Shown in pieces: positions 1-64,000 of a stretch of 64,000 nt of DNA. Below the pieces are notes generated by a model. The model was not told the origin of the DNA, did not search any database, and was given only the letters and a program-made list of their open reading frames with translations. Each line of letters opens with the position of its first letter. Positions within the stretch are counted from its first letter, which is position 1. The position numbers and the translations under genes are program-made. Source of the DNA: Escherichia virus TH06. The stretch lies in the sequence record MT446386.1, one strand, 5' to 3'.

Positions 1-1
1 T

Positions 2-175
2 AAGCTGACATTTGAATTCCATAACGTAACCAAGCATCATAGCTTACGAGTTCGTGCTGGTATGCGTGTTGGTCAGATGGTTATGTTTGAGCACTCTCAT
101 GCAGGGGAGCACTCCTATGCAGTGAAGGGTCGTTATAATAACTCTGAAGGTGTAGTTGCATCTAAAGGTGTGTAA
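2..175 (+). CDS. 3' end of a small protein gene (5'-partial); C-terminus (NNSEGVVASKGV) resembles the following tandem family, likely a 4th paralog
   Basis: Frame 2 is open from window edge to TAA at 173-175, immediately before ATG 176; shares NSEG motif with ORF 176-373. Confidence 0.3.
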   Translation, partial: KLTFEFHNVTKHHSLRVRAGMRVGQMVMFEHSHAGEHSYAVKGRYNNSEGVVASKGV

Positions 176-373
176 ATGAAAAAGTGGATTGTTCGTGTAC
201 ATGATAACACGACTGGAGAGTTAGTAGCTGTAGATTTTGTTAAGACTCGAGAGCACGCACGTAGGGTCAAAAATCAATACAAATCTACTTTTAGACTTAA
301 TAAGGTTACACTAGGAAAAGCTATCGTGAATAGTGAAGGTGCTTTTTGTGTTAACAGTAAGGTTTATTATTAA
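176..373 (+). CDS. small protein, tandem paralog family A (65 aa)
   Basis: Track ORF; stop overlaps next ATG (TAATG); shares TR..AR..K and C-terminal SKVYY-type motif with next two ORFs. Confidence 0.55.
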   Translation: MKKWIVRVHDNTTGELVAVDFVKTREHARRVKNQYKSTFRLNKVTLGKAIVNSEGAFCVNSKVYY

Positions 374-582
374 TGAGACCGATCACTATGAGACAATTTT
401 GGTTAGCAAAGATTAAGTGGGCATCAGGTGGTATGACTATGACTGCACTACCCACTCGTCAACAGGCTCGAGATTTTAAAAAGTCTATGTTCAATGTAGA
501 CTTAACTAAGAGCATCAGTATTCATAAGGCCAAGGAGTATTCTTCTGGTCGTGTTTATATCAGCGGAAAGGTACATTACTAA
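373..582 (+). CDS. small protein, tandem paralog family A (69 aa)
   Basis: Track ORF; translationally coupled; TRQQARDFKK and C-terminal GKVHY. Confidence 0.55.
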   Translation: MRPITMRQFWLAKIKWASGGMTMTALPTRQQARDFKKSMFNVDLTKSISIHKAKEYSSGRVYISGKVHY

Positions 583-791
583 TGAAAAAGATGTGGGCTA
601 TTCATGTTGTTTGGGATCTTGAGCAACACATGAGAAAAGATAACATCAAATTGTTTGACACTCGCAAAGAGGCTCGTATTGCTAAGAAACAGTTGAAGAC
701 TCTGGGCACAATAGTAAAAAGCGCTGACATACATCGCTGGTATGAAGACCCTAACACTGGTTCTTTTATGTCTAAAGTAATTTACTACTGA
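582..791 (+). CDS. small protein, tandem paralog family A (69 aa)
   Basis: Track ORF; TRKEARIAKK and C-terminal SKVIYY. Confidence 0.55.
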   Translation: MKKMWAIHVVWDLEQHMRKDNIKLFDTRKEARIAKKQLKTLGTIVKSADIHRWYEDPNTGSFMSKVIYY

Positions 792-815
792 TTGGTAGTA
801 GATATGATAACTCTC

Positions 816-824
816 AAATGTATA
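816..824 (+). promoter_or_regulatory. AAATGTATA element, 8/9 match to the TAATGTATA element seen upstream of other genes in this window
   Basis: Located about 40 nt upstream of ATG 864. Confidence 0.2.
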
Positions 825-863
825 TAGAGTACAATAAGAATTTGTATTTTACAGGAGAGAGTT

Positions 864-1193
864 ATGTTAGATTTGAGTAAAGTGGCCCCGCCCACTGAAG
901 AGATTACAAAATCCAAGGTGATGCAACAGTTTTATCATCGTGATATGCTTGGTCGCTTTATCAAGAATCGTGATGTTGTTGCTTGGTCTATTGGTAATCA
1001 GGGATATCTGTTGAAGGTTCTTCAGGTTACAGGCTCAACTGCTAAGCGAGTTAAGGTGTATGACCCTGAAATGGGGCGTTCTAAGTCAGTAGACCCACAG
1101 AACTGCATCGTAATTACCCAGCAGGTAATGGATAATATTGCACGTAACGTTGCTAACTCAGTTGAACTTGATGGAGAAAACCCAAATGCATAA
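864..1193 (+). CDS. hypothetical protein (109 aa)
   Basis: Track ORF with upstream GGAGAG. Confidence 0.5.
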   Translation: MLDLSKVAPPTEEITKSKVMQQFYHRDMLGRFIKNRDVVAWSIGNQGYLLKVLQVTGSTAKRVKVYDPEMGRSKSVDPQNCIVITQQVMDNIARNVANSVELDGENPNA

Positions 1194-1749
1194 GAATGTT
1201 TTTGATTTACCTGAGATTGGTCGTGACAGTTATAGTATGTTAGACCGGTCTGAGCTTTCAATCTCTCGCCTTGAAACAATGCAAGGCATGATTAGTGCAA
1301 ACAGCCTAGAACACATCCTGAGCTGCTTACAAGCTAACATGGAACTATTGCATATCAAAGCTAAAAACTACCACTGGAACGTCTCTGGTGCAGGATTTCA
1401 GGGTGTTCATGGTATGTTTGATGAGCTGGAAGATTACGCACGACAGGTAGGAGATCGTATTGCTGAACGTATGCGTTACCACTGCGTTAAAGTGGATGCT
1501 ACAGCAGCTAATTATCTCTCCCATGCTTGGTTCTCAGAGGGTAATGCTGATCTAGACATGGACGGTATGCTCTCTGATATGTGCATGACCTTGATGTGTA
1601 TTATTGAGAAGATGGATGAGTTTGATGGTGATTTAGCCACCTACCCTGTCGATCAGAGTATGCTTCAAGAAATTAATGAAGGTCTTGGCAAGTATTGCTA
1701 CTTCGTCAAGAGCAACATGTCCCATTCAAGTGGTGATGTGTCTTACTAA
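1186..1749 (+). CDS. Dps/ferritin-like protein
   Basis: Motifs HWNVSGAGFQGVHGMFDELEDYARQVGDRIAERM resemble the Dps ferroxidase region; start moved to ATG 1186 (GGAG 9 nt upstream), overlapping upstream stop. Confidence 0.6.
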   Translation: MHKNVFDLPEIGRDSYSMLDRSELSISRLETMQGMISANSLEHILSCLQANMELLHIKAKNYHWNVSGAGFQGVHGMFDELEDYARQVGDRIAERMRYHCVKVDATAANYLSHAWFSEGNADLDMDGMLSDMCMTLMCIIEKMDEFDGDLATYPVDQSMLQEINEGLGKYCYFVKSNMSHSSGDVSY

Positions 1750-1809
1750 AACCTCCGCCCTGTCTCCTAACCCGAGGTGGGGAGAACTTATTTATAAGGA
1801 TATAGATAT

Positions 1810-1989
1810 ATGTTATCAGCAATCGTATGGGGTATTTGGGCTATCTTTATTGGTGGTGGTATTTATTGGGCTTCTGGTAAGCTTATTGAAGAAACTCCTG
1901 ATAAGAAAGGTGAGATTCAAACAGCATCAACTATCATGGTTATCGTAGCTGTTGTTATCCCGTTCCTGCTTCACCTCTTGACTGCATAA
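1810..1989 (+). CDS. small membrane protein, two predicted TM helices (59 aa)
   Basis: ATG 1810 after AAGGA; protein MLSAIVWGIWAIFIGGGIYW...IMVIVAVVIPFLLHLL; below the track length cut-off. Confidence 0.45.
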   Translation: MLSAIVWGIWAIFIGGGIYWASGKLIEETPDKKGEIQTASTIMVIVAVVIPFLLHLLTA

Positions 1990-1997
1990 GGATTTAC

Positions 1998-2273
1998 ATG
2001 TCTAAAGTAATTAAGTTTTATAGTGATCAGTGTGCTCCATGTAAAGCAATGGCTCCTACCTTTGAGAAGGTTGTTAAGGAGTTTGATGTAGAAGTGGAAG
2101 AGATTAACATCCTTGAAGGTGATGGTCGTGAACAAGCTGTTAAGTATGGTGTACGAAGCATCCCTGCTTTTGTTGTGCCTGACCGTAACAGTGGTGCACA
2201 CTACAGCCTCTCCGGTATGCAGACTGAAGCAAACCTGAAAGCATTTTTGGATACAGCTTTAGGTGTTAACTGA
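1998..2273 (+). CDS. thioredoxin-fold protein (CxxC)
   Basis: CAPC active-site-like motif and IPAFVV cis-Pro-like motif; 91 aa. Confidence 0.55.
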   Translation: MSKVIKFYSDQCAPCKAMAPTFEKVVKEFDVEVEEINILEGDGREQAVKYGVRSIPAFVVPDRNSGAHYSLSGMQTEANLKAFLDTALGVN

Positions 2274-2742
2274 TAAGATAAAAGAAGACCTAGCATATGA
2301 CCCTGATACTGGAATCTTTAGATGGAAGAATACTAAAGGTCGGAGAGTATCAGGGAACATTGCTGGGTGTGTCTCAACATTAGGTTACAGGTACATCTAT
2401 TGTGAAGGGAAATCTTACAGAGCATGTCGATTAGCTTGGTTTTTCTCTTATGGAAAGATGCCTGAGTTTGAGATTGATCACATCAACCAGATTAAACTGG
2501 ATGACTCTCTTAAAAACCTAAGAGATGTTGACCCATCTACAAACTGTCATAACAGAAAACAATACAATAGAGCCGGAAAAGCTGGAAAACTCCCAATGGG
2601 TGTTTACATTAGAGAGACGGCTAGTGGTACAAAATTCAGAGCTATCATCGGAGTTAACGGAAAGACTAAGCATTTAGGAACTTTCCACACTCCAGAGGAA
2701 GCAGAGATTGCTTATAACAAGGAGAAGTTGAAGTATGAATGA
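2263..2742 (+). CDS. HNH homing endonuclease with AP2-like DNA-binding domain
   Basis: EIDHINQIK...NLRDV...NCHNR HNH motif and C-terminal GVY..ETASGTKFRA...G.FHTPEEA; GTG start per track. Confidence 0.65.
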   Translation: MLTDKIKEDLAYDPDTGIFRWKNTKGRRVSGNIAGCVSTLGYRYIYCEGKSYRACRLAWFFSYGKMPEFEIDHINQIKLDDSLKNLRDVDPSTNCHNRKQYNRAGKAGKLPMGVYIRETASGTKFRAIIGVNGKTKHLGTFHTPEEAEIAYNKEKLKYE

Positions 2743-3391
2743 ACAATTACAAGCAACATTGATTGAAGCTATGGGCAGTGATAAAACCGTTGTTAATGCT
2801 GCAAGAGTTTCTTTTGGTGTTGTACGAGAGGGTGATTTGAATGATCGTGATACTCGGCTGATTAACTTCTTGGCTAGAGAGAAACACTGCACTCCGTTCC
2901 GTCATCCACAAGTGTCCTTTCGTTGTAAGGCTCCAATTGCAATCGCTCGTCAACTACAGAAGCATCAGGTTGGATTCTCGTGGAACGAAATGTCCCGGCG
3001 GTATAAAGATGGAGCAGTTGAAGTCTTCATCCCTAAAGAGATTTTTGCGAGACCTTCGGACCTCCATGCAGGTTCAGGGATTCAACTCATCGACGGAGAG
3101 CGAGCTGAAGCATTAATGCTGATTAACGATGCATATGAAGCTTCTCTAGCAGCATATGACAAGTTGATTGAATTTATTGCACCAGAGCAAGCTCGATTTG
3201 TTCTTCCTCAGGGGATGATCACTGAGTGGGTGTGGACTGGTTCTTTGTATGGCTGGTTTGAGTTGTGCCGTCAGCGACTCTCCTCTCACGCTCAATATGA
3301 AGTTCGAGTGTTTGCTAAATCTCTAGATGAAGAGATGGCTAAACTCTACCCAATCTCGTGGGCAGCTCTGAAGAAAACTTTGGAGAGTTAA
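2735..3391 (+). CDS. thyX: flavin-dependent thymidylate synthase (ThyX)-like protein, divergent motif
   Basis: HCTPFRH and KHQVGFSWNEMSRRY resemble the ThyX HxSPFEH / RHR...S.RY signature, with substitutions. Confidence 0.55.
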   Translation: MNEQLQATLIEAMGSDKTVVNAARVSFGVVREGDLNDRDTRLINFLAREKHCTPFRHPQVSFRCKAPIAIARQLQKHQVGFSWNEMSRRYKDGAVEVFIPKEIFARPSDLHAGSGIQLIDGERAEALMLINDAYEASLAAYDKLIEFIAPEQARFVLPQGMITEWVWTGSLYGWFELCRQRLSSHAQYEVRVFAKSLDEEMAKLYPISWAALKKTLES

Positions 3392-3392
3392 A

Positions 3393-3641
3393 ATGGCTAG
3401 TAAAAGTATTTGGATTCTGAGTCGTGTTGAAGAGACAGACAGAGGGGAGTACACAGAAGTGCTTTGCTCTTTCATTACATACCCCACAAAACAACAGCTT
3501 GAAGATGCTGGAGTAGAAATAAATCTTTCTCAATCTCTTTTTGATAAAAAGGTTTCCAAGTCAACAGCCCCATTCTTTGGTTATTACTACACACTTGATA
3601 GTTTGGAGCTACTGATGAATGATTCTTGTTTGGAGAATTAA
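3393..3641 (+). CDS. hypothetical protein (82 aa)
   Basis: Track ORF. Confidence 0.45.
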   Translation: MASKSIWILSRVEETDRGEYTEVLCSFITYPTKQQLEDAGVEINLSQSLFDKKVSKSTAPFFGYYYTLDSLELLMNDSCLEN

Positions 3642-3775
3642 TGTTGGAAGAAGATGACGATGTGTTCTGCACCAAGTGTGGGATGACAGTTGATGATGCA
3701 TATGACCCAAGTGTAGAAATTTGTCCATGTTGCGGAGTATGTGAATATTGCTGTTCCCACAACTCAGAGGATTAG
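3641..3775 (+). CDS. small Cys-rich protein (44 aa), zinc-ribbon-like
   Basis: ATG overlaps upstream stop (TAATG); CTKCG...CPCCGVCEYCC. Confidence 0.35.
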   Translation: MLEEDDDVFCTKCGMTVDDAYDPSVEICPCCGVCEYCCSHNSED

Positions 3776-3787
3776 CAGGAATTCCTT

Positions 3788-4021
3788 ATGAAGATAAAAC
3801 ATATTACAGATATTCAGGAGGCATTTAGAATGCTTCCTCGAAGAGAGAAAGATAAGATTAAGAAGCTTATTCAAGTCTATGGTCATACATCTGAAGGTGA
3901 TGTAGATTATATGCCTGCCACTTTTAGAGAATGCGGAATTGCTCGTAATTTCACATTTGATCGTAAAGTGTTTCAGCAATTCGTTGACCACTGGAGAAAA
4001 GATGGAAAAGAAAGTCTGTAG
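3788..4021 (+). CDS. hypothetical protein (77 aa)
   Basis: Track ORF. Confidence 0.4.
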   Translation: MKIKHITDIQEAFRMLPRREKDKIKKLIQVYGHTSEGDVDYMPATFRECGIARNFTFDRKVFQQFVDHWRKDGKESL

Positions 4022-4187
4022 CTTCTGTAAGAAAGAGAAGACTGTCGCCAACTTTAAACCTAATCCTGTAACCGGTTTGACTCATGTCATGTGTCACTCT
4101 TGCAGGATATACCTTGAAACAAAGCACACCATTAACAGGTTGCACTATTATCACCCAACAACATTCAAATTTAAGGTTGTGAAATGA
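4002..4187 (+). CDS. small zinc-ribbon-like protein (61 aa)
   Basis: Internal ATG 4002 after GGAG; CSFC...CHSC; track ORF 3939 N-terminus overlaps previous gene. Confidence 0.4.
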   Translation: MEKKVCSFCKKEKTVANFKPNPVTGLTHVMCHSCRIYLETKHTINRLHYYHPTTFKFKVVK

Positions 4188-4513
4188 TTGACAGTAATAC
4201 ATTTAGGACTTCAAATGGAAGTGAGATAAGTCCCGCTGAAGTAATAAATCGGCACAGAAGGCAATTGATCATCCATTCCTATTTGTATTACTGGTTGGAT
4301 GACCCTATCTGGTCTGATGATAAATGGCAACAAGTTGCTAATGATCTAGTGGAGCTGCAAGCTCTGTATCCAGAGCCTACCGGAGTCTTTGACGCTGAGT
4401 TCAAAGATTGGGATGGTTCTACAGGAATGCATCTCCCACACAACGAGGCTGTTGCTTGTATGGCGACAGCTGTTTACAGGATTCATAAAGACATGAACCA
4501 TGAAGTGCTCTAG
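4184..4513 (+). CDS. hypothetical protein (109 aa)
   Basis: Track ORF, start overlaps upstream stop. Confidence 0.5.
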   Translation: MIDSNTFRTSNGSEISPAEVINRHRRQLIIHSYLYYWLDDPIWSDDKWQQVANDLVELQALYPEPTGVFDAEFKDWDGSTGMHLPHNEAVACMATAVYRIHKDMNHEVL

Positions 4514-4685
4514 ATGTGAAGGAACAAACCTTCATTTAAGTAACAAGGTTATCAGAGAGCTTGCCAAAGGCTCTCCAACCAAAGGGAAGAACAAACGATT
4601 TACTAACGTCAGGGTTTATACAGCAATCTGCAAAGACTGCTTAACTACTGAGTGTCATTACGAAGAAATTGGAGAGCGTAAATGA
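4500..4685 (+). CDS. small zinc-ribbon-like protein (61 aa)
   Basis: CSRC...CKDC pairs. Confidence 0.45.
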   Translation: MKCSRCEGTNLHLSNKVIRELAKGSPTKGKNKRFTNVRVYTAICKDCLTTECHYEEIGERK

Positions 4686-5419
4686 GTCGTCGTCAATCAC
4701 GGAAAGAATCACGGAAAGACCTTCGTCGGGAAGCACTTGTTACTCGTAAAGGTAAGAGAGAGTATGAAGAGGTGGTTTTAGCAAAGCCTGTAGTTCCTCA
4801 GAACCAGTTTCAGTCTGAGCTACTTAATGCTATCAAGACTAAACAAGTTGTGTTCACAGACGCTCCTGCGGGCTGTGGTAAGACCTTTGTAATCACTTCC
4901 ACGGTTATTGATGCACTGAAGAGTGGTAAGATTCAGAAGATCATCTTGAGTCGACCTTCAGTTGGCATGGGTAACTCTCTTGGGTTACTTCCGGGAGGGA
5001 TGCGTGAGAAGTTTGAACCATACCTTATGCCTATTATTGATGTTATTACTCAGCGATATGGTAAGGGGTTCTATGAATGCCAAATCGGAAATGGTAATAT
5101 TGAATTTGTACCTCTGGAATATCTCCGTGGTCGTTCCTTCAATGATGCCATTGTTATCGTGGATGAGTTCCAGAACACCACTAAAGAGGAAGCCTTCTCC
5201 ATCATGACTCGATTGGGAGAAACCTCTCAGCTGTTCTGCATGGGTGATACAAACCAGCATGATATGCGTGGTCGTGAGAGTGGCCTCACTTGGGCTACTA
5301 ACTTTATTGATGAACACGATCTGTATGAGTTTGCTGAGATTGTAGACGGTGAATCGGATGATATTGTTCGTTCTGGTTTCTGTAAGGCGATTGTTAAAGC
5401 AATGGAAAAGAAAGCTTAA
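4682..5419 (+). CDS. phoH: PhoH-like ATPase
   Basis: Walker A DAPAGCGKTF, LSRPSVGMGNSLGLLPG, IVDEFQN, MGDTNQHD match the PhoH family. Confidence 0.8.
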   Translation: MSRRQSRKESRKDLRREALVTRKGKREYEEVVLAKPVVPQNQFQSELLNAIKTKQVVFTDAPAGCGKTFVITSTVIDALKSGKIQKIILSRPSVGMGNSLGLLPGGMREKFEPYLMPIIDVITQRYGKGFYECQIGNGNIEFVPLEYLRGRSFNDAIVIVDEFQNTTKEEAFSIMTRLGETSQLFCMGDTNQHDMRGRESGLTWATNFIDEHDLYEFAEIVDGESDDIVRSGFCKAIVKAMEKKA

Positions 5420-5430
5420 ACAGTAACTTA

Positions 5431-5439
5431 TAATGTATA
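5431..5439 (+). promoter_or_regulatory. TAATGTATA element, candidate promoter for the phage-encoded sigma factor
   Basis: Exact 9-mer 37 nt upstream of ATG 5476; same 9-mer recurs upstream of three other genes. Confidence 0.4.
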
Positions 5440-5475
5440 CTCCTTAGTGTACACTGATATATTAAGGAGTTTTAA

Positions 5476-5793
5476 ATGGCAGATCATGTAGGAAAGAGAG
5501 ATTATGCACAAGAAAGACGTACCGCAATTGCCCGTGGTGAGACAGGCGTTGGGAGCAAGAGCGGAGATGCTCAGCGCCACCGTGCACGTCGCATCGTTGA
5601 AAAGCGCGATGGAAAAGCTGCTGTCAGAGGTAAAGACGTTGGACACAAACGAGCTGTCAAGTCTGGAGGCTCTAATGCGTCAAGCAACTTACGTGTTGAA
5701 TCAGTCAGCTCAAACCGTTCAAACGGCGGCAAAAGTGGTGATCGAGCTGGAAAAGCAGCTGGAGCACGCAAAGGAGCTTTAAGCTCATCGTAA
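5476..5793 (+). CDS. basic G/K/R/S-rich protein (105 aa); alternative overlapping frame 5504-5782 also open
   Basis: Strong RBS TAAGGAG 8 nt upstream; own upstream element and downstream terminator; locally GC-rich. Confidence 0.4.
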   Translation: MADHVGKRDYAQERRTAIARGETGVGSKSGDAQRHRARRIVEKRDGKAAVRGKDVGHKRAVKSGGSNASSNLRVESVSSNRSNGGKSGDRAGKAAGARKGALSSS

Positions 5794-5797
5794 TATG

Positions 5798-5826
5798 AGG
5801 CCACCCAAATGGGTGGCCTTTTCTTT
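5798..5826 (+). terminator. rho-independent terminator
   Basis: GGCCACCC-AAAT-GGGTGGCC stem-loop followed by TTTTCTTTT. Confidence 0.65.
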
Positions 5827-5861
5827 TATATAAACCAAATTAAACTTCTTAGGTAATAAAT

Positions 5862-6116
5862 ATGTCTATTGTAAAAATCGTAAATATCATTGATGTAACT
5901 CGTACCGGTAAAACTATTAGTTGGAAATTCACCAATAAGCATAGAGGTTCAGAGAACATCATTCGTTCTATGATTCAACAAAACCCAAATACAGCTCGCA
6001 CTAACGTACTCCTTCGCGGAGCTGATGGAAAATTTATCTCTTATAAGAATAAGAACGTAGAAAAATCTTTCCGTGTTGCAGTAGAAAATCTCATCCCATT
6101 CCCTAAAGGAGTTTAA
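5862..6116 (+). CDS. small protein, paralog family B (84 aa)
   Basis: Shares ...LLRGADGKFISYKNKN...PFPKG with the next ORF. Confidence 0.5.
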   Translation: MSIVKIVNIIDVTRTGKTISWKFTNKHRGSENIIRSMIQQNPNTARTNVLLRGADGKFISYKNKNVEKSFRVAVENLIPFPKGV

Positions 6117-6117
6117 T

Positions 6118-6402
6118 ATGAATAAGTTAGCTATGGTTCAGATTCGGGACACATACCCTAACCGCCCGGAGCAGAAACCGCGTACTTGGTCTTATCTGTT
6201 GGCTGAAAGTAAGACTATTGACAAATACGCTGTAGGAATTGATACTATCCCAACCAGTATCACTTTGCTTCCTCACAAAACAGCCAGAACCCATGTGATG
6301 TTACGTGACAGCAAAGGTAAGTTTATCTCTTACCGTGATTCACGAATCAGTAATGAGATTAAAGCTGCTGTAGGATTTTTAATGACATTCCCAAAAGGTT
6401 GA
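6118..6402 (+). CDS. small protein, paralog family B (94 aa)
   Basis: ...MLRDSKGKFISYRDSR...TFPKG. Confidence 0.5.
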   Translation: MNKLAMVQIRDTYPNRPEQKPRTWSYLLAESKTIDKYAVGIDTIPTSITLLPHKTARTHVMLRDSKGKFISYRDSRISNEIKAAVGFLMTFPKG

Positions 6403-6405
6403 GTG

Positions 6406-6564
6406 ATGAAAGAATACATTTACGTAGGACAGCGCTGGTTCGGTGATGAATGGGAAGGTGGATACAGCGTTGTGAAAGCTTTTAAGTCGGAAGAAGATGC
6501 CAAGTCATGGGTCTTAAAAGACGATGTTGGCGAGAGAACTTACATTGAAGTAGAGGTGGAGTAG
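6406..6564 (+). CDS. small hypothetical protein (52 aa)
   Basis: ATG 6406 directly after upstream stop; fills a gap; weak RBS. Confidence 0.3.
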   Translation: MKEYIYVGQRWFGDEWEGGYSVVKAFKSEEDAKSWVLKDDVGERTYIEVEVE

Positions 6565-6565
6565 G

Positions 6566-6979
6566 ATGCCATTACCAACTAGACATCAAAACCGTTTCTT
6601 AGTTCTCAAGTGGGATGATATCGAAATGAATCTCACTGAGCACGAACTAGATTTGTTCCATGAATTATTATCAGAGATTCGCTCTGGTATTCCTGAACGT
6701 CAGTATGTGGTTATCAGTGATAAGCACCCTCAAGAGTTTGAAGAAGCTTGGGGCATGAAGCTGGCCTACATCCAGAGAGCTATTAGAGAAAGAGAAGAAG
6801 TCACTAACCAAAGGGTTGTGGCTCATTTAGTACGAGAGCAGCCTCGTGAGATTAGGTCTTCTTATTCTCCATCTACTTGGGCACAAACAAATGCAGCAAT
6901 GAGAACGTATGCTGTTGATTCCACATCATTGGATGTAGTAGAAGATAACCAAGCATTTACAGATTTACTTTACCAATAA
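6566..6979 (+). CDS. hypothetical protein (137 aa)
   Basis: Track ORF. Confidence 0.5.
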   Translation: MPLPTRHQNRFLVLKWDDIEMNLTEHELDLFHELLSEIRSGIPERQYVVISDKHPQEFEEAWGMKLAYIQRAIREREEVTNQRVVAHLVREQPREIRSSYSPSTWAQTNAAMRTYAVDSTSLDVVEDNQAFTDLLYQ

Positions 6980-6995
6980 TTTAAAGGAGTATAAA

Positions 6996-8840
6996 GTGAG
7001 CAACCCGGACGCTCTTCCATTTTTGACAGAGATGACTGTCGCTGATATAATCTCTAAGCAAGCAAAGCACGGAGTGAGTTTCAACCGAAGAAATGCTCGG
7101 TGGTATGTTCACCTCCTTAAAGAGATTATTGTTAATATTGACAGAGAGCTGATTCCTCTCTTACCTAAGATGAGATTAGATGGCTCTACTTACATGAAGC
7201 CGTTTAAGAAGTCTGGAGCTTTACAGAAGTGGCCTCAAGCCTATTGTGATAGGGTTGGGCTGAAGAGAGAAGATATTGGTGGAGCTTTTACCTGTGTCGA
7301 ATACGTAGACTTTGACCCATCGAAAGATGCACGAGTTAAAGAAGCTCTTATGGATGAGGGCTTTCTTCCTCCAGAGTTTAACGTATCTAAGAAGCCTTGG
7401 AATACTTTCGAAATTAAGAAAGATATGAGAAAGTATGGAACATACCAAGCATGGTATACTGCTTGGATGCGAGGCAATGCTAAGCAGAAGCAGACAGCCG
7501 AGATGGTTGACGCTGATATTAAGAAGTTCTTAGAAAAGCATTTCAGGTTTAAGACTAAGAATTACATGAAGGCTTACGTATTTGGTTTGGGGTTGAACCC
7601 TAATCGCCGTAATCCTGTAACGTTTGATGAGATTAAGAAAGCACTAGCCACATCAAACAAGTGGCCTACAGCTCCTACAAACCTCGAGGAGACTCTTGAA
7701 GAAGGGTTAGGGGGTGAGCTAGGGAGTGTCGGAAGTTTGCTTAAGAGACGCGTTGTAGCGGCTCACAGGCTAGGTCTTATCAGTGGACTCATAGCAAAGG
7801 AACGCGAAGATGGTAAACTTTCGGCAGAAGCTAACAGCTGCGCTACGCCGACTTTTCGATTCAAACATCGTATCGTGGTTAATATTCCCTCCCGTGGTCT
7901 GTTTGGTCACGAGTGTCGCAGTTTGTTTGAGTCTGACTATAACTCAGACAGTGATCACTCTCGTCCTTTCGTTATTACTAACGTTGTTCCTGATGGTTGT
8001 TATATACGAAAAGGTACTAACGTAATTTACGAGAAAGGTAAGCCGGGGAAGAAAGACAAACCTGTAGGCGCTTACAAATATTATATACCCGCTGGTAAAG
8101 AAGTATTCTTAGGGTATGATGGTTCTGGACTTGAACTTCGTATGCTCGCTCACTACCTCATTAAAGAGTGTAGGGATATGCTTGCTGAGGCAATTGAAGA
8201 GAACAACCCAGCTAAGAAAGCTCTGGCAGAACGTGGTTTAGCTTCTGCTATTATATATCGTGATATTCTCCTTGAAGGTGATATCCACTCCCACAACCAG
8301 AAACTTGCTGGTCTTCCTACTCGTGACAACGCTAAAACGTTTATCTATGCATTCAACTACGGTGCTGGCGATGCTAAGCTTGGTTCAATTGTAGGTGGTG
8401 GGGCTGATGAAGGTTCAGTGATGCGAGCACGTTTCTTAGCAGAGAACCCATGTATTGCAATCCTCATTGATCGTATGACAGAGAAAGCTGCTCAAGGATA
8501 CTTGATTGGAGTTGATGGTCGTAAGATTACAATGAGACGGGATGCCACTGGTAAGGTTATGGTTCATAAAGCCCTTAACACACTCCTGCAATGTGCTGGT
8601 GCTGTTGTTATGAAATATGCTATGATGTTCCTTAACAAGTGGATTGAGAAAGATAAGGTTCGTTGTGCTAAGGTAATTGATATGCACGATGAAGGTCAAT
8701 TCTCAGTAAACCGTAATGATGTACAGAAACTCAAAGAACACACTGAGCTTTGTGTTAAGAAAGCTGGCGAGTATCTGAACATGGAATGTCCTCTGGCATC
8801 TGATTGTCAGATTGGACTTAACTGGATGCATACACACTAA
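6996..8840 (+). CDS. family A DNA polymerase (polymerase domain)
   Basis: Motif A YDGSGLELRMLAH, motif B RDNAKTFIYAFNYGAG, motif C VIDMHDEGQ; GTG start after AGGAG; no obvious 3'-5' exonuclease motifs. Confidence 0.85.
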   Translation: MSNPDALPFLTEMTVADIISKQAKHGVSFNRRNARWYVHLLKEIIVNIDRELIPLLPKMRLDGSTYMKPFKKSGALQKWPQAYCDRVGLKREDIGGAFTCVEYVDFDPSKDARVKEALMDEGFLPPEFNVSKKPWNTFEIKKDMRKYGTYQAWYTAWMRGNAKQKQTAEMVDADIKKFLEKHFRFKTKNYMKAYVFGLGLNPNRRNPVTFDEIKKALATSNKWPTAPTNLEETLEEGLGGELGSVGSLLKRRVVAAHRLGLISGLIAKEREDGKLSAEANSCATPTFRFKHRIVVNIPSRGLFGHECRSLFESDYNSDSDHSRPFVITNVVPDGCYIRKGTNVIYEKGKPGKKDKPVGAYKYYIPAGKEVFLGYDGSGLELRMLAHYLIKECRDMLAEAIEENNPAKKALAERGLASAIIYRDILLEGDIHSHNQKLAGLPTRDNAKTFIYAFNYGAGDAKLGSIVGGGADEGSVMRARFLAENPCIAILIDRMTEKAAQGYLIGVDGRKITMRRDATGKVMVHKALNTLLQCAGAVVMKYAMMFLNKWIEKDKVRCAKVIDMHDEGQFSVNRNDVQKLKEHTELCVKKAGEYLNMECPLASDCQIGLNWMHTH

Positions 8841-8845
8841 GGTGA

Positions 8846-9214
8846 GTGATGAAAGAAACCAATATCATCTACAGAACATTGAGATGTTTAGCTAAAGAGA
8901 GGGGGATGGAGGATTTCCTCCTCCAATATTATGAAATAACTAAGACTGGAATTTATCCAAAATGGTTTAGTGAAGATCACGGATTATGCTTCAACTTTCG
9001 CTGTTATAAGAGGTATTACTATTTCACAAAGCATTTAGATATTGACGACATGAAGAATATGTTTAACCAAGATAAATTCTCGGACCATACATACCCTTTT
9101 GGCTGTGACCAATATTTCAGAGATAGGGATAACAGATCACACCACAAGAACCAAAAAAGAATTACTTGGATTAAAGATACACTGAAAACTCTATATAATA
9201 TTGAGGTTGAGTGA
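8846..9214 (+). CDS. hypothetical protein (122 aa)
   Basis: Track ORF. Confidence 0.5.
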   Translation: MMKETNIIYRTLRCLAKERGMEDFLLQYYEITKTGIYPKWFSEDHGLCFNFRCYKRYYYFTKHLDIDDMKNMFNQDKFSDHTYPFGCDQYFRDRDNRSHHKNQKRITWIKDTLKTLYNIEVE

Positions 9215-9405
9215 TGAGTGTTCGTGGTTATTATGAATCTTGGGCCGTCTTCAGCGGTGGCTCCACTCTCGTAGCATTAAATGGTCAACTGTGTATCTTT
9301 GAGACAGAGAACTTAGCAATAACCAAAGCAGCAGAGCTAGTTCGAAAGTTTCCAAACAAGACATTCACAGTTAAAAGGATAGAAGTACCTGCATTGGTAG
9401 AGTGA
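9211..9405 (+). CDS. hypothetical protein (64 aa)
   Basis: Track ORF, start overlaps upstream stop. Confidence 0.45.
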   Translation: MMSVRGYYESWAVFSGGSTLVALNGQLCIFETENLAITKAAELVRKFPNKTFTVKRIEVPALVE

Positions 9406-9588
9406 ATAAATAAGACGAATGAACTATTCTTATTGATTGGTTCGTAACAAGGAGATTGAAGTGGAAGAGATGCCATCGGATTGGTGTTATCGTCAGAGCG
9501 CCATCTGTAATGAACAAGGTCGTCCTGATGAGGCTGAGTTCTATCTAGAGCTAGCCGAACTGTGGAAAGAACGAGAGGAGAAAGAGTG

Positions 9589-9756
9589 ATGGAAGGTATT
9601 TACCGTAAACCGCCTCCAAAATATAACATCCTTTATACTGATGCAACAGGTGAGTTTAGAAGTGTGTTAGTCTACACGGATGAAGAACGAAACCAAATGG
9701 TTGCTGCTATTGAAGCCAATGGTGGTACAATCATGCGAATTTATAACATAACATAA
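9589..9756 (+). CDS. hypothetical protein (55 aa)
   Basis: Internal ATG 9589 of track ORF 9562, preceded by GGAG. Confidence 0.4.
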   Translation: MEGIYRKPPPKYNILYTDATGEFRSVLVYTDEERNQMVAAIEANGGTIMRIYNIT

Positions 9757-9765
9757 GGAATATCA

Positions 9766-9942
9766 ATGACTGCTTCTGAATTAAAAGAAACCCTATCCAC
9801 TGAAGAAGGTAAAGCTTTCTTCTTATCTCAAGTACACTCTATGGGTAAAGATGCCCTTCGCCAAGCAGTCGTTGAGCTTACTGGTGTAGTGATTGACTTG
9901 AGTATTGAAAATGAAACACTTGAAGCTAAAGTGAACAGTTAA
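9766..9942 (+). CDS. hypothetical protein (58 aa)
   Basis: ATG 9766 after AAGGAA; followed by terminator. Confidence 0.4.
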   Translation: MTASELKETLSTEEGKAFFLSQVHSMGKDALRQAVVELTGVVIDLSIENETLEAKVNS

Positions 9943-9948
9943 ATAAGA

Positions 9949-9972
9949 AGCTGCCTTCGGGCGGCTTTTCTT
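9949..9972 (+). terminator. rho-independent terminator
   Basis: GCTGCC-TTCG-GGCGGC stem-loop followed by TTTTCTTGT. Confidence 0.5.
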
Positions 9973-9988
9973 GTCTAAAGGATTTGAC

Positions 9989-10381
9989 ATGAATATTGGT
10001 TTAGATTACGATGACACTTACACCTCAGATAAAAAGCTGTGGCGCTCTGTGGTGGCATTAATGCAAGAAAAGGGCTATGATGTACGCTTTGTAACTTATC
10101 GCTTTGCAGAGCCTAATGGGTACGATAATCACGACATTAAGATTGATGCAGAGTGTTTGCAGATTCCTATCATCTTTTGTAATGGTGTGCAGAAGGATGA
10201 GGTCTGTCGACAGCTAGGTTTCTTCGTAGATATCTGGATTGACGACTTCCCTGTTGGAATCCCCAAAAAGGACCACCTAGACGGTATGCTGAAGGGCGTA
10301 AGACTTAATGACCTTAGGGCAGCACCTCCTGTAGAAATAGCCGCTCCTGTGTACTCTGAAGAGCCTTTGGTGATTCGATGA
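9989..10381 (+). CDS. HAD-like phosphatase (possible nucleotidase)
   Basis: N-terminal IGLDYDDTYT fits HAD motif I (DxDxT); start moved to ATG 9989 downstream of the terminator. Confidence 0.45.
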   Translation: MNIGLDYDDTYTSDKKLWRSVVALMQEKGYDVRFVTYRFAEPNGYDNHDIKIDAECLQIPIIFCNGVQKDEVCRQLGFFVDIWIDDFPVGIPKKDHLDGMLKGVRLNDLRAAPPVEIAAPVYSEEPLVIR

Positions 10382-10554
10382 AGAAGATAATTCTTTGGGC
10401 TTTAGGTATAGCTCTATTCCTGTATCTGATTGATATCGGAGGAGATGCCAGTAGAGAAGACTGTGAAGTGAGATTGTCTCAAGAATTTAAGTCAGAGACA
10501 AAGTGGATTAACGGTCGATGCTATGTAAAAGATTGGGGAAGAACTTCTCGATGA
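10378..10554 (+). CDS. small protein with N-terminal TM/signal segment (58 aa)
   Basis: ATG overlaps upstream stop; MKKIILWALGIALFLYLIDIGG. Confidence 0.4.
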   Translation: MKKIILWALGIALFLYLIDIGGDASREDCEVRLSQEFKSETKWINGRCYVKDWGRTSR

Positions 10555-10712
10555 AAAAGTATAGTGTATGGTTTAACGAAGTAGAAGAAGGTTTTGATGA
10601 AGTTGGAGGATGGGTGAATATCCTAAACACTGACGACATAGAAGAGGCCGAGAAGTGCGCCCTAAACTACAACTCTGGGTATTATGAAAGAAATTGGGAA
10701 TATGAGGAATAA
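10551..10712 (+). CDS. hypothetical protein (53 aa)
   Basis: Internal ATG of track ORF 10518, overlapping upstream stop (ATGA). Confidence 0.4.
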   Translation: MKKYSVWFNEVEEGFDEVGGWVNILNTDDIEEAEKCALNYNSGYYERNWEYEE

Positions 10713-10714
10713 GA

Positions 10715-10936
10715 ATGATTTGGGTTCACACTTATAGAATTGGGAAGAAAGGGCTTACTACTATTCACACATCTGAAGACAGTGCTAAAGCATCTCAGGC
10801 TGTACTGAAAGGAAAGATCACACCTTATGTAGTCGCTGAAGAAAAGAAGAGTCCTCCAGTTTTGGAATACTTAGGAACAGGTAAAGCTTATACAGCACTG
10901 GATGTTATTAACAACAAACAAGGAGATGTGGCATAA
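10715..10936 (+). CDS. hypothetical protein (73 aa)
   Basis: Track ORF. Confidence 0.45.
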   Translation: MIWVHTYRIGKKGLTTIHTSEDSAKASQAVLKGKITPYVVAEEKKSPPVLEYLGTGKAYTALDVINNKQGDVA

Positions 10937-10938
10937 AA

Positions 10939-11154
10939 ATGGAATACATTGATAAATACTCAAGTGAAGACTCAACCAACGCTGAAGTTTTGTTCGTACT
11001 AAAAACAGACTGCCTCGAACATGGTCAGCTCATTAACTTTATGGAGTTGGCAAAACTTAAAGAAGAGATTGATCAACTATACAGCGATGAGCAATCCAGA
11101 TTACTTTCCCTGTCCCTGCTAGGTGACTTAACTTGTGATGGATGTACTATCTAA
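10939..11154 (+). CDS. hypothetical protein (71 aa)
   Basis: Track ORF. Confidence 0.45.
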   Translation: MEYIDKYSSEDSTNAEVLFVLKTDCLEHGQLINFMELAKLKEEIDQLYSDEQSRLLSLSLLGDLTCDGCTI

Positions 11155-11163
11155 GAGGTCTTT

Positions 11164-11667
11164 ATGGCTGAAGTTTATTTTGCAGGGGATGGTCACTTAG
11201 GCCATCGCAACATCTGTAGTTTTCGTAAGCAATTTAAAACCATCGAAGAACACGACAAAGCAATCCTAGCTGCATTTGATCATGTAACTAAGCGTGATAA
11301 AATCTTCTTTACCGGTGATTGGGTGTTTGAAAAGTATGCCCTTGATATCATCGCTGAAGTAAGAGGAGAGAAGCATCTAGTCTTAGGAAACCATGACAGG
11401 TTAGAACTTCTCCCTGATATGATGAAAGTCTTCCGTAGAATCTCTGGTGATTATAAATATAAAGAGTTTTGGGTAACTCATATTCCTATTCACACTGATG
11501 AGATGAGATGGAAGTTTAATATTTATGCTCATACCCATAACCACGTAATTGATGATTGGAGATATTTCTGTACATCAATGGAGCAAATTAACTATAAAGC
11601 TGTTTCTCTGCAAGAGATTAGGAAGGTCTTTGATGAAAGAAGAAAAGAACAAGATCTCGTTATTTAA
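11164..11667 (+). CDS. calcineurin-like metallophosphoesterase
   Basis: GDGHLGH, GDW, GNHD and HTHNH motifs. Confidence 0.65.
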   Translation: MAEVYFAGDGHLGHRNICSFRKQFKTIEEHDKAILAAFDHVTKRDKIFFTGDWVFEKYALDIIAEVRGEKHLVLGNHDRLELLPDMMKVFRRISGDYKYKEFWVTHIPIHTDEMRWKFNIYAHTHNHVIDDWRYFCTSMEQINYKAVSLQEIRKVFDERRKEQDLVI

Positions 11668-11912
11668 AGAACCTGTAGTACATAAAGACTCTATCAGAGA
11701 TCAATATAATGAGATGTTAAAGAAACAAGCTGATTCTAATCTTCGTTATCAGAGGATAGTAGAAAAATCTAACTTTAAAGGTTTACTTGAATGGTAACTT
11801 ATATCCTTTACTTTTTAGCTTTCTTAGGAATAATCTTTTTATCTATTCTTATTGAATTTGGTTTAAGTAAGTTAGTTAATTATTTAGGTAATAAGTAATT
11901 AATATTCTTTTA

Positions 11913-11976
11913 AATAGAGAATCAAAGTCCCTAGGAGTCCCTACAACCTAAATCAAGGATTCCTTAATTCTCTATT
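11913..11976. promoter_or_regulatory. 10-bp perfect inverted repeat (AATAGAGAAT / ATTCTCTATT) flanking a 44-nt segment with internal AGTCCCTA direct repeat
   Basis: Read directly; lies in a 410-bp intergenic region rich in further hairpins and an AT-rich tract. Confidence 0.35.
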
Positions 11977-12145
11977 TTTATCTCGCAGGTGGCTCCTGCC
12001 CTTCGGTACTTGCAAGGGATTCTGTGAATTGCCCAATATACAAGCCTGCAATAACTTTATCAGCTATACAATATATACATTACTAGTGTGATATATCTAC
12101 TACCAAAGATACTTATATTATATAGTACTCTTATCGGTATAAGCG

Positions 12146-12154
12146 TAATGTATA
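12146..12154 (+). promoter_or_regulatory. TAATGTATA element, candidate phage-sigma promoter
   Basis: Exact 9-mer about 60 nt upstream of ATG 12214. Confidence 0.4.
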
Positions 12155-12213
12155 CTATACATAACCGCTCAAAGAGAGCAACAATCTTTCAAATTAAATA
12201 AGGAAATTAAAAT

Positions 12214-12960
12214 ATGTCTATGATTCCAACTATCGCAACCGCTTCCCGTAAATCCAACTACGATGTAATCCCTGATGGTGAGTACGAAGCACGTATCGTT
12301 CGTGTAGTAGGTTTGGGTGTTCACAATCGTGACCCTTGGATTGACCCGAAGACCAAAGCAGTGACTCCTAAGAATCCGGCTTTCCGTATGGATTTAGCTT
12401 TCGAGCTGATTGGTGTTGATGCTACTGGTAAAGATTCCGATGGTAAGGCATTAGAACCACGTCCAGCTTGCCAGTTCAAGAGCTATGATGTAAACCCACG
12501 AGCTAAGAACTCTGGTATTCTTGATCTTTGCAAGATGATTGACCCAAGTATTCAAGCACTGAAAGGTGATCTATCTTGGTTCAAGGATGTTCTGTTAGGT
12601 CAGCCTGTTAACATTCTGGTTAACTCTTACACTAACAAAGCTGGTGAAGTTAAAAACTCCATCAAGACCATTTCTCCAATCCCAACCAAATATCGTGCAG
12701 CAGTTGGTGAAGCTCGTAGTCCTCTGGTATTCTTCGAACCGTATGCTGAAACCGATGAGAACGTAGCATCCTATCAACTGATGTTCCCGTTCCAGCGCAA
12801 CCTGCTTACTCAAGCTAATGACGCTAAGAACATGCCTCTGGCTGGTCGTGAAATTACTCGTGCTTCTGAAACAGAACAGAAAGAAGCTACTCCTTCAATC
12901 CCTACGATTGATAAAGAGCCTGCTTCTACTTACGAAGACGACAACGATAGCCCATTCTAA
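12214..12960 (+). CDS. putative single-stranded DNA-binding protein
   Basis: Acidic C-terminal tail ending DDNDSPF resembles SSB C-termini; own element upstream and terminator downstream. Confidence 0.4.
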   Translation: MSMIPTIATASRKSNYDVIPDGEYEARIVRVVGLGVHNRDPWIDPKTKAVTPKNPAFRMDLAFELIGVDATGKDSDGKALEPRPACQFKSYDVNPRAKNSGILDLCKMIDPSIQALKGDLSWFKDVLLGQPVNILVNSYTNKAGEVKNSIKTISPIPTKYRAAVGEARSPLVFFEPYAETDENVASYQLMFPFQRNLLTQANDAKNMPLAGREITRASETEQKEATPSIPTIDKEPASTYEDDNDSPF

Positions 12961-12981
12961 TAACTCTCCTTGTTATAGCTT

Positions 12982-13005
12982 AGCCACCTCCGGGTGGCTT
13001 TTTTC
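12982..13005 (+). terminator. rho-independent terminator
   Basis: AGCCACC-TCCG-GGTGGCT followed by TTTTTT. Confidence 0.65.
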
Positions 13006-13017
13006 GTTGGAGACAAC

Positions 13018-13368
13018 ATGCAAAACACATTAAGTGATAACTTAGGGTTTATCGTTTTCTCAGCTCTTGTATTCTTTGGTGGTATGAAGTTTAACGAATA
13101 TCAAACAGACAGCAGTAATCTGGACAAAGAGAAGCACCAGCAAGAGTTAGAGATTGAAAGAAGTAGAGCAGCTGATGAAGTTGCTCAGAGAGTTCTTACC
13201 GGTTTATCTAACTGGAAGAAGAACACGGAAACCGTTTATAAAGAGATGCATTATGAGAAAACTAAACCAGTTTTTTATAATGTCTGCGCTAGTGATGAGT
13301 ATGTCAGCTTGTTCAACGAGCGACAACAGCAGGCAATCAATGCCCTTACCAACAAACCTAAAAGCTGA
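13018..13368 (+). CDS. membrane-anchored coiled-coil protein, i-spanin (Rz)-like architecture
   Basis: Start at ATG 13018 after GGAGA; N-terminal TM LGFIVFSALVFFGGM then charged helical region with late Cys. Confidence 0.4.
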   Translation: MQNTLSDNLGFIVFSALVFFGGMKFNEYQTDSSNLDKEKHQQELEIERSRAADEVAQRVLTGLSNWKKNTETVYKEMHYEKTKPVFYNVCASDEYVSLFNERQQQAINALTNKPKS

Positions 13369-13512
13369 ATGTAGGGTTGACCTACCTCTTTTAGAAAGTG
13401 CTCAAGGAAAAGCACTAGCCACTACGTTGGAGTGGTATCAGGACCAGTACACAGAATGTGCTGCTAATCACAATGGATTGTTAGAAGCTCTGAAAGAGCG
13501 TGGAATAGAATA

Positions 13513-13513
<1 letters not shown>
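13253..13513 (+). CDS. putative lipoprotein in +1 frame overlapping the 3' part of the previous gene, o-spanin (Rz1)-like
   Basis: MRKLNQFFIMSALVMSMSAC lipobox-like signal, Pro-containing mature part with Cys; overlapped arrangement. Confidence 0.3.
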
Positions 13514-15005
<1,492 letters not shown>

Positions 15006-15009
<4 letters not shown>

Positions 15010-15899
15010 ATGAAGAGGTAAAAGCTTTAAAGAAAGCTCTTGCAATTAAAATCAAACATTTAAATTTCGTCAGAGATGAGTTGGAGGAGCTATCCAACTT
15101 ATCAGGATATGAGTTACAGAATGAGCTTGTAGAGTTTCAAATCAATATTGATGGCGGTAAATACGTAGAAACAACTAGAGCGATTTTACCTAAAGTTACT
15201 GGTAACAAAACTTCTCCAATAGACTACTCACATGACCACACGGAGCAATTAGAAATGGAATCTCAAGGCAATCCAGCACTGACCAATATGGTGGGAGATT
15301 CCCATTATAAGCCTTTAGTAGTAATTCTTAATGGGCCTCCGGGTTGTGGTAAAGATACGATAGCCAATGCTTGGGTTAATGCCCATTCATACCATCACAA
15401 TTATTCAACCAAATCCTTCAAGGAGCCAATGTACAAGGTAGCTGCTGCTGCACTAGGCATACCTCTAGAAAACTTTCTAGCACGCTATGAAGACCGTGAA
15501 TGGAAAGAAAAACCTAGACCAGAATGGGGAGGGAAGTCTGTAAGAGATTTGATGATTTCTACAAGTGAAGACTTCTTAAAACCTATGTTTGGCAATAATC
15601 ATATGGGGACTCTTGCTGTAAAGAGCATCAAACAAGAAGGGCTAGGTCAGGATGATATTGTCGTGTTTACTGACGGAGGTTTTGATGCAGAGGTACGAGA
15701 ACTAGAAAAGAATTTCCATGTCCAAGTTGTCCAAGTTCTTAGAGATGGTTGCTCTTTTGAGGGAGATTCTCGCTCATATATTGAAGGTGAGCAGAGAAAA
15801 ACATATCTACTGTATAATGACTCAACTGTTGAATCAGCAGTGTTAGATCTAGATTGGATTATTGATCAAGCTCGGGATGATATTTATGGAAGAAGTTAA
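15006..15899 (+). CDS. P-loop kinase, deoxynucleoside monophosphate kinase-like
   Basis: Walker A NGPPGCGKDT, later RDLM and FTDGG segments reminiscent of T4 gp1-type dNMP kinases; ATG 15006 overlaps upstream stop. Confidence 0.5.
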
Positions 15900-16704
15900 G
15901 CTCCCTGAAGTTGCTCTAGTGGATGCTGACGTTCTTCGATATGAAGTGGGTGCTCTTACTCAGGAGCATCCTTTTCTTGACACAGGACGTGTTCCAGTTG
16001 ATTACAATTTCATGATTGAACGACTTCAGTACAAGATTGATACGATCATATCTCGCTCAGGTTGCAGTAAGGTTGTATTCTACTTCAGCGAAGGTGGTAA
16101 CTTCCGTTTCGATGTTGCTAAGCAACAAGACTACAAGGCAAACAGACCTCCCGGAGAAAGACCTTTTCATTGGCAAAACGTTGGTGATTACATTAAAGCC
16201 AAGTACGAATACATTGAGGTCTTTGGGAGAGAAGCTGATGATGCACTAGCTGAAAGGCAACGTAGGGATAAGAATACTATCATCTGTACCAGAGACAAGG
16301 ATTTGTTGATAACTCCCGGATGGCATTATCGCTGGGCTTGTGGAGAAAGGCAGAAAGAAGTCCCTCCTCACTATGTATCTGATTTAGTCTCATGGCAAAA
16401 CTTCTTCTATCAAATGTTGATTGGAGACGGTACGGATAATATTTCCGGATGTGGGGAACGTGAAGAAGTCATGTGGGGTGGTAAGCTTCAGCTTCGACGT
16501 CAAGGAGTAGGGAAGAAGGCAGCAGCTAAATTACTAGCTGGTGTTACAGATAAGTGGACCATGTATCATATAGTACGAATGGAATATTATAAGAAGTTCG
16601 ATACTGAAGATGAAGAGAAGATGCTTGAGAATGCGCGGCTGCTCTTTGTTGGTCAGACTCCTGAAGACCTGTTCGACTGGACATGGTTAGATAAATCTTG
16701 GTAA
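15886..16704 (+). CDS. 5'-3' exonuclease (FEN / RNase H-like flap endonuclease)
   Basis: KANR, EADD, TRDKDLL and GDGTDNISG motifs; start at internal ATG 15886. Confidence 0.7.
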   Translation: MEEVKLPEVALVDADVLRYEVGALTQEHPFLDTGRVPVDYNFMIERLQYKIDTIISRSGCSKVVFYFSEGGNFRFDVAKQQDYKANRPPGERPFHWQNVGDYIKAKYEYIEVFGREADDALAERQRRDKNTIICTRDKDLLITPGWHYRWACGERQKEVPPHYVSDLVSWQNFFYQMLIGDGTDNISGCGEREEVMWGGKLQLRRQGVGKKAAAKLLAGVTDKWTMYHIVRMEYYKKFDTEDEEKMLENARLLFVGQTPEDLFDWTWLDKSW

Positions 16705-16717
16705 TAAGGATATTATA

Positions 16718-16897
16718 ATGGGTAAATTTGATTATCGTTCATATGATGAAAACTACTCCAACCGTGAATCTCGTAAAGACCAAAAGATTAAACATCAACT
16801 GTTTGATCAGAGAACTGGTCGTATTCCTCGTGAGGGTAAGGTGAGCCATCGTGTAAACAAACGAGTTTGGGAAGAAGCTGATTATGGCGAAGTCTGA
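16718..16897 (+). CDS. small hypothetical protein (59 aa)
   Basis: ATG 16718 after AAGGA; fills gap before next gene. Confidence 0.35.
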   Translation: MGKFDYRSYDENYSNRESRKDQKIKHQLFDQRTGRIPREGKVSHRVNKRVWEEADYGEV

Positions 16898-17285
16898 GAA
16901 GACTCGCTGTAGTGGAATGTGGACTGAAGCTCGTTACAACTCTTTCATCAAGTCAGGGATTCGTTCTCTGACTAGAAAGTGGAAGCCCATGTTCGATGCA
17001 CTAGCAGACGCCAAGACAGAGCAGAAGATTAATCCAAAGACAGGTAGACTGGCAATGCACTTTAAGTGTGCCATGTGTGGTTCTGACCACCCTGTAAAGG
17101 ATATGGCTATTGACCACATAGAACCTATAGTTCCTCTTGACCACGAAGCAACTTGGGATGAGATCATCTCTCGTGCTCTGTGTGAGAAAGAAGGTTTTCA
17201 GGTTCTGTGTAAAGACCCTTGTCATAAGATTAAAACAAAAGAAGAGAATGATGCAAGAAAACAATTCAAAAAAGGAAATGAGTGA
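16884..17285 (+). CDS. HNH nuclease
   Basis: CAMCG...DMAIDHIEPI...CKDPCHKIK fits the HNH zinc-finger nuclease motif. Confidence 0.6.
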   Translation: MAKSEKTRCSGMWTEARYNSFIKSGIRSLTRKWKPMFDALADAKTEQKINPKTGRLAMHFKCAMCGSDHPVKDMAIDHIEPIVPLDHEATWDEIISRALCEKEGFQVLCKDPCHKIKTKEENDARKQFKKGNE

Positions 17286-17505
17286 TGATCAAAAATCTAC
17301 GCAACAAGTGCTTCGCTTTCGCTATCGCAATTGGAGAGGCGAGGTTTCTGACCGGTCCGTTATTCCACTCCGAACCTCCGTTGCTAGCTCCCGTTTTCAT
17401 AACGGTGGCAAACCTTGTTGGATTATGACAGCAATAGATGTAGAGAAAGATGAGATTCGAGAATTCAAACTCTCTGACATTATTCAGTATTATGATTTAA
17501 TCTAG
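17278..17505 (+). CDS. hypothetical protein (75 aa)
   Basis: Internal ATG 17278 of track ORF 17137, overlapping upstream stop. Confidence 0.4.
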   Translation: MSDDQKSTQQVLRFRYRNWRGEVSDRSVIPLRTSVASSRFHNGGKPCWIMTAIDVEKDEIREFKLSDIIQYYDLI

Positions 17506-17513
17506 GAACTGAC

Positions 17514-17675
17514 ATGATCACACAAGCAGATAAAAATAAACTCTTCGACTTAATCCATGACCTACTAGAAGCTCAGAGCTTTATTGACAATGCCGATACT
17601 TGGGAGATGGAAGCAGCTGGAAAAGCTTTTGATGAAAGTGAAGAGAAACTTACTAATTTTATAAACACAATCTAG
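17514..17675 (+). CDS. small acidic hypothetical protein (53 aa)
   Basis: ATG 17514 after AGGA; no stops to 17675. Confidence 0.35.
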   Translation: MITQADKNKLFDLIHDLLEAQSFIDNADTWEMEAAGKAFDESEEKLTNFINTI

Positions 17676-17832
17676 GGGGAGTTATATGAATGAAGAAGTT
17701 GTTATTCTTGGAAGTAAATCAGATTGGTTCTACGGAGGCATCTCAGGATGCTTTGAAGATGAACATCCAGACTTCTGAAGAGAATTGGGATGTATGACGA
17801 ATTTGATGGTTTTTAAAACTTAGAAACAAATA

Positions 17833-17869
17833 AAGCCCTCTTGGATTTCTCCTTGAGGGCTTTTCTTTT
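17833..17869. terminator. bidirectional terminator at the convergence of plus-strand and minus-strand gene blocks
   Basis: AAGCCCTC...GAGGGCTT inverted repeat with T-run on plus strand and A-run upstream. Confidence 0.5.
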
Positions 17870-17870
17870 A

Positions 17871-20800
17871 TCACTCCTTAGGTCGAACTCTTACACGGAG
17901 TCTCGATTGACGCTTACTGCGTTCAAGCTTCTCTGACAATGAGCCACGTTTAATCTTCGGCTTCCCTTCGTCATTAAACTTCTCCAAGAACTGCAAGTAC
18001 TCAGTACGATTGGTTGTCTTGTAAGAAGGAATCTTAATATCAGGGTTCTCTTCAATTACACGTCTCATCTTCGCTACATCATCCCTACCAAGCAACTTAC
18101 TCTTAGCCTGTTCAGCTGTAGAACCAAAGATTTTCTCCAGTGCTCTGGATTTGTTACCACCTGCGGAAGAAGCACCAAGTTTAGCAATGGCAGAGTAATC
18201 ATCAGCACTAAACCAAGCTACTGGATTATCACCATACTTCTTCTTGTTTTCAGCAGCAGTCTGCAATGCACGTACAAAGCGACGGTTGTTACCAGCCTTA
18301 TCTGCACCATGAACCCTGTCTAAAACTTCAGCCACACTAACCAACTCATCCAAGCTTTTCCCACTCAAGAAAGCTTTCTCTACTTTATCAGCAAAGACCT
18401 CTTCCTGTTGTTTAATGCTTTCCAAGATATCAGAATTTGCTTGAGATCTTTCATCATCAGGCAGAGCAGAACGAATCTTCTCCATCTCCAACTCTTCCTC
18501 TTGCAGTTTCTTAATATCAGAGTCAACCTTCTGAGCCTCCTCAATAGCCTTCCTGGTATCCGCATCCAAGTTATCAAGCTTACCTTCAGTATCTCCAGTA
18601 ACCTTAACAATCTCTTTCTCGATAGGGGTCATTGATTCATACTTCTTAGCAAACTTCTCAACATCAGCTTCGATACGAGAACGAGCATTCTGATGTTCAG
18701 TAGGAGTCATAGGCTTCTCAAGAAGTGCATAACGGTTATCCATATAGGAACCAGCAAATGCTTCAGCATCCTCTCTAGATATGCCCTTATCTTCCATAGT
18801 ACGCATCAGGCGGCGATGAATGTCATCACGTTGACGTTGTACTGCCATAAGGTCATTCTCACGCTCTTGGGCCGCTTTAAGCTCTTCACTGCGCTTAACT
18901 CTCTTGTCCACATCAAACTTACGGTTCATTTCTTCCGCTTGCTCATACATCTTGTTCCACTTGGCCTGACGAGCATCTTCCTCTGCATCAGTTAAACGAC
19001 GCTGACGATCAAGGTAATCTGACTCGGCGTTGTGGATACGTTCAATGTAACTACGGAACTTCTCTGGAGGAACTGGAGAGTTCTTGTCATGGTGAGCAGC
19101 CAACTGTTTCAATGTACGAGATTCCTGAGCCTCACGAACAGGTTTAGGTAAACCTTCCATCATCTTCTCAATCTCACTCTTCTGAGCTGCAATAGCCTCT
19201 AGAGTTTTACGTTCATTCTCAACAGCAGCCTTAGCATCTGAACGAGCCTGAGCCTTTTTCCTGAGGGTAGCAAGACGTTCTTCACGAGCCTGTAAGTGCT
19301 TAGCAGCAGCTTCGTACTGAGAGTTCTTGTTAGCTTTGTTGAAGGCATTCACTTCTCTGTTGTAGGTGTTAATAAACCCATCCCAAATATCCTTCATCTG
19401 ACCGACTTCCAAAGCCTCTTCCCTACCAGCCTTCTCTGAAGATTTAAACTTCCCATCTACAAAGTCATTCATCAGCTTACGCATAGCATCTTTCTGAGCA
19501 GGACGTAAAGGTTCTGAATCAATCAAAGCATCAATCTCAGACTGAAGCTCTTTCTTCTGGTCAACCAGTTTAGGAGCATCTTTCTTATCGAAAGCTTTGT
19601 TCTCTTCTAGAGCTTGTTGGTACAGTCTATCAAACTCATCCTCACGCTGCTTCTGATACAACCTTTCAGCACGACGTTTCAGACTATCCAAGTTAGTTAC
19701 GTTCCCACCTAAACCTTTCTCTTCAGCACGTAATGCCTTAGTGGCAATGTCTTCTGGCAGACCACGTTCTTTAACCCATTCAGCAAAATTAGTTCGTACA
19801 GTGTTGTTCTTAGCAGTAGCAATACCTTGCTGAGAGGCCAGCTGGTTACGAGCCATTTCTTCATGACGTTCAGTATTGATAGCATTATCTTCCTGACGAA
19901 TACGACGCATCAGTTCCTTAGGATCGCCTTTATAAGCCAAGAAGTTTTCAGCAGTAGCTTTAGCTTTAGCAGCCTTAGAGTACAGAGAACGAGCAAAGCG
20001 TTCTGCACGATCTTTAGTAGCCTGACGAGCAGCACTAGACATAGCAGCTAAACGTTCTACACCACTTGCCGGTTTAACGTCCTGTACAGCTTCCTTAGGA
20101 GCTTTAGGAGCACGAGCAGGTAATGGCTCAGCTTTGACTGTTGGTTCCTCTACGGTTGGTTCTGGAGCCTGTGCGGCCTCTTCTTGAGCACGTTGCTGTT
20201 CCATTGCACGACGCTCCTCTAGAGGGTTACGAGCAGGGAGAGGTTCAGCCTGTGGAGCTTGTTCGACCGGAGCTTCTTGAGCTGCTGCTGCCTCTTCTTC
20301 AGCGCGACGCTGTTCAGCCTGACGGATAGCGCGTCTTTGCGCAACTAAATCACGAGCTGTGAGAGGGGTTTCTTGAGGAGTAGAAGAAGGAAGATTTTCT
20401 TCCGTCACAGTACTAGAAGAAGGCTCCCGAACCGGTTCGGTTTCCACGTCATTTTGCGTCTTAAATTTAATGTCATCAACAACTGGTTCTTCTTCCATCT
20501 TAGCACGAGCTTCATCAGCAGTAGATTTAGCACGAGCAACTTCCAAATCACCACGAGCCAGAGAGCGGATAGCTTCACTATTAGACTCTTGTTGCTTAAC
20601 ACGTTGAGAACGGGCACGCTGAGAAGAGAAGCGATTCAGAGCATATTTAGCAGCACCGAGAGTGTTCATCACCAGACTAGGAGAAGAAGCCTCACGGAAT
20701 CCATCATCAGTCAAGGAAGTCCAACCACGATCTTGGTTGCTCATGAATTTAGCTGTATTGTTCAGAGTGTAAGCATCTTGAATAGGATTAAAACCTTCAG

Positions 20801-22292
20801 GCATACCTTTCAGTTTCTTCAACCCACCGATAGCTTTCTTCATCTCTGGAGAAACATTATCAGCCATCTTCTGTAGTTCAGTAGCTTTCTCTACAAAGTT
20901 ATTAAAATCTTCACCTTCACGAGCTTTGAATCGATTTGCTTCATTGTAGAAAGTCTTGTAAGCATCAATGAAATCACGGTCAGCTTGTGTACGATTCTTA
21001 ATATCAATCGGACTACCAGTAAAATCACCAGAAGCTCGGAGAGAAGTTAATTCACGGTCTAGGTTATCTAGAACATCTGTAAGAGCTTTCGTGTTGTCTT
21101 TGGTGTAGTCAGCCATTGCATCCTTCATAGCAACAGCCTGCTTCTGGTTGTGCTCATTATCAGCAAATGCTTTACCACGAGTCTTAGCAGGAGAAGCTAA
21201 AGGATTAAGGCCCGGAATGTTGGAATGTTCTTTCTGAACAGAAGCAGCTTTCTCAGCACGAACTTGGTCAGTATTAAGAATACGCTGAGCAGCAGGAGAA
21301 TCTACAGCAACAGCATCTGTAATACGGAATCCATTCTCATCCAGAAGGTTAAGAGCAGAAGCAGCGTTAGCAGTTTCAGCTTTAGAGTAAGCTTCTTTCA
21401 GTTCATCAATATTCTTAGCACTACGAATTAGTTCATCATCAGCAGCAATATCAGTCTTCGCATACTCTGGAGTATTCTTGAAGACAGCAGAATCCGGACG
21501 GCTAATCAAACCATGAACCCCACCAACTGCACCACCGAATGCAGCACCCATAGCACCTTCTTCGATAGCACCTTCTAATACATTGGCAAAGGTTGTGTCA
21601 TCTCCGTGCTTATTCTGAGCTTCAGCAGCACCCACAAGAGCACCACCTTTAGCACCAGCCACTGCGTTACTAGCAACGTTCTGACCAATACGTCCAAGTG
21701 TGGACTCAGCTGTACCGACAGCACCTGGAAGGATTCTCTGAGCCGCATAGTTAGCACCACCAACTAAGGCTGCATCTAGAATAGACTTATCTTCTCCCTC
21801 TTCAGGGGTTTGGTCTGCATATGCACGACCTGTCTCACGACCTGCGATGATAGCAGCAGCAGCCAATGGGTTAGCAACTGTCAAACCGATATCACCAGCA
21901 ACGCCAGCATACTGACCGACAGTTTTACCAATCCCATCCTCAATCTTATCCATACGTTCTTTCAGAAGGTTCTGAGAGTTCTCTTGGATACGCTTACCAT
22001 AACTAGTTTGTGCTCCAGCTAGATTCTCACCAATCTCAACTAAACCACCAATACCTTTAGCAGCACTAGCTGCAATATTTGCACCACCAGATTGAAGAGC
22101 ATTTGACACACCTTGAGCAAACTCACCTATAGCACCACGTTCTTCTTGTTGTGGTTGTGCTACTGGTTGTTCCTCAGGAATAGAGCCACCTGCTGCCTTA
22201 TATTGTTCTCTCATTTGAGCTTGTTGCTCCGGAGAGGCATTCAGATACGCAGGAGCTTTGGAAGCTTCTTCCCACGGTTTAATGTTAGCCAT
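17871..22292 (-). CDS. large virion protein (1473 aa), coiled-coil and Ala/Glu-rich; internal virion/ejection protein or tape-measure-like
   Basis: Start moved to MANIKPW (ATG at 22292) 6 nt after GGAGACG; last gene of the late block. Confidence 0.5.
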   Translation of the reverse strand: MANIKPWEEASKAPAYLNASPEQQAQMREQYKAAGGSIPEEQPVAQPQQEERGAIGEFAQGVSNALQSGGANIAASAAKGIGGLVEIGENLAGAQTSYGKRIQENSQNLLKERMDKIEDGIGKTVGQYAGVAGDIGLTVANPLAAAAIIAGRETGRAYADQTPEEGEDKSILDAALVGGANYAAQRILPGAVGTAESTLGRIGQNVASNAVAGAKGGALVGAAEAQNKHGDDTTFANVLEGAIEEGAMGAAFGGAVGGVHGLISRPDSAVFKNTPEYAKTDIAADDELIRSAKNIDELKEAYSKAETANAASALNLLDENGFRITDAVAVDSPAAQRILNTDQVRAEKAASVQKEHSNIPGLNPLASPAKTRGKAFADNEHNQKQAVAMKDAMADYTKDNTKALTDVLDNLDRELTSLRASGDFTGSPIDIKNRTQADRDFIDAYKTFYNEANRFKAREGEDFNNFVEKATELQKMADNVSPEMKKAIGGLKKLKGMPEGFNPIQDAYTLNNTAKFMSNQDRGWTSLTDDGFREASSPSLVMNTLGAAKYALNRFSSQRARSQRVKQQESNSEAIRSLARGDLEVARAKSTADEARAKMEEEPVVDDIKFKTQNDVETEPVREPSSSTVTEENLPSSTPQETPLTARDLVAQRRAIRQAEQRRAEEEAAAAQEAPVEQAPQAEPLPARNPLEERRAMEQQRAQEEAAQAPEPTVEEPTVKAEPLPARAPKAPKEAVQDVKPASGVERLAAMSSAARQATKDRAERFARSLYSKAAKAKATAENFLAYKGDPKELMRRIRQEDNAINTERHEEMARNQLASQQGIATAKNNTVRTNFAEWVKERGLPEDIATKALRAEEKGLGGNVTNLDSLKRRAERLYQKQREDEFDRLYQQALEENKAFDKKDAPKLVDQKKELQSEIDALIDSEPLRPAQKDAMRKLMNDFVDGKFKSSEKAGREEALEVGQMKDIWDGFINTYNREVNAFNKANKNSQYEAAAKHLQAREERLATLRKKAQARSDAKAAVENERKTLEAIAAQKSEIEKMMEGLPKPVREAQESRTLKQLAAHHDKNSPVPPEKFRSYIERIHNAESDYLDRQRRLTDAEEDARQAKWNKMYEQAEEMNRKFDVDKRVKRSEELKAAQERENDLMAVQRQRDDIHRRLMRTMEDKGISREDAEAFAGSYMDNRYALLEKPMTPTEHQNARSRIEADVEKFAKKYESMTPIEKEIVKVTGDTEGKLDNLDADTRKAIEEAQKVDSDIKKLQEEELEMEKIRSALPDDERSQANSDILESIKQQEEVFADKVEKAFLSGKSLDELVSVAEVLDRVHGADKAGNNRRFVRALQTAAENKKKYGDNPVAWFSADDYSAIAKLGASSAGGNKSRALEKIFGSTAEQAKSKLLGRDDVAKMRRVIEENPDIKIPSYKTTNRTEYLQFLEKFNDEGKPKIKRGSLSEKLERSKRQSRLRVRVRPKE

Positions 22293-22330
22293 AACGTCTC
22301 CTTTTATAAATAAAAATGTCCTACCCCCTA

Positions 22331-22339
22331 TATACATTA
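22331..22339 (-). promoter_or_regulatory. TAATGTATA element (minus strand)
   Basis: Plus-strand TATACATTA, about 39 nt upstream of start codon at 22292. Confidence 0.4.
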
Positions 22340-22359
22340 TAGAAGGCAGGACTTAGGTC

Positions 22360-24009
22360 TTATTGAGTAAACCAGCTAGTGTCTTCGACAGCTGATAAAG
22401 CACCATTAAGCTTAGGATTGGTTGCTGCACCACCAACTGCTTCTTCTGCTTGTTCAGAGAAAACACCTAGAGGGTCATAGAAACCACCAGAAGGGATTGC
22501 ACGGTTAACCAATGCAGTAGCTCTCTTCTTATCCATACCAGAACCGATGTAAGCTTCAATCGTAGCTCTCTTAGCATCAGCAACACCTTTCATTGCAGAG
22601 GTGTGACCAACGTTAGCTTGCTTACGAGCATAAGCAAGAGCAGAGTCAGTAGGACGCCATCCAGATTTCAGTGCAAACTTGTTGCCAACACGAACGAAGA
22701 TTGATGGGTCTTCTGCAAAGTGCCCTAAGTCTTCTTCGGTAAGAGAACGAGTAGCACCGATTTCAGCCCTTGCGGAGTTCATGATAGCCTGCATGTAAGC
22801 AGAACGAGCTGTCTGATAGTCTTTATCCTTAACAGCCTTATCAGCCAAATCCAAGTCTTTGTTAGACTGGTTAAACAGGCCACCTTTCTCTGCCCACTGC
22901 TTAGCAACCGTACCTTCAGCTGTGTTCTGAGCAAGACGAACTTCTTTCGGGTTAAAGTTAAAACTCTGAGCAGCTTGCTCAGCACGTTCAGCCTTAACCT
23001 TATCACGATAACCAATCAACTCTTTCTGACGTTCAAAGTTCATGTTAGCCCTTTCTTCAGCGGCACGACGAGTTTCATCAGCACGCTCACGCATAGTTTG
23101 CTCTTGAATCTGTTGACGTCTATCCCATTCAGCATTTTGTCGTTCTTCACGAGCAGCATACAGTGCTTCTTTCTGAGCAGGGTCTACAGCTCTCATCTTC
23201 AGTAGAGATGGGTCTCCGTTAGCAATAGCAGCTGCGATCGAGTCTTGAGAGAAGCCTTGTTCAATCAGAGCATCACGGTTAGCTTCAAGTTGCTTCTTAG
23301 TCTCATCTTGATTAGCCATTCCCTGACCAATCTGGAAAGCTTCAATAGGAGACTTACCTGACATAATGGAAAGACCTACACCCATCAAACCTGTGTAGAA
23401 ACTAGAGTTCTGATAGAATGGTTCTTTCTGTAGTTTGTTCCAAGCTTCCGAAGGGTCTTTAGCTTTCGCAACTTGCAAGATATCGTTGTTAACACGTTCC
23501 TGATCTTTAGCACGAGTAGCAGCAGTCATTCCATCACCAGCGTCTTGTCCTTGAGCAAGAGTATTAATCACACCTTGTGCCTGTTCAACCTGAGAAGGAG
23601 TAAACTCCATAGGACCAGCTTCTAACGGTTTAGTAGGAGGTGTTACCGGAAGAGGTTCTGATTCTGGAGGAATAGAAGAAGGAGAAAGTCCAGCAGCTTG
23701 CATGGTTTCTTGATTCTCAAACTCAGGAAGAGTTACATCCTGTTGTGCTTGAGGTTGTACATCATTTGGGATATCAGAAGGAAGACCATTACTCTGAACA
23801 GGATTCAACATATTCTGATAATCTACTGAAGTTTGACCTACAAGAGAGGAAAGCCCAGCAGGTATAGCAGGACGTTGATACATAGAAATATCTGCTGTCT
23901 GAGTTGGTCTAGCCATATAAGGAGAGGCCGAAGCCGCTCCCGGATTAACACCATAGAAAGTATTTCTCGGGTCACGACTTCTGACCTGAGCGTAAGTTGT
24001 CTGTTGCAT
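22360..24009 (-). CDS. virion structural protein (549 aa)
   Basis: Track ORF in late block with RBS GGAGATAAAT. Confidence 0.45.
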   Translation of the reverse strand: MQQTTYAQVRSRDPRNTFYGVNPGAASASPYMARPTQTADISMYQRPAIPAGLSSLVGQTSVDYQNMLNPVQSNGLPSDIPNDVQPQAQQDVTLPEFENQETMQAAGLSPSSIPPESEPLPVTPPTKPLEAGPMEFTPSQVEQAQGVINTLAQGQDAGDGMTAATRAKDQERVNNDILQVAKAKDPSEAWNKLQKEPFYQNSSFYTGLMGVGLSIMSGKSPIEAFQIGQGMANQDETKKQLEANRDALIEQGFSQDSIAAAIANGDPSLLKMRAVDPAQKEALYAAREERQNAEWDRRQQIQEQTMRERADETRRAAEERANMNFERQKELIGYRDKVKAERAEQAAQSFNFNPKEVRLAQNTAEGTVAKQWAEKGGLFNQSNKDLDLADKAVKDKDYQTARSAYMQAIMNSARAEIGATRSLTEEDLGHFAEDPSIFVRVGNKFALKSGWRPTDSALAYARKQANVGHTSAMKGVADAKRATIEAYIGSGMDKKRATALVNRAIPSGGFYDPLGVFSEQAEEAVGGAATNPKLNGALSAVEDTSWFTQ

Positions 24010-24022
24010 ATTTATCTCCTAA

Positions 24023-24991
24023 TTAAGTACTAGCCAACCCACCGATTACACCCCCAGCTAATGCACCCCAAGGCCCAAAGGAAGAGCCAGCTGCTGCACC
24101 ACTCATAGCTCCACCAAGGAAACCACCTTTGCCACCAGATGTTTTAGTAGTTGTAGTTTGTCCGAGAGCACCGTTAAGTACACCTGCTGCACCGAGTTGG
24201 TTATTGATATCTTGCCATCCCCAATTAGCTGCGTTCTGAGCATTCTGGTAGGCATTATCATATTCATTCTGTTGTTGCTGTTGTTGCTGCAACCCTGCAT
24301 TCCATTGATTCATTATTTGCTGTTGAGACAAATTAGCACCCTGCTGACCTAGGTTAGAAAGGTTAGAACCAATATTAGAAAGACCAGAGAGAGCAGCTGC
24401 CTGATTCTGTCGATTACCAGAGAGGATGCTTTCAGCTTGGCTAATAGCCGAGTTATAGGCACTATTGGTAATATCTGTTGCTTGGCCTTGCATCTGATTC
24501 AGAGCATCACCTTGGGCAAAAGATTTAGCCATACGAGCACCTGAACCTTGTTGACCAGCAAACTGTTGAGCTAACTGAGGAAGAGCATTACGTGCCAAGT
24601 TCTGTTGAACCTGTTCATTATTAGCTGTAATGGCTGCTTGCACAGCGTCATCATCATACAGTTGACCAGCGAGAGCACCAATCTGTTCTCCAGTAATCCC
24701 ACCTTGTCCAGAGAGGCTCTGATAGCCTTTATAGGCATTATCTAGATAACCCAAGCCTTGACCTGCTGCATCCATGTATTGCTGTGAGAGAGTGCCCAAA
24801 GCGCCAGATTGTGCTAGGTTGTTAAGTGCCTCTGTCTGATTATTATTAAACCCTACATTATCTCGATAAACATAATCCCCTGAACTAGTATTACCGATCT
24901 GCTGGTTAAGCTGGTCAATATACTGTTGAATGTATTCAGGGCGAATCATTTGGGAAGTAGTTTTACTACCCCCGCCTCCGAAAAGTCCCAT
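24023..24991 (-). CDS. Q/N/G-rich low-complexity virion protein (322 aa)
   Basis: Compositionally similar to the next ORF; RBS AGGAG. Confidence 0.45.
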   Translation of the reverse strand: MGLFGGGGSKTTSQMIRPEYIQQYIDQLNQQIGNTSSGDYVYRDNVGFNNNQTEALNNLAQSGALGTLSQQYMDAAGQGLGYLDNAYKGYQSLSGQGGITGEQIGALAGQLYDDDAVQAAITANNEQVQQNLARNALPQLAQQFAGQQGSGARMAKSFAQGDALNQMQGQATDITNSAYNSAISQAESILSGNRQNQAAALSGLSNIGSNLSNLGQQGANLSQQQIMNQWNAGLQQQQQQQNEYDNAYQNAQNAANWGWQDINNQLGAAGVLNGALGQTTTTKTSGGKGGFLGGAMSGAAAGSSFGPWGALAGGVIGGLAST

Positions 24992-25003
24992 ATCAAATCT
25001 CCT

Positions 25004-26056
25004 TTAGTTTGCTCCAAATGCCCCTAAGACACCACCTAAGATATTACTACCTGCTGTGGATAACCAGTTAGACTGACCTCTCTGTTGAGAAAGATTAGAA
25101 CCTCCAATCATAGGTCCAGCCATTCCAGATTGCCCACCTGAGTTGTTATAGGAACTCCAAGCATTCTGAGTCTGTTGATTAGGAGAGAAAGCACCCATAC
25201 GACCTGCAATACCTAAACCAGTGATACCAGCACCTAGGAGCTGTTGTCCAGTATTAACACCCGGAGCAGCATTCTTAATTGTATACCCAGCCATTGGGCT
25301 TACACTATTTAATACATTAAGTTGGTTGTTAAGCTGATTCCACCCATACTGCTGAGAGCCAATAGCGTTCTGCCAATTAATATCAGCTTGAGCTTGGGCT
25401 TGTTGCTGTTGTAGATTACCAGCCATGAGTTGATTCTGGATAGCTTGTTGAGTTGCCTGAACACCTTGAGCACCTAGGTTGAGATTCTGTCCAGCCAATC
25501 CTGACTGAGCACCAAGTAAACCTCTCTGGAAGTTTTGGTCTTGTTGAAGAGCACTGATTCCCATATTCTTGCCACTGATAGTACGAGCTAAGTTTGTATT
25601 AGCACTGTTCAGAGCAGCACCTTGAGCAGCAGCTCTACGGAGAGAGCCTGAATCAGAACCATTTCCGAGGGATACATTGGAAGCTGCCTTACTAGTCGCT
25701 TGAGCAAGAGCTGAGTTATTCAATCCTTTACTAAAGTTATTAACACCATCAGCAGTTAGACCACCACCATTGACAATATTCTGATACTGCTGTGCAAGAG
25801 AGTTTAATTGGTCCAACCCTTGCTGTGTACGAGGCGTGTACATATCAGCCAATTGCTTCTGAGTAGTAGAAGCTGCTAAGTTGTTCAGAGCACCCTGTTG
25901 GTTGCCATTAAACCCAGCCAGTTGTTGGGAGATGAATCCCGGATCGTTGTTCTGCATATTCTGAGCATTAGCAACAATCTGCTTCAGCAGGGCATCAACC
26001 TGAGAGGAAGGGGCCACTGTGGTTTTGCTAGAAGCTGATTTTCCAAATAAAGACAT
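25004..26056 (-). CDS. Q/N/G-rich low-complexity virion protein (350 aa)
   Basis: Paralog-like to ORF 24023-24991. Confidence 0.45.
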   Translation of the reverse strand: MSLFGKSASSKTTVAPSSQVDALLKQIVANAQNMQNNDPGFISQQLAGFNGNQQGALNNLAASTTQKQLADMYTPRTQQGLDQLNSLAQQYQNIVNGGGLTADGVNNFSKGLNNSALAQATSKAASNVSLGNGSDSGSLRRAAAQGAALNSANTNLARTISGKNMGISALQQDQNFQRGLLGAQSGLAGQNLNLGAQGVQATQQAIQNQLMAGNLQQQQAQAQADINWQNAIGSQQYGWNQLNNQLNVLNSVSPMAGYTIKNAAPGVNTGQQLLGAGITGLGIAGRMGAFSPNQQTQNAWSSYNNSGGQSGMAGPMIGGSNLSQQRGQSNWLSTAGSNILGGVLGAFGAN

Positions 26057-26075
26057 AAGTCCTCCTTAAAGATTA

Positions 26076-26858
26076 TTACTTTACACCAATGCTAGCCAGA
26101 CGTCTGAGCACTGCTTGTGTTTGTGGACTGTACTGAGAACCTGCTGCATGTGGTGCACTTGCCCTCTGAACTGTTTGAGAAGTGGGAGGTTTACCAGCAA
26201 GCATAGCAGCTACCCCTAATACTGCATTACCAAAGTTCTGTTGAGGTTTCTGATTTTCGCCTTCCTGCACTTCATCAGAGTAAAACTCTACTGGATTTCC
26301 ACCTAAAGCACCTGTCTTAGAAGCAGCAATCTCTGCCTGAGTTGGAGCTTGTGCGGCCTTCTCTCTATCTAACAAGTCAGGACTAAACTGATTGACTGGT
26401 TGAACAGCTTGCAAAGCTCCAACAGGGTTAGCAATCTGAGAAGCTGCATCACCATAGAAAGGAAGAAAGTGTTTGTTGTTCATTGAGTCAAGGGCTTGAG
26501 GTGTAAATCCCTTTTTACCAGCGAACATTTGCTTAGCACCACCGATACCTTCTGAGTAACCAACCATTGCTTTCTTAACATCACCATTAAAAGCCTTTAA
26601 GTTATCTCTAATATAACGAGCACCCATATCAATATTCTTTGCTGGGTCAAGTCTGTCTTCTAGTTTGTAACCGTAATCTTTAGCCAACCCTTTACTAATC
26701 TGCATTAAACCTACAGGACCAGTTCCAGAAGCCACTGTAGGACGACCACTAGACTCTCTTTGGATTACAGCATGAATCAAAGCAGCAGGAATCCCATACT
26801 TCTTTGAAGCCTGTTGAACCATTGGGTCTAGTTCTTCAATACCCATTCTAATTGACAT
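26076..26858 (-). CDS. lytic transglycosylase (SLT domain), virion-associated
   Basis: QRESSGRP...ASGTGPVGLMQIS matches the SLT catalytic region (E-S...GLMQ). Confidence 0.65.
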   Translation of the reverse strand: MSIRMGIEELDPMVQQASKKYGIPAALIHAVIQRESSGRPTVASGTGPVGLMQISKGLAKDYGYKLEDRLDPAKNIDMGARYIRDNLKAFNGDVKKAMVGYSEGIGGAKQMFAGKKGFTPQALDSMNNKHFLPFYGDAASQIANPVGALQAVQPVNQFSPDLLDREKAAQAPTQAEIAASKTGALGGNPVEFYSDEVQEGENQKPQQNFGNAVLGVAAMLAGKPPTSQTVQRASAPHAAGSQYSPQTQAVLRRLASIGVK

Positions 26859-26867
26859 AATAACTCC

Positions 26868-27902
26868 TTATTGTATACTCCTGAATATTTTCCTAGCATC
26901 TAATATCGGAATGCTTAATCCGAGAGCACCACCCCCTCCTAAATCGTATTGGTCACTCCAAGAGTAAATCATCCTACCGAAACCTGTGCTGAAAGAAGAG
27001 CCATTCATCATGTGAGATCTTGTGTGTTGAAAATACCAACCACTAGTCCTGCCTCTTATTGCTCCGGCTCCGTAAGATAGTGGTATCATTGGATAGGCCA
27101 GAGATGTGTTACCACCACTCATAGGCATAAATCCCTCAACACTAAAAGGGGTTCTATATGTAGAAAATACACACTGATACCCATTTGGAGAAAAGATATT
27201 TAAACCTCCATTATGAGTCGGTACTCCAGAACCATCACAGAAGACGGCAATTCTAACACCGCCAATGGATCCTGTTTGGTTTGTGTTACCATTATCATGA
27301 GACCTGTTCTGGTACACATAAACAACCCTATTGGATGGATTGTATAGAAGCCCTGCTCCTCCGTTACTCCAATTTGCGTAGACAGTTGCTCGGCTCATAT
27401 CAAAACCACCAATATCTGGTATTTGAAGAGAACCATTTATGTCACCTTCCCAAGCCCAAATACATTGACCAACAACTCCAGAATCAGAGATTGAGAAATA
27501 GTCAGCAGAGTTGGAGAATGTGATTCCATAGTTCCTATTAGCTCTAGGCCATATTTGATACACATTAAAAGCCATATCAAATATCCAACCGTTTACGTTA
27601 TAGTCCATAGTAACTCTGAAGGTTGAGTTATTAATAACAGATATGTCAGTTATCCAATATACATCAGATGTTAAATTGGGAGGTATGTATCTCTCCCAAA
27701 CAACAGACCCTGTTGGAACTATAACTATCTGACCACTACCATCCCAACCACTTATAGGCAAGTCACAGGTATTTCCACTAAAAGAGAAATTCCCACTGAC
27801 CCTATTTCTGAGTTGAGGGAATGTGCTACCACTATCAATATAAATATCAGCAGGGGCCGCTGGACCCGGACCAACCGGGCGTGTCCATATTCCATATGCC
27901 AT
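26868..27902 (-). CDS. virion structural protein (344 aa)
   Basis: Track ORF in late block. Confidence 0.4.
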   Translation of the reverse strand: MAYGIWTRPVGPGPAAPADIYIDSGSTFPQLRNRVSGNFSFSGNTCDLPISGWDGSGQIVIVPTGSVVWERYIPPNLTSDVYWITDISVINNSTFRVTMDYNVNGWIFDMAFNVYQIWPRANRNYGITFSNSADYFSISDSGVVGQCIWAWEGDINGSLQIPDIGGFDMSRATVYANWSNGGAGLLYNPSNRVVYVYQNRSHDNGNTNQTGSIGGVRIAVFCDGSGVPTHNGGLNIFSPNGYQCVFSTYRTPFSVEGFMPMSGGNTSLAYPMIPLSYGAGAIRGRTSGWYFQHTRSHMMNGSSFSTGFGRMIYSWSDQYDLGGGGALGLSIPILDARKIFRSIQ

Positions 27903-27903
27903 G

Positions 27904-28872
27904 TTACCAACTCCCTATTCTTATGCGAAGAGTTCCACTCCCATCATAAAAATCTATTCTATTACCATTCATCCACAACTGAGAACCACCTGTACCACCC
28001 ATAACAAAATCACCACCAACAGTAAGTCTCCAGTTAGAACCCCACATAGAGCCAGCAGTAATCTTATCCGCTGACAAGTTCTGAATCTGAGCATTGGAGA
28101 TGGATACGTTATCGATCTGTGCCCATTGGATTCTAGCGTTAGCAATCTGAGCTGTTGTGATATTGACATTCTTTATATCAGCAAATTCCATCCTAGCTCG
28201 CCCACCCTCAAACACGAAGGGAGTATTCCCAGAGCTACCATCACCAACAATAAATTTGTTAGCTGTTACTTGGAATTGACTGTTTGTACCATTATTAGTT
28301 AACTTGACCCCAGCATATCTTCCGTTGACTGTAGAGTTAATACCCCACGTAGCTTCATACTCAGAGAGTTTCATATACTGAGAAAGGCTTCCGTTGATAT
28401 TTTGTAGTTCTGTCTGAACAAGAGCAATCTCTTGACCTTGATCGTTAACAATACCTTCTACTGTCTGAATTTTAGTTGTGTTACCTTCGATGCTGGTCTT
28501 AAAACCAGATACAGTGCTTTCTAGCTTCACAGGGGGTTGAACAGAATTATCCCAAATGTCCTCAGTGGACAGGTTCCCCATCTGGGTTTGGATATCTGCA
28601 ATAGCTGTTTCTATCTCTGTAGTAATTCTATTCTCAAGCTCATCAAATTGTAGATTCATTGCATTAAGAGCTTTAATACGAACATCAATCTCTTCGTGAA
28701 TTTCATCTATAGCTTGGAACATTTGGTTAGTAGCTGTGCTAACTTTTTGTAATTCATCATACACGGCTACGTTATATGTTTCTGTGTCCTGTACATTATT
28801 GAGAAACCCAACGTTGTACGGGAGTGTGGTGTTATTGCGACCAGTGTTCTTACGAAAACCACCTGCACCCAT
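27904..28872 (-). CDS. tail fiber-like protein (322 aa)
   Basis: Start moved to MGAGGFRK after GGAGG; N-terminal coiled coil and C-terminal repetitive N/I/Q-rich region. Confidence 0.4.
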   Translation of the reverse strand: MGAGGFRKNTGRNNTTLPYNVGFLNNVQDTETYNVAVYDELQKVSTATNQMFQAIDEIHEEIDVRIKALNAMNLQFDELENRITTEIETAIADIQTQMGNLSTEDIWDNSVQPPVKLESTVSGFKTSIEGNTTKIQTVEGIVNDQGQEIALVQTELQNINGSLSQYMKLSEYEATWGINSTVNGRYAGVKLTNNGTNSQFQVTANKFIVGDGSSGNTPFVFEGGRARMEFADIKNVNITTAQIANARIQWAQIDNVSISNAQIQNLSADKITAGSMWGSNWRLTVGGDFVMGGTGGSQLWMNGNRIDFYDGSGTLRIRIGSW

Positions 28873-28882
28873 AAGTTCCTCC

Positions 28883-28910
28883 AAAACAATAAAAGGGGCA
28901 CGAAGCCCCT
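28883..28910 (-). terminator. intra-operon hairpin with T-run (attenuator-like)
   Basis: AGGGGC-loop-GCCCCT followed by TTTTATTGTTTTG on minus strand. Confidence 0.4.
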
Positions 28911-28915
28911 TGTTG

Positions 28916-31900
28916 TTATCTCCGCCCGCCAACAGCAAACTCTATCGTTAAACCATTGATAGCAGCATTACTGTTAACATCATTATCTATAACATTATAG
29001 AAAAGGTATGGATGGTTCAGCCTCACAGAGACATGCCTGTCAACACCAATTGTATAAGTCTTCGATGTGTGTGGGTGTCCGTATTCATTTGAGAATTGAC
29101 TACCACCAGCTTCAAATATGTAAGTACCTGAACCGGTTGTCTGAGGCCGGAACCTGTTAATATGCTTCTGATTCCACTCATTAGTCACATTATCAAAATC
29201 TATACCAGTCCTCTCCAACCTCATTTCCAGAGGCTTCTCTATAACAACATCATTTAGCCTGTCATAGAAATAATCAAGAGCACCTACATCCACTTGATAG
29301 AATCCCTTCAAGAATGAACCTACTATCGTAACCCTCTGTCTAAAGTTTGTTGCATCCTTTCTCCAAACGAGTTCTTTAATAGATGGGTCATCCCAAGTGA
29401 TTTCTTGGAAGTCAGACCAGATTGGACCTCTTTCTAAAACAGGAGGATCAACCAGACCAATACACTGAGCATATGGTATAGTACGGAAAGACCAAGTATC
29501 AAACTCGTAGTTCCATACAGCAGCTTTAGTACAAGCGAAGCTTTCTTTTGGCTCCCCCGGTCCTACATAGAGAACCCAAACTTCTTTCTTATCCTGATGC
29601 AAGTGCACTCGAGTTGCTAGAGGGTTAACCAGACACACCTCGTTAATCAGCATATTCTTGACACGGTTAGATGCAATTGACTTCTTGGTTGCACCATTAT
29701 GCAAGATTACATCATTCTGAGTAACTACGAAATGACTACCTTCTACTTCAACCACGCACTCAGGAGCAAGGATACCAGAGTCGTTAAAGAGCTTCTTGAA
29801 CATTAGAGGTTGGTACGTGTTATTAGTCGGAGAACCAATATACGTTTCAAACTCTGTATAAACGAACAAGTAATCTTTAAGAGGTAGGATATCAATCAAG
29901 CTACCATTAGAATCTGCTAGATCAATATAACCAGCATACCCATTCTCTAGAGCCTGAGTCTGACCTACGATGTTAGAAGCTAAGTCCGAAGACACAACTC
30001 GATCATAGGCAAAGTCATCCCACAGTGTAGGAGCCTTGTTCTCATTGGCAAAGTTAGACCAACGAAGACGAAGCGGATAGTTAGTGGTAACACCAGAAGC
30101 ATTAGCTTCTCTCATATTCAGAGCAAAAAGACGGTTGTTAAAAGATCTCACTCTCTCACATTTCCAGTTAAACTTCTTGACTGAAGGGTTTCCATCATTA
30201 TCCACAACTGTTTGCTCACCCCATCCCGGAAGATCTACAAAGTATTCTGATTCGAATTCTTTTACCTGAGGAGTTTCATAGTGAGTTGTAGCAACTGCAC
30301 AGTTAGAGATAACAGCATGATACCAAGGATAGTCATCAAAAGCATCGTAATCTTTTTGAGTCATCTGACTAACAGTACAAGTTACGTTAATCTCTCCTTT
30401 ACGAAGAGCAACCAGTTTGATAGATTTACCAGTAACTGAGGTTGTAGAAACATAACCAGTCTTATCAACAGACCACTGATAGGAGTACTCACCTTCCGGA
30501 GAAGCTGTGGCTGTAACAACAATCTCTTCACCAACATCAAGAGAAGCGCTGACAATATCTAAGGTGACAGATGACAAAGGAGTTGCGAGTAAAGAAGCTC
30601 TTGCAAAACCTTCAATGTCATTCACGTTAGAGTAGTCGTAGAAGTTGTTACCTTCATACATCCCTGACGTATCAATACCGGATGTAGGCTCAGCAAAATA
30701 AACCGTCTCTTCACTTTCAGGAGGAGTTACTACTTCTTCCTCTTGAGTTTCTACTGACTCTGACACAGGAGCGGCAAATGCCATAGCACTTGTTCTCATT
30801 GTCCTTCCAGCTAAATCCACACGTACAATACAGACAGCAACTCTGTTACCTTCTTCAGTGGTAGCTGTAATCTCAGTAAAACCAGCAAGTAGAGCGTTGA
30901 TCGTCCCTTGTGTACTAGTCCCTGATACTGTTGCAATATTTGGATTAGAAGAGGTCCAAGTAATATTTTGATTAGGGGCGTTAGCAGGAGAAAGGGTAGC
31001 AGTTAAGATGTACTGAGAACCTCTACTCACAGTAACATCTGACTGGCTTAAAGAGATACTATCAATCTGAGGGATAGAAACAATCTCACAAGAAGCAGTC
31101 TTAGTCCCGTTATCAGCAGTGATTGTTACATTACCTTCTCCATTCGCTGTAATGACAGCAGTTAAAGAGTTGGCGTTAGGGGTTACGGATACAATAGAAG
31201 CGTTACTGCTGGACCAAGTTACAGGAGTCTTGCCAGTAACAGCCGTGAGAGTAGTAGTCCCTCCCTTACGAATTGTAACAGTATCTTGACTCAAGAAGAT
31301 GCCTGAATCACCATCTATGATATTAACAGCAATCTGAGCCACTACGGATTCATTGGCAGTAGAGATAGTTACTACAAGATTACCCTCTTTCTCAAAAGAT
31401 GTTAGAGTAGCAAGTTTAGAGTCACTAGGGTCTACTGTAATACTTCCATAAGATGAGTTACTAACCTCCCAAACAAGATCAGTATTGTTGGCATCAGCAG
31501 GAAGAAGAGAAACCTCTAGATTCTTGGTCTGATTGAAGTTCATTGAGATGGTTGATTCTTTAGGAACAATCTGAGAAACAACCGGATAAATCTTAATTGA
31601 GGCAGAAGCCTTTTTAGTGACTGTAGCAACCTTACGGCTAATATCAGTCAAGCTTTCATCTGTCAGTTTATATAACTTCTTATCCGTACCTACAACAAGA
31701 AAGCTATTACCTGCGCTATAATAATCGAAAGGCATAGAAATGAAAGACAGAGGGGTTAAATCCTTATCTTCATCTACATAAGAAAGAGGGGCATTGCCCC
31801 CCGTCTTAAATACTCTCTGCTCAACAAACCGAGCATTTATAGCATTAGTGAAAGCATTAGGAGCTAAGTCTGTCGGAGCCTGATCAGCGATAACGCCTAC

Positions 31901-31933
31901 AGCACCTAATGACTTTATTGGATACAGCGCCAT
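28916..31933 (-). CDS. large tail/virion protein with Ig-like (BIG2-type) repeats (1005 aa)
   Basis: Repeated T/S/V-rich Ig-like segments in N-terminal third. Confidence 0.45.
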   Translation of the reverse strand: MALYPIKSLGAVGVIADQAPTDLAPNAFTNAINARFVEQRVFKTGGNAPLSYVDEDKDLTPLSFISMPFDYYSAGNSFLVVGTDKKLYKLTDESLTDISRKVATVTKKASASIKIYPVVSQIVPKESTISMNFNQTKNLEVSLLPADANNTDLVWEVSNSSYGSITVDPSDSKLATLTSFEKEGNLVVTISTANESVVAQIAVNIIDGDSGIFLSQDTVTIRKGGTTTLTAVTGKTPVTWSSSNASIVSVTPNANSLTAVITANGEGNVTITADNGTKTASCEIVSIPQIDSISLSQSDVTVSRGSQYILTATLSPANAPNQNITWTSSNPNIATVSGTSTQGTINALLAGFTEITATTEEGNRVAVCIVRVDLAGRTMRTSAMAFAAPVSESVETQEEEVVTPPESEETVYFAEPTSGIDTSGMYEGNNFYDYSNVNDIEGFARASLLATPLSSVTLDIVSASLDVGEEIVVTATASPEGEYSYQWSVDKTGYVSTTSVTGKSIKLVALRKGEINVTCTVSQMTQKDYDAFDDYPWYHAVISNCAVATTHYETPQVKEFESEYFVDLPGWGEQTVVDNDGNPSVKKFNWKCERVRSFNNRLFALNMREANASGVTTNYPLRLRWSNFANENKAPTLWDDFAYDRVVSSDLASNIVGQTQALENGYAGYIDLADSNGSLIDILPLKDYLFVYTEFETYIGSPTNNTYQPLMFKKLFNDSGILAPECVVEVEGSHFVVTQNDVILHNGATKKSIASNRVKNMLINEVCLVNPLATRVHLHQDKKEVWVLYVGPGEPKESFACTKAAVWNYEFDTWSFRTIPYAQCIGLVDPPVLERGPIWSDFQEITWDDPSIKELVWRKDATNFRQRVTIVGSFLKGFYQVDVGALDYFYDRLNDVVIEKPLEMRLERTGIDFDNVTNEWNQKHINRFRPQTTGSGTYIFEAGGSQFSNEYGHPHTSKTYTIGVDRHVSVRLNHPYLFYNVIDNDVNSNAAINGLTIEFAVGGRR

Positions 31934-31942
31934 AATTCCTCC

Positions 31943-32746
31943 TTAGCTAATACGTCTCCAAATGTGAGCTGCTCTGAATGGTGGCAAAGTGTTAATAGGT
32001 TGACGAGAGATATCATCACGACCAAGACTTACACTACCAGAGATTGTATGAGTATGCGTGTCGTTATCAGTTCTCTGACTGTAACCACCACCCGGACTAT
32101 ACCAGTTTGGTGAGCTGTTATGACCACTAGCATCTCCACGACCAAATACCATATTGTGACTGTGGGTGTTACTGGATAAGGAGAAGCTGGAGCCATTAAC
32201 TGTCATCAAAGGTACGTTCTCTGTTCGAATGGTATTGAAGACACGACCACCAGTACCACCTGCTTGGAACTCAACTCTCTGAGCATTAGGGACAGAGCCA
32301 TCAGGGTTTACTACACCAGTACCCATAATGACACCAGTCACTTTAGCCCAAGAACCAAACCCTAAGGAGATAGAATCACCGGGGTTAATATCTTCTTCAG
32401 TGATGTAGTAAGAGCCAATTCGATAGAGCTTATTCTCCATCCAGTTCTTCATGAACGCTTCCATCTGACCTTTAGTGACAACGTCCTTGTCACCAGTTCC
32501 CGGAGTAACGTTCTTGATCATAAGACCACCAACATCCATTGCATCACCAGTAAACTTGAGCTTCTCTGACATAATCTTAAAGGTGTCAGAATCAATATCA
32601 ACTGGCTCTGTGACATTGGGGAATGTGTTCTGTAGTGTTTGTTTAATGAGGCGGATTTGAGCCGCCCCTTCGTAGATGTAATCCCTGTCTCTAGGATAGA
32701 GTGGGTTTAAATCGGTAATAACTACCGCATTAGTTTCGATAGCCAA
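31943..32746 (-). CDS. tail-associated structural protein (267 aa)
   Basis: Track ORF in tail region. Confidence 0.4.
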   Translation of the reverse strand: MAIETNAVVITDLNPLYPRDRDYIYEGAAQIRLIKQTLQNTFPNVTEPVDIDSDTFKIMSEKLKFTGDAMDVGGLMIKNVTPGTGDKDVVTKGQMEAFMKNWMENKLYRIGSYYITEEDINPGDSISLGFGSWAKVTGVIMGTGVVNPDGSVPNAQRVEFQAGGTGGRVFNTIRTENVPLMTVNGSSFSLSSNTHSHNMVFGRGDASGHNSSPNWYSPGGGYSQRTDNDTHTHTISGSVSLGRDDISRQPINTLPPFRAAHIWRRIS

Positions 32747-32758
32747 AAGGCACCTCCA

Positions 32759-33250
32759 TTAATATTTACCTTCGGTGTAAAGATTAGCTTCTGCAACTCT
32801 TCTATTATGAAGACCCTGACTTCTCTGCTTCTCTCCCTTGACCGTTATTTTATCCCAACGAAGAAATTCGGAATAAACATCCCCCTTAACATCTCCATTG
32901 ATTACTTTCCTTAACTTAGATGTGCTCAAAGCACCACTGCCAACGTTGAAGTTGAAAGAAGTGAGTGCATCAAACTCATGAACTAGTAAAGGAACCTTTA
33001 TGTTCTTCTGAGTAGCACGAACAGAGTCTTGTGTGTCTCTATCTAGCAGAGCTAGACAATCCTCTATAGAATACGTTAATCCTTGTCTAACCGGATAACC
33101 ATTCATATCGCGCGTAGCCCCTACACATATAGTCCAGATACCTGCGGAATCTTTATAAGCCTTGGTTCTCATACCCTCATGCTTCATGATGAATTCCATT
33201 CCAGCTGGGCTTAAGTTTAGTTGTACAGGTGGCAATGCGGCGTTATCCAT
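32759..33250 (-). CDS. endolysin, phage lysozyme (GH24-like)
   Basis: HEGMRTKAYKDSAGIWTICVG and FNFNVGSGALSTS resemble the T4/lambda-type lysozyme signature. Confidence 0.7.
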   Translation of the reverse strand: MDNAALPPVQLNLSPAGMEFIMKHEGMRTKAYKDSAGIWTICVGATRDMNGYPVRQGLTYSIEDCLALLDRDTQDSVRATQKNIKVPLLVHEFDALTSFNFNVGSGALSTSKLRKVINGDVKGDVYSEFLRWDKITVKGEKQRSQGLHNRRVAEANLYTEGKY

Positions 33251-33279
33251 TTCTAACCTCCTTTTGTGGTCCCTTTAAA

Positions 33280-33498
33280 TTAAGGTAGTATCTTTCTCAG
33301 AGCGTTAGATTCAGCATCAGGACAAATAACAACTAGATTATTTTGAATGGTTCGCTGCTTACATTGAGAACTAAGTTTCTCTACTGGAGCAGGTGCTGTA
33401 ACTAATGGATGAACTGCGCTTACAGGGATTGCAGTAGATACCACGACTCCTGCACCTAAACAAACTAAACCATATACAGCTTGTTTCATCATTTTCAT
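33280..33498 (-). CDS. small secreted protein (72 aa) adjacent to endolysin
   Basis: N-terminal signal peptide-like MKMMKQAVYGLVCLGAGVVVSTAIPVSA, Pro-rich mature part with 2 Cys. Confidence 0.4.
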   Translation of the reverse strand: MKMMKQAVYGLVCLGAGVVVSTAIPVSAVHPLVTAPAPVEKLSSQCKQRTIQNNLVVICPDAESNALRKILP

Positions 33499-33590
33499 TT
33501 GAGTGTCTCCTATAAATTAACCTCTTGGGATATATTAGTTTCATTACTTACTAAGGGTACTTACTACTAAAGCCCCCGAAGGGGCTTATC

Positions 33591-35759
33591 TTACTTCTCT
33601 GCTAACTTAGCTTCTAGAACTTCAATACGTTTCAACAGGTCTTGAACAACTTGCATGGTGTCGAGGAGCATTGGAGCTGAGTCTAGCTCTTTCTGTTCTT
33701 GTTCTACACCGTCGTTGTCATGGAACTTACGAGTCTTAACATAAAGAGGTTCTACCTTTTCTGCTTGCTGTGCGATAATACCACGACGAGTTCTTCCTTG
33801 TTCGTCATTGTTGTACACGAATGATTTGAAGTCCAAACCTTTAATCGCACGAATTGCTTCATCAGGCGAGAGATCTTGAATGTTGTGTTTCAACCTTTCA
33901 TCTGACACAGGATTCATAGCAAGAGTATAAGTTCCGGTTGAACTTGGCTGCCAAGTGTAGTAGTAAATCTCGTTCCTGTTTGGTCGGAGAGTTAAACGAC
34001 AACCATATTTGTTGTCTTCATCTCCCGAAACATGCCAACAGGAATCAGCAAAAGATCCAGCATCATTGTGAATCATCCCTACATGGGTAGTAGTTTTGTA
34101 TCCACCTTGGGATGCTTGGGAAGCACTCAGTATAGAGTTAAAAGAGTAGTTAGCACCAACCCCTTGGTTGTCTATAGAAAACGTCCCTCTGCGACTTCCT
34201 GTTTCACTCCAAGACATCAATGTTCTAGACCGAGCAACATATCTATCAGAGTTCAGGGTTCCAGAATCGTCAAAAGCTAATTGCTTGGTAACTCCTTTGG
34301 TTTTATTATAAACATTGATAATCCCATAATAAGCTCCGTCGATATAAGCATCAGTTTGGAGCGTAGTAGAGGCTTCTACTTCTGAACCTATTTTATATTC
34401 AGAAACAACTGAACCGCTAGTTACCCTAGTTCCACCAGCAGGACGGTTTGCATCACTGTTAATAACTGACCAAGAGGTGTTAGCAGCAGTAAAACCACCA
34501 TGCGCACGAATAGTCCAAACACCTACAAAGTTACGGGTCAGAATCTCCTCAGTGGAGCGACCATAAATAGGACTGGAACGCGATGCGTCAAAGTTTGTGG
34601 ATATGTATTTACCTCCAGTCCCCACTGGAGCCACATCGTCTGTAGAGGTGATTGATTGAATTGCCCCGTCAGTCGCCACCTGCCCAGGAGCGGAGGCTAG
34701 TGTTACCATTGTGTGAGGGGACGCATATGTGATGTTCGGTGCAGCAGAATCAAACACTTGACCGTTTGCAGCAGAATTACCACCATCACCACGGCCATAT
34801 AAAGCTCTCAGTGACCCCTCTTGGATGCCATTTCGGTCAGGAACACGGAAAGTTGTTGTACCGTTTCCGGTAGAATACCTACCCCTCTGATAGATATTAG
34901 ACAACCAAAGAGAGTCTTCAATTGGGGATAGCAGTTGTGCATAAGCCCATAAATCTGGGTAGTCAGCACGATTCAAAAGCTGCCCATCCGACACAACCTC
35001 AAAAGCTGGGATGAAAGCTCGACTATCACGTAAGTGGAAATCACCAATACCAAAGTTAGAAATACCACTCATGGTAGGACCACCAGAACCACCACCACTA
35101 TTTCGGAGCTGTCTCAGTGTAACCGCATCATAATCTCCAACTGCATCAGGAACAGTAACGGGTTGAGTGAAGGTTACCTTCTGGGTAAGTTGTTTGATAT
35201 CAGAGTTAATCCCTGTACGAGTAACACCAATAGTCCGACCTTTGGAATCTTTGACATAAGAACCAATTGCAGCAAAAGGCAAATCCTCAATCTCTGGACG
35301 ATACCGTTTAGAATAGACCGGATATTTAGTTTCTACTCCAGAGTCGTTCTGGTCTACTACTTGAAGACGACCAGCAGAATGAATCTCTACACCTTGAACT
35401 GAAGAGGCATAGCTACCAATCTTGATTGAGTTATCGGGAGTAACCTTCATCATATCCACAGACTCTACACCATTAGCACCAGTAGATCGGAAAGGTGTAT
35501 CATTCACAACCCAAGGGTCTGCTCTGAATAAAGCACCAGACATAAGAGGTTGAATTGAATCTAACACGTAGTCCTTAGATGCACCTTCTGTTTTAGTTTG
35601 GTATGTAGCAGCTGCATCGGTTTTCTGTAAGTACTTATCAGTCAGATTCACAGCCCCTGCCTGACCATCTACTGTAGAAACACCAACAACTGCCGCATCT
35701 CTGGTCACAACTACGTGGGGCATCATTATGCCAGATTTGGGCATTAATTCTCTAGACAT
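33591..35759 (-). CDS. tail fiber/spike protein with C-terminal intramolecular chaperone (peptidase S74-like) domain
   Basis: C-terminal SDERLKHNIQDL...GIIAQQAEKVEP motif typical of autoproteolytic chaperone domains. Confidence 0.65.
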   Translation of the reverse strand: MSRELMPKSGIMMPHVVVTRDAAVVGVSTVDGQAGAVNLTDKYLQKTDAAATYQTKTEGASKDYVLDSIQPLMSGALFRADPWVVNDTPFRSTGANGVESVDMMKVTPDNSIKIGSYASSVQGVEIHSAGRLQVVDQNDSGVETKYPVYSKRYRPEIEDLPFAAIGSYVKDSKGRTIGVTRTGINSDIKQLTQKVTFTQPVTVPDAVGDYDAVTLRQLRNSGGGSGGPTMSGISNFGIGDFHLRDSRAFIPAFEVVSDGQLLNRADYPDLWAYAQLLSPIEDSLWLSNIYQRGRYSTGNGTTTFRVPDRNGIQEGSLRALYGRGDGGNSAANGQVFDSAAPNITYASPHTMVTLASAPGQVATDGAIQSITSTDDVAPVGTGGKYISTNFDASRSSPIYGRSTEEILTRNFVGVWTIRAHGGFTAANTSWSVINSDANRPAGGTRVTSGSVVSEYKIGSEVEASTTLQTDAYIDGAYYGIINVYNKTKGVTKQLAFDDSGTLNSDRYVARSRTLMSWSETGSRRGTFSIDNQGVGANYSFNSILSASQASQGGYKTTTHVGMIHNDAGSFADSCWHVSGDEDNKYGCRLTLRPNRNEIYYYTWQPSSTGTYTLAMNPVSDERLKHNIQDLSPDEAIRAIKGLDFKSFVYNNDEQGRTRRGIIAQQAEKVEPLYVKTRKFHDNDGVEQEQKELDSAPMLLDTMQVVQDLLKRIEVLEAKLAEK

Positions 35760-35799
35760 TTATTTCTCCTTAAAGCTCCCCGAAGGGAGCATTATTGTT

Positions 35800-38580
35800 T
35801 CATTTAGAAGGCATCTCAACACGAAGGTCAATCCATCTTCCAGAAGGGATATCAATTGGTTCACCATCCACCACACCTTCTATTACATTACTTGCAAAAG
35901 AAGGAACTCCCTCGTGAGTTCGATGGTAAGTTTTCAGAGTAATATCACCTTCTTCATCAACTTCATAATCAACCCAAAGAAGAGGTAATCCGTTAGAGTT
36001 CTGAGGAATAGAAAAACCACCGTCATTACCACCCCAAGAGGCATCTGAGTTAAACCCTAAGACTCCTGAGATTTTATAGACACCAACATCTAATCTTTCG
36101 GTTGTCACTCCTTGGGCTTGGTCATTAGCTTCAGAAGACCCGTCAGATTTTAGTTTGACTATAGGGGATGCAATTTTAACAAAACCATTAACATCTACAG
36201 TGGTGTTCAAGTCCCGTACTAAGAAATCTCTCCAGTTAGTAATCAAAGCTGGGTCATTGGTTCTTTGACGATACCGAGGAGCTTGGTTGGTAATAGTAGA
36301 GAAACCAATCTGAGACCAGTTACCACCGCGACCTCCTTCTGATATAGTCATAATCTCTGCATAAGAATAAGGCGCTCCATTACCTCCGGGGAAAGGGGAA
36401 ACGTCTTGACTATAGAACCCAATACCTGTTGGTAAATCTTCACTGCCATAAAAAGTTGATTGACCATACTGACAATGCATGGCTCCTAATTTTTCAGAAC
36501 CTTCAGCTGGTGTTTTCCCTCCAGTACCACCACTTATTACTGGCAAGGCTATTCTAGAAGAATCAGAGTTATTGAAATACCCCCAATCTGCATCTGTAAT
36601 AAAGAAGGTATGTTCTCCAGAACCATCCAGCAGTTTTGTGTCTGTTGAACTTTGAACAAGCTTATCCACCTTCAGATTGACACGAGCAGCAGCCTCAGAG
36701 GTCGCTCCTGTACCACCTTGTCCTACCCCTAAAGCTCTCCATGCTGAGTCAGCAGAACTATAAGCCCCCCAAGAGGTGTCTGAAATTGTTAAATATGAAG
36801 ATTTACTAGGAGCCATAACTATGGTTTCATTGCTAGGCTGTAAAAATCTCTCCAAATTTAAGCTAATTCGAGCATCGTTTAATGTGGTTGCTCCCGTACC
36901 ACCTGATTCTATAGCAAAAGGTACAACTTCTTCCGTCCCTGCATTAATAGAAGCAACAAGTCCCGAGTTATCCACTTTGAAAGCATACTCCCCGTTAGGA
37001 GATCTATAACTGTTATAAGATTGAGGATCAGCCTGATCATTACATAAAACCCCCTGGACCAACGCCGACCTACGAAGCGAGCCAATATCGGTAACACCTG
37101 TACCACCCTGAGCAACAGAAAGAGGGGTAGTCAATCCACTAAGGGATGTGATATCAGAGTTAGCGCCTGAAGATGCTGCCCCAACATTAGCAGCTGTGAG
37201 GACTACATTACCATTAGCGTCATCAGGGGCTTTTCCGTTTACGGTTACAATGTAAGGAATCTGAGATTGAACACGACCTTTGTAATTAGCATCTTTATCT
37301 GAATCAGGAGACCTGATAGCCTCACCACCAGTCCAGTCAGGAAGTCGGATACTTATAAAGTTAGTAGAATCTGCATCAGTTATACCATCAGCCAGCTTAC
37401 CCCAAGAGAAATATTGACGAGCACCAGATTGCCATTCAGTTTCAGAAACAACAGGAAGTTGTCCACTGACAAGAGATGGACCTAAGTCTGAAGCAGATTC
37501 TTTAGATACTAGACGACCGTCAGCTGGAAGAACACCCGGATAGGAGATATTCTTCGTTGGGTCATAAGGGAACATCACCATCTCACCAAGATACAGAGAA
37601 GGGTTTCCTGTTGGAATAGTAATGTCAATGTTACCACTGGAATCTGGAGAACGGGAGTTAACAGTAAGGATCCTACCTTCAGTTTTAACAGGAGTTAATG
37701 TTTTGTTAGCAGCAACAGTGTAGAACTCATACTTAGTAGCTTCCCAGACTAAGACTTTCTCACCAACTTGACGATACTGAGCGTCAGCATCAGCTTCTGC
37801 TTTTGATTGGTATGTCTTGGTAGTTTTGTCAAACTTGTCGTTAATCTCTTGACGGCTATACTGAGCAACGTTCAGAACATTCCCTAAACCTACCGTCTCT
37901 TTGTTGATTGTTAAGGCAACCTCTCCATCAAGAGCTGGACCACCGTTAATAGAAACAGAACGAACAGACGGGATTAAGTTGGCAATGTTCTCTAGAGTAG
38001 TCTTGTGGACAGTATTATCATCTTTGTCAACATAGAAACCCAAGTCACCTAACTCTGGAACACCGGTAGGTGCTGTATCCAAATCCTTAACAGAACCATC
38101 CTTTCCGGGATCACCTTCTGGGATACCTAGAGAGATTACACCAGTGTTCGGATTAAAAGAGCCAGTAGCCGGAGTTCCCGGAGGAAGTGTGGTTACATCA
38201 ACGGACATTCCTAACAGAACGTCAAGCTGGTTCTGGACTTCAATAAGTTTCTGATTAATTAGAGCTACAGCATTATTCGCATCTGATACCGCTGCGTTAG
38301 TTTGAGCAATCAAACTCATCAGACGAGCATCTTGATCTTTAAAGTCCTGCTTAAGATCTTCGATATCCTGCTTCATCAGAACACCTTGCTGATACAAACG
38401 TTCTACTTCAGCGATCAGGTCATCAATTGTACCAAACTTAGACTCTGCTAACAGTGCCCAATATTTGGAGTCAGCTGCATATTCTGCGGCTTGCTTATAA
38501 GCTCCAATAGAGCCTTCAGTAGCACCAAACTGCCCAACGTTATTCACTGCATCAGGTGCTTGGTTATTATAAACGATCAT
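35800..38580 (-). CDS. tail fiber protein with phage tail-fiber repeats
   Basis: Four copies of a GGTGxT...AR.NL-type repeat (QGGTGATSEAAARVNL, ESGGTGATTLNDARISL and others). Confidence 0.65.
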   Translation of the reverse strand: MIVYNNQAPDAVNNVGQFGATEGSIGAYKQAAEYAADSKYWALLAESKFGTIDDLIAEVERLYQQGVLMKQDIEDLKQDFKDQDARLMSLIAQTNAAVSDANNAVALINQKLIEVQNQLDVLLGMSVDVTTLPPGTPATGSFNPNTGVISLGIPEGDPGKDGSVKDLDTAPTGVPELGDLGFYVDKDDNTVHKTTLENIANLIPSVRSVSINGGPALDGEVALTINKETVGLGNVLNVAQYSRQEINDKFDKTTKTYQSKAEADADAQYRQVGEKVLVWEATKYEFYTVAANKTLTPVKTEGRILTVNSRSPDSSGNIDITIPTGNPSLYLGEMVMFPYDPTKNISYPGVLPADGRLVSKESASDLGPSLVSGQLPVVSETEWQSGARQYFSWGKLADGITDADSTNFISIRLPDWTGGEAIRSPDSDKDANYKGRVQSQIPYIVTVNGKAPDDANGNVVLTAANVGAASSGANSDITSLSGLTTPLSVAQGGTGVTDIGSLRRSALVQGVLCNDQADPQSYNSYRSPNGEYAFKVDNSGLVASINAGTEEVVPFAIESGGTGATTLNDARISLNLERFLQPSNETIVMAPSKSSYLTISDTSWGAYSSADSAWRALGVGQGGTGATSEAAARVNLKVDKLVQSSTDTKLLDGSGEHTFFITDADWGYFNNSDSSRIALPVISGGTGGKTPAEGSEKLGAMHCQYGQSTFYGSEDLPTGIGFYSQDVSPFPGGNGAPYSYAEIMTISEGGRGGNWSQIGFSTITNQAPRYRQRTNDPALITNWRDFLVRDLNTTVDVNGFVKIASPIVKLKSDGSSEANDQAQGVTTERLDVGVYKISGVLGFNSDASWGGNDGGFSIPQNSNGLPLLWVDYEVDEEGDITLKTYHRTHEGVPSFASNVIEGVVDGEPIDIPSGRWIDLRVEMPSK

Positions 38581-38589
38581 ATTATCTCC

Positions 38590-39339
38590 TTATACACGAG
38601 AAGTACGAATACCATAAATATCAGGCAAGCTGCTCTGAAGTCGAGTCATGTTATTCGGAATTGCGATAGGTGAACCTGAGTACTCTTGTTTCTTATTCTG
38701 TTCTACCATTTCATCAAGGATAGCTTTTCCTAATGCTGACCATTTCTGAACACCATTATCATCTTGAACAAAGAGACAAGCATGACGTAGGGTGAAGTAC
38801 AGAAGAAGTTCTGGTGCTATAGTAAGAATAGTACTAGTATCTGTATCTTCATGGAATTCCGGTGGGTCTGCATAATAGCTAAGAATCACTGAGTTTTCTG
38901 CTGGAATCAAAGGGCTTCCATCATCAGGGTAGTACGGAGTATCTGCTTCGATGCTAGGGTAGAAAATGAAACGACTACCGAAACGAGCAAAGTTGACAGG
39001 TTGGTTATTCCAGTGAGATGGGTTAATTGTTCCATGCTGTCTACGATAGCTAATCTCTTCAGGAGAGGTTACTTGGAAGATTGTGCCATCTTTGGCTCTC
39101 ATCATCCATTGAGCTTCTAAGTAATCAGGAGGAATGTAAGCTACTCCATCTTTAATATCTAAATACACTTCTTTTTCCAGAGGAGGAATACGTAAGTTAC
39201 GATAAATCTCTTTCTCTGCAAAGTTAATAAAGTTTGGAATTTGATTAACAAATTCGTCATCGTCCCTATCTGCCCAGAGGGCCACGGCCTTCTTTAGCCA
39301 CCCATAGGTATTGATGGGGTATTGAACGTCAGGCAACAT
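38590..39339 (-). CDS. virion protein, possible head-tail adaptor (249 aa)
   Basis: Start moved to internal ATG after GGAAGGAGG; position between capsid and fiber genes. Confidence 0.35.
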   Translation of the reverse strand: MLPDVQYPINTYGWLKKAVALWADRDDDEFVNQIPNFINFAEKEIYRNLRIPPLEKEVYLDIKDGVAYIPPDYLEAQWMMRAKDGTIFQVTSPEEISYRRQHGTINPSHWNNQPVNFARFGSRFIFYPSIEADTPYYPDDGSPLIPAENSVILSYYADPPEFHEDTDTSTILTIAPELLLYFTLRHACLFVQDDNGVQKWSALGKAILDEMVEQNKKQEYSGSPIAIPNNMTRLQSSLPDIYGIRTSRV

Positions 39340-39841
39340 AGGATACCTCCTTCCAGTTTGTGCCATTGATTATCAGGCTTATTGTACTTGAAGAGACTCC
39401 AAACTTCCTAGCTAAAGCTCTAGCTCCGAACTGTCTGTCCCTCGGTTTATAGTTCTCTAAACAGAAAAGAACTTGTTCTTTAGTAAGCTTGGAATTAGGG
39501 TTATCCTCAAGATTCCTTGGTGTTGAGAGTTTTGTTTCATAAGCATGTACACAGTTTTCTTGTTGAGTACACCACTCTAGATTCTCAATCCTGTTGTCAT
39601 CTTTTATTCCATTCTTATGGTTGACATAGTCCTTCCCTTCTACTTTAGGAAGAAAGAGTTCAGCTATGACCCTGTGCTCTAGGTATGATTTCTTCTTGAA
39701 GGTTAGTACACGATATCCCTTATTATTAATACATCCAGCACGTTGCCTTTTCTGTTTATTGAATATATTACTCATAGACCAGAAAAGATGCCCTGTATTT
39801 GGGTTATATGTAAAAGCTCCTCTGAAATCTGGCATTGCCAT
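39329..39841 (-). CDS. HNH homing endonuclease
   Basis: HRVIAELFLP...VNHKNGIKDDNRIENLEWCTQQEN HNH motif; free-standing inside structural block. Confidence 0.6.
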   Translation of the reverse strand: MAMPDFRGAFTYNPNTGHLFWSMSNIFNKQKRQRAGCINNKGYRVLTFKKKSYLEHRVIAELFLPKVEGKDYVNHKNGIKDDNRIENLEWCTQQENCVHAYETKLSTPRNLEDNPNSKLTKEQVLFCLENYKPRDRQFGARALARKFGVSSSTISLIINGTNWKEVSYVA

Positions 39842-39874
39842 AGGTTGTCCTCCTTGTTATATGTAGACAAAGAA

Positions 39875-39883
39875 TATACATTA
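39875..39883 (-). promoter_or_regulatory. TAATGTATA element (minus strand)
   Basis: Plus-strand TATACATTA, 34 nt upstream of the HNH start. Confidence 0.4.
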
Positions 39884-39910
39884 CACACTGGCTTGTATAG
39901 GTCTTAAAAC

Positions 39911-39935
39911 GAAAAAACCCCGCCCGAAGGCAGGG
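39911..39935 (-). terminator. rho-independent terminator (minus strand)
   Basis: Minus strand CCCTGCC-TTCG-GGCGGGG followed by TTTTTTC. Confidence 0.6.
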
Positions 39936-39942
39936 TCTAGTT

Positions 39943-40455
39943 TTAAGCAGGTGTTACACCAGTAAAAGTGCATGTTGCATTGATGGATGGGTCAGCTGTC
40001 AAACTTGCTTGAACAGTAACTTCGCCACTTGCAGCAGCATCTAAGGTTAACGCACCAGCGGCGCTTACTGTACCAGCTTCTGTAGGGGTTACAACAAACG
40101 TGTAATCCGCAGCAGTAGAATTAGTTACAGTAAACATGGTAGTGAAGTTAGTGGAAGAACCACCAGTTTTACCCGTAATTGGACCCTTAGCTACAATAGT
40201 AGGAGCAGGAGCAACAATTTCAGAAATGGTTGCTGTACCAGAAACACCTTCTAAAGTTGCAGTAATGGATACATCAGTGGATTGAGACGCACTCGGAGCA
40301 GTATACAAACCAGACTGAGTGATAGAACCACCTCCTGTCACTGACCAAGTAAAGCCAGTTGTTTCGGTAGAACCATCACTTTTCTCCGCGCTTGCAGTGA
40401 ACTGCCGAGTAGCCCCTGTCTCTAGACTTGCTAAAGACGCAGGGCTAACAGTCAC
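39943..40455 (-). CDS. Ig-like domain protein, possible capsid decoration
   Basis: T/S/G-rich beta-rich sequence directly downstream of major capsid gene; GTG start. Confidence 0.45.
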   Translation of the reverse strand: MTVSPASLASLETGATRQFTASAEKSDGSTETTGFTWSVTGGGSITQSGLYTAPSASQSTDVSITATLEGVSGTATISEIVAPAPTIVAKGPITGKTGGSSTNFTTMFTVTNSTAADYTFVVTPTEAGTVSAAGALTLDAAASGEVTVQASLTADPSINATCTFTGVTPA

Positions 40456-40466
40456 ACTGTCTACTG

Positions 40467-41525
40467 TTACGCCGCCACCTTTCCCGCGGCAGTGAACAGA
40501 ACGCCGGAAGCGTACGGGTTGCGGTGACGCAGACCAACTTCCATTTCAATCATCCACTTCTCGTAAGAACCGTCTTTAGCCAGTTCAGTGCGTTTCGGAG
40601 CACGCAGAACCATCTGAGTCCAGTCAGCGCTACGGAAGAAGTAAACTGCATCGGTAGGCATCCAACGGTTAACGATGATTTTGTAGCTCTGGCCCAGCGG
40701 GTCAGTGATGCTGTTAACTTCGTAGATGAACTGCTTGGTGTTCTCAAAGATACGCTTACGTGAACCCTGAGTATTTTCTTGCAGACCAGCGAAGATCTTA
40801 GCATGAGCCGGGTTAATCATGATGATATCTGCTTCAGAACCAGCGGTATACAGTTGCAGAGTCATATCAAAGATATCAGCTTCGTCAAAACCAATGTTAG
40901 TGGTCGGGTTAGAAGCATTCTGTGCAACTTTAACAGTTACTGCACCAGTATCCGGGTCAGCAGGACCATTCTTGGTCTTGTCAACAACGCCACCAGCAAG
41001 ACCACCGTGAGCACACAGGAACTGGAATGCACCAGTCTTACGAGCTGCATGAGTGTCGTTCAGACCAACAGTTGCAGGATCAGTTGCAGAGTTAGTCAGG
41101 TACTGATCAGCCAGAACGTCGGTACGAGCCTGACCGGACAGAAGGATTTTCTCGAGGTCACGCTTGATCTCTTTACCTTTCTTCTCCAGCTGATACATCA
41201 GTTCACGACCACGACCGTAGTTAGCGGTGGTGTTAGCAGTATCAGAAACACGAACAACCTTACGCAGAATCTGAGTAACGTTAGATTTGATAACAGTCGG
41301 TTTCATTTCGCCGTCTTCAGCACGAGAGCCTTCGACGTGTGCGTTATTACCGTCAACGCTTGCCAGTGCATCGGTCTGCCAGCTAAAGATAGTCTGGTTG
41401 ATAGACTCTTTACCGGTCATAGATACGAACGGGGTATCCTGAGGGGACAGAACAGAAATCCAGTTAGCAAAAGAAAGTTTTTTACCATTCTGGTCATACG
41501 ATACAAATAAAGTTGGATTAGCCAT
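40467..41525 (-). CDS. major capsid protein
   Basis: 352 aa ORF directly after acidic scaffold gene in the canonical terminase-portal-scaffold-capsid order. Confidence 0.65.
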   Translation of the reverse strand: MANPTLFVSYDQNGKKLSFANWISVLSPQDTPFVSMTGKESINQTIFSWQTDALASVDGNNAHVEGSRAEDGEMKPTVIKSNVTQILRKVVRVSDTANTTANYGRGRELMYQLEKKGKEIKRDLEKILLSGQARTDVLADQYLTNSATDPATVGLNDTHAARKTGAFQFLCAHGGLAGGVVDKTKNGPADPDTGAVTVKVAQNASNPTTNIGFDEADIFDMTLQLYTAGSEADIIMINPAHAKIFAGLQENTQGSRKRIFENTKQFIYEVNSITDPLGQSYKIIVNRWMPTDAVYFFRSADWTQMVLRAPKRTELAKDGSYEKWMIEMEVGLRHRNPYASGVLFTAAGKVAA

Positions 41526-41566
41526 GTTATGTTAGCTCCTATACTATTAATAATTTAATTTGTCGA

Positions 41567-42643
41567 TTAATCTACGAGGAATTTGAATGCGTCTTCGTGA
41601 CTAACGCGACCCTCTGCGAATGCCTTGGCAACCTTAGCGTTGTCGGGCTTATTGGAAGTGCGAGACTTTGCAGCATCAGACTTCACAACCTTGCGTGGAG
41701 CACCGGGACGTTTAATCTTAGCCATCACCTGTTGCTTACCTTTATCAAATTGGTATGCTTTATGGAGAGCTAGGAAAATAGACGGACGGTTTTCCTTCAA
41801 TACTTCTTCTTCAGTAGCACCTAAGTCAATTGCGTATTGCATTAAGTTTTGATATAAGTTTTCATCCCAATTTGGAATCTCGCGTTTCAGAATATTAACA
41901 CATTCAATACTCTTGGCTTGGAAAGCTTCCTGCTCTTTAGCTGCTGCTTCCTGCTTAATACGGACCTGAGCCTGTTCAAGCTGTTGACGGCGAGCTGTGT
42001 ACTTCTCTAGGAAACGTTTGTTTTCAACATATGCTTGAGGATCTTCTACTGCAAGCTTGTCCCAATCAAAACCGTTATAATCTTCAATTACTCGGTCTGC
42101 TTCTAAAGACGCTAGTTCTAATACATCCTTCAAACCTACTACACGTTCCTCGAATGCTTCCATATGACGCTGAAGAGTTGATTCTCGTTCTGTCATATCA
42201 GCACCAGTAAGATAGCCATTAGAAAGTTCTTCAATAGTCATCTCACGTCCATCAGGAAGGGTGATAACGGTTTCGTAGTCTACATCAAAGACTTCACCTT
42301 CACCGTCAGCAGAATCATCTTCATACTCTGCATCGCTTGAATCTTCTTCCTCTTGTTCTTCTGCTTCAGAGGATTCGTCTTCATCTTCTTCGACTTCGCC
42401 TTCCTCTTCACGATCTTCCCAACCATCTTCATCTTCGAACTTAAGCTCATCGCTTTCACCGAGAAGGTCGGTATCAAAGTCGAAATCGTCACCGTCTTTT
42501 TCCGGGAACTCATCGTCAATGTCCACTTCTGGTTCTTGTTCAGATTCTAATCGACCGAGTTCTTCTTTGAAAGAACCTTTCAGGTCATCCAGTTGGAGGA
42601 AAGATTTAAAATCGTTCGGGTCAATATAATTATCTTGTGGCAT
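41567..42643 (-). CDS. scaffolding protein
   Basis: Highly acidic N-terminal region, helical; position between portal and capsid. Confidence 0.5.
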   Translation of the reverse strand: MPQDNYIDPNDFKSFLQLDDLKGSFKEELGRLESEQEPEVDIDDEFPEKDGDDFDFDTDLLGESDELKFEDEDGWEDREEEGEVEEDEDESSEAEEQEEEDSSDAEYEDDSADGEGEVFDVDYETVITLPDGREMTIEELSNGYLTGADMTERESTLQRHMEAFEERVVGLKDVLELASLEADRVIEDYNGFDWDKLAVEDPQAYVENKRFLEKYTARRQQLEQAQVRIKQEAAAKEQEAFQAKSIECVNILKREIPNWDENLYQNLMQYAIDLGATEEEVLKENRPSIFLALHKAYQFDKGKQQVMAKIKRPGAPRKVVKSDAAKSRTSNKPDNAKVAKAFAEGRVSHEDAFKFLVD

Positions 42644-42879
42644 TATGAAACATCTCCTGCACTATTGATAGCAGCTTTTATGACCTCTTTTAAGCTACCA
42701 ACCATTTTATACTTTTGATAACAATCTTCGCGTTTCTTATTCTCATGAGGTTCTGTTTGAACTATCTCTGTCATGAGTCTTTCTTTCAATGCCTCTAATG
42801 CTGCGTCAAGACTGCCGTTAAGGTTGAGAGCCGCCAAAGCGGCGGCGTGCTCTTTATTAAATTGATGTCTAATGTTCAT
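42643..42879 (-). CDS. hypothetical protein (78 aa)
   Basis: Track ORF between portal and scaffold. Confidence 0.4.
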   Translation of the reverse strand: MNIRHQFNKEHAAALAALNLNGSLDAALEALKERLMTEIVQTEPHENKKREDCYQKYKMVGSLKEVIKAAINSAGDVS

Positions 42880-42888
42880 TCGACGTCC

Positions 42889-45132
42889 TTAGTTTTTACT
42901 TCCAAGACGTTTGCCTGGAATCCGTGAATCTTTGAGAGAAGCTTGTTGCTCTTTCTTAGTTACATTAGCTTCTTTCTTTTGGAGTTCCAAAGTTTTATCC
43001 TGAACACGAGCTTGCTGAACAATCTTCTCTTGGTCTACCTGATGAGACATAACCATCTGCAATTCTTTCAGTACAGATTCATACTGACGGACCTGCTGTT
43101 GCATAAGAGCTAACTTGTGCTTAGCTTGTTCCAGAGTAGCATTGTTGTCTTCTTTACGGTTTTCCAGAGTCATTGCATCTGCTGCATTTTCTTGCTTGAA
43201 TTGCAACTCTTCCTGACGTAGACTTAATTCATCCGCAGCTTTCTGCTGTTCGAATGTAGTACGTTCACGTTGGTCGAATGCATCAGCAATCATCTTCTGA
43301 GAAGAAGCCTGTACGTTCTCAACCTGTGCTTTAGTCATCTCGAGCTGGAGGATTTCCATCGGAGAAGGTTCTGGAGGTTGATACTGTTCCAGAGGCAGAA
43401 GGTATTTATGTGTGTCCTTAATGCCCATCAACTCAAAGATCTGTGCAGTCATGTAACGATCTTGCTCCAAACCAAAGAGAGGCGCTAACTGTGCATCTGC
43501 TGCAATCAGCTGTTTCAAGCTAATCAGTTTCTGTGCACGTTCTGCTTTCTCATTAGGAGAGATAGCTACAACAACTTGAAGATTGTGACGAGCTGGCAGT
43601 TGTTTTGGATTTACCTGAATCATACCACGAGGGGTTTGTACCTCGATAGGAACTTCACCATTTTCTCTGATAAGGTTGTAAATACCACGCATCAATTCAA
43701 CCATACCGTTGTGAGCAATGTTACGACATACCATACGGAGGCGGTTCTGTGCAGCATTCATCATCAAGCCTACGGTTGCATAAGCGTTATCATTCTTAAA
43801 CACATCAGGGTTGATACCCATGCCTAGTTTGGTTACACCGGTACGTGTCTCTTTAAGCTCCTCAGACATGCCTAGAAGGCCGTCAATACCTTGAGGTAGG
43901 TTATGGTATGGGAACAGGTCAATAGCGTCCTGACGTTCCATTTCAACCACTCCACCGGGACGGTTATCAAGCAGAGAGCGACGGTCGTATGCACCAACAA
44001 GAGCTTTGTATCGACCATAGTTAGCATTGTTGACGTTATCAATATAACCACGAACTAACGCGGTACGTAAATCTTGAATATCTTTCGTAATGTCATAGAC
44101 CGATTGACCATAGAAGGAACCCGGAATCGGATACGGACAGAAGGTTACAAACGGAATGTGAGTTACTTCTTCAGTGTGAAGGATATGCTCACCAGCTTGA
44201 ATAACCTGATAGAGTTTAGACTCTTTATTCTTATCTAGAACACCAGTACGAATATAGTGCTCATAAACCCAAACCATAGAAGCGATATCTTCGGTATCTG
44301 TACCAATATCAGCATCAATATCCTGACGCCAGTCAGTACGAGACCAAGCAACTGTAGATTGAGTGGTATCCATCGTGTCTGTCCAGTCGTTGAATGCTTC
44401 AATCTCATCTTTAGGGAAGCCCATAGCAACCAGATCTTCTTTAGAGCGACGTACACGATGACAGAAATATTGTGCATCTGCGAAAGAGGTAGCATGTTCA
44501 TCAACAAAGATTTGCTCTGAAGGAACATATTCAACTTTCACACGTTTAACAGTTTGTTCGTAAGTAACTTTAACATCTACTGTACCATCTTCATTTTCTT
44601 CAGTGAAGATTTCCAGATTCTTGAGTCCACCAGCTTCTAATCCCTGAACATATGCAGCCAATGCTTCCGGTGGTACACCTTCAGCCTCTTCAGTTTGAGT
44701 AGAAGTTTGCTCATCCCAATAATACTTGATAAAAGAGTTACGAGTAACTAGACATTCTTGTGCAGCAGAAGAGATAATATTGTATCCCGGATTATCACGC
44801 AGAAGAATTTGGTTAACTAATTTAGTTGCTACATCAGCAGCATCAGAATCCTGTTGGTTGTCAGCTACGAAAGTAACTGCTTCATCACCAGAACAGAATA
44901 CGTTAATAATATCTTGCAATGTACCGTTAACAGATTCCCAAACAGTACGATCTACCCAACTAGAGCTGCCAGCAGTTACTGGTGCAGGTAAGTTACCATA
45001 GAAATATTCCCAAGCTTCACGAGCATAGCCCTTAACAGCCATGTCCACGTAACCTTGAGCGTAATTAAAACGACGTTGAAGGTCAACACGTAACTCGTCC
45101 AACACCTCTTCACTATATTTTTGCTTAGCCAT
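42889..45132 (-). CDS. portal protein
   Basis: 747 aa ORF immediately downstream of large terminase; C-terminal coiled-coil region. Confidence 0.6.
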   Translation of the reverse strand: MAKQKYSEEVLDELRVDLQRRFNYAQGYVDMAVKGYAREAWEYFYGNLPAPVTAGSSSWVDRTVWESVNGTLQDIINVFCSGDEAVTFVADNQQDSDAADVATKLVNQILLRDNPGYNIISSAAQECLVTRNSFIKYYWDEQTSTQTEEAEGVPPEALAAYVQGLEAGGLKNLEIFTEENEDGTVDVKVTYEQTVKRVKVEYVPSEQIFVDEHATSFADAQYFCHRVRRSKEDLVAMGFPKDEIEAFNDWTDTMDTTQSTVAWSRTDWRQDIDADIGTDTEDIASMVWVYEHYIRTGVLDKNKESKLYQVIQAGEHILHTEEVTHIPFVTFCPYPIPGSFYGQSVYDITKDIQDLRTALVRGYIDNVNNANYGRYKALVGAYDRRSLLDNRPGGVVEMERQDAIDLFPYHNLPQGIDGLLGMSEELKETRTGVTKLGMGINPDVFKNDNAYATVGLMMNAAQNRLRMVCRNIAHNGMVELMRGIYNLIRENGEVPIEVQTPRGMIQVNPKQLPARHNLQVVVAISPNEKAERAQKLISLKQLIAADAQLAPLFGLEQDRYMTAQIFELMGIKDTHKYLLPLEQYQPPEPSPMEILQLEMTKAQVENVQASSQKMIADAFDQRERTTFEQQKAADELSLRQEELQFKQENAADAMTLENRKEDNNATLEQAKHKLALMQQQVRQYESVLKELQMVMSHQVDQEKIVQQARVQDKTLELQKKEANVTKKEQQASLKDSRIPGKRLGSKN

Positions 45133-45160
45133 CTATTCTCTCCCTCGGTTGATAGCTTAA

Positions 45161-45186
45161 ATAAAAGAAGGGAGGACAAACCTCCC
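45161..45186 (-). terminator. intra-operon hairpin with T-run between terminase and portal
   Basis: GGGAGG-ACAAA-CCTCCC hairpin, TTCTTTTAT on minus strand. Confidence 0.35.
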
Positions 45187-45193
45187 CCTTACT

Positions 45194-46735
45194 TTAGTAA
45201 CTCTGATTCCATCTGCTTACGTTTGCCTCATACAGAGAAGCACTTCCGTAGCTAACGTCATGCTTAGAGCGACCACGATGTGTAACAGAGCACGCTGAAT
45301 AGCGCATTGCATCCATTAAGTCATCATGTTCTTTAATAATCTTACCAACCTTACGGTGATATCTAGCTTTCTCTTCGAATAGCTTAGCATTAGCGGCTGT
45401 GTTAAAGATTTTAAAGCGTCCACTCATCATTCTTTCTCGGATATCTGTGATTCCCGGTTCTACAAAGAAGTTCTTTTTACCATCCATTCCAATTTTGTTG
45501 TAGAAGGTCTCACTCTGTACGTTAACTCCTGCATTCTTATAGAATTGAGCAACAGATGAGCCACTACCTTTCTCAATATTGTCCGCATCGTGCGGTAGGA
45601 TGACAGGAATCCACTGACCACGACCATTAATAGCTGGAGCATGATACACTGGAGTAAAGCCACCTTCTTTATATGAGTCGTAAACATAGATAGTATCCGT
45701 GTTTGCATCGTAAGCTGTCCAAACAGCAGCAGTTGGGTGATCAATACCAATATCAATTGCACAGACACGTTTCCACGTATCAGGAATTTCGAATGGTTCA
45801 CATTTAATTGTGTCATCCGATACATCATAAATCAAACCACTTCCTAACAATGGCATACCTTTCGAACGCATCTCTAACTGCCACGCTGGAATACCTTCAG
45901 TCATATCTTTTATATCTTGGTCAGTGATATGTCCACCTAGGTCTGCATGAGCATCCCACCAAGAAGCGTTCTGGAAATATAGAGAACCTGTGTTCTCATC
46001 CCCTTCACCTTTCATAAATTTATCTACCAGTTCAGTTAAACCGTTCTCTGGTGTAGCTGTAATTGTAACTAGACCTTTAGTTGTGAGTGTACGTGTGACG
46101 CACTGTGCGAATATAGCCATAGACTCGTATGGATCTTCTTCGTCTAACCAAATGTAGTCAACTGTTGCACCCATCAATGTGTGTTCACCCTGTTGGGTTG
46201 AACGGAATTCTAATGTACTTAAACCGTCAAACTCCCCTCTCTCATTTTGATGTTTGATTTGTACGATTTGAAGTTTGTTACCATCTCGTTCTATCGTGTC
46301 AATGACGATAGCATCACGAGGAATGACACCTGTCCCCAATAAGTTTGTATCCTTTCCGATAGGTGTACCAAACAATTCCTTTTGCAATACTTTCCTTGTG
46401 GAATCCCCTGTAATACCAACTGCCCATGCTAAGATAGGTCTTTTAAATTTATATCCTGTCCACCAAGTTGGGTAGCGACCTGTGACATGACAAGCAAACT
46501 CGTATGCCTCGCTATAAGATTTACCAACACGGTTCGCTGCACACAAGAATCTAAAGCGATGCTTCAATCCTGCTGCATAAAATTTCTTTTGGAAGTCATA
46601 CGCCTTGAAAGACAAAATCTTATTATACTTCCTCCATTGGTCACGCTCTTTCAACATATTCAATAGTGCTTTCTTTTCCTCTACACTAAGATTGTTACCA
46701 GTTAGAGCTTCATAAATTTGTTTATCTAATGACAT
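45194..46735 (-). CDS. terminase large subunit
   Basis: P-loop ANRVGKSYSEAYEF near N-terminus, 513 aa, position upstream of portal. Confidence 0.75.
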   Translation of the reverse strand: MSLDKQIYEALTGNNLSVEEKKALLNMLKERDQWRKYNKILSFKAYDFQKKFYAAGLKHRFRFLCAANRVGKSYSEAYEFACHVTGRYPTWWTGYKFKRPILAWAVGITGDSTRKVLQKELFGTPIGKDTNLLGTGVIPRDAIVIDTIERDGNKLQIVQIKHQNERGEFDGLSTLEFRSTQQGEHTLMGATVDYIWLDEEDPYESMAIFAQCVTRTLTTKGLVTITATPENGLTELVDKFMKGEGDENTGSLYFQNASWWDAHADLGGHITDQDIKDMTEGIPAWQLEMRSKGMPLLGSGLIYDVSDDTIKCEPFEIPDTWKRVCAIDIGIDHPTAAVWTAYDANTDTIYVYDSYKEGGFTPVYHAPAINGRGQWIPVILPHDADNIEKGSGSSVAQFYKNAGVNVQSETFYNKIGMDGKKNFFVEPGITDIRERMMSGRFKIFNTAANAKLFEEKARYHRKVGKIIKEHDDLMDAMRYSACSVTHRGRSKHDVSYGSASLYEANVSRWNQSY

Positions 46736-46804
46736 ACTTCCTCCAATTTAAAAATAGAAAAGGGAAAGTCCCTTCGTCAAAGAACCTCCCCTTCTTTCCT
46801 TTAC

Positions 46805-47278
46805 TTAACTCTCGTCCGCTTCCTCCCCCTTTTCAGCGTCCTCAGAGTTGTCTTCTTCTGGAGGCATAACGTCGATACCAAGTGCTCCAGTCAAGAAGTC
46901 CTTGATTTGTGCATTCAATGATTCTTCGTTGATTACATTCTCTTCCTCAATCTTAACTTCAACAGAGGCCGCCTTAGGATATACCAGATCTGCAACTTTT
47001 GATGCAGCCTTGAATCTAAGATCAGGTGGAATATTAGGATCTTCGTAAATTTGAATTAACACTTCATCAGGAGACAAATGACTTGCAGCAACACGGTCCA
47101 ACATTAATTGTGTCAGTTTACCTCTACTACCTCTGGGTCGTCCGAATTTATTTCCCTTTTGAAACTTCCCATTGCTTGGATTCATACCACGGCCTTCAAG
47201 TTCTTCCGTTACTCCGGGTAATCTTCCTGTAATCTCAGCTACCTGTGCAGGCGTGAGTTCTCCGTTTTCTCCAAACAT
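46805..47278 (-). CDS. terminase small subunit (putative)
   Basis: 157 aa, basic GNKFGRPRGSRG DNA-binding-like segment, strong RBS GAAGGAG, directly upstream of large terminase. Confidence 0.5.
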   Translation of the reverse strand: MFGENGELTPAQVAEITGRLPGVTEELEGRGMNPSNGKFQKGNKFGRPRGSRGKLTQLMLDRVAASHLSPDEVLIQIYEDPNIPPDLRFKAASKVADLVYPKAASVEVKIEEENVINEESLNAQIKDFLTGALGIDVMPPEEDNSEDAEKGEEADES

Positions 47279-47304
47279 TTTATACTCCTTCTACATTATC
47301 AACA

Positions 47305-47329
47305 ACACAAAAAGCCTCCCAACGGAGGC
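47305..47329 (-). terminator. rho-independent terminator (minus strand)
   Basis: Minus strand GCCTCC-GTTG-GGAGGC followed by TTTTTGTGTTG. Confidence 0.6.
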
Positions 47330-47334
47330 AAATA

Positions 47335-47967
47335 TTACTTACAATCACCAACGGACAGGTTAAACATCTTACCTAGAGCAATCGTCTCACCTTCCCACGG
47401 AAGTTCTGCACCCTTCTCTTCCTCTAAAAGAATAGAGCCGTCGACCAAAAATTTTTCGTAGTCTCGCAGTGCGTCGTCTACTAGCTCACTCTTGTGAATC
47501 CATGTAATTGTTTCTGTACCATCCTCTTCGATTCTAACATCACGATGCCATTCATCTTTGGAGGTAATATAATCATGGAGCATTTCGTATTCAGCTTCTT
47601 CAATCATCTCAATCATTGCACGAGCATAGTCAGGGAGGTGATCATGTTTAGTAGATTCGTATTCAACTACTTCCAGAGTAGAAGGCTTAGCCCGTGCAAC
47701 TTCTTCAAGTACTTTTGAGCGATCTTTGTAGTAGTTCTCATATTTATCACCAATAGTACCGACTTGAAGTCCACGGTATTGTTCTACTAAACTCATCATA
47801 TCTTTCTTCTCCGTAATAGTTGGTTTAAGAATACTTCCACTATATAAATCTTGTACAGCCAATCCTGAAACATTTCCCATAGTTTCTAAATGCTGTAAGC
47901 TACAACCAGATCGACATAGCTGTGAATTGTAATCGTTAAGGTCCATCGCTTGGATTAAATTATTCAT
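47335..47967 (-). CDS. hypothetical protein (210 aa)
   Basis: Start moved to MNNLIQ after GGGAG. Confidence 0.45.
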   Translation of the reverse strand: MNNLIQAMDLNDYNSQLCRSGCSLQHLETMGNVSGLAVQDLYSGSILKPTITEKKDMMSLVEQYRGLQVGTIGDKYENYYKDRSKVLEEVARAKPSTLEVVEYESTKHDHLPDYARAMIEMIEEAEYEMLHDYITSKDEWHRDVRIEEDGTETITWIHKSELVDDALRDYEKFLVDGSILLEEEKGAELPWEGETIALGKMFNLSVGDCK

Positions 47968-48214
47968 TTGTATCTCCCTTGCTGTAATCTTTGTATGTTT
48001 CTTTTCTGTAAGTGCGGAATGCTCTGAAGAAGAGCCAACCAAAACTACTTACATCAATTGTAATATCGAAATCTGTTTCATCATCTAAATCAACAAGACG
48101 GCCTAAGCAAGTAGCTTCCATCCCTTCTTCAGAGTCACTGTTGACCACGAAAGCGTATGTCTCCGTTCTGAACCGAGGCACCATCTCTGATAAAAAGTCT
48201 AGTACTAAATTCAT
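47960..48214 (-). CDS. hypothetical acidic protein (84 aa), first gene of the minus-strand block
   Basis: Track ORF with RBS GGAGAAG. Confidence 0.4.
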   Translation of the reverse strand: MNLVLDFLSEMVPRFRTETYAFVVNSDSEEGMEATCLGRLVDLDDETDFDITIDVSSFGWLFFRAFRTYRKETYKDYSKGDTNE

Positions 48215-48237
48215 AATTCTTCTCCTCTGAATAAGAG

Positions 48238-48455
48238 TATAAAGGGCACATCATAAGACCTACCCGTAAAGGCCACCTCACATTAACACCCGTGAGAATA
48301 CCTGTATTCATTTTCGTAGTCTTCTTCAGAGAAGCTACCGTATTCATCTTCTGTCATACATCCCTCTGATAAAGTTAAGACATAAAGGGGACGTCATCTT
48401 TGATGACTACTTCACATTAAGGCACCCCCATAAAGGCCATGTCACGTTAAGGCCT
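48238..48455. repeat. iteron-like imperfect direct repeats (ATAAAGGsCAC...TCACrTTAA units, at least 4 copies)
   Basis: Read directly: copies near 48238-48285 and 48381-48452. Confidence 0.4.
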
Positions 48456-48535
48456 ATCCATCCATGTGCTGTGTTTAAGCTTACCACATTTACTACATCT
48501 CCAAGTGGACTTATAAAGGGTGTGAACTCTTTCAT

Positions 48536-49219
48536 CCCCGTAAGCTTTGCGTATCCGATAGTACTCATGATCACATTTGAATTGCTTAATGATTAACTTA
48601 ATTTTCCACATAAGTTCTCTTTCAACCTTATATATAAGAGTTTAAAATTCTGATTTGACTGAGTAGGGCTAGCCGCTTCCCGCGCGTTTCCTAAAAGGGG
48701 GGAGTCCTCATTTAAAAAAGGGTTATTGGCAATGCCTTTACCTTCCTTTTCAACGTTCCACTTTTCCCCGTGCCTACTCCCCGTTATTCTTTCCCCGTGT
48801 ATACCATCCTATTCATTAGCTACCCGTTTATTTAGTACCCCTTTAAAGAGTGAGAGAAAGGCTATACTCTGATAACGGTCTGTTAAGGCGTGATAATAAC
48901 AGGTCTAATAATACCCCTAGTTACTACCCCATTCCCCCATAGTTACGTTGATAATAGTTTCAATAGTAATGATTATGAGTGCAATAATGATATATGTATT
49001 AATTAAGTGGATGATTGTGTTTCTTTTATTCTTTTCTTTTTCAGCGTGCCTTTGTGAGCGTAGCGAACGTCTTTGATGTTTGAGTTATACAATTATTTAA
49101 GTGGTATATTATTACCGCACTATCTTGCTATGTTTCCCCGTGGTCTGTTCTGCGGTTGTGTGTTCCCCGTTTGCCCTGGTCTGTTGGTCTGCTACCCGTA
49201 GCACCAGCGTAACACCCGT
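48536..49219. repeat. region enriched for the pentamer CCCGT (about 11 copies in under 1 kb, mostly as TCCCCGT) plus GGTCTGTT direct repeats and an AT-rich tract
   Basis: Counted by eye; strongly over-represented. Confidence 0.4.
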
Positions 49220-49336
49220 AGGATTAGTGTTATAAAGTAACAATAGCTAGTAAGCTGATTCTCTGAGTATGGAAAGTTTAGTAAATTAAATTCCTTTAGT
49301 TTTCAGTGAGTTATAAGAAAGTTAGAAAATAAATGG

Positions 49337-49364
49337 TTGACAGGTTTTTCCTTTATTATATAGT
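49337..49364 (+). promoter_or_regulatory. sigma70-type promoter P0 (TTGACA, 16 nt spacer, TATAGT)
   Basis: Consensus -35 and near-consensus -10 about 45 nt upstream of gene 49409. Confidence 0.5.
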
Positions 49365-49408
49365 TGCGATTGTAATTTGTAGTTTTCATCAACCATAAGG
49401 AATATCAA

Positions 49409-50281
49409 ATGTCTAAAGTAGCAATTAACCACTTGAACAAAGCAAACGAAAGTCTTTCCTCTTTAGGCTTAACTGTTGGTAGTCCTGATGCGTGGATGGA
49501 AAACGAAAGCGCACGTAAAGGATTCAAAAACTCTGTAATGCTGGCTTGCTTGATCATTAATTCTACTGCGAACGCTTTACAGTGTGAAGATGAAAGCACG
49601 TTCAAAGAGAACGGTTTTACCGATATGCAGGACGCTATCAATTGTTACATTCAAGCGAATTTGGATAGCTGGAATCAGAAAGATTGGCCTGAGTCATGCC
49701 GTGATGTGAAAGCTGAATTATCCCGCTTGTCTGTCATGGTTGAAGCATGGAACAAGAAAAACAAGAAACAGCCAATCAAGCCTACTGTTGCAAGTAAGAT
49801 TATGAAGTCTGTTAATCTGGCAAGTTATGCACTGGTTGCAGCTATCGGTGTTAGTGCACTGGTCACATCTCTTTCTGATAAGGCTATCGCTAGTCCTGCT
49901 CCTGCAACTGATGCGGCTAGTGTCTTCTCTAGTTCCATCAATAAGGGTTGGATGATTTGCAACGGTGCGGATAGTGACAGCAATAATATCGTGCTAAAGA
50001 TGAAATTTAGCAACGTAACAAATGATGGCGTTCTCTTTCAATCTAAAACGTTAGATAATCAGCCTAACAGTGATCTAGTTCTCAAGCGTACTGATAACGA
50101 TGCGGATATGGTGACATTTGGCACTGTACAACGTTACGAAGACGTTAAAGCTGTAACCAACCTAGTGAGCTATGGCCCGATCAATGAGTCGATGATTGCT
50201 ACAACTGTTTACAATAACGCTGATAACGCTGTTTATACCGTTCACGTTAATTTAGCCAACTGTATTAAGGCTAGTAAGTAA
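49409..50281 (+). CDS. early protein (290 aa), internal hydrophobic segment
   Basis: Track ORF, first gene downstream of P0. Confidence 0.5.
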   Translation: MSKVAINHLNKANESLSSLGLTVGSPDAWMENESARKGFKNSVMLACLIINSTANALQCEDESTFKENGFTDMQDAINCYIQANLDSWNQKDWPESCRDVKAELSRLSVMVEAWNKKNKKQPIKPTVASKIMKSVNLASYALVAAIGVSALVTSLSDKAIASPAPATDAASVFSSSINKGWMICNGADSDSNNIVLKMKFSNVTNDGVLFQSKTLDNQPNSDLVLKRTDNDADMVTFGTVQRYEDVKAVTNLVSYGPINESMIATTVYNNADNAVYTVHVNLANCIKASK

Positions 50282-50306
50282 ATAACCTATTTTCAGGAGT
50301 GTAAAA

Positions 50307-50570
50307 ATGGCTATCAAAGAAGTTAGATTATCTAATGGCTATTCTGTTTTTGTTGGCGATACCGCTATCACGTTTAATCTGCGTCATGGTCAGTTAACGT
50401 TGCCTGTTGTTACTTTCTGCGTTATGGATTTTAAACAGGCTAAAAATTGGCTATCTGCTATCGGCGTTGAAATTAACCGTGATGATTTTCGTTCTATATA
50501 TTTTGACGGTGGCTTGTCACTGGCTAACCTGCTCAATCATGGCCTTGTTGGAGGTGGCACTAATGGGTAA
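50307..50570 (+). CDS. hypothetical protein (87 aa)
   Basis: Track ORF. Confidence 0.45.
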   Translation: MAIKEVRLSNGYSVFVGDTAITFNLRHGQLTLPVVTFCVMDFKQAKNWLSAIGVEINRDDFRSIYFDGGLSLANLLNHGLVGGGTNG

Positions 50571-50817
50571 TGAAACAATCGCACTGATTGACACGCACAA
50601 TTACGGTGGCGTTACGCTCTCCTTTGATGAGTCAATCGACTACACTTATTTGTCCTTTCTAACTAAGGGTGAAATAAAAACTATTAGCTTTCCTGCGGTC
50701 TATTTAGTACAGGATTATCTCACTATTGGGAAGTATTTAGCCCAACGCGGGATTCTTCTGTCGCTGGAAGAAGTGGAACAGGTTAGCGTAGCATTTTTTG
50801 GCGAGGATAGCAACTAG
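50563..50817 (+). CDS. hypothetical protein (84 aa)
   Basis: Internal ATG 50563 of track ORF 50407, after GGAGGTGG, overlapping upstream stop. Confidence 0.4.
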   Translation: MGNETIALIDTHNYGGVTLSFDESIDYTYLSFLTKGEIKTISFPAVYLVQDYLTIGKYLAQRGILLSLEEVEQVSVAFFGEDSN

Positions 50818-50921
50818 TGATTCATGATTATTTTTGGCGTTGCTTGTTCGTTGTTACAGTGGCGTTATTCGTCGCTGATATGCTTTATTCTTATATTCTC
50901 TAACTATAGGTGATTATTATC

Positions 50922-51287
50922 ATGGGTATTATCAAATTTGTAGTAAAAGTATTCGTGGGCTTCTTCCTTGTCGTTCTCCTGCTGGGTGTGCTCCTATCGG
51001 CTATGGGTAGCGTTAAGGCTGCAACATTCTCCCCTGCTACGGTTGACGGCTTGCAATGTACTTATCTTGTAGAAAACTATGAAACCGGTAAAAAGTCACC
51101 TAAAGTTATTATTTTGCATGTAAATGATTTCGATCATGTGCAATCATATGATAAAACTGTTCAACTGGTAAATGAAACAACCGGTAAACAAGTCATGATT
51201 GATCACTTGATGCGCTCATCGTTAACGCTCTTTGATGAGTCCATGAATGAAATTGAATCCGGTAACGGTCAATGTGTAAATCCATAG
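50922..51287 (+). CDS. membrane-anchored protein (121 aa)
   Basis: N-terminal TM GIIKFVVKVFVGFFLVVLLLGVLL. Confidence 0.45.
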   Translation: MGIIKFVVKVFVGFFLVVLLLGVLLSAMGSVKAATFSPATVDGLQCTYLVENYETGKKSPKVIILHVNDFDHVQSYDKTVQLVNETTGKQVMIDHLMRSSLTLFDESMNEIESGNGQCVNP

Positions 51288-51363
51288 GGTTACTATTTCT
51301 GCTTTATTGTGCCGTGGTCATGCCTATGGTCATAATTTATCTGATACTTTAAAACCTTCCTAT

Positions 51364-51388
51364 AAGCCTCGCTATGAGGCTTTTTTCA
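51364..51388 (+). terminator. rho-independent terminator
   Basis: AAGCCTC-GCTAT-GAGGCTT followed by TTTTTT. Confidence 0.65.
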
Positions 51389-51591
51389 TTTCTAGGGTGA
51401 TTGTATGGCTTACTCCCTTTTAGCTCGCTACAGTGCGTTTCAGGCCGCTTATTATTGCTTTACAAGCCGTTTTCTATGATGTATCACGCGCCCCCGCTCT
51501 TTTACCTCCTGATTTCTTCCGGTGTCCTACCGACAATAAAATAAATTCCTTTATAAAACAGTGAGATGAAAAATAATTTGAAAAAAGGGTA

Positions 51592-51619
51592 TTGACATGA
51601 TTTTCCTTTATAGTAATAT
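51592..51619 (+). promoter_or_regulatory. sigma70-type promoter P1 (TTGACA, 16 nt, TAATAT)
   Basis: Consensus -35, A-rich upstream tract; homologous to P0 over about 60 bp. Confidence 0.5.
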
Positions 51620-51748
51620 GAATCCCGTAGTAAGCAGTAAGTAACAACAAGTAGTAAAAACTCCTCGATAGGTGATTAGCATCACGGTAAAAGGCTTCAA
51701 CGGGGAGCGGTAGGAATACCGACAGTAAGACGCACAATGAAGGTGCTA

Positions 51749-51762
51749 CGCTCTTTAAAAAT
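51749..51762 (+). repeat. conserved box CGCTCTTTAAAAAT, copy 1
   Basis: Exact 14-mer present 3 times plus one near-copy within 700 bp. Confidence 0.4.
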
Positions 51763-51797
51763 CAGGCTAGAAAGTGAAAATATTCTTAAAAAGAGTA

Positions 51798-51826
51798 TTG
51801 ACACCAGAAAAAGCCTGATACATAAT
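51798..51826 (+). promoter_or_regulatory. sigma70-type promoter P2 (TTGACA, 17 nt, CATAAT)
   Basis: Followed by GAGCACTCA, shared with P4. Confidence 0.5.
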
Positions 51827-51858
51827 GAGCACTCATTCAGCGATGAATCAAAACATCC

Positions 51859-51872
51859 CGCTCTTTAAAAAT
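51859..51872 (+). repeat. conserved box CGCTCTTTAAAAAT, copy 2
   Basis: Exact 14-mer. Confidence 0.4.
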
Positions 51873-52127
51873 ATGATTTGTCTTACAGGTGGCGGTAACG
51901 TCATTACTATAAGGCGCTTAGTTGATCGCTAGAATTGATTCCTGATTCATACGTGAATAGGCGGACGAAGAGCAACAAAATAAGCCTCATTTGTTCGATA
52001 CTTTCAAATGGTCGATGCTTGAAAGCGCACTAGATTCCTAAAAGACAAATCAGACTTATCATCTTGCCCTTTCGCAAAGATTCAAGCGAGATAAGGGAAC
52101 GGAATAAAAGAAGATGATAAAAAGAGT

Positions 52128-52155
52128 TTGACAAGCTAACACGATGTGTTAAGCT
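52128..52155 (+). promoter_or_regulatory. possible sigma70-type promoter P3 (TTGACA with weak -10)
   Basis: Consensus -35 after AAAAAGAGT, but -10 poor; box copy 3 lies 36 nt downstream. Confidence 0.3.
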
Positions 52156-52168
52156 GTAAATGCTCCAC

Positions 52169-52182
52169 CGCTCTTTAAAAAT
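52169..52182 (+). repeat. conserved box CGCTCTTTAAAAAT, copy 3
   Basis: Exact 14-mer. Confidence 0.4.
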
Positions 52183-52285
52183 ATGAATCATAAGTTTAAG
52201 CCTCACCGCTTAATCCTCAATCAAATAAAGCTGATTGATATATCCTCCCAATAGCGGGAACGACGAAAAAAGATTAAAAAAGTGG

Positions 52286-52314
52286 TTGACAGCGAAAACA
52301 ACATGATTCATAAT
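52286..52314 (+). promoter_or_regulatory. sigma70-type promoter P4 (TTGACA, 17 nt, CATAAT)
   Basis: Followed by GAGCACTCA as in P2. Confidence 0.5.
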
Positions 52315-52404
52315 GAGCACTCACTAAGCAAATCACCGCTTCAGTGAAAAGCGCAACAACGGCTAACAGTTGCATAGCGTGAGAAAGCACGCTGATAGGT
52401 TTAC

Positions 52405-52418
52405 CGCTCTTTAATAAT
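52405..52418 (+). repeat. conserved box variant CGCTCTTTAATAAT, copy 4
   Basis: 13/14 match. Confidence 0.35.
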
Positions 52419-53086
52419 TTAAACATTCTCCTATATCGGTTGAATATGCTTGATGATAATAACCATCGGAAAGCATACCAGATAAAACGGTGTAAGATTC
52501 TCTAAACTATCAGAGAAAACAATCTTACAATCCCTTGCTGGAAACGTCACCACTGATAAACGGATTCATTGAGTGTACGCAAAGACTTAAGCTAATCGCC
52601 CACGGTTAAGGGTAGCGGCGGTCATCGCTAACAAGGCGCTACAGTGAAAGAAGTTAATCAGGGTAGGCAAGCCCGAAGAATTAACGCTCAATTGAGAGCG
52701 GCGGGGAGTGGTTAAAAAGTGGCAAATTGCTATTTAACAATAAGGTTTAGTGTGAACGTTTACGATGTGAATGATTTGAGGCCACTATCGATGGCGTACA
52801 TAGTCAGTTTATGTAGTAAACTTGCCGAAAGATATAAAACGTCAGAACATTAGACGGTCAATGACTCTTTCACAATAGCATCCCGTTGTGGGCGATGGCT
52901 AGTGATTGAGAGTTGATACAAAAGGATAGGCGAGAGCGAAAGCAAAGTAGACGATATTGCCGACGGTTACAATAAACGTAACTAATTAGAGTCGGACGCA
53001 CTGCCTTATTGTGATGATTGATCATCGCTATCAGGTCGGCTTCGTTTATAGCGACTAATTAAAGATACCAGATGAAACATCACGGA

Positions 53087-53134
53087 TAAGGGGGCGGCAA
53101 GGTTAACTCCTGATAAGACCGCCCCGCTTATCAA
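53087..53134. promoter_or_regulatory. long imperfect palindrome GATAAGGGGGCGG...CCGCCCCGCTTATC with GATAAG repeats
   Basis: Read directly; about 100 nt upstream of gene 53236. Confidence 0.3.
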
Positions 53135-53235
53135 TAATTACTTAACAATGAGTGGTTATTGATAAGTTAATAGTGACTTAAACAAGCTCATAGAGAGCGG
53201 GGCAATAGCGCCCTTACAATTGAAAGGTGAATATC

Positions 53236-54135
53236 ATGGCTAAAGTTTTTACTCTGGTTAACGAATCTGGTTTTAATGCACTGGCTAACAACATTCGTAG
53301 CAATAACGCGGCGATCAAACAAGATGTCTCTAACTTCCTGTTAGGGCACTTACAGCACTTCCGCAGTAACGGTAAAAAGCTGGACGTATTGCAGACGGCG
53401 GTTGACTTCTTGTTAACTGAACGTTTTCGTGATATGGATGTGATTGCCACTGCAATTACTTTCTTAACTCCTATCAAGTTTAACACTGATGCGGCAAATG
53501 GTCGTAAAAAGTGGATTAATCTGGAAGGTGAGGCGAAAGCTAAAGAAGACGCGAAAGAAGCGCAAATTAAAACCAAAATGGAACAAAACCGCGCTCGCTG
53601 GTCAAACGCTTTCGAAAACTTTGCTTTAGGCCGTGAAATTGAAGTCGATAACCCTAACTTTTACAAGGGTTGCAATGACAATGTGGCGGCACACCTGCAA
53701 ATCCCGGCGAAAAACAAGGAAGACTTTAACCAAGATATTTACGCTTTGGTTGAACGCTTGAATGCAATCCGTATTGAAGCCAAATTACTGGCTGATGAGC
53801 GCAACGGTGCAACTAGTGATAACACTATCGCCCTGAGTGAAGAAGTAGGAAAGGTTAAGAAATCTTTTGATTCACTCATCAAGAAAGTCACGGCCTCAAC
53901 GGTAGCGATCTCTGATAACTACCTGATGAACGCATCAAGCAAGGAATTAGAATCACTCGATTCATACGCTGATGAAATGGAAAAGACTGTTGCAGCTATG
54001 CAGGAGAAGTTAGAAAGTCTGCGCGGTCGTATCTCTTCAACGGTTGCTACCCGTACCGAACAAGCTGCGAAAGCAGAAGAGGAAGAAGTATTGCGTAAAG
54101 CGGCTGAAATTATGGCGGCACGTCAAGCGGCATAA
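53236..54135 (+). CDS. hypothetical helical protein (299 aa)
   Basis: Start moved to ATG 53236 after GAAAGGTG; preceded by about 0.9 kb without ORFs. Confidence 0.5.
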   Translation: MAKVFTLVNESGFNALANNIRSNNAAIKQDVSNFLLGHLQHFRSNGKKLDVLQTAVDFLLTERFRDMDVIATAITFLTPIKFNTDAANGRKKWINLEGEAKAKEDAKEAQIKTKMEQNRARWSNAFENFALGREIEVDNPNFYKGCNDNVAAHLQIPAKNKEDFNQDIYALVERLNAIRIEAKLLADERNGATSDNTIALSEEVGKVKKSFDSLIKKVTASTVAISDNYLMNASSKELESLDSYADEMEKTVAAMQEKLESLRGRISSTVATRTEQAAKAEEEEVLRKAAEIMAARQAA

Positions 54136-54240
54136 GTAAGACAGTTTAAATAAACATAAGGTGCTATCTTAACGGGTAGCGCCTTTTCTTTTATCAGTGC
54201 ATTGATTCAGTGCATTAATCAAAGAATTTAATCAAAGGTG

Positions 54241-54465
54241 ATGATCATGTTAATTACGCATACCACGATTTATAGGAATCTTGTCAACGGTCAACATTAC
54301 CGCCTATCTAAAAAGTATGGCGTTGAATGTAAATGTGTTATTACCGGTGAATGGTATCCGTCACCAATGAAGATTGAAACGTTGGAACGTGAAGCGATCA
54401 GCTATATTATCACGCAAGAAACAACGTTAGGCCGTATCTTAAGAAAGTTGGGATTGAGAAAATGA
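54241..54465 (+). CDS. hypothetical protein (74 aa)
   Basis: Track ORF, first ATG. Confidence 0.4.
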   Translation: MIMLITHTTIYRNLVNGQHYRLSKKYGVECKCVITGEWYPSPMKIETLEREAISYIITQETTLGRILRKLGLRK

Positions 54466-54686
54466 TATTCAGTAGCAATTTTGGCAAGTGTCCTATTTGT
54501 GAGAAACATCGCAGCACGGGAAACCATCGCAAATGTAGTAAGATATTACAGCGCCAACGTGATAACAACCATTGGGATACTGTACACGCTAATCAGCGTA
54601 AAGAAGAAGTTAAAGAAATGGCTGTTAAAGCATCCTTTGCCCAATCCACCCGTATTGAACACATCCAAAGGTATCAAGCATTATGA
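54462..54686 (+). CDS. small Cys/His-containing basic protein (74 aa)
   Basis: CPICEKH...HRKC. Confidence 0.4.
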   Translation: MIFSSNFGKCPICEKHRSTGNHRKCSKILQRQRDNNHWDTVHANQRKEEVKEMAVKASFAQSTRIEHIQRYQAL

Positions 54687-54892
54687 TCACTAATATTTCA
54701 GAGTTTAAGAAAGCGCCTTCTCGTCTGTTAGGTCGTCGTGTTGTGTATCTTTATAGCAATAAAGGTAAAGCTACAACTGGACGAATTACAACAGTAAGTA
54801 GTGTTACTAAAGGTTTGCTCAAGTTATGTGTAGATATGGACGATGGTACAATCCTGCTACGCAGTTGGAAGTCGTTTAGTTTACTTGATTAA
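54683..54892 (+). CDS. hypothetical protein (69 aa)
   Basis: Track ORF, overlapping upstream stop. Confidence 0.4.
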   Translation: MITNISEFKKAPSRLLGRRVVYLYSNKGKATTGRITTVSSVTKGLLKLCVDMDDGTILLRSWKSFSLLD

Positions 54893-54961
54893 GTTGTTTG
54901 TTCAAGCCTATCACCTTGATGGGCTTGCCCGATATAACTTATCACTAAAAGGAATAAGATT

Positions 54962-55405
54962 GTGGCTAAATCAAAAATCAGCATGAAGGGCGGGCGTTGT
55001 TTTGCTATCTCTGAACTGGAGAAAGAGAAGCCAAAGGCAACCAATCACGTCAGCAAGCGTAGTTTAAAACGTCGTGCTGCAAAGGCTGAGGCTGAATCTC
55101 ATGTTCCTTCTAGTATACCTAAGCGCGTAGGCCATCGCGTTCATCGTGCTGATGCGTTATTGTTAGCTGATCATAAACGATCTTTGTTACAGAGCGGGGG
55201 CGCTAAAACAGAAGAAGAGAAGAAGTTAGAAATCTTCTGTAATGGTCGCACCCGTGGTAAACAGAAGTTTAAGGGTAGCACGAAAGACCCGCAGGCTTTC
55301 CCTAAGACAAGCCAATGCGCACCTGATGTTTTCTACGCAGACAGTAAACATAAATGGGGCGTTGAGAAATACATTGACCCCATCAAAGAGGCAAGGGTTA
55401 AGTAG
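54962..55405 (+). CDS. basic hypothetical protein (147 aa)
   Basis: GTG start after AAGGAA; K/R-rich. Confidence 0.45.
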   Translation: MAKSKISMKGGRCFAISELEKEKPKATNHVSKRSLKRRAAKAEAESHVPSSIPKRVGHRVHRADALLLADHKRSLLQSGGAKTEEEKKLEIFCNGRTRGKQKFKGSTKDPQAFPKTSQCAPDVFYADSKHKWGVEKYIDPIKEARVK

Positions 55406-55422
55406 TAGGAATATAGCCCCTC

Positions 55423-55439
55423 TTTTAGTACTATGACGC
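55423..55439 (+). repeat. conserved 17-nt motif TTTTAGTACTATGACGC, copy 1
   Basis: Identical 17-mer also at 62143-62159; contains palindrome TAGTACTA; followed by a hairpin. Confidence 0.4.
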
Positions 55440-55484
55440 TCTTTCTGTAGCGTCGTGCCCTCTCCCCATTTGAAGATTCCGCAT

Positions 55485-55507
55485 AGCCGCCTTTGAGCGG
55501 CTTTTTG
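55485..55507 (+). terminator. rho-independent terminator
   Basis: AGCCGC-CTTTGA-GCGGCT followed by TTTTT. Confidence 0.55.
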
Positions 55508-55569
55508 CGTTGCTGTAAGTGCATTTGCGAGTGTATTTATAGCAACGGTCATGTGTTGCTTTCAGGTTT

Positions 55570-55596
55570 GCCCCGGCTACGGCTGGGGCTTTTTTA
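55570..55596 (+). terminator. rho-independent terminator
   Basis: GCCCCGGC-TACG-GCTGGGGC followed by TTTTTT. Confidence 0.65.
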
Positions 55597-55644
55597 TGCC
55601 CGTAAAACAGGAGGTATCAAGTTCTGATAACAACGGCCCAGCTA

Positions 55645-56034
55645 ATGTTGACATTGACTATTTATTATGAGGCAGGGAATCAGCCAACCGCATGTAAGGC
55701 TTTAGTTGCGGATACCGTAATAAATAGAATGGCACAACGAAAACTGACCGCTGAACAGGTGATAAGACAAAAGAACCAGTTTGAGTGGATTCCGGTACTA
55801 TTAAAACAGGAGAAACCTTATAAACGTTATGTAAAGCTGATTCGTGATAAAAATCCGATGACTAAGCAAGCCATTGGAGAAAGCGAGCGGCTAGCTAAAC
55901 GTGCCCTTAAGAAGAATTATGTTCCGCTTTATAGTGGGACTTACTTTCAGAGTAAGAGCGAAGGGGTGCCAAAATGGTATGCCAATCCTATGTATTGTGG
56001 TGATTTAGTGTTCGATAATAGCTCTAGGGAATAA
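55645..56034 (+). CDS. cell wall hydrolase, SleB-like (Hydrolase_2-type) domain protein
   Basis: LTLTIYYEAGNQPTACKALVADTVINRMAQ...QKNQFEW resembles the SleB-family N-terminal signature. Confidence 0.5.
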   Translation: MLTLTIYYEAGNQPTACKALVADTVINRMAQRKLTAEQVIRQKNQFEWIPVLLKQEKPYKRYVKLIRDKNPMTKQAIGESERLAKRALKKNYVPLYSGTYFQSKSEGVPKWYANPMYCGDLVFDNSSRE

Positions 56035-56233
56035 TCTCTAGTGCCAGATTTAACAAACTAAATTCCTTTATAAACCAACCACTTAGTAAATTTATTGAAA
56101 AAGATGGTAGTATTCTGGGACTATGGGTAATGCTCTGTATATAGACCCTTTGAAAATTTCTTAGAAAATAAGTTTACTAAATATAACTTACTTAAATAAT
56201 ATTACTTTTAATCTCTGATAAAGGGTAAATAAT

Positions 56234-56530
56234 ATGACTTTAGAGGTATATAAATTCCTTTTTGTAAGCTGTTTAACTATCAGCGTTATAGGGTTTATTG
56301 TTCTCAGAAACAAAGCAGCAAGCTGGGAGAGAATGTATAAATCTCTAGTCCGAGTGGATGAGATGTATAATGAGAAAGTTAAAGTAACACTTAATGATCT
56401 TATTATGCAAGTTGAAGACAGAAATAAGCGTCTTCAGAACCTCAACCATGAAGTATTACGACTTGCTCGTGCTAATGAAGACTTGCGAGTAGCTATTGCT
56501 AAGCAGCAGGAGATTAACAGTGAAAGTTAA
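56234..56530 (+). CDS. membrane-anchored coiled-coil protein (98 aa)
   Basis: N-terminal TM FLFVSCLTISVIGFIVL then heptad-like region. Confidence 0.45.
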   Translation: MTLEVYKFLFVSCLTISVIGFIVLRNKAASWERMYKSLVRVDEMYNEKVKVTLNDLIMQVEDRNKRLQNLNHEVLRLARANEDLRVAIAKQQEINSES

Positions 56531-56756
56531 TATTAAATCTGATCGTACAATGCTTCGATTAAATAACATGAAGCCGGGGGTTCTGTTTGAGCGTAAAGAA
56601 TCCCTTTACATCAGAACCGACACATTGTACGCAGACAATTATGTCAACTGTGTTGATGTGGTAACTGGAAAGCTCATGCCTTTTAAACGGGATGAAGTTT
56701 GCCAAGTACGCAGTGATCTCCATATAACCAACATAGAGGCTAAAGATGAAGATTAA
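56520..56756 (+). CDS. small protein, paralog family C member 1
   Basis: GTG 56520 after AGGAG gives MKVNIK N-terminus like other members; shares G.VF...Y...V.L.TG pattern. Confidence 0.45.
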   Translation: MKVNIKSDRTMLRLNNMKPGVLFERKESLYIRTDTLYADNYVNCVDVVTGKLMPFKRDEVCQVRSDLHITNIEAKDED

Positions 56757-57003
56757 TCTTGAAGTAAATGAACCGTCTTTGTGTGTTGGTGATCTCAAAC
56801 TTGGGGATGTATTCCAAATCAGGGAAACACGAGCAGATTTCTACATGGTTGTTCAGCTATTTACCTCACAGATTGAAGAGACCAAGCCTTCTGATGGGGG
56901 TTGTGTCGTCCTTAGTCTGACAAATAAGCAAGTCCTTAAACTTAGCTCGAAAAGCAAGGTTGTTCTTCTTCATGATGTTGTTATTACTAACAAGGGCAAG
57001 TAG
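56746..57003 (+). CDS. small protein, paralog family C member 2
   Basis: MKINLE..., LKLGDVFQ...FYMVV. Confidence 0.5.
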   Translation: MKINLEVNEPSLCVGDLKLGDVFQIRETRADFYMVVQLFTSQIEETKPSDGGCVVLSLTNKQVLKLSSKSKVVLLHDVVITNKGK

Positions 57004-57222
57004 ATGGAAATTAAAGTAGTTGATTATCCTAAATATGCAAATGCAGAAGATGTTAAAGGTGGTGATGTTTTCTCTTACGACAGACGTTTCTGGCTGATGT
57101 TAGAAGATAAAACTCCCGATGGTTTATGTAAGGCCGCCAATCTGAACAGCGGTTCTGTTGAAGTCTTCGGTCTATCAACCACTGTTATGCCACGCCCTGA
57201 TCTGTGTTTATCCCAAAAGTAA
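57004..57222 (+). CDS. small protein, paralog family C member 3
   Basis: MEIKVV..., VKGGDVFS. Confidence 0.5.
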   Translation: MEIKVVDYPKYANAEDVKGGDVFSYDRRFWLMLEDKTPDGLCKAANLNSGSVEVFGLSTTVMPRPDLCLSQK

Positions 57223-57230
57223 CATCGACT

Positions 57231-57333
57231 TATAGCCCTTGTGTTTATCAGAGGGCTATGTGAGGGTGTTCCTCATTAACTTATTAATTCAGGCATATGC
57301 CACACCGCTAGGGAGAGCTTGCTCGAACATCCG
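57231..57333 (+). repeat. conserved intergenic element, copy A (hairpin ATAGCCC/GGGCTAT, then GCTAGGGAGAG and CTCGAACATCCG)
   Basis: Paralogous to 62693-62804; both follow a gene stop. Confidence 0.45.
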
Positions 57334-57580
57334 GTGTTAGACTAAAACCTGTTCAATTTCGGTAGACTTTCCACTACGTAGGGGTACGTATTGGTTTGGG
57401 ATTCAGGAGATCTCCTAGGGGTAGGAGGTCTTCACCAGTTGGGATAAGAGATAGCTCTAGAACCTGAACTCTTAGGCAGAGAGGGTCGGCAATGAGTACG
57501 CGGTCAGAATTAGCCTCCTGACTAGGGCTATCCCTTATATCAACTGGCAATAATGCCTCCACTAATAAAGAGAGAACGTT

Positions 57581-57721
57581 ATGAAGAAGTCAACCAAGCG
57601 TATGAACCGTCCTGAGCGTATGGATGCAGTAGCAAATGGTGCACTGAAGATCGAGTCTGCCATGCTGCGTCTGATGGGTAACATCCGTAAGCGTCAAGGT
57701 GGTTGGGTTTACAATAACTGA
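57581..57721 (+). CDS. small basic protein (46 aa)
   Basis: ATG 57581, no stops to 57721, followed by terminator; weak RBS. Confidence 0.35.
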   Translation: MKKSTKRMNRPERMDAVANGALKIESAMLRLMGNIRKRQGGWVYNN

Positions 57722-57730
57722 TTTAATAAA

Positions 57731-57764
57731 AGGCTGCCTAGAAATAGGTGGCCTTTGTTGTTTT
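57731..57764 (+). terminator. rho-independent terminator
   Basis: AGGCTGCC...GGTGGCCT hairpin (with G-U pairs) followed by TTGTTGTTTT. Confidence 0.5.
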
Positions 57765-57887
57765 AATTAAGGGTCAACTCTTACTTAAACTAACAACGGG
57801 TGTATGGTATTGACAGGCATCGGCACGGAACTTGTTACCAACAAGGTTGGCGAATCAAGACCTCTGTGAAGCTCCGAAGAAATCAAG

Positions 57888-57914
57888 GCAGGTTCGACTC
57901 CTGCTCCCCGACCA
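57888..57914 (+). other. tRNA-like 3' fragment (perfect T-arm GCAGG-TTCGACT-CCTGC plus acceptor-like tail), no complete cloverleaf found
   Basis: GGTTCGACTCC T-loop consensus; no matching 5' acceptor strand upstream. Confidence 0.25.
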
Positions 57915-57934
57915 AATCAGCAAGAGGTGCTTAT

Positions 57935-58288
57935 ATGAGAAGCATGGTTAAAGATTGGGTAACTAAATCAGGTCTTCGTGCTGTGATTATGCACATGAAC
58001 GACTCCCACTTTTGTGGATATGTAGAGCTACCAGACAGCTTAAAACATAAAAACTTCACCGGATATAACGGGAATGAAGAAGTTTGTTATGTAAGTGTTC
58101 ATGGTGGTGTCACATGGCAAGATACCCTTGAAGAGATGGATGGTTTAGATACAATCGGATTTGATTGTGCCCATGCAGGTGATAAGACACGGTTCAACCC
58201 TAACGGGGTTCCAAGAACAGAAACGTTCTGCATCAACGAATGCGAACAAATGGCTGAACAACTAAGAGATCTCGAATCAAATGTCTAA
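57935..58288 (+). CDS. hypothetical protein (117 aa)
   Basis: Internal ATG 57935 of track ORF 57800 after AGAGGTG; track N-terminus overlaps the tRNA-like element. Confidence 0.45.
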   Translation: MRSMVKDWVTKSGLRAVIMHMNDSHFCGYVELPDSLKHKNFTGYNGNEEVCYVSVHGGVTWQDTLEEMDGLDTIGFDCAHAGDKTRFNPNGVPRTETFCINECEQMAEQLRDLESNV

Positions 58289-58457
58289 GCAAACAATCAA
58301 ACATACGCAAGCTGGTTACTCTTATATCAACTCTCCTTGTTGTGGTGCTCGTGTGAATCTGGTTAAGGAAGAGGTTCGTATCGTTCAGCGTGGCGCTACT
58401 GTTGTCCGTTCATGCTGTGTCTGTGGTAATGACATTTTTATCAAAGGTAAAGTATGA
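58281..58457 (+). CDS. small Cys-rich zinc-ribbon-like protein (58 aa)
   Basis: ATG 58281 overlaps upstream stop; SPCCG...SCCVCG. Confidence 0.4.
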   Translation: MSKQTIKHTQAGYSYINSPCCGARVNLVKEEVRIVQRGATVVRSCCVCGNDIFIKGKV

Positions 58458-58705
58458 AAAACTTCCAAGCTGCACCAATCACGAAAGTTATTTCAGTTGA
58501 TGATGTGATGATGACTGTTCCTCTGAACACTCGTTACATTGCAATTGACAAGATGGGTTATGTATGGGCTTGGAAGATTAAGCCTAGCTATAACGCACTG
58601 TTCGACGAGTTTGTTTGTACTGGTACGTATAGCCCTACGTTCTTGGGTTTGTTTGGAGAGTTCGAAGGTCAGTATAAAATCATCACTCTCCCTGCTTGTG
58701 CTTGA
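58454..58705 (+). CDS. hypothetical protein (83 aa)
   Basis: Track ORF. Confidence 0.45.
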   Translation: MKNFQAAPITKVISVDDVMMTVPLNTRYIAIDKMGYVWAWKIKPSYNALFDEFVCTGTYSPTFLGLFGEFEGQYKIITLPACA

Positions 58706-58712
58706 GGTTAGT

Positions 58713-58877
58713 ATGTTCAAGTGGTTTAAACGTCTATTCCATCTGCACGATTGGGTAATTCTCGAGAAGTATACACTAAAGATCACTGATGATTATGGTG
58801 GTACGAAACATAAAGGTTTACGTTATATCATGCAGTGCAAAACATGTGGTTGTATCACCAAGCGGGATATGATCTAA
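58713..58877 (+). CDS. small protein (54 aa) with C-terminal CxxC
   Basis: Internal ATG 58713 of track ORF 58539 after GAGGT. Confidence 0.4.
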   Translation: MFKWFKRLFHLHDWVILEKYTLKITDDYGGTKHKGLRYIMQCKTCGCITKRDMI

Positions 58878-58885
58878 ATAATTCT

Positions 58886-58961
58886 GCGCTCTTAGCTCAA
58901 TGGATAGAGCAGTAGCCTTCTAAGCTATTGGTTACAGGTTCGAGTCCTGTAGGGCGCACCA
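58886..58961 (+). tRNA. tRNA-Arg (anticodon UCU)
   Basis: 76-nt cloverleaf: acceptor GCGCTCT/AGGGCGC, D-arm GCTC/GAGC, anticodon stem GTAGC/GCTAT with loop CTTCTAA, T-arm ACAGG-TTCGAGT-CCTGT, encoded CCA. Confidence 0.8.
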
Positions 58962-59055
58962 CATTTAGGGCTAGTATGGGTGCGGCACCAGAGTTAGTGT
59001 ATCCCTGTTGAGGCAAGTGCTTTTATAACAGTGGGAATTACTTTCTTAGTGAGCT

Positions 59056-59082
59056 TCTGGTTCGATTCCAGATAGTCCACCA
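59056..59082 (+). other. tRNA-like 3' fragment (T-arm TCTGG-TTCGATT-CCAGA plus acceptor-like tail)
   Basis: GGTTCGATTCC T-loop consensus directly downstream of tRNA-Arg; no complete cloverleaf found in the preceding 115 nt. Confidence 0.25.
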
Positions 59083-59101
59083 AATCTAATAGGAGGTAAT
59101 T

Positions 59102-59401
59102 ATGAGTTGGGGTGGTGTAATATCCTTAATCTGTATCTTCCTTGTCTGTGTGGCCCTTACAGGCTGCGTACAGAGCCGCCCTGATGGGTGGTGTGCAGTA
59201 GCAGTGGATGGTATTTGTGTATCTCGCTGGCATTCAGGAAACAAGATTCCTAGTGGTGAGATTGATATGCGCTACAACGGGGCAACCTGCTCTAATGCTA
59301 ACCCTTCTATCAACGAAGAGAAGTCTACGCCAGACAATGTTGTGATCGATACAGCGTTGTGGTGTGGCGGTTCTGTAACAACAACCGGTAAGGAGTGGTA
59401 A
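59102..59401 (+). CDS. Cys-rich lipoprotein (99 aa)
   Basis: Signal peptide with lipobox LTGC (MSWGGVISLICIFLVCVALTGC); strong RBS AGGAGG. Confidence 0.55.
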   Translation: MSWGGVISLICIFLVCVALTGCVQSRPDGWCAVAVDGICVSRWHSGNKIPSGEIDMRYNGATCSNANPSINEEKSTPDNVVIDTALWCGGSVTTTGKEW

Positions 59402-59402
59402 T

Positions 59403-59564
59403 GTGACTATTGAAGAACTCATTAGAACTCTTGAAAACTTATCTGTTACTTGTGGTCCAGATGCTATCGTCTACATCGAAGAACCTTCAGGGAATGAATA
59501 CCCTGTGAAAGAGGTTCTTGAGTACTCAGTAGGAGATCTTTCATCAGTAACCCTAAGACATTGA
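59403..59564 (+). CDS. small hypothetical protein (53 aa)
   Basis: GTG start after AAGGAG; fills gap. Confidence 0.3.
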   Translation: MTIEELIRTLENLSVTCGPDAIVYIEEPSGNEYPVKEVLEYSVGDLSSVTLRH

Positions 59565-59571
59565 GGTGTAT

Positions 59572-59820
59572 ATGACAGCTCATTATTGGAATACAAAGAA
59601 GCTTCTTGAAGAGATGGCTGGGGGTAGTAAGTTCCAGTTAAACTCCATGCTTCGAATGGATGCCCGCTCTTTACGTTTCCAAGTAAAGATTGGTAACTTC
59701 AGTGATGGACTTTATTATACCTTGAAAGAAAGGATTAAGAAGACTCACTTCATCATATATGGACTCAAACCGAGAACATATGTTAACTACATGTATTGGG
59801 ATACATGCTACGATAATTGA
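59572..59820 (+). CDS. hypothetical protein (82 aa)
   Basis: ATG 59572 after GAGGTG. Confidence 0.45.
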   Translation: MTAHYWNTKKLLEEMAGGSKFQLNSMLRMDARSLRFQVKIGNFSDGLYYTLKERIKKTHFIIYGLKPRTYVNYMYWDTCYDN

Positions 59821-59827
59821 GGTTATT

Positions 59828-60049
59828 ATGTTATTTGAAGCTAAGCAAACATTACCAGTAGTTCCTTTGTCTACACTTCTTAGTGGGAGTGCTTTTAGAC
59901 ATGATAATGGTTTTTGGATTAAGGGCGACCAAGAGGTTGGAGGGTATATTACCTGCATCAACATCTGCAACGGCGTTGTTGACGGATTTCGTCCAGCCGC
60001 TGAAGTCACTCCTCAATCCAACGCAAAGGTTGTAGGTTTAGTTTACTAA
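59828..60049 (+). CDS. hypothetical protein (73 aa)
   Basis: Internal ATG 59828 of track ORF 59759 after GAGG. Confidence 0.4.
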   Translation: MLFEAKQTLPVVPLSTLLSGSAFRHDNGFWIKGDQEVGGYITCINICNGVVDGFRPAAEVTPQSNAKVVGLVY

Positions 60050-60058
60050 GGAGCCTGT

Positions 60059-60232
60059 ATGAGTTGTTTTGGTGGCGGTGAAGTAGATGACGATGATGAC
60101 ATGGAATCCAACGGTACATGCCCTGATTGTGGGTGTGAGACATTTGATGGGGTGTCAGTATATCCTGCCTGTAGTTACTCACCAGTGATCTGTAAAACAT
60201 GTGGAGATCAGCCTTGTGATCAATCTTGTTAA
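60059..60232 (+). CDS. small Cys-rich acidic protein (57 aa)
   Basis: ATG after TAAGGAG; CPDCGC...CKTCGDQPCDQSC. Confidence 0.4.
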   Translation: MSCFGGGEVDDDDDMESNGTCPDCGCETFDGVSVYPACSYSPVICKTCGDQPCDQSC

Positions 60233-60241
60233 GAGAATCTT

Positions 60242-60373
60242 ATGACTGAAGAATTTTTAGAGTGGTTTAGTGACACCTTCAAAGAATACCTATTCACTCC
60301 AGAAAGTTTAGAAGAGTTGAAAACCTACACTTGGTTGGCTTGGAGAGATAGCCGACGAAAAATGAATAAGTAA
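60242..60373 (+). CDS. small hypothetical protein (43 aa)
   Basis: ATG 60242, open to TAA 60371-60373; weak RBS. Confidence 0.3.
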   Translation: MTEEFLEWFSDTFKEYLFTPESLEELKTYTWLAWRDSRRKMNK

Positions 60374-60384
60374 GAGACGATTAA

Positions 60385-60642
60385 ATGGGTTTACTTGATA
60401 TTTTTATCTCAGTTTACTTTATTGGAGTATTCCTCTCTGTTTTAGTGCTGAAACTGCTATACAAGAAAGGTCTACTAAAAGGGGTCATTACAACAGAGTC
60501 TACCAGCTCTGAACCTGATGAGATGATGGTTGTGCTCTTAATTGTGTTGTGGCCTATCTCAATACTGGCAGGAGTTTTTTATCCAATAGGTTTGCTTCTG
60601 TTTAAAGCATATGACGCAGTTATGCATTTTATCTTTAAGTAA
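60385..60642 (+). CDS. small membrane protein with two TM helices (holin-like topology)
   Basis: Two hydrophobic segments separated by a charged loop. Confidence 0.45.
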   Translation: MGLLDIFISVYFIGVFLSVLVLKLLYKKGLLKGVITTESTSSEPDEMMVVLLIVLWPISILAGVFYPIGLLLFKAYDAVMHFIFK

Positions 60643-60932
60643 TATCGTGAAGGATTCTTACGAGAGTCCTTTGAGATAGGACTTCAGATCTCCTATCAAA
60701 CTAACATTCATGTAACTAGCCCATAAGGGCGTTACCCTTTAATAACCCAGCCCACTAAGGGGGCGGGAGTTTAGTGCTGGATTGGCTTTACGCTTATTCC
60801 TACAAAGGCAACCGATTGTTAGATCTTACATGCAATATTAACTAATAGGATAAGGGAGGATTCGTCCCCTCCCCCTATTTTATTGAATCTTTATCTAAGC
60901 AAGTCTTACATAAATATTTAATTGGAGGATGT

Positions 60933-61244
60933 ATGAAAGCTCGAAGAACTATATGGACTCCGATGCAGATTGAAAATCTTCGGAGACTAATCAAAGAGTA
61001 CTCGGTTCAAGAAGTTGCTCAGATTATGAATGTAACGGAGAATGCAGTTAACACAGCTTGTACTAAATTCGGAATATCAAGAGCTTCAGTCCGAGTTAAA
61101 TGGTCTGAAGAAGAAGATCAGTTCCTTATCCGTAATGCTGGGTTCATGCCTATTCAGAGAATGGCTGACATGCTCGGTAGAAGTTATGCTGCTGTACAGA
61201 ACAGGGCATGTATGCACCTTAATATTAGCCTCAAACTTAAATAG
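60933..61244 (+). CDS. DNA-binding protein with two tandem HTH-like repeats
   Basis: Internal repeat W...E.L...I.E-S.QEVAQIMNVTENAV / W.EEED.FL......P.QRMADMLGRSYAAV. Confidence 0.4.
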   Translation: MKARRTIWTPMQIENLRRLIKEYSVQEVAQIMNVTENAVNTACTKFGISRASVRVKWSEEEDQFLIRNAGFMPIQRMADMLGRSYAAVQNRACMHLNISLKLK

Positions 61245-61252
61245 GAATCAAT

Positions 61253-61501
61253 ATGAAGATTACTCACAAGAAAGAAGAAGTGTCCACGGTTGATATCAAC
61301 TCTCTTCCTAGTGGAGCAGTATTTAAATTCCCTGAGAGTTCTACTCTCTATGTCAAAGGGTCTGTGTCTGAAAGTCCTAATGTAACCGTTAACTCCGATC
61401 GAGCAATCACTCTTCGTCTATCTGATGGTAACGTAACAGCCCCTTCTATCTGGTGCCGAGTTGTCCCTGTATCGGCAGAACTTTTGGTGGATAATACATA
61501 A
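61253..61501 (+). CDS. small protein, paralog family C member 4
   Basis: MKITHKK..., LPSGAVFKF. Confidence 0.5.
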   Translation: MKITHKKEEVSTVDINSLPSGAVFKFPESSTLYVKGSVSESPNVTVNSDRAITLRLSDGNVTAPSIWCRVVPVSAELLVDNT

Positions 61502-61746
61502 TGAAAATCATCCCAAAGAAAAAGGATAATACGGTACGATTGGAAACAATCATTCCCGGAAACCCTTTCGTGGTTCAGAACGGAAGTGCCTCTCCTCAGT
61601 ATTACATGAGGGTTGAAAATGCTTCTGGTAACATTCGTATAGCCAGTGGTTGGGTTCCTGTGGTAAACCTTTCCACAGGTGTGTTATCTGTTAAAGGTCT
61701 TGATGATCAGGTAGAAATGATTCGTATGTCAGTGGTTCAGGAGTAG
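61501..61746 (+). CDS. small protein, paralog family C member 5
   Basis: MKIIPKK..., translationally coupled (TAATG). Confidence 0.5.
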   Translation: MKIIPKKKDNTVRLETIIPGNPFVVQNGSASPQYYMRVENASGNIRIASGWVPVVNLSTGVLSVKGLDDQVEMIRMSVVQE

Positions 61747-61751
61747 TGCAT

Positions 61752-62000
61752 ATGAGCATTATTAACATTAAAGTTAAAGACAAAGAGGAAAAAATCCTCC
61801 GCGTCAGAGATCTAAATATGTCAGATGTGTTCACTCTCCAAGAGTGCCAAAATCAAAAGGTTTATATGATGACAGCTAAAAGCAGGGGTTGTCAACCTGC
61901 TGGAGCTGTTAACCTAGGCACTGGAGAACTACGTGTCATCTCTGGTGATATGGTTGTTGGTGAGAAGTTTATTAAGGCTGAAATCATCTTAACTTCGTAG
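61752..62000 (+). CDS. small protein, paralog family C member 6
   Basis: ATG 61752 after CAGGAG; MSDVFTL...VNLGTGELRV. Confidence 0.5.
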   Translation: MSIINIKVKDKEEKILRVRDLNMSDVFTLQECQNQKVYMMTAKSRGCQPAGAVNLGTGELRVISGDMVVGEKFIKAEIILTS

Positions 62001-62142
62001 GAAAACAAATGAGACGTAAAGCATATTCTTATGACGATATGATTAACCAGAAAGGCTTCGGTCAACGACAGCCTGACGGTTCAATTATCTGGTTCGTAAA
62101 CGGACAGAAAAAGGTAGCTAAATAGGCTCTCTTCTCTCCTCC

Positions 62143-62159
62143 TTTTAGTACTATGACGC
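62143..62159 (+). repeat. conserved 17-nt motif TTTTAGTACTATGACGC, copy 2
   Basis: Identical to 55423-55439; followed by hairpin TGCGTAG...CTACGCA. Confidence 0.4.
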
Positions 62160-62231
62160 CTCTCTGTGGGCGGCCCAATTTGCGTAGGGAATTCCCTCTA
62201 CGCAGCCATAACTTTTTAAGGAATTTCCCCT

Positions 62232-62465
62232 ATGTCTAAAGTAAGCGCAATTGATGCAATCCGTCAACCATTCCAGTTCCAATCTAAATCAACCCAAACC
62301 TTCAGTGAGCCTAAGCAAATTCGCTTGGGCGGCACAGAGAAGACTGTGTTTGATCTGGCTAAAAACAAGAGCGTTACTGTAGTTGATGGTGGCACTCTGG
62401 TTAACGTTTCCCATCGCATCCGCACTGGCAAAACTGCCAAAGATCGTGCTAAGAAAGGCGAGTAA
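62232..62465 (+). CDS. hypothetical protein (77 aa)
   Basis: Track ORF. Confidence 0.45.
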   Translation: MSKVSAIDAIRQPFQFQSKSTQTFSEPKQIRLGGTEKTVFDLAKNKSVTVVDGGTLVNVSHRIRTGKTAKDRAKKGE

Positions 62466-62680
62466 TGATAACACTTGTGTCGATCGTTTACAGAATACAC
62501 TACCGTCTAGACAAAGGTAAAACCTATAAGTGCAAGAGTAAGACAGGCAATAGATGCTCTGTAGAAAACAACTCTGGTCAATGGGTGGATGTACCTTGTT
62601 GTTGGTTCAGGAAAGACTTGACTAACAAAGAAATTGACGAAATCCTTAGTGATGGTTTTGTAAAATCAAGTGATTTTTAG
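62465..62680 (+). CDS. hypothetical protein (71 aa)
   Basis: Track ORF, coupled (TAATG). Confidence 0.45.
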   Translation: MITLVSIVYRIHYRLDKGKTYKCKSKTGNRCSVENNSGQWVDVPCCWFRKDLTNKEIDEILSDGFVKSSDF

Positions 62681-62692
62681 TTGTAGTAACGC

Positions 62693-62804
62693 CTATAGCC
62701 TTCTTCGGAGGGCTATGTGAGTTATTCTGACTCAACTAACCTAATCTTGATATATTTCCCGTATGGGGCCGATGCTAGGGAGAGGAACATTCCTCGAACA
62801 TCCG
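62693..62804 (+). repeat. conserved intergenic element, copy B (hairpin ATAGCC/GGCTAT, then GCTAGGGAGAG and CTCGAACATCCG)
   Basis: Paralogous to 57231-57333. Confidence 0.45.
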
Positions 62805-62915
62805 TCGGATAGATATTTTAAGAGCAGGTTATCCACAGATATTGGGTAATATCTTTTTGTGTTTAAAGCTTGACTCTTTTCGGAGAGTCCTTTTTTAAAT
62901 TCAACGAGAGGAAAT

Positions 62916-63068
62916 ATGTCTAAATTAGATTTAAAACTGCTAGCAGCAGCGGTAGTGATTTGTGCACTAGCACTGGTAACGCAGAGAACATCTGGATTTA
63001 TTCAGTGTTTCTTTTCTGGGCAATCCACTTATCAGTGGGTTATTGACGAGTGTAAACAACAGGAGTAA
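62916..63068 (+). CDS. small membrane protein (50 aa)
   Basis: ATG after GAGAGGAAAT; N-terminal TM LLAAAVVICALALV. Confidence 0.35.
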   Translation: MSKLDLKLLAAAVVICALALVTQRTSGFIQCFFSGQSTYQWVIDECKQQE

Positions 63069-63070
63069 GT

Positions 63071-63433
63071 ATGAATACACGTCCCATCAAGGGCAACGTT
63101 AATATTGAAACTCTGAACAAGGTTGCATCAAACCTCGGTGGAATGTCCAACGATGAGCTTGAGCAAGAACTTGCTTGGATTGCAAATGGTATCAAAGTTG
63201 CTAAAGGTAAGATTGCTCGTGAGCAAAGCAACATGAAAGCTCACAAGTATGTCATCCGTCATGCAAACATGTTACCAGAACGGGTTGTACATCTTGCCCG
63301 TAAAAGCTACGCAGACGCAAAGAAAGCTCTGGAAGAAGCTACTTTCCAGAAGCATCAATTTATGAACAACTATCGAAACTTCCGAGATATTCTTTATATT
63401 CGTAAATCGATTGAGTTGATTAAAAACCAATAG
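63071..63433 (+). CDS. hypothetical protein (120 aa)
   Basis: Track ORF. Confidence 0.45.
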   Translation: MNTRPIKGNVNIETLNKVASNLGGMSNDELEQELAWIANGIKVAKGKIAREQSNMKAHKYVIRHANMLPERVVHLARKSYADAKKALEEATFQKHQFMNNYRNFRDILYIRKSIELIKNQ

Positions 63434-63444
63434 AGGTTGGTATA

Positions 63445-64000
63445 ATGTTTCCAGTAACATTAGAAGATACTGAAGGTAATGTTTTAACGGTCAACCCCCC
63501 TTGTTATGGGTTCCTTCAACTTCGCAACTATAATGGCGGCGTTGATGAAAACGACGATGAAGATGATGACTACTTCGACCCTAACATGTATGAGGCAACT
63601 CATGGATGGAATATGCACGTTCGAGTGTGGCATGAAGAAGCCAACGTTCGTAGTGCTGACGGTGAAGAGTTCTTGTTAAGCCGAGAGATGGATATGTGTA
63701 AAATCAAGCATATCTGGAACTCCGGAACTCACATGAAGATGTTAGGTTTTAGACGTTGGCGTGATGAAAAACCTGTATCCGCAGCTTTAGGTTGGGGTGC
63801 TATTGATTACGAAGGCGAGCTTAAAAACAACATTGAACGTTGGAATGACAAAAACCCTGAACATCGAACCACACCTCGTGCTGTACTGGAAGCTATGGAA
63901 GCATTTGTGGACAAAGATCGTCCCTCCTGTTTACGCTGGCACGAAAAAGGTTTTATGGGGGTAGCAACTGAGAACATCCCTGCTGATCGCTGTCTGTTCT
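63445..64000 (+). CDS. hypothetical protein, 3'-partial (runs off the window end)
   Basis: ATG 63445 after AGAGG; frame open to position 64000. Confidence 0.45.
   Translation, partial: MFPVTLEDTEGNVLTVNPPCYGFLQLRNYNGGVDENDDEDDDYFDPNMYEATHGWNMHVRVWHEEANVRSADGEEFLLSREMDMCKIKHIWNSGTHMKMLGFRRWRDEKPVSAALGWGAIDYEGELKNNIERWNDKNPEHRTTPRAVLEAMEAFVDKDRPSCLRWHEKGFMGVATENIPADRCLF

What the first reader, a model, noticed from the sequence alone, without database searches (positions are those of the whole stretch)
57231..57333. Conserved ~100-nt intergenic element present twice (57231-57333 and 62693-62804)
Both copies start with a hairpin (ATAGCC(C)...GGGCTAT followed by GTGAG) right after a gene stop, then carry GCTAGGGAGAG and CTCGAACATCCG with a variable spacer between the two motifs. 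Neither looks like a canonical terminator (no T-run) nor a clean sigma70 promoter. Candidate roles: promoter for an alternative polymerase or sigma, RNA processing site, or a small structured RNA.
Basis: seen in the sequence. Interest (0 to 1): 0.5.

Follow-up and report, generated by a model that had tools for sequence, protein, structure and literature searches.

The report
New structured RNA in phage early operons
The two look-alike intergenic stretches are two copies of a previously undescribed, evolutionarily conserved folded RNA carried in the early transcripts of phiEco32-type coliphages; it is neither a promoter nor a terminator, and its exact job remains to be tested.

Summary
The three motifs occur exactly twice in 64 kb, in the same order, and nowhere else. 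The window is a Kuravirus (phiEco32-like) genome, and both copies lie on the sense strand of the sigma-70 early gene block, starting 9-13 nt after a stop codon.

Both copies fold into the same four hairpins:
- P1 and P2.
- P3, a 3-bp hairpin with an RUAU loop.
- P4, an outer stem, an invariant 7x7 internal loop CUAGGGN/NAACAUC, and an inner hairpin.

The helices covary across about 100 phage genomes, the Salmonella 7-11 group and one distant Citrovirus-like contig. In the core, 98% of cells are paired against 51% or less in slid controls. The loop position next to the inner stem covaries non-canonically (A-G, C-A, A-A, never C-G), which points to a folded RNA motif. There is no Rfam match, no phage-sigma or sigma-70 promoter, and no T-run.

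Copy B is followed by a double DnaA box almost identical to the ChIP-proven host nrdD site, then a conserved terminator. Copy A is followed by more conserved hairpins and a small basic protein gene.

My best reading is a protein-recognised RNA domain at the 3' end of early transcription units that sets transcript fate. Antitermination (nut/put-like) and processing or stability roles are live rivals. It is a new RNA family whose function is unproven.

The parts
57231..57260 (+). Copy A, P1 hairpin (UAUAGCCCUU...AGGGCUAUG), starting 9 nt after the TAA stop of ORF 57004-57222 (gp113 family)
   Evidence: Folds. The base of the stem, AUAGCC/GGCUAU, is invariant. The upper stem varies with compensation in B-type copies.
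57260..57276 (+). Copy A, P2 hairpin (GUGAGG GUGUU CCUCAU)
   Evidence: The homologous P2 of copy B shows U-A to C-G and U-A to G-C double changes.
57292..57301 (+). Copy A, P3 mini-hairpin (GGC AUAU GCC)
   Evidence: The stem is GGC/GCC, GCC/GGC or CCC/GGG in different lineages, and the loop is always RUAU.
57302..57337 (+). Copy A, P4: outer stem ACACCG/CGGUGU, internal loop CUAGGGA/GAACAUC, inner hairpin GAG-CUUG-CUC
   Evidence: Four of the six outer-stem pairs show changes on both sides. Loop letters are invariant except for one covarying non-canonical pair.
57338..57580 (+). Copy A, conserved non-coding extension up to the start codon of gp112. It holds hairpins 57371-57394 and 57406-57433, each with loop UAGGGGUA; a 58-nt segment absent in some relatives; a UAGGGCUAU box at 57523; and the gp112 ribosome-binding region.
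   Evidence: Alignment, RNAalifold with compensatory changes, TAGGGGTA over-representation. The 58/59-nt indel rules out the minus-strand ORF 57374-57562.
57581..57721 (+). gp112, a 46-aa protein with a basic N-terminus (MKKSTKRMNRPER...), phrog_13305, followed by a terminator-like hairpin at 57729-57756. It is a possible protein partner (inference only).
57004..57222 (+). gp113-family gene (phrog_6570) immediately upstream of copy A. The same family sits immediately upstream of the element in SU7 (copy B), 7-11 and pSal-SNUABM-01. The predicted fold is an SH3-like barrel (KOW/Tudor/uL2-like).
62694..62717 (+). Copy B, P1 hairpin (UAUAGCCUUC UUCG GAGGGCUAUG), preceded by stop codons TAG, TAG and TAA at 62678-62689
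62718..62734 (+). Copy B, P2 hairpin (GAGUUA UUC UGACUC)
62758..62767 (+). Copy B, P3 mini-hairpin (CCC GUAU GGG)
62769..62808 (+). Copy B, P4: outer stem CCGAUG/CGUCGG, internal loop CUAGGGA/GAACAUC, inner hairpin GAGGA-ACAU-UCCUC
62737..62831 (+). Copy B only: long-range helix P5 (62737-62750 pairing with 62818-62831), which encloses P3 and P4 in a three-way junction
   Evidence: Predicted by RNAalifold. Cells are 93-99% paired, and three pairs in its second half change on both sides. It is not recovered for copy A.
62818..62837 (+). Double DnaA box TTAAGAGCA-gg-TTATCCACA. GGTTATCCACA is invariant in all B copies. It is near-identical to the host nrdD leader site and overlaps the 3' strand of P5.
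   Evidence: ChIP-seq site tTTAAGAACAggTTATCCACAg from PMC11317965.
62837..62854 (+). Copy B, hairpin with G-rich loop (AGAUAUU GGGU AAUAUCU), positional homologue of the first UAGGGGUA hairpin of copy A. It is absent in 7-11.
   Evidence: Read.
62863..62899 (+). Conserved intrinsic terminator (stem 62872-62889 plus a U run, with an A-tract/U-tract extension), 26 nt before the gp90 start codon
   Evidence: It is annotated as a terminator in the 7-11, SU7 and 4E8 records.

Best explanation
Shown: the two stretches are paralogous copies of one structured RNA domain, read from the + strand as an untranslated part of the sigma-70 early transcripts of a phiEco32-like phage. It consists of two 5' hairpins (P1, P2), an A/U-rich linker, a 3-bp hairpin with an RUAU loop (P3), and a bipartite helix (P4). 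The symmetric 7x7 internal loop of P4, CUAGGGN/NAACAUC, is invariant apart from one non-Watson-Crick pair that covaries.

Inferred: the domain works as RNA and is recognised through that invariant loop, and through the G-rich loops that follow it, by a protein. The protein could be from the phage or the host, or it could be RNA polymerase itself. Because the domain sits at the 3' end of early transcription units, it probably decides the fate of those transcripts. It begins right after stop codons and usually follows a gp113-family gene. Copy B is followed directly by a terminator, and copy A by one small gene and then a terminator.

In this reading the stable P1-P2 hairpins cap and protect the upstream message. 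The P3-P4 ribonucleoprotein persists as a stable 3' fragment and/or tunes how much transcription passes the terminator downstream. In copy B this is combined with a host DnaA site placed between the RNA domain and the terminator.
For: - Same fold predicted independently for both copies and by RNAalifold for 12 B-type and 10 A-type sequences.
- Covariation in the core: 98.3% of cells paired, 6 of 13 pairs changed on both sides, 0/500 shuffles reach the score, slid registers 32-51%.
- Covariation in full copy B: 99.1% paired, 13 pairs changed on both sides.
- The loop pair next to the inner stem is A-G (19), C-A (11) or A-A (3), never C-G. The switch recurs in the A, B, 7-11 and L161 lineages.
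- G-U pairs make up 6-14% of cells, so only the + strand folds well.
- Conserved in 98 (copy A) and 103 (copy B) phage records, including the Salmonella 7-11 group at about 73% identity. The core is also in a distant Citrovirus-like contig where P1 and P2 are replaced by unrelated hairpins.
- It lies inside the early genes 69-125 (PMC4281155), downstream of strong sigma-70 promoters.
- Stop codons sit directly in front of it.
- The upstream gene is phrog_6570 in four lineages and has an SH3-like/KOW/Tudor-like predicted fold.
- The terminator after copy B is conserved from Kuravirus to 7-11.
Against: - No transcript-end, probing or binding data exist, so the partner and the effect on transcripts are inference.
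- The gene upstream of copy B in this window (gp91, phrog_33631) is not of the gp113 family.
- Simple 3'-end protection would not need an invariant internal loop.
- Most sequences are closely related, so the independent evidence comes from about 6 lineages.
Confidence: 0.45

Rival explanations
1. Processive antitermination element, working like lambda nut or HK022 put. The nascent RNA, alone or with a small phage protein such as the basic 46-aa gp112 and/or the KOW/Tudor-like gp113, binds the elongating host RNA polymerase. The polymerase then reads through the terminators that follow (57729-57756 after copy A and gp112; 62872-62897 after copy B).
For: - Two copies in early operons, each starting just after a stop codon and upstream of a terminator. 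This layout parallels nutL-N-tL1 and cro-nutR-tR1 (established lambda biology).
- gp90 starts 26 nt after the copy B terminator with no credible promoter of its own, yet genes 69-125 are all classed as early.
- Terminator-like hairpins are enriched in the early block: 21 found against 10.8 expected.
- gp112 has an arginine/lysine-rich N-terminus, and its family occurs in the same phage groups as the RNA.
- In 7-11 the gp112 homologue lies next to a gene matching the 'Q-like antitermination' phrog_6060.
- gp113's fold class includes NusG/Spt5 KOW and the RNAP-binding CarD/UvrD Tudor domains.
Against: - The core model finds nothing in the HK022 immunity region that holds putL and putR.
- No boxA is present.
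- Strong terminators at 54158 and 55570 lie upstream of copy A.
- In 7-11 the gp112 homologue is 12 kb from the RNA.
- None of the functional steps has been tested.
Confidence: 0.2
2. Pure processing and stability cassette, like the RNase III sites between T7 early genes. A host RNase cuts in the A/U-rich linker or in P4. P1-P2 then protects the upstream mRNA from 3' exonucleases, and P3-P4 protects the downstream RNA. No dedicated partner is involved.
For: - Intercistronic position right after stop codons.
- Stable hairpins without a U run.
- A single-stranded A/U-rich linker between P2 and P3.
- In the distant L161 copy the 5' hairpins are replaced by other hairpins, as expected if only their stability matters.
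Against: - The invariance of 13 loop nucleotides and the isosteric-type covariation of one loop pair go beyond what an RNase E or RNase III site needs.
- P1 (9-12 bp) and P4 (6 + 3-5 bp) are short for RNase III.
Confidence: 0.15
3. Trans-acting small RNA released from the 3' end of the gp91 message, running from P1 to the terminator (about 205 nt). Its segment 62816-62857 is antisense to the host nrdD leader (-55 to -14 from the ATG) and would alter synthesis of the anaerobic ribonucleotide reductase.
For: - The segment matches one site in 5423 of 5426 E. coli genomes, the nrdD leader, in antisense orientation.
- The leader is conserved in Salmonella and Citrobacter.
- The RNA ends in a terminator with a U tail.
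Against: - The shared sequence is exactly the ChIP-proven double DnaA box of nrdD, so a DNA-level reading suffices.
- Half of the segment is predicted to be paired inside the phage RNA as the P5 helix.
- Salmonella phages do not track the Salmonella-specific flank.
- Copy A has no host match.
Confidence: 0.07
4. Riboswitch-type attenuator: P1-P4 is a ligand-binding aptamer that controls the terminator downstream.
For: - A conserved multi-helix fold with invariant unpaired nucleotides.
- In copy B, a terminator downstream and upstream of a cluster of amidoligase, glutamine amidotransferase and ATP-grasp genes.
Against: - No common downstream gene: gp112, gp90, an endolysin in 7-11, and small ORFs in L161.
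- The terminator does not overlap the aptamer and lies 64 nt away.
- Copy A has no adjacent terminator.
- No Rfam riboswitch match even at E <= 10.
Confidence: 0.05
5. DNA-level signal: a promoter for the phage sigma gp36, a replication origin or single-strand initiation hairpins, or a recombination cassette.
For: - A strong DnaA site lies next to copy B.
- Repeated promoter cassettes exist elsewhere in the early region.
Against: - No AATGTA on either strand.
- The compensatory changes include conserved G-U pairs that would be C-A mismatches on the other strand.
- The non-canonical covarying pair has no meaning in duplex DNA.
- Copy A has no DnaA box.
Confidence: 0.05

Closest known systems
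Lambda nutL/nutR with N protein, and HK022 putL/putR RNAs (processive antitermination sites)
   Same: - Two copies of a structured RNA element in host-RNAP early operons.
- Each copy lies just after a stop codon and upstream of terminators.
- One copy lies immediately upstream of a small basic protein gene, as nutL does before N.
- The stems vary while the loop nucleotides are conserved.
   Different: - No boxA or boxB.
- No similarity to the HK022 put region when searched with the covariance model.
- The element is larger (about 110 nt, four hairpins) and has a 7x7 internal loop.
- Antitermination activity is untested.
T7 early-region RNase III processing sites (R0.3-R1.3)
   Same: Repeated, conserved, irregular hairpins with internal loops placed between early genes. 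They leave a 3' hairpin that stabilises the upstream mRNA.
   Different: - The helices here are shorter than two helical turns.
- The loop sequence is invariant.
- The element has four hairpins.
- Cleavage is untested.
3'-UTR-derived small RNAs of enterobacteria (e.g. CpxQ, SroC; recalled from general knowledge)
   Same: Copy B runs from just after a stop codon to the operon's intrinsic terminator, with a U tail.
   Different: - It is much more structured.
- Its conserved nucleotides lie in an internal loop rather than in a linear seed.
- Copy A has no terminator of its own.
Double DnaA box of the E. coli nrdD leader (PMC11317965)
   Same: The segment 62818-62837 next to copy B has the same architecture and 19 of 20 identical bases. 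GGTTATCCACA is invariant across all B copies.
   Different: - It is a DNA site adjacent to, and partly overlapping, the RNA domain. It is not the repeated element itself.
- It is inverted relative to the direction of transcription when compared with nrdD.
- It is absent from copy A.

Membership tests
Any Rfam 15 family (4227 covariance models) | Score at or above the gathering threshold, or at least a suggestive E-value | tested here: not met
   The whole window at gathering threshold gives only the tRNA. At E <= 10, copy A gives no match, and copy B gives only chance miRNA and snoRNA hits outside or at the edge of the element.
Intrinsic (Rho-independent) terminator | G+C-rich hairpin immediately followed by a U run | tested here: not met
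   P1, P2 and P4 are not followed by a U run, and the scan lists none inside the element. A separate true terminator lies at 62872-62897.
Sigma-70 promoter | -35 and -10 hexamers with 16-18 bp spacing, conserved among relatives | tested here: not met
   The only match is 9/12 at 62727-62756. Its -10/TG is changed in most relatives. Copy A has none.
phiEco32 gp36 (phage sigma) middle/late promoter | AATGTA centred at -11.5 (PMC12276001); TGATGT in 7-11 (PMC4331800) | tested here: not met
   Neither motif occurs on either strand of 57200-57580 or 62660-62915. TAATGTAT does occur elsewhere in the window.
HK022 put RNA | Sequence and structure similarity to putL/putR | tested here: not met
   The core model, searched without filters over HK022 24500-40751, gives only E >= 0.4 noise.
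HK022 put RNA | Acts in cis on RNA polymerase to suppress downstream terminators without protein factors | not testable with these tools
   This needs in vitro transcription or reporter assays.
Lambda-type nut site | boxA (CGCUCUUA / GCUCUUUA) followed by a boxB hairpin bound by an arginine-rich N protein | tested here: not met
   No boxA string on the + strand of either region. gp112 has a basic N-terminus, but binding is untested.
T7-type RNase III site | About 20 bp or more of coaxial duplex, often with an internal loop; cleaved by RNase III | tested here: inconclusive
   P4 has 6 bp, a 7x7 loop and 3-5 bp. P1 has 9-12 bp. This is borderline in length, and cleavage cannot be tested here.
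Riboswitch | Conserved aptamer consistently upstream of functionally related genes, with an overlapping expression platform | tested here: not met
   The downstream genes differ in every lineage. The terminator lies 64 nt from P4 and is present only in copy B.
Kink-turn | Three-nucleotide bulge, then tandem sheared G-A/A-G pairs flanked by C and NC helices | tested here: not met
   A 5'-GA/3'-AG step next to the inner helix is present, and its A-G pair covaries as A-G/C-A/A-A. However, the loop is symmetric 7x7, and no canonical helix follows the G-A pairs on the non-bulged strand (read).
Protein-coding gene (minus-strand ORF 57374-57562, annotated 'hypothetical protein' in some records) | Reading frame kept among relatives | tested here: not met
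   A 58/59-nt indel lies inside it, and the conservation follows the hairpins.
DnaA box (for the segment adjacent to copy B) | TTATCCACA consensus, paired with a second weaker box 2-3 bp away | tested here: met
   TTAAGAGCA-gg-TTATCCACA at 62818-62837. This is the same layout as the ChIP-seq nrdD site. Binding to the phage DNA itself is untested.

The most novel reading that the evidence does not exclude
The RNA domain, the SH3/KOW-like gp113-family protein encoded just upstream and the basic 46-aa gp112 encoded just downstream form a new RNA-dependent system. This system would modify host RNA polymerase (processive antitermination) in the sigma-70 early operons of phiEco32/7-11-type phages. 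In copy B it would be gated by host DnaA bound to a captured copy of the nrdD operator, so read-through into the downstream early genes would sense the replication and nucleotide status of the cell.
Probability: 0.1. Interest if true: 0.85.

Novelty: new variant of a known kind. Interest (0 to 1): 0.62.

Why it matters
phiEco32 is a model for phage control of bacterial transcription through its sigma factor gp36 and the RNAP inhibitor gp79. No RNA element has been described in it, and the papers I could read do not mention one. Here is a conserved RNA domain, always present in two copies and kept in about 100 genomes and in the Salmonella 7-11 group. Its invariant internal loop and non-canonical covariation are the signature of a specific RNA-protein or RNA-RNAP interaction.

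If it controls read-through or transcript stability, it would explain how a 25-kb early block studded with terminators is expressed. It would also add a new class beside nut and put.

The adjacent near-copy of the host nrdD DnaA operator suggests that the phage reads, or titrates, the host replication initiator. That idea can be tested directly.

Tried and rejected
- **Loose pattern scan.** The stricter patterns gave two further chance hits, L146 and L163, which lie in coding sequence or lack a complementary outer stem.
- **Rfam.** Nothing at gathering or permissive thresholds.
- **Paralogy of flanking genes within the window.** gp113 and gp91 are unrelated, as are gp112 and gp90. The repeat is therefore not a gene duplication in this genome.
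- **Relatives of the distant contig L161.** Erwinia phage Pecta and Citrobacter phage CVT22 lack the element. BLAST with the L161 version finds no further isolates.
- **A partner protein shared by all carriers.** Only an Srd-like sigma-70 decoy links L161 to the 7-11 group, and the window has none.
- **Antisense phage-sigma promoter.** The reverse complement GGATGTTC does not fit AATGTA.
- **HK022 put.** No similarity.
- **Copy A region against 5426 E. coli genomes.** No match.
- **A long-range helix like P5 for copy A.** RNAalifold does not predict it, and my manual pairing (AUUAAC with GUUAAU) breaks in phiEco32 and EP335.
- **Pairing of the A-type P2 loop with the P4 strand.** GG(G/A)UGUUC is complementary to GAACAUCC, but this is absent in B copies, so it is left as unexplained.
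- **gp112 against the PDB.** Nothing.
- **The two key phiEco32 transcription papers (PMC3275717, PMC2587145).** Neither is held in the library.
- **RNA-RNA duplex prediction of copy B against the nrdD leader.** Uninformative, because the long inputs give spurious extended duplexes.

Full report
**Observation.** With no mismatch allowed, each motif occurs only at these two loci, on the + strand and in the same order:
- GCTAGGGAGAG at 57307 and 62774.
- CTCGAACATCCG at 57322 and 62793.
- GGGCTATGTGAG at 57253 and 62710.

Matches with one or two mismatches are at the level of shuffled controls, so the signal is the collinear exact triple. Each copy begins shortly after a stop codon. ORF 57004-57222 ends 9 nt before the first hairpin. 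ORF 62465-62680 ends 13 nt before it, with two further in-frame stops (TAG, TAA) in between.

**Genome and setting.** The window is a Kuravirus (phiEco32-like podophage of E. coli). A 7-kb query around the finding matches 145 phage records at 80-99% identity. In phiEco32 numbering, copy A lies between genes 113 and 112 (a 358-nt gap) and copy B between genes 91 and 90 (a 235-nt gap). Genes 69-125 are the early class, transcribed by host sigma-70 RNA polymerase (SU10 paper PMC4281155). Near-consensus sigma-70 promoters lie upstream on the same strand at 49337, 51592, 51798 and 52286. Both copies are therefore read in the sense direction as untranslated parts of early transcripts.

**Structure.** Folded separately, the two copies give the same architecture:
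- P1, a 9-12 bp hairpin whose base AUAGCC/GGCUAU is invariant.
- P2, a second hairpin directly abutting P1.
- An A/U-rich linker.
- P3, a 3-bp hairpin with loop RUAU.
- P4, a 6-7 bp outer stem, a symmetric 7x7 internal loop CUAGGGA/GAACAUC, and a 3-5 bp inner hairpin.

The 'variable spacer' is the inner hairpin.

**Covariation.** The helices differ between copies and lineages while remaining complementary:
- The P4 outer stem is ACACCG/CGGUGU, UCACCG/CGGUGA, CCGAUG/CGUCGG, UUCGGUG/CGCCGAA or AAUAGCG/CGCUAUU.
- P3 is GGC/GCC, GCC/GGC or CCC/GGG.

I aligned 51 instances (33 distinct) to a covariance model of the P3-P4 core. In that alignment 98.3% of cells are standard pairs, 6 of 13 pairs show changes on both sides, and none of 500 shuffles reaches the covariation score. 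Sliding the 3' partners by 1-3 columns drops pairing to 32-51%. That alignment was fitted to the structure. However, RNAalifold on plain MAFFT alignments of 12 B-type and 10 A-type sequences predicts the same helices independently. Counting on the B alignment gives 99.1% paired and 13 pairs changed on both sides, against 52% or less for slid registers. Most sequences are close relatives, so the independent evidence comes from roughly six lineages: Kuravirus A, Suseptimavirus A, Kuravirus B, Suseptimavirus B, the 7-11 group and L161.

**A non-canonical pair.** The last loop position on the 5' strand and the first on the 3' strand, next to the inner stem, are A-G in 19 distinct sequences, C-A in 11 and A-A in 3, and never C-G. 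The A-G to C-A switch recurs within the B copies, within the 7-11 group, between the A subtypes and in L161. Together with the neighbouring G and A, this makes a 5'-GA/3'-AG step. From memory of the RNA isostericity tables, A-G, A-A and C-A substitute for each other in trans Hoogsteen/sugar-edge (sheared) pairs. I did not test that here. Such covariation has no meaning in duplex DNA and argues for a folded RNA motif.

**Strand.** Conserved G-U pairs make up 6-14% of paired cells. They would be C-A mismatches on the opposite strand, so the sense strand is the one that folds.

**Distribution.**
- Copy A is found in 98 phage records and copy B in 103, all at 80% or more query coverage.
- The B hits include six Salmonella phages of the 7-11 group (Moazamivirus) at about 73% identity.
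- In 7-11 I searched 61.7-86.5 kb and found one copy.
- Escherichia phage EcoN5 carries a tandemly duplicated B copy.
- Exact-pattern scans of IMG/VR, metagenomes and GTDB genomes returned the same phage groups. They also returned one distant case, L161.
- L161 is a 48.7-kb contig binned as a Flavobacterium MAG, but its genes resemble Citrovirus phages of enterobacteria. It has P3 (CCC AUAU GGG) and P4 with the exact loop, preceded by unrelated hairpins and followed by a hairpin with a G-rich loop.
- Its sequenced relatives Pecta and CVT22 lack the element.

The scans required exact core motifs, so more divergent members would have been missed.

**Beyond the given coordinates: copy A.** Copy A continues as conserved non-coding sequence up to the gp112 start codon. 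It contains two hairpins (57371-57394 and 57406-57433), each with loop UAGGGGUA and compensatory stem changes. It also contains a 58/59-nt segment absent in LAMP, MN05 and the SU7 group, and a further UAGGGCUAU box. The indel length excludes the minus-strand ORF 57374-57562, which some records annotate as a gene.

**Beyond the given coordinates: copy B.** In copy B, RNAalifold pairs the P2-P3 linker (62737-62750) with the segment after P4 (62818-62831). This makes a three-way junction around P3 and P4, and three pairs in its second half change on both sides. I could not establish the same helix for copy A. Downstream follow a hairpin with loop GGGU (62837-62854) and a conserved intrinsic terminator (62872-62897), 26 nt before the gp90 start.

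**The DnaA site.** GGTTATCCACA (62827-62837) is invariant in every B copy, while its surroundings diverge in the Salmonella phages. The segment 62816-62857 matches one place in 5423 of 5426 complete E. coli genomes. That place is the nrdD leader, 14-55 nt before the start codon, in inverted orientation. The host sequence tTTAAGAACAggTTATCCACAg is the 'double DnaA box' at which DnaA binding was shown by ChIP-seq (PMC11317965). The phage has tTTAAGAGCAggTTATCCACAg. The leader is conserved in Salmonella and Citrobacter rodentium. I therefore read this segment as a DnaA-binding site on the DNA, placed between the RNA domain and the terminator. It also forms the 3' strand of P5 and would be antisense to nrdD mRNA. 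The antisense reading is weaker, for three reasons. The DNA reading suffices. Half the segment is paired internally. The Salmonella phages do not follow the Salmonella-specific flank.

**Neighbouring proteins.**
- The gene directly upstream of the element belongs to phrog_6570 in copy A of the window (gp113), in copy B of SU7, in 7-11 and in pSal-SNUABM-01. The matches in the last two are weak (E = 2e-4 and 3.5e-4). In copy B of the window the upstream gene is the unrelated gp91.
- gp112, directly after copy A, is 46 aa with a basic N-terminus (MKKSTKRMNRPER). Its family occurs in the same phage groups as the RNA (106 records). In 7-11 it lies 12 kb from the RNA, beside a gene matching a 'Q-like antitermination' PHROG.

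**What it is not.**
- No Rfam family matches, even at E <= 10.
- There is no U run after P1, P2 or P4.
- There is no conserved sigma-70 promoter.
- The gp36 consensus AATGTA and the boxA strings tested are absent from the element; AATGTA was checked on both strands.
- There is no similarity to the HK022 put region.
- It is not a kink-turn, because the loop is symmetric and lacks the required helix.
- It is not coding.

**Mechanism.** What is shown is a conserved, duplicated, structured RNA domain in the early transcripts. Everything about its action is inference. I favour a protein-recognised (or RNAP-recognised) domain that marks the 3' end of early transcription units and sets transcript fate, for these reasons:
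- It starts at stop codons.
- It is usually tied to the gene upstream.
- It is followed by a terminator, directly in copy B and after one small gene in copy A.
- Its conserved letters sit in loops rather than in a linear seed.

The strongest rival is nut/put-like antitermination. The layout parallels nutL-N-tL1 and cro-nutR-tR1, and gp90 has no promoter of its own behind a conserved terminator. A processing and stability cassette without a dedicated partner is the next rival. A trans-acting anti-nrdD RNA, a riboswitch and DNA-level signals are less likely. I put about 0.9 on 'functional structured RNA' and about 0.45 on the transcript-fate reading as worded.

**Novelty.** Neither Rfam 15 nor the searchable literature on phiEco32 or Kuravirus mentions this RNA. 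The two primary phiEco32 transcription papers could not be read, so an earlier passing mention cannot be excluded. It is a new RNA family of a familiar general kind: structured elements in phage early operons.

Noticed in passing
window 62816-62857: This segment is a near-copy of the E. coli nrdD leader. It includes the double DnaA box TTAAGAGCA-gg-TTATCCACA, which differs by one base from the ChIP-seq-proven host site. It lies between RNA copy B and its terminator. The 11-mer GGTTATCCACA is invariant from Kuravirus to Salmonella phage 7-11.
   Followed up: yes
window 57371-57394 and 57406-57433 (also 57523-57531): Two hairpins with the identical 8-nt loop UAGGGGUA and compensatory stem changes, plus a UAGGGCUAU box. 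With CUAGGGA in P4 this makes four UAGGG motifs in the 358-nt gap. TAGGGGTA occurs 5 times in the window against 1.1 expected.
   Followed up: partly
window 57266-57273 versus 57325-57332: In copy A the P2 loop plus 3' arm, GG(G/A)UGUUC, is fully complementary to the P4 loop strand GAACAUCC. The G/A variant keeps the pairing (G-U versus A-U). This is not so in copy B, and I have no explanation for it.
   Followed up: no
window 57581-57721: gp112 is a 46-aa protein with a lysine/arginine-rich N-terminus, in phrog_13305 (unknown function). Its ribosome-binding region is part of the conserved non-coding block. Homologues occur in 106 phage records, the same groups that carry the RNA.
   Followed up: partly
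[not shown]
   Followed up: partly
window 49280-49356, 51535-51611, 51786-51841, 52274-52329, 56052-56102: Repeated cassettes carrying near-consensus sigma-70 promoters (TTGACA...TATAGT or CATAAT) with a conserved upstream AAATTCCTTTA box. They are probably the early promoter modules.
   Followed up: no
window 48000-64000: Terminator-like hairpins are about twice as frequent as in shuffles (21 against 10.8), and most are on the + strand inside the early block. Strong examples lie at 54158, 55570, 57729 and 62872.
   Followed up: no
window 58886-58961: A tRNA-Arg(UCU) gene lies between the two copies. It is conserved in relatives.
   Followed up: no
L170 3638-4350 (Salmonella phage 7-11, record 82133-82845): An unannotated 710-nt gap follows the gp112 homologue. 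It gives a sub-threshold match to the permuted tmRNA family (29.6 bits, E = 4.5e-4, at 3912-4056) and contains GGTTCGAATCC-type T-arm sequences. ARAGORN finds nothing there.
   Followed up: partly
L140 7555-7613 and 9073-9131 (Escherichia phage EcoN5): A tandem duplication of about 1.5 kb carries gp92-gp91, RNA copy B, gp90 and gp89. This genome therefore has three copies of the element.
   Followed up: no
L161 (contig JBOFGJ010000684.1, labelled Flavobacterium sp. MAG): The contig's genes resemble Citrovirus phages of Erwinia, Citrobacter and Klebsiella, and it carries an Srd-like sigma-70 decoy. It is probably a phage contig binned with the wrong organism.
   Followed up: partly
window 25055-25065 (- strand): A second exact GGTTATCCACA lies inside ORF 25004-26056. 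It has no obvious second box next to it and may be chance.
   Followed up: partly

Follow-up and report, generated by a model that had tools for sequence, protein, structure and literature searches.

Small tRNA-like RNAs of phages have a history that goes back to species 1 and species 2 of bacteriophage T4, and they are still without a curated family. Species 1, or RNAC, is the 139-nt product of rnaC, and species 2, or RNAD, is the 119-nt product of rnaD. In the T4 genome the order is tRNA-Arg, then rnaD, then rnaC, the two genes following directly downstream of the tRNA gene on the same strand. RNAC and RNAD are excised by the enzymes with which the host matures its tRNAs, and they build up in stable form. 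Neither RNA decodes, and their role is unknown (PMC3014915, PMC9697503).

The 64-kb stretch of DNA analysed here, which we call the window, derives from a phiEco32-like phage (Kuravirus) according to its list of sequence matches. A preliminary description had placed an intact tRNA-Arg(UCU) gene between two tRNA-like 3' fragments, and several of its observations hold. The tRNA-Arg at 58886..58961 is real; like every feature given below it lies on the + strand, and it is called by ARAGORN, matches the Rfam tRNA model with 72.4 bits and has an encoded CCA. Both flanking sites, 57888-57914 and 59056-59082, contain the reported T-arm, a 5-bp stem with a 7-nt TTCGAYT loop, as well as the acceptor-like tail, a 6-nt strand and ACCA, then AATC. 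The exact pattern GGTTCRANTCC has three matches in the 64 kb, all inside 1.2 kb, where we estimate that ~0.24 would be expected by chance. The same description found no matching 5' acceptor strands, and on this point we differ, as GGGCTA at 58968 and CGGGTG at 57797 are the partner strands. With 5' strands starting at these positions, the segments described earlier represent only the last 27 nt of two elements of 115-118 nt, here named A (upstream) and B (downstream). No annotation examined includes either element, and spurious CDS calls cover them in two records.

Element B (58968..59082, 115 nt) was delimited by its fold, its cassette limits and its conservation. The acceptor 5' strand GGGCUA (58968-58973), which contributes a G3.U pair, matches the 3' strand UAGUCC (59073-59078) at six of six positions, and no other such partner occurs in the ~190 nt upstream; the background is 0.0016 per position. 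Between the strands lie U8/A9 and a D-like arm (58974-58990), a long hairpin in the place of the anticodon arm (58991-59047), a linker (59048-59055) and the T-arm, UCUGG-UUCGAUU-CCAGA (59056-59072); an encoded ACCA (59079-59082) ends the element. The 6-nt spacer CATTTA (58962..58967) separates B from the CCA of tRNA-Arg. In Bas91 and TH42 this spacer is 11 nt, ATTTTAAACAA, and the limits of B were also seen beside a different tRNA allele and a different spacer. Downstream, the 3' trailer AATCTAATAGGAGG (59083..59101) contains the ribosome-binding site of a phage lipoprotein gene (PF24052; 59102..59401). The trailer AATCTAATAGGAGG is found directly 3' of tRNA-Arg in phiEco32, a phage without B.

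B is present in 29 phage records, with three genera represented among those fetched; SU10 and SkaterBoy_Bas90 are among the phages that carry it. Identity across six variant loci from the three genera is 97-100%, compared with 70-94% in the flanking ORFs, and this conservation matches that of the neighbouring functional tRNA-Arg allele. The four polymorphic sites all fit the fold: two fall in loops, one changes G.U to A-U and one changes U-A to U.G. The substitution G24A breaks a pair in a rival MFE fold, the one that destroys the T-arm. No double-sided change was seen among the alleles of B, its single-sequence folding energy is unremarkable (z = -1.96), and the unconstrained MFE structure has no T-arm.

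Element A (57797..57914, 118 nt) was delimited by its fold, a homology block and its cassette limits. Its 5' strand CGGGTG (57797-57802) pairs at five of six positions with TCCCCG (57905-57910), forming four contiguous G-C/C-G pairs and a G.U pair, with one U.C mismatch (background 0.0076 per position). A D-like region (57803-57819), a long hairpin again in the place of the anticodon arm (57820-57877), a linker (57878-57887) and the T-arm, GCAGG-UUCGACU-CCUGC (57888-57904), follow, and ACCA is encoded at 57911-57914. An intrinsic-terminator-like hairpin of 12 pairs and a T-run (57729..57756), 40 nt upstream of A, closes the upstream gene block and is kept in phiEco32, DE5 and pEC-N1203. TAACAA (57791..57796), the insertion point in phages without A, forms the left direct repeat of the cassette, and CAGCAA (57918..57923), 3' of A and an AAT trailer, is its decayed right copy. 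pEC-N1203 retains the arrangement TAACAA-A-TAACAA; in phiEco32 and DE5 the sequence TAACAA occurs once, and GAGG comes next. The promoter and terminator annotated at this insertion site in phage 4E8 overlap each other, resemble automated predictions and were uninformative.

A complete A was found in only ~4 kuravirus records, and it has also spread to another phage family. Its carriers include EC.W2-6 and pEC-N1203-2Af.1. In Salmonella Moazamivirus phages A is 93-94% identical while the aligned flanks have no other DNA similarity; the homology to Salmonella phage 7-11 forms the block 57796-57915, and the gene context of A in that phage is different. Eight differences among four alleles break none of the pairs (36/36 kept); they include a compensatory change of one T-stem pair from CG to UA, two C to U changes opposite G, and three changes in the apical triloop, which is AAG in one allele and GUA in another. 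The formal shuffle control was not significant (79/500), and the single-sequence folding energy of A is unremarkable (z = -0.04). The adjacent 117-aa ORF (phrog_2164, unknown function; 57935..58288) is present without A in DE5 and absent beside A in pEC-N1203, and to judge from this distribution it is an independent presence/absence cassette with no functional tie to A. Neighbouring proteins were rejected as clues to function, as all are PHROGs of unknown function or the lipoprotein and the ORF beside A is separable.

The two elements share one order of modules, namely 5' strand, D-like region, long hairpin, linker, T-arm, 6-nt 3' strand and ACCA, and constrained and free folds gave this same order at near-identical coordinates. 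The D-like region has U8/A9 and a GG-containing loop. The long arm, element positions 24-81 in A and 24-80 in B, is an irregular hairpin of 57-58 nt with ~19-21 pairs and an apical loop of 3 nt in A and 4 nt in B. The top half is kept in both: the acceptor helix is short and stacks on a T-arm of canonical form, and the encoded ACCA is single-stranded. The limits are discrete: the breakpoints of the cassettes coincide to within 1 nt with the predicted 5' ends of the RNAs, and the 5' partner strands sit exactly at limits that were defined independently by homology (for A, a four-state indel alignment). Considering A and B jointly, 12 of 12 substitutions keep the proposed pairs, where the simulated chance that random substitutions break no pair is 0.03-0.07 for A and 0.20 for B. 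Variation is very low and the structures were derived from the same sequences on which they were tested; the low variation puts strong covariation statistics out of reach. Chimeras in which a normal anticodon arm replaces the long arm pass as tRNAs in ARAGORN with its default settings, compared with 3-5% for random 5' 23-mers, a test of only moderate specificity as shuffled D-regions are still called in 30-60% of cases. Phages with A only, B only, both or neither exist (phiEco32 has neither), a pattern that marks A and B as accessory, presence/absence cassettes. The high identity of the elements could in part reflect recent horizontal spread and not selection.

Like RNAC and RNAD of T4, B would be a phage RNA of ~115-140 nt directly 3' of a co-oriented tRNA-Arg, whereas A stands alone with no adjoining tRNA. 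In structure, rnaC resembles both elements in its terminal closing stem, long hairpins and canonical GGTTCGAATCC T-arm near the 3' end. It differs in that its long hairpins number two, its closing stem of 7 pairs contains two U.U mismatches and its CCA is not encoded, while each of our elements has a single long arm, a D-like region and an ACCA that is encoded. No T-arm can be recognised in rnaD. In alignments of A and B with rnaC and rnaD, similarity was confined to the T-loop. We therefore treat the relationship as analogy, and not as demonstrated common descent, with T4 RNAC as the closest analogue.

We compared the elements with the established classes of tRNA-shaped RNA. A search of Rfam over the region, at the gathering threshold and at E<=10, returned tRNA-Arg alone, with no RF00005 match for A or B, and ARAGORN at its default and 90% thresholds called only tRNA-Arg. 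RNAC and RNAD, too, are without an Rfam family. Both elements have the 5-bp stem and 7-nt UUCRANY loop of a tRNA T-arm. Neither has a 5-bp anticodon stem with a 7-nt anticodon loop, and just 6 nt run from the T-stem to ACCA, with A.A as the possible seventh pair in each; the acceptor contains six pairs in B, and in A four pairs, one mismatch and one G.U, versus seven pairs in a tRNA. A and B share with canonical phage tRNAs, such as the adjoining tRNA-Arg, the T-arm, U8/A9, the GG D-like loop, the encoded CCA, an AU-rich trailer and cassette-like mobility inside a tRNA locus, but differ in the absent anticodon loop, the fewer acceptor pairs and the failure of ARAGORN and the Rfam tRNA model to detect them. 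The suggestion that they are unusual tRNAs, in the decoding sense, finds no support, given the missing loop, the default ARAGORN result and the lack of an Rfam tRNA match at E<=10. The expectation that predictors might find complete tRNAs that had been missed was borne out in part: the units are complete, yet they are tRNA-like and not tRNAs.

B shares a G3.U acceptor helix, discriminator A, CCA and T-arm with the tRNA-like domain of tmRNA, and in both a long helix leaves the body at the anticodon-arm position. B differs from tmRNA in being 115 nt long without pseudoknots or a tag reading frame. ARAGORN in tmRNA mode at default settings found nothing and no Rfam tmRNA family matched at E<=10; a call with -m at the 80% threshold was a spurious 408-nt span across the lipoprotein ORF. 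The YrlA RNAs, unlike A and B, end in a Ro60-binding stem and have their acceptor-like stem closed, so that their topology is permuted relative to that of our elements. The YrlA model RF02553, present in the library searched, gave no match at E<=10, no Ro60/Rsr domain was found in the neighbouring ORFs, and the annotation of Bas90, a complete relative, has no such gene. A and B are neither canonical tRNA, tmRNA nor YrlA. A BLAST search of both against 5,426 E. coli genomes gave no match, which argues against a host origin and against att-type identity.

Of the options raised in the preliminary description, that of tRNA-mimic elements is the one favoured by this evidence. We consider it probable, though well short of certain, that both sites are the 3' ends of complete, unannotated genes for non-decoding tRNA-shaped RNAs that are matured by tRNA-processing enzymes. 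A and B would be transcribed on the + strand together with the early-region genes around them, B as a tRNA-Arg-B co-transcript. Host RNase P would cut the 5' ends, and the 3' ends would be made by an endonuclease and exonuclease trimming to the encoded CCA. By analogy with T4 RNAC and RNAD, the RNAs may then accumulate as stable small RNAs. Their most likely mode of action would be to offer the acceptor, T-arm and CCA surface to host factors whose reading of a tRNA is confined to this half. In that role they may be mimics or decoys, directed at tRNA-binding enzymes or at defences that attack tRNA tails. The alanine identity set is complete in B (G1-C, G2-C, G3.U and A73, then CCA, in GGGCUA/UAGUCC + ACCA), from which alanylation by AlaRS is predicted, and we infer that B is probably alanylated. 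A has G3-C at this position and so does not carry the G3.U of the set; its end, C1-G72 with A73, is one we take to be like that of E. coli tRNA-Pro.

A more specific proposal, which we regard as speculative and rather unlikely as a whole, is that A and B are mobile, aminoacylatable, non-decoding top-half mimics of virulent phages, with B charged with alanine, that act in trans as decoys or sponges or as modulators of AlaRS or ribosome rescue. Such decoys could target host factors, or effectors of immunity, whose recognition of a tRNA is limited to its acceptor stem, T-arm and CCA tail; immunity that targets tRNA tails exists (PMC12851939).

The same features can be read as decay. If B derives from a tRNA-Ala-like and A from a tRNA-Pro-like gene that was inactivated when its anticodon arm expanded or took up an insertion and one acceptor pair was lost, both could be functionless hitchhikers in a recombination hotspot. 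The acceptor ends, which we take to resemble those of E. coli tRNA-Ala and tRNA-Pro minus one pair, fit this account, as do the imperfect acceptor of A, the accessory and patchy distribution of both elements and the weak covariation statistics. Genuine tRNA debris also occurs at the locus in TH42, where tRNA-Arg is broken and a true 3' tRNA-Arg fragment is present; B, however, is intact in that phage. Decay also sits poorly with the conservation of B, which equals that of the functional tRNA-Arg beside it and clearly exceeds that of the flanking ORFs, and with the movement of A as a precise unit between two phage families with its pairing kept by every substitution. The same odd dimensions (arm at 24-80/81, 6-nt 3' strand, ACCA) in two unrelated sequences are not expected from random decay. 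We judge dead tRNA genes to be unlikely, if a serious alternative.

Cleavage signals that act in cis, cut by RNase P at the 5' end and by an endonuclease past the CCA, could separate and stabilise tRNA-Arg and the downstream mRNAs, with the released RNA a by-product. Both elements are on the coding strand, and ~20 nt downstream of each is a start codon served by a strong ribosome-binding site; A is within a 5' UTR and 3' of a terminator. B begins 6 nt past the tRNA-Arg CCA, so that the tRNA would keep a short trailer if RNase P cut B at its 5' end, and the trailer of B itself, AATC..AGGAGG, is that of tRNA-Arg in phiEco32. Phages without A or B nevertheless express identical downstream genes from identical junctions, the gene context of A differs in phage 7-11, and a cleavage signal needs no 57-nt long arm with kept pairing. 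This account, which is compatible with genes for matured tRNA-shaped RNAs and does not exclude them, seems improbable as the full explanation.

Decoding tRNAs from which a small intron or insertion is removed after transcription are very improbable. The relaxed ARAGORN searches proposed earlier gave a divided result, in that the 90% threshold called tRNA-Arg only and the 80% threshold with introns called both elements. The call on A covers 57796-57913, with anticodon UGA and an intron of 34 nt; the one on B is a tRNA(GUU) whose intron measures 22 nt and whose variable arm is long. In an IMG/VR element (L017) the body is fully canonical and ~40 nt stand in for the anticodon loop. At 70-80%, however, further ARAGORN calls fall within ORFs and on the opposite strand; the proposed anticodon stems contain mismatches and the intron positions are not the canonical 37/38. 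We know of no bacterial machinery for splicing short tRNA introns, which counts against this reading, and the annotation of the complete relative lists neither an RNA ligase nor a splicing endonuclease. Least credible are 3' tRNA fragments, as recombination or att-type scars or the remnants of a degraded cluster, since, although a T-arm with an acceptor tail has the look of such scars and TH42 has a true fragment at the locus, this reading is already contradicted by 5' partner strands and D-like regions at cassette limits that span each element from the RNA 5' end to just beyond the CCA, by the lack of a match to any E. coli genome and of an annotated integrase in the complete relative, and by Salmonella phage 7-11, where A is on its own and the 3 kb to each side of it contain no tRNA.

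Wider searches were also made. A degenerate-pattern search of IMG/VR, JGI metagenomes and GTDB genomes yielded no further homologues of A or B except phage 7-11, the matches being due to chance, to ordinary tRNAs or to a heterogeneous set of non-canonical tRNA-like elements that could not be linked to A or B. A mini-element with the T-arm of A (L001) was set aside as it lies on an unrelated Bacteroides-type phage contig. The shared GTATGG motif was rejected as a promoter or other repeated signal because it is as frequent in the window as chance predicts, and a phage nucleotidyltransferase was rejected as a CCA-adding enzyme, as it has only a sub-threshold Pfam match and its gene lies outside the window. 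Literature searches on phiEco32 with tRNA-like RNA, and on phage tRNA-like RNA with anti-defence, found nothing.

A and B are two further, mutually unrelated candidate phage tRNA-like RNAs, in a genetically tractable group of E. coli phages. Their clean architecture, the natural presence/absence variants and the predicted aminoacylation of B provide a comparative and experimental handle on such RNAs. Where tRNA-like "fragments" lie beside phage tRNA genes, distant 5' partner strands are worth checking for. If A and B do act in trans as mimics, this would also suggest a function for T4 RNAC.

The region comes from an E. coli podovirus of the phiEco32 type (Gordonclarkvirinae, Kuravirus and relatives), and its top-matching phages are EC.W2-6, DE5, SkaterBoy_Bas90, SU10, and phiEco32. 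ARAGORN called a single tRNA in the 64-kb window, the tRNA-Arg(TCT) at 58886-58961, which encodes its CCA and scored 72.4 bits with Rfam, bearing out the intact tRNA-Arg of the preliminary description. The T-arms and acceptor-like tails reported on either side also have the sequence claimed: GCAGG-TTCGACT-CCTGC-TCCCCG-ACCA at 57888-57914 and TCTGG-TTCGATT-CCAGA-TAGTCC-ACCA at 59056-59082, each followed by AATC. Exact matches to GGTTCRANTCC number three in the window, all inside 1.2 kb, against an estimated chance expectation of ~0.24; the two sites are therefore genuine and not a chance pattern.

The same description found no matching 5' acceptor strands and labelled both sites tRNA-like 3' fragments. 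Such strands are present, and they define element A (118 nt, 57797-57914, plus strand) and element B (115 nt, 58968-59082, plus strand). For B, GGGCTA at 58968 pairs with TAGTCC at 6/6 positions, the third being G.U; this partner is unique over ~190 nt upstream, with a background of 0.0016 per position. For A, CGGGTG at 57797 faces TCCCCG with four G-C/C-G pairs and a G.U, plus a single U.C mismatch (background 0.0076 for at least 5/6 pairs). Both 5' strands coincide with boundaries set independently by comparative genomics. With a 169-nt query, the sole similarity between the A region and Salmonella phages 7-11 and SeKF_80 (Grimontviridae, Moazamivirus) covered window 57796-57915. Four states were seen at the A insertion point in kuraviruses: neither A nor the downstream ORF (phiEco32), the ORF without A (DE5), A without the ORF (pEC-N1203-2Af.1), and both (the window). 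A perfect TAACAA direct repeat lies on both sides of the A cassette (CGGG...ACCAAAT) in pEC-N1203; in the window its right-hand counterpart has degenerated to CAGCAA, and no flanking direct repeat was evident around A in phage 7-11. In phiEco32, which has no B, the tRNA-Arg CCA is joined directly to AATCAAATAGGAGG, whereas in the window CATTTA and B are inserted between this CCA and the phiEco32-type trailer. In Bas91 and TH42, B is preceded by a very different tRNA-Arg allele and another spacer (ATTTTAAACAA), and homology to the window restarts at (A)GGGCTAG. With the 5' strands present at independently defined homology boundaries, the fragment reading is rejected, and we consider it quite likely that A and B are complete tRNA-like RNA genes.

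A and B, otherwise unrelated in sequence, follow one fold plan at near-identical coordinates when the acceptor and T-arm are enforced: an acceptor 5' strand (1-6 in both), a D-like region (7-23 in both), a long irregular hairpin (A 24-81, B 24-80), a linker (A 82-91, B 81-88), a 17-nt T-arm (A 92-108, B 89-105), a 6-nt 3' strand (A 109-114, B 106-111), and ACCA (A 115-118, B 112-115). The D-like region, in which a GUAUGG motif is common to both, runs from U-A at the U8/A9 positions through UGG to a GG-bearing loop, and the hairpin has ~19-21 pairs, internal loops, and an apical loop of 3 or 4 nt. The unconstrained MFE structure of A is already tRNA-like; that of B retains the acceptor, but the T-arm region pairs with the D-like region instead.

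The four alleles of A differ at 8 positions, namely C28U and C30U in the long arm (both facing G), an AAG to GUA change in the apical triloop, the compensatory pair C93U + G107A in the T-stem, and T-loop position 102, and leave 36/36 proposed pairs intact. B varies at positions 15 (G/A in the D-like loop, the site of purine R15), 24 (G.U to A-U), 48 (apical loop), and 73 (U-A to U.G) with 34/34 pairs of the tRNA-like model intact; in the rival MFE fold, G24A disrupts a G-C pair in two sequences. The simulated probability of all pairs surviving by chance was 0.03-0.07 for A and 0.20 for B, sequence variation being low. Since a shuffle control for A was not significant (79/500) and the structures were derived from these very sequences, the pairing-preserving variation favours selection on the fold in a supportive, not conclusive, manner.

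Relaxed ARAGORN settings had been proposed earlier as a check. With introns allowed at default thresholds nothing was found beyond tRNA-Arg, and tmRNA mode at default settings made no call. The lone extra call at 90% was a spurious 161-nt span that began within tRNA-Arg and reached the end of B. Lowering the threshold to 80% gave an intron-containing tRNA for A (57796-57913) and, for B, a tRNA in which a 22-nt intron is combined with a long variable arm; these calls are weak because opposite-strand and intra-ORF calls also appear at 70-80%. Canonical tRNAs have 7 nt from the T-stem to the discriminator; A and B have 6, which is partly why predictors miss them. Chimeras carrying a standard anticodon stem-loop in place of the long arm were called as tRNAs for both A and B at default settings. 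Controls were called in 3-5% of cases with random window 23-mers as the 5' part, 16-18% with shuffled 5' parts, and 30-60% with the D-region alone shuffled, so the test mainly confirms acceptor pairing and a tolerable D-region.

A and B are not canonical tRNAs, having no anticodon loop, a short acceptor, and no covariance-model match. Nor are they coding: in DE5 and phiEco32, downstream ORF starts lie past the insertion point. Public annotations draw "hypothetical protein" CDSs over A in pEC-N1203-2Af.1 (L067:1844-1987; L labels denote compared sequences) and SeKF_80 (L068:1463-1624); judging by the indels and by the substitutions that preserve pairing, these CDSs are probably annotation artefacts, false genes. 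The GTG-start ORF through A (57800-58288) is likewise an artefactual extension of a 117-aa ORF (57935-58288; phrog_2164, unknown function). The latter is a separate presence/absence cassette that uses the insertion point of A, occurring in DE5 without A and missing from A-bearing pEC-N1203. Att-type fragments are dismissed, as E. coli genomes gave no match and the annotation of a complete relative lists no integrase. Neither YrlA (no RF02553 match, permuted topology, no Ro60 gene; PMC4201824) nor tmRNA (no tag frame, pseudoknots, or Rfam/ARAGORN match) fits.

Twenty-nine phage records carry B. Among the loci fetched are ones from Kuravirus, Suseptimavirus, and Nieuwekanaalvirus, with B in an unannotated gap every time. 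Independently of the pairing data, the identity of B is 97-100% across the six variant loci compared, against 70-94% for flanking ORFs in those genomes, on par with the adjacent functional tRNA-Arg allele, and B is intact in TH42, where ARAGORN detects no tRNA-Arg. Complete A was found in ~4 kuravirus records and two Salmonella phages, 7-11 (L003:3002-3119) and SeKF_80 (L068:1502-1619). E. coli kuraviruses share A with Salmonella Moazamivirus phages at 93-94% identity, with no DNA similarity detected in the aligned flanks, which indicates recent horizontal transfer of this ~120-nt RNA gene between phage families.

The tRNA-Arg locus is itself a hotspot of tRNA gene turnover, possibly under diversifying selection. 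At least three highly divergent tRNA-Arg(UCU) alleles occur in close relatives, the window/SU10, phiEco32 (78% identity), and Bas91 types (loci compared: window 58886-58961, L004:3879-3955, L007:1415-1490, and L008:1352-1500). At the TH42 locus, where ARAGORN called no tRNA, inspection by eye revealed a true 3' fragment of a Bas91-type tRNA and a non-canonical tRNA-Arg(UCU)-like gene with a GGGGGTT/AACCCCC acceptor, a CCCGT-CTTCTAA-ACGGG anticodon arm, no proper D-arm, and a long variable region. Homing/HNH endonuclease genes adjoin tRNA-Arg in several relatives (Bas91, YF01, Paul, Ptacy1532), overlapping it in Bas91 (L007:1002-1424), as segB (L005:2254-2919) lies beside tRNA-Arg in T4; they could drive the allele and cassette exchange at this locus. 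Outside the window, SkaterBoy_Bas90 encodes a 437-aa "nucleotidyltransferase" (Bas90_0070, L071:1302-2615, minus strand) with an N-terminal ITGGAVRD...DIDIF motif and 18.8 bits (E=0.002, below the cutoff of 23) to the PolyA_pol head, PF01743; a divergent enzyme of the CCA-adding or poly(A)-polymerase-like kind is possible. The five exact window copies of TAATGTATA, presumably the consensus of promoters for the phiEco32-encoded sigma factor, lie at 5431 and 12146 (plus) and 12074, 22331, and 39875 (minus), none near A or B.

Beyond the sequence architecture, cassette nature, spread, and conservation shown above, we propose that A and B would be transcribed from the plus strand with surrounding genes, cut by RNase P at the 5' end, and trimmed back to the encoded CCA, as in established tRNA biology. 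They would then build up as stable RNAs exposing a tRNA top half and incapable of decoding; that they are functional stable RNAs seems somewhat more probable than not. The B acceptor carries the alanine identity set (G1-C, G2-C, G3.U, A73), and its stem is that of E. coli tRNA-Ala less the G4:C69 pair. As AlaRS charges minihelices and microhelices bearing G3:U70, alanylation of B is predicted. The C1-G72/A73 end of A resembles E. coli tRNA-Pro; ProRS requires the anticodon too, making charging of A doubtful. A and B could possibly influence how the adjacent tRNA-Arg and the mRNAs downstream are processed, or act as mimics or decoys for factors reading the acceptor, T-arm, and CCA; immunity aimed at exactly this surface is known (PMC12851939). 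Any specific trans-acting mechanism is, in our estimation, unlikely.

ARAGORN-negative tRNA-like elements with 6 nt from T-stem to ACCA also occur elsewhere, in phage and metagenome contigs (L017, reverse-complement index 5393-5498; L012:4779-4868; L031; L027; L024/L030; L037), several inside tRNA clusters. In L017 a ~40-nt hairpin replaces the anticodon loop amid a canonical D-arm, variable loop, and T-arm. Acceptors of the Ala type (GGG.../...UCC-ACCA, with G3.U) are seen in L031, L027, and L037. Phages may carry non-decoding tRNA-like genes more often than their annotations show.

T4 shares both the concept and the arrangement, in which a tRNA-like RNA of ~115-140 nt comes after tRNA-Arg: its tRNA-Arg is followed after 1 nt by rnaD (119 nt) and after a further 6 nt by rnaC (139 nt). 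In its fold (folding z = -4.6), rnaC is closed by a terminal stem, contains long internal hairpins, and carries a canonical GGTTCGAATCC T-arm beside the 3' strand. Since sequence similarity to A and B is limited to the T-loop, the resemblance counts as analogy rather than as demonstrated homology. RNAC and RNAD still appear in the literature as RNAs of unknown role (PMC3014915, PMC9697503), and neither is represented by an Rfam family. A and B, without annotation in all records examined, appear from their sequences to be a novel variant of this poorly understood group of phage tRNA-like small RNAs. Their presence/absence variants, together with the aminoacylation prediction, could open the RNAC/RNAD question to experiment.

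What the first reader, a model, noticed from the sequence alone, without database searches (positions are those of the whole stretch)
59102..59401. Cys-rich lipoprotein: candidate superinfection exclusion or receptor-masking factor
The 99-aa protein has a textbook lipoprotein signal with lipobox LTGC and eight further Cys in the mature part. Lytic phages such as T5 encode a lipoprotein (Llp) that blocks their own receptor; this gene sits in the early region near the tRNA, not in a lysis cassette, so a spanin role seems less likely.
Basis: partly seen in the sequence, partly recalled or inferred. Interest (0 to 1): 0.5.

Follow-up and report, generated by a model that had tools for sequence, protein, structure and literature searches.

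The report
Phage lipoprotein that likely blocks LptD
This small early gene of a phiEco32-like (Kuravirus) coliphage encodes a lipoprotein related to Rtp45, a phage protein shown to bind the LPS-export channel LptDE from the periplasm so that phages can no longer dock on it; this suggests that LptD is the still unknown final receptor of these phages.

Summary
The ORF is real: 59102-59401 (+), 99 aa, AGGAGG ribosome-binding site, lipobox LTGC. There are 7 Cys in all, and only 4 follow the lipid-attachment Cys22. The signal peptide also has no Lys/Arg before its hydrophobic core. The window is a Kuravirus podophage.

The protein is a clear member of Pfam PF24052 (E=8e-35). It matches PDB 9RPS chain D (E=2.8e-14), which is Rtp45, the superinfection-exclusion lipoprotein of siphophage Rtp solved bound to LptDE. 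The Rtp45 disulfide pair, the hairpin motif and the C-terminal KEW motif are all conserved. It is unrelated to T5 Llp or Cor beyond the signal peptide. It is not the o-spanin, because the phage's own spanin pair lies at 13018-13513.

The same phage also encodes a homolog of the LptD-binding receptor-binding proteins, next to the tail needle gene at 26868-27902 (-): DUF6453, with Foldseek's only significant PDB hit being 9RPT_C. This protein is a sharp divergence island in an otherwise 97-100% conserved tail module. That suggests Kuraviruses use LptD as terminal receptor, a link absent from the literature searched. The main caveat is that the SU10 ortholog (gp19) was not detected in virions by mass spectrometry in two studies.

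The parts
59102..59401 (+). Gene for the 99-aa prolipoprotein (ortholog of phiEco32 phi32_106 and SU10_0104, both annotated 'putative lipoprotein'); member of the PF24052 / Rtp45 family
59091..59096 (+). Shine-Dalgarno sequence AGGAGG, 5 nt before the ATG
   Evidence: read directly from the sequence
59102..59167 (+). Signal peptide (codons 1-21) plus the lipobox Cys22 codon. This stretch is identical at nucleotide level to phiEco32 and SU10. The n-region has no Lys/Arg.
59168..59365 (+). Mature-domain cassette (codons 23-88). It holds the conserved Cys31/Cys39 pair (equivalent to the Rtp45 Cys30-Cys38 disulfide), the hairpin motif W..G..(V/I)P.GE.D.RY.G, and a clade-specific inserted loop bounded by Cys63 and Cys88. 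Compared with phiEco32 it differs at 21% of nucleotides in codons 23-62 and 50% in codons 63-88, while the flanks differ by 0-3%.
59366..59398 (+). C-terminal GGSVTTTGKEW segment. The (K/R)EW end motif is shared with Rtp45, SE_Oeko, mEp021_81 and the Webervirus homologs.
26868..27902 (-). Inferred functional partner: a 344-aa DUF6453 protein, homologous to the LptD-binding receptor-binding proteins Rtp44 and RBP_Oeko. It is the ortholog of phiEco32 gp21 and SU10 gp19.
27907..28872 (-). Tail needle (SU10 gp18 ortholog), encoded immediately upstream of the DUF6453 gene. Its C-terminal part resembles the distal end of GpJ central fibres of T1-like siphophages, so it is an inferred docking site for the DUF6453 protein.
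58886..58961 (+). tRNA-Arg(TCT), a landmark directly upstream in the same transcription direction

Best explanation
The gene encodes a superinfection-exclusion lipoprotein of the Rtp45 family.

Proposed mechanism:
- It is made early in infection, exported by Sec, lipidated at Cys22 and cleaved by signal peptidase II.
- There it binds the periplasmic side of the LPS translocon LptDE. As in Rtp45, a disulfide-stapled core (Cys31-Cys39) presents a beta-hairpin (about residues 40-58) that reaches up into the LptD lumen and pushes extracellular loop 4 outward.
- DUF6453-type receptor-binding proteins can then no longer dock on LptD.
- The benefit is that infected cells, and the envelope debris left after lysis, stop capturing phages that use LptD. 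This would include the phage's own progeny if, as the DUF6453 gene next to the tail needle suggests, Kuraviruses use LptD as terminal receptor.

What is shown: homology to Rtp45 and family membership; conservation of the structural motifs; the presence of the cognate RBP family in the same genome; the position in the early gene cluster.

What is inferred: processing and sorting; binding to LptDE; exclusion activity; LptD as the receptor of this phage.
For: - Family membership: Pfam PF24052 at E=8e-35, 119 bits against a cut-off of 27, over the full length. Rtp45, SE_Oeko and mEp021_81 fall in the same family.
- Match to a solved structure: phmmer against the PDB gives 9RPS chain D (Rtp45) at E=2.8e-14. 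From that alignment, 19 of 35 residues are identical over the core RPDGWC...RY.G.
- Known mechanism of Rtp45: it binds LptD beta5-8 from the periplasm, between LptE and LptM. It has a Cys30-Cys38 disulfide and a hairpin in the lumen, and it displaces EL4 by up to 20 A (PMC12685063).
- Conserved features: in a 22-sequence family alignment the lipobox Cys, Gly29, Cys31, Cys39 and Gly60 are invariant, and the hairpin and C-terminal KEW motifs are shared.
- Genomic context in siphophages: in Rtp, Oekolampad, mEp021 and SU57 the homolog sits next to the DUF6453 RBP gene downstream of gpJ. That RBP family is reported as specific for LptD-targeting phages (PMC8594841).
- The same RBP family is in this window at 26868-27902 (-): tblastn E=1.6e-15 to Rtp44, PF20051 at 91 bits, and an AF2 model at pLDDT 85 whose only significant Foldseek hit in the PDB is 9rpt_C (E=2.5e-11, TM 0.80).
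- That RBP homolog is 61.6% identical to phiEco32, while the needle, nozzle, short fibre and transglycosylase are 97-100% identical. This is the pattern of a host-range determinant.
- The mature part of the lipoprotein is likewise an exchanged cassette between identical flanks.
- The gene lies in the early cluster, which in phiEco32 is transcribed from sigma70 promoters. T5 llp is likewise expressed early.
- Unlinked lipoprotein and RBP genes also occur in Klebsiella Weberviruses.
- Circumstantial: cross-resistance between Kuravirus SU10 and siphophage SU57 was reported, and SU57 carries the LptD-type module.
Against: - No experiment exists on any Kuravirus member of the family.
- In what was read of the Rtp45 paper (abstract, term matches, results section 8, discussion), the evidence for Rtp45 is structural; no in vivo exclusion assay was seen.
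- The n-region of the signal peptide lacks the usual positive charge, so export efficiency is uncertain.
- The gene is 31 kb from the RBP homolog, unlike the tight RBP+SE module of siphophages.
- SU10 gp19, the DUF6453 ortholog, was not detected in virions in two mass-spectrometry studies that did detect the three-copy tail needle. Self-exclusion at LptD is therefore not secured.
- The published models for these phages assume O-antigen as the initial receptor (long fibres) and LPS core, by analogy with T-even phages, as the terminal receptor of the short fibres.
- An inserted 26-residue Cys63-Cys88 loop is absent from Rtp45 and could change the binding partner.
- AF2 could not model the protein (pLDDT 41).
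Confidence: 0.7

Rival explanations
1. Competitor exclusion only. The lipoprotein blocks LptD to keep LptD-dependent siphophages (Rtp-like, Dhillonvirus and others) out of a cell already infected by the Kuravirus. The Kuravirus itself does not use LptD, and its DUF6453 protein has another, non-virion role.
For: SU10 gp19 (DUF6453) is listed 'no / no' among the virion proteins, and it is missing from a shotgun proteome that found every other late structural protein. The lipoprotein and DUF6453 genes are unlinked, and their alleles are not strictly coupled: SGF2 has 94% lipoprotein identity but only 62.5% RBP identity to the window. Kuraviruses and LptD-type siphophages share hosts and sewage habitats.
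Against: The DUF6453 gene sits in the late tail operon, directly after the needle gene. It diverges like a host-range protein while its neighbours are nearly identical. The needle C-terminus resembles the GpJ end on which such RBPs are thought to dock. A 38-kDa protein present in 1-3 copies could be masked by the 38.5-kDa major capsid protein in gel-band mass spectrometry.
Confidence: 0.17
2. Host-takeover factor. By plugging LptDE, the protein's main role is to stop LPS/O-antigen insertion or to alter outer-membrane biogenesis. This could freeze the surface, reduce decoy vesicles or prime the envelope for lysis. Any phage exclusion would be a side effect.
For: In the Rtp45 complex the hairpin occupies the LptD lumen. 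The gene is in the early cluster, whose genes are described as likely host-takeover functions. These phages depend on O-antigen, which LptDE exports.
Against: In siphophages the family travels with the RBP as a receptor-specific module, which argues for a function tied to adsorption. No evidence was found that Rtp45 blocks LPS transport. LptM stays bound in the complex.
Confidence: 0.08
3. It is the outer-membrane (o-)spanin of the lysis system, separated from its i-spanin.
For: It is a small outer-membrane lipoprotein with periplasmic cysteines. A 98-aa protein with a transmembrane segment and a coiled coil lies 2.6 kb upstream at 56234-56530.
Against: The curated Kuravirus overlapped spanin pair (Kongari 2018 supplement) is present in the window at 13018-13368 and 13253-13513, at 94% and 84% identity. 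The protein is homologous to Rtp45, whose partner is LptDE. The related siphophage SU57 carries a separate, annotated unimolecular spanin.
Confidence: 0.02
4. The protein is not processed as a lipoprotein. Because the n-region is uncharged, it stays as an inner-membrane-anchored or cytoplasmic small protein with some other function.
For: The n-region MSWGG has no Lys/Arg. This is unique to the Kuravirus clade within the family.
Against: The hydrophobic core and the lipobox are invariant across the clade. The mature domain retains all family motifs, including the disulfide pair, which needs the periplasm to form. From general knowledge of E. coli signal peptides, an uncharged n-region slows export but does not abolish it.
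Confidence: 0.03

Closest known systems
Rtp45, superinfection-exclusion lipoprotein of siphophage Rtp (PDB 9RPS chain D; Pfam PF24052)
   Same: True homolog: phmmer E=2.8e-14, same Pfam family. It shares the lipobox, the Cys pair equivalent to Cys30-Cys38, the hairpin motif and the C-terminal KEW end. The predicted target (periplasmic face of LptDE) and the predicted effect (blocking RBP docking) are the same.
   Different: The host phage is a podovirus, not a T1-like siphophage. The gene stands alone in the early region, 31 kb from the RBP homolog, instead of abutting it downstream of gpJ. The mature part is 77 aa against 57 aa, because of an inserted loop closed by a second Cys pair (63/88). 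The signal peptide has no positive charge.
SE_Oeko (bas18_0026) of Dhillonvirus Oekolampad, and the lipoproteins of mEp021 (gp81), SU57 (gp44) and Klebsiella Weberviruses
   Same: Same family. The Webervirus homologs are also unlinked from the DUF6453 gene. Some members (P0010, P0011, P0020) carry the same extra Cys-bounded insertion.
   Different: All are from siphophages. None has been tested functionally except through the Rtp45 structure.
T5 Llp (lytic conversion lipoprotein; PDB 8A60, 7QJF)
   Same: It appears to work the same way: a small lipoprotein expressed early during infection that binds the periplasmic face of the phage's outer-membrane receptor and prevents RBP binding.
   Different: No detectable homology outside the signal peptide. 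The target is FhuA, and the mechanism is long-range allostery rather than physical loop displacement.
Cor (T1, phi80, N15, HK022)
   Same: A small outer-membrane lipoprotein encoded near the tail fibre genes and annotated as a superinfection-exclusion protein. From established knowledge, it excludes FhuA-dependent phages.
   Different: T1 Cor reaches only 17.7 bits against PF24052 (cut-off 27). The hhalign match covers only the 26 residues of signal peptide and lipobox.
o-spanins (lambda Rz1 type)
   Same: Small periplasm-facing outer-membrane lipoproteins with cysteines.
   Different: The phage has its own overlapped i-/o-spanin pair elsewhere. There is no adjacent i-spanin, and there is no sequence relation.

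Membership tests
PF24052 / Rtp45-type superinfection-exclusion lipoproteins | Scores above the Pfam gathering threshold over the full length | tested here: met
   119.1 bits against a cut-off of 27, residues 3-99 matching profile 1-80/80. Rtp45 scores 128 bits, SE_Oeko 76 and mEp021_81 107.
PF24052 / Rtp45-type superinfection-exclusion lipoproteins | N-terminal lipoprotein signal peptide with a lipobox Cys | tested here: met
   LTGC with Cys22. The Cys is invariant in all 22 aligned members. Caveat: the n-region has no Lys/Arg.
PF24052 / Rtp45-type superinfection-exclusion lipoproteins | Cysteine pair corresponding to the Rtp45 Cys30-Cys38 disulfide | tested here: met
   Cys31 and Cys39 align to Rtp45 Cys30 and Cys38 and are invariant in the family alignment. 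Disulfide formation itself is inferred.
PF24052 / Rtp45-type superinfection-exclusion lipoproteins | Conserved hairpin segment (W..G..VP.GE.D.RY.G), which in Rtp45 enters the LptD lumen | tested here: met
   Query VSRWHSGNKIPSGEIDMRY against Rtp45 VAKWKNGVVVPAGEVDVRY; 10 of 19 identical, the rest conservative.
PF24052 / Rtp45-type superinfection-exclusion lipoproteins | Gene adjacent to a DUF6453 RBP gene downstream of gpJ (the 'LptD-type RBP locus') | tested here: not met
   The gene stands alone in the early region. The DUF6453 homolog is present but 31 kb away, in the tail operon. The same unlinked state is seen in Weberviruses. This is a feature of the siphophage locus rather than of the protein family.
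PF24052 / Rtp45-type superinfection-exclusion lipoproteins | [quoted passage not shown] | not testable with these tools
   Shown only for Rtp45 by cryo-EM. AF2 of the query failed (pLDDT 41), and the authors report that AF3 complex predictions for this family are wrong.
T5 Llp family | Sequence similarity of the mature domain to Llp | tested here: not met
   hhalign of the family profile against Llp aligns only the signal peptide and lipobox (26 columns). Llp has no Pfam hit and gives no tblastn hit in the window.
Cor family | Sequence similarity of the mature domain to Cor | tested here: not met
   T1 Cor scores 17.7 bits, below the cut-off of 27. The hhalign match is restricted to residues 1-26.
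Two-component spanin, o-spanin subunit | Encoded within, overlapping or next to an i-spanin gene, as the phage's only such pair | tested here: not met
   The curated Kuravirus i-/o-spanin pair is at 13018-13368 and 13253-13513. There is no i-spanin next to 59102.
DUF6453 (PF20051) LptD-binding RBPs (for the partner gene 26868-27902) | Pfam membership and the same fold as RBP_Oeko (9RPT_C) | tested here: met
   91 bits against a cut-off of 25. phmmer against 9rpt_C gives E=1.9e-9 over residues 56-334. Foldseek gives E=2.5e-11, TM 0.80 (target-normalised), and no other hit below E=0.05.
DUF6453 (PF20051) LptD-binding RBPs (for the partner gene 26868-27902) | Presence in the virion at the tip of the central fibre or needle | tested here: inconclusive
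   Against: SU10 gp19 was not found by MS in two studies. For: the position after the needle gene, the divergence-island behaviour and the needle's GpJ-like C-terminus.

The most novel reading that the evidence does not exclude
Kuravirus/Gordonclarkvirinae podophages use the essential LPS translocon LptD as their terminal receptor. The DUF6453 protein (SU10 gp19 ortholog, 26868-27902) would dock on the GpJ-like tip of the tail needle, and the early lipoprotein would be the cognate, but genetically unlinked, exclusion factor. On this reading, a complete LptD recognition-and-exclusion module has moved between T1-like siphophages and prolate podophages. The unresolved 'terminal receptor' step of the SU10 nozzle-formation model would then be an LptD-needle interaction.
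Probability: 0.4. Interest if true: 0.75.

Novelty: new member of a known kind. Interest (0 to 1): 0.6.

Why it matters
The terminal receptor of the phiEco32/SU10 group is unknown. These phages are often isolated, are resistant to restriction-modification systems and are relevant to therapy. Current models assume that, after the long fibres bind O-antigen, the short fibres bind conserved LPS-core motifs as the terminal receptor, by analogy with T-even phages.

Finding both halves of the LptD system in these genomes turns that open question into a few simple experiments. The two halves are an Rtp45-type exclusion lipoprotein and a DUF6453 receptor-binding protein encoded right after the tail needle.

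LptD is essential and constrained, so it is an attractive receptor for therapeutic phages. The BASEL study argued this, although the Rtp45 study found that resistant lptD mutants kept largely normal outer-membrane function, so 'phage steering' via LptD may be hard.

The gene would also predict cross-exclusion between Kuraviruses and LptD-dependent siphophages, which matters when phage cocktails are designed. Cross-resistance between SU10 and SU57 has already been reported.

Finally, it provides a natural variant of Rtp45 with an extra disulfide-closed loop, for structural work on LptDE inhibition from the periplasm.

Tried and rejected
- **AF2 model of the lipoprotein.** Run from the 10-sequence alignment; it was unusable (mean pLDDT 41), so no fold search was run on it. 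The Rtp45 authors also report that AlphaFold fails on this family.
- **Word-indexed protein search.** It found only 9 close relatives. The exhaustive profile search found only 17 clusters at 50% identity. The family is small and restricted to phages.
- **Weak PDB matches.** Designed armadillo-repeat proteins appeared in the PDB search. They come from many sub-threshold repeats against a low-complexity C-terminal stretch and were discarded.
- **o-spanin reading.** Considered seriously, because my own lipobox scan found no other credible lipoprotein ORF in the window. It was rejected after the curated spanin sequences located the true pair at 13018-13513. My scan had missed that o-spanin because of its thresholds.
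- **Llp and Cor homology.** Rejected.
- **Promoter and terminator scan around the gene.** Nothing above chance.
- **tRNA-like stretch at 58966-59084.** Rfam and ARAGORN do not call it. Its fold is only mildly better than shuffles (z=-2.2).
- **Allele coupling between lipoprotein and RBP across Kuraviruses.** Eight genomes appear in both tables. Most are concordant, but SGF2 is not, so this was not used as evidence.

Full report
**1. The observation**

The ORF at 59102..59401 (+) exists and encodes 99 aa: MSWGGVISLICIFLVCVALTGCVQSRPDGWCAVAVDGICVSRWHSGNKIPSGEIDMRYNGATCSNANPSINEEKSTPDNVVIDTALWCGGSVTTTGKEW. An AGGAGG sequence lies 5 nt before the ATG, and an in-frame TAG 12 nt upstream excludes a longer form. 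Residues 6-19 form a strongly hydrophobic core that ends in the lipobox L-T-G-C at Cys22.

There are seven Cys in all, at positions 11, 16, 22, 31, 39, 63 and 88, and only four of them follow the lipobox Cys. The signal is also not quite textbook, because the n-region MSWGG has no Lys/Arg.

tRNA-Arg(TCT) lies 140 nt upstream at 58886-58961.

**2. Genomic setting**

The window is from a phiEco32-like podophage (Kuravirus, Gordonclarkvirinae). The 4 kb around the gene match NJ01, KBNP1711, MN05, ES17, SkaterBoy_Bas90 and others at about 90% identity. The ortholog in phiEco32 is phi32_106, 'putative phage lipoprotein', also right after a tRNA-Arg. In SU10 it is SU10_0104.

The gene lies in the early cluster, which in phiEco32 is transcribed from sigma70 promoters at the start of that cluster.

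The lysis genes are elsewhere. Holin and endolysin sit among the tail genes at 33283-33498 and 32762-33250 (-). The overlapped i-/o-spanin pair curated by Kongari et al. for phiEco32, NJ01 and KBNP1711 is present at 13018-13368 and 13253-13513 (+), at 94% and 84% identity. The spanin reading is therefore refuted.

**3. What the protein is**

- It matches Pfam PF24052 'Phage_lipoprotein' over its whole length (E=8e-35, 119 bits, cut-off 27) and phrog_4281.
- Against all PDB sequences, the only real hit is 9RPS chain D, 'Phage lipoprotein' (E=2.8e-14).
- That chain is Rtp45 of siphophage Rtp, solved by cryo-EM in complex with Shigella LptDE and LptM (Dunbar et al. 2025, PMC12685063).
- According to that paper, Rtp45 binds the periplasmic side of LptD near strands 5-8, sandwiched between LptE and LptM. 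It has a Cys30-Cys38 disulfide. It sends a hairpin up the LptD lumen, which displaces extracellular loop 4 by up to 20 A, so the phage RBP cannot bind.
- The query's Cys31 and Cys39 align with that disulfide. The hairpin segment is the best conserved part: VSRWHSGNKIPSGEIDMRY against VAKWKNGVVVPAGEVDVRY.
- In a 22-member alignment, the lipobox Cys, Gly29, Cys31, Cys39 and Gly60 are invariant, and most members end in a (K/R)EW motif.
- The Kuravirus proteins, and three others (P0010, P0011, P0020), carry an insertion bounded by a further Cys pair (63/88), presumably a second disulfide.
- The family is small: 17 clusters at 50% identity among 1.8 billion representative proteins.

**4. Relation to other exclusion lipoproteins**

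T5 Llp (my recalled sequence was verified against 8A60_B) has no Pfam family. It aligns with the family profile only over the signal peptide. T1 Cor scores 17.7 bits, below the cut-off of 27, again only over the signal peptide and lipobox. The protein therefore works like Llp and Cor but belongs to the Rtp45 family.

**5. Context of the homologs**

In Rtp (rtp45/rtp44), Oekolampad (bas18_0026/0025), mEp021 (gp81/gp80) and SU57 (gp44/gp43), the lipoprotein gene abuts a gene for a protein of about 320 aa, downstream of gpJ.

That protein family (PF20051, DUF6453) is the RBP of LptD-targeting small siphophages. [quoted passage not shown] The BASEL study matched this locus type to LptD dependence. 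A 2026 preprint reports four unrelated RBP families, each specific for FhuA, BtuB, LptD or YncD.

In Klebsiella Weberviruses the lipoprotein gene stands alone among replication genes, with the DUF6453 gene about 10 kb away. Unlinked arrangements therefore exist in siphophages too.

**6. The unexpected partner in this window**

Searching the window with Rtp44, mEp021_80 and RBP_Oeko hit one place, 26868-27902 (-), at E=1.6e-15, 1.1e-13 and 2.8e-10.

- The 344-aa product is a DUF6453 member (91 bits) and matches phrog_1265 end to end.
- It matches 9RPT_C by sequence (E=1.9e-9 over residues 56-334).
- An AF2 model (pLDDT 85, pTM 0.85) has exactly one significant Foldseek hit in the PDB: 9rpt_C (E=2.5e-11, target-normalised TM 0.80). 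The next hit is at E=0.05.
- The gene follows the tail needle gene directly (27907-28872; SU10 7Z4B chain EA) and precedes the ejection transglycosylase. It corresponds to SU10 gp19 and phiEco32 gp21.
- Against phiEco32 it is 61.6% identical. The short fibre (100%), nozzle (99.7%), needle (99.1%), transglycosylase (96.9%) and the next two ejection proteins (99%) are almost unchanged. Only the two long-fibre proteins diverge as much (65-66%). This is the behaviour of a host-range determinant.
- The needle's C-terminal roughly 280 residues resemble the distal end of the GpJ proteins of T1, Rtp, Oekolampad and mEp021, including the terminal ...G(R/K)hxhGxW (43.5 bits to T1 J 892-1166). PHROG tail-fibre and tail-tip profiles also match. 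This similarity is modest and partly coiled coil, so I treat it as suggestive only.

**7. Mosaic structure of the lipoprotein gene**

Compared with phiEco32 and SU10:

| Codons | Region | Nucleotide differences |
|---|---|---|
| 1-22 | signal peptide | 0% |
| 23-62 | conserved core | about 21% |
| 63-88 | inserted loop | 50-55% |
| 89-99 | C-terminal end | 3% |

. The mature, target-binding part therefore behaves as an exchangeable cassette between fixed flanks. Over the whole gene dN/dS is about 0.35, consistent with a functional protein.

**8. Evidence against, and limits**

- SU10 gp19 is listed as not detected in virions in the cryo-EM study. It is also absent from the 2014 shotgun proteome, which detected gp3, 5, 6, 8, 9, 11-13, 16-18 and 20-24, and even traces of non-structural proteins.
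- A protein of about 38 kDa in one to three copies could hide under the 38.5-kDa major capsid protein in gel-band analysis. The shotgun result, however, is a real objection to a virion location.
- Published models place O-antigen as the first receptor (long fibres) and, by analogy with T-even phages, LPS-core motifs as the terminal receptor bound by the short fibres.
- No paper in the searchable library links Kuraviruses with LptD or discusses DUF6453 beyond a gene table.
- Circumstantially, Koonjan et al. reported cross-resistance of ECOR57 to SU10 and the siphophage SU57 after exposure to either phage alone. I find that SU57 carries the LptD-type module, with its lipoprotein 74% identical to Rtp45. 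Surface-glycan changes could explain that result equally well.

**9. Conclusion**

This is an early-expressed receptor-masking lipoprotein, but of the Rtp45 family, with LptDE as the predicted target (confidence about 0.7).

It is a new member of a known kind. The new aspects are the podophage host, the stand-alone early-gene position, the extra disulfide-bounded loop and the uncharged signal n-region.

The most interesting consequence is the testable proposal that Kuraviruses use LptD as terminal receptor through the gp19-type DUF6453 protein. I rate that at about 0.4 because of the negative proteomics.

Noticed in passing
window 26868-27902 (-): A 344-aa DUF6453 (PF20051) protein, homologous in sequence and fold to the LptD-binding RBPs of small siphophages (Rtp44, RBP_Oeko/9RPT_C). 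It is encoded right after the tail needle gene. It is a divergence island: 61.6% identical to phiEco32, against 97-100% for neighbouring tail genes. Its SU10 ortholog gp19 was not detected in virions by mass spectrometry.
   Followed up: yes
window 27907-28872 (-): The C-terminal roughly 280 residues of the tail needle (SU10 gp18 ortholog) resemble the distal end of GpJ central tail fibres of T1, Rtp, Oekolampad and mEp021, including a shared extreme C-terminal G(R/K)hxhGxW motif. The score is modest (43.5 bits) and the match is partly coiled coil.
   Followed up: partly
window 58966-59084 (+): A stretch of about 120 nt between tRNA-Arg and the lipoprotein RBS ends in a tRNA-like T-arm, acceptor 3' strand and CCA (CTGGTTCGATTCCAGATAGTCCACCA). 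ARAGORN and Rfam do not call it. In phiEco32 the 3' end of tRNA-Arg itself occupies the same position before the same RBS. It may be a degraded or interrupted second tRNA gene.
   Followed up: partly
window 59102-59398 (+), compared with L001 and L008: The lipoprotein gene is mosaic relative to phiEco32 and SU10. The signal-peptide codons and the last 11 codons are (nearly) identical at nucleotide level. Codons 23-62 differ by about 21% and codons 63-88 by 50-55%. This indicates cassette exchange of the mature domain.
   Followed up: yes
window 13018-13368 and 13253-13513 (+): An overlapped i-spanin/o-spanin pair, 94% and 84% identical to the curated KBNP1711 spanins. It lies in the middle-gene region, far from the holin (33283-33498) and endolysin (32762-33250), which sit among the tail genes on the other strand.
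   Followed up: yes
L007 (SU57, MT511058) 25276-26483: Siphophage SU57, used together with Kuravirus SU10 in a published two-phage chemostat study that reported cross-resistance, carries the LptD-type module: a DUF6453 RBP and a lipoprotein 74% identical to Rtp45. The two phages may therefore compete for the same receptor.
   Followed up: partly
window 55645-56034 (+) and 56234-56530 (+): A SleB-like cell-wall hydrolase (129 aa) lies in the early region. Next to it is a 98-aa protein with an N-terminal transmembrane segment and a coiled coil. The PHROG and RefSeq label for the latter, 'DNA helicase', looks like a misannotation. The roles of both are unknown.
   Followed up: no
window 60059-60232 (+) and 58281-58457 (+): Two small Cys-rich early proteins. 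One is a 57-aa acidic protein with 9 Cys (ortholog of phi32_103). The other is a 58-aa protein with CC...CC.C motifs, possibly a zinc ribbon.
   Followed up: no
L004 (Klebsiella phage vB_KpnS-VAC11) 3995-4222: Weberviruses keep a PF24052 lipoprotein between a Holliday-junction resolvase gene and a Dam methylase gene, about 10 kb from their DUF6453 gene. The RBP/exclusion pair is therefore also unlinked in some siphophages.
   Followed up: partly
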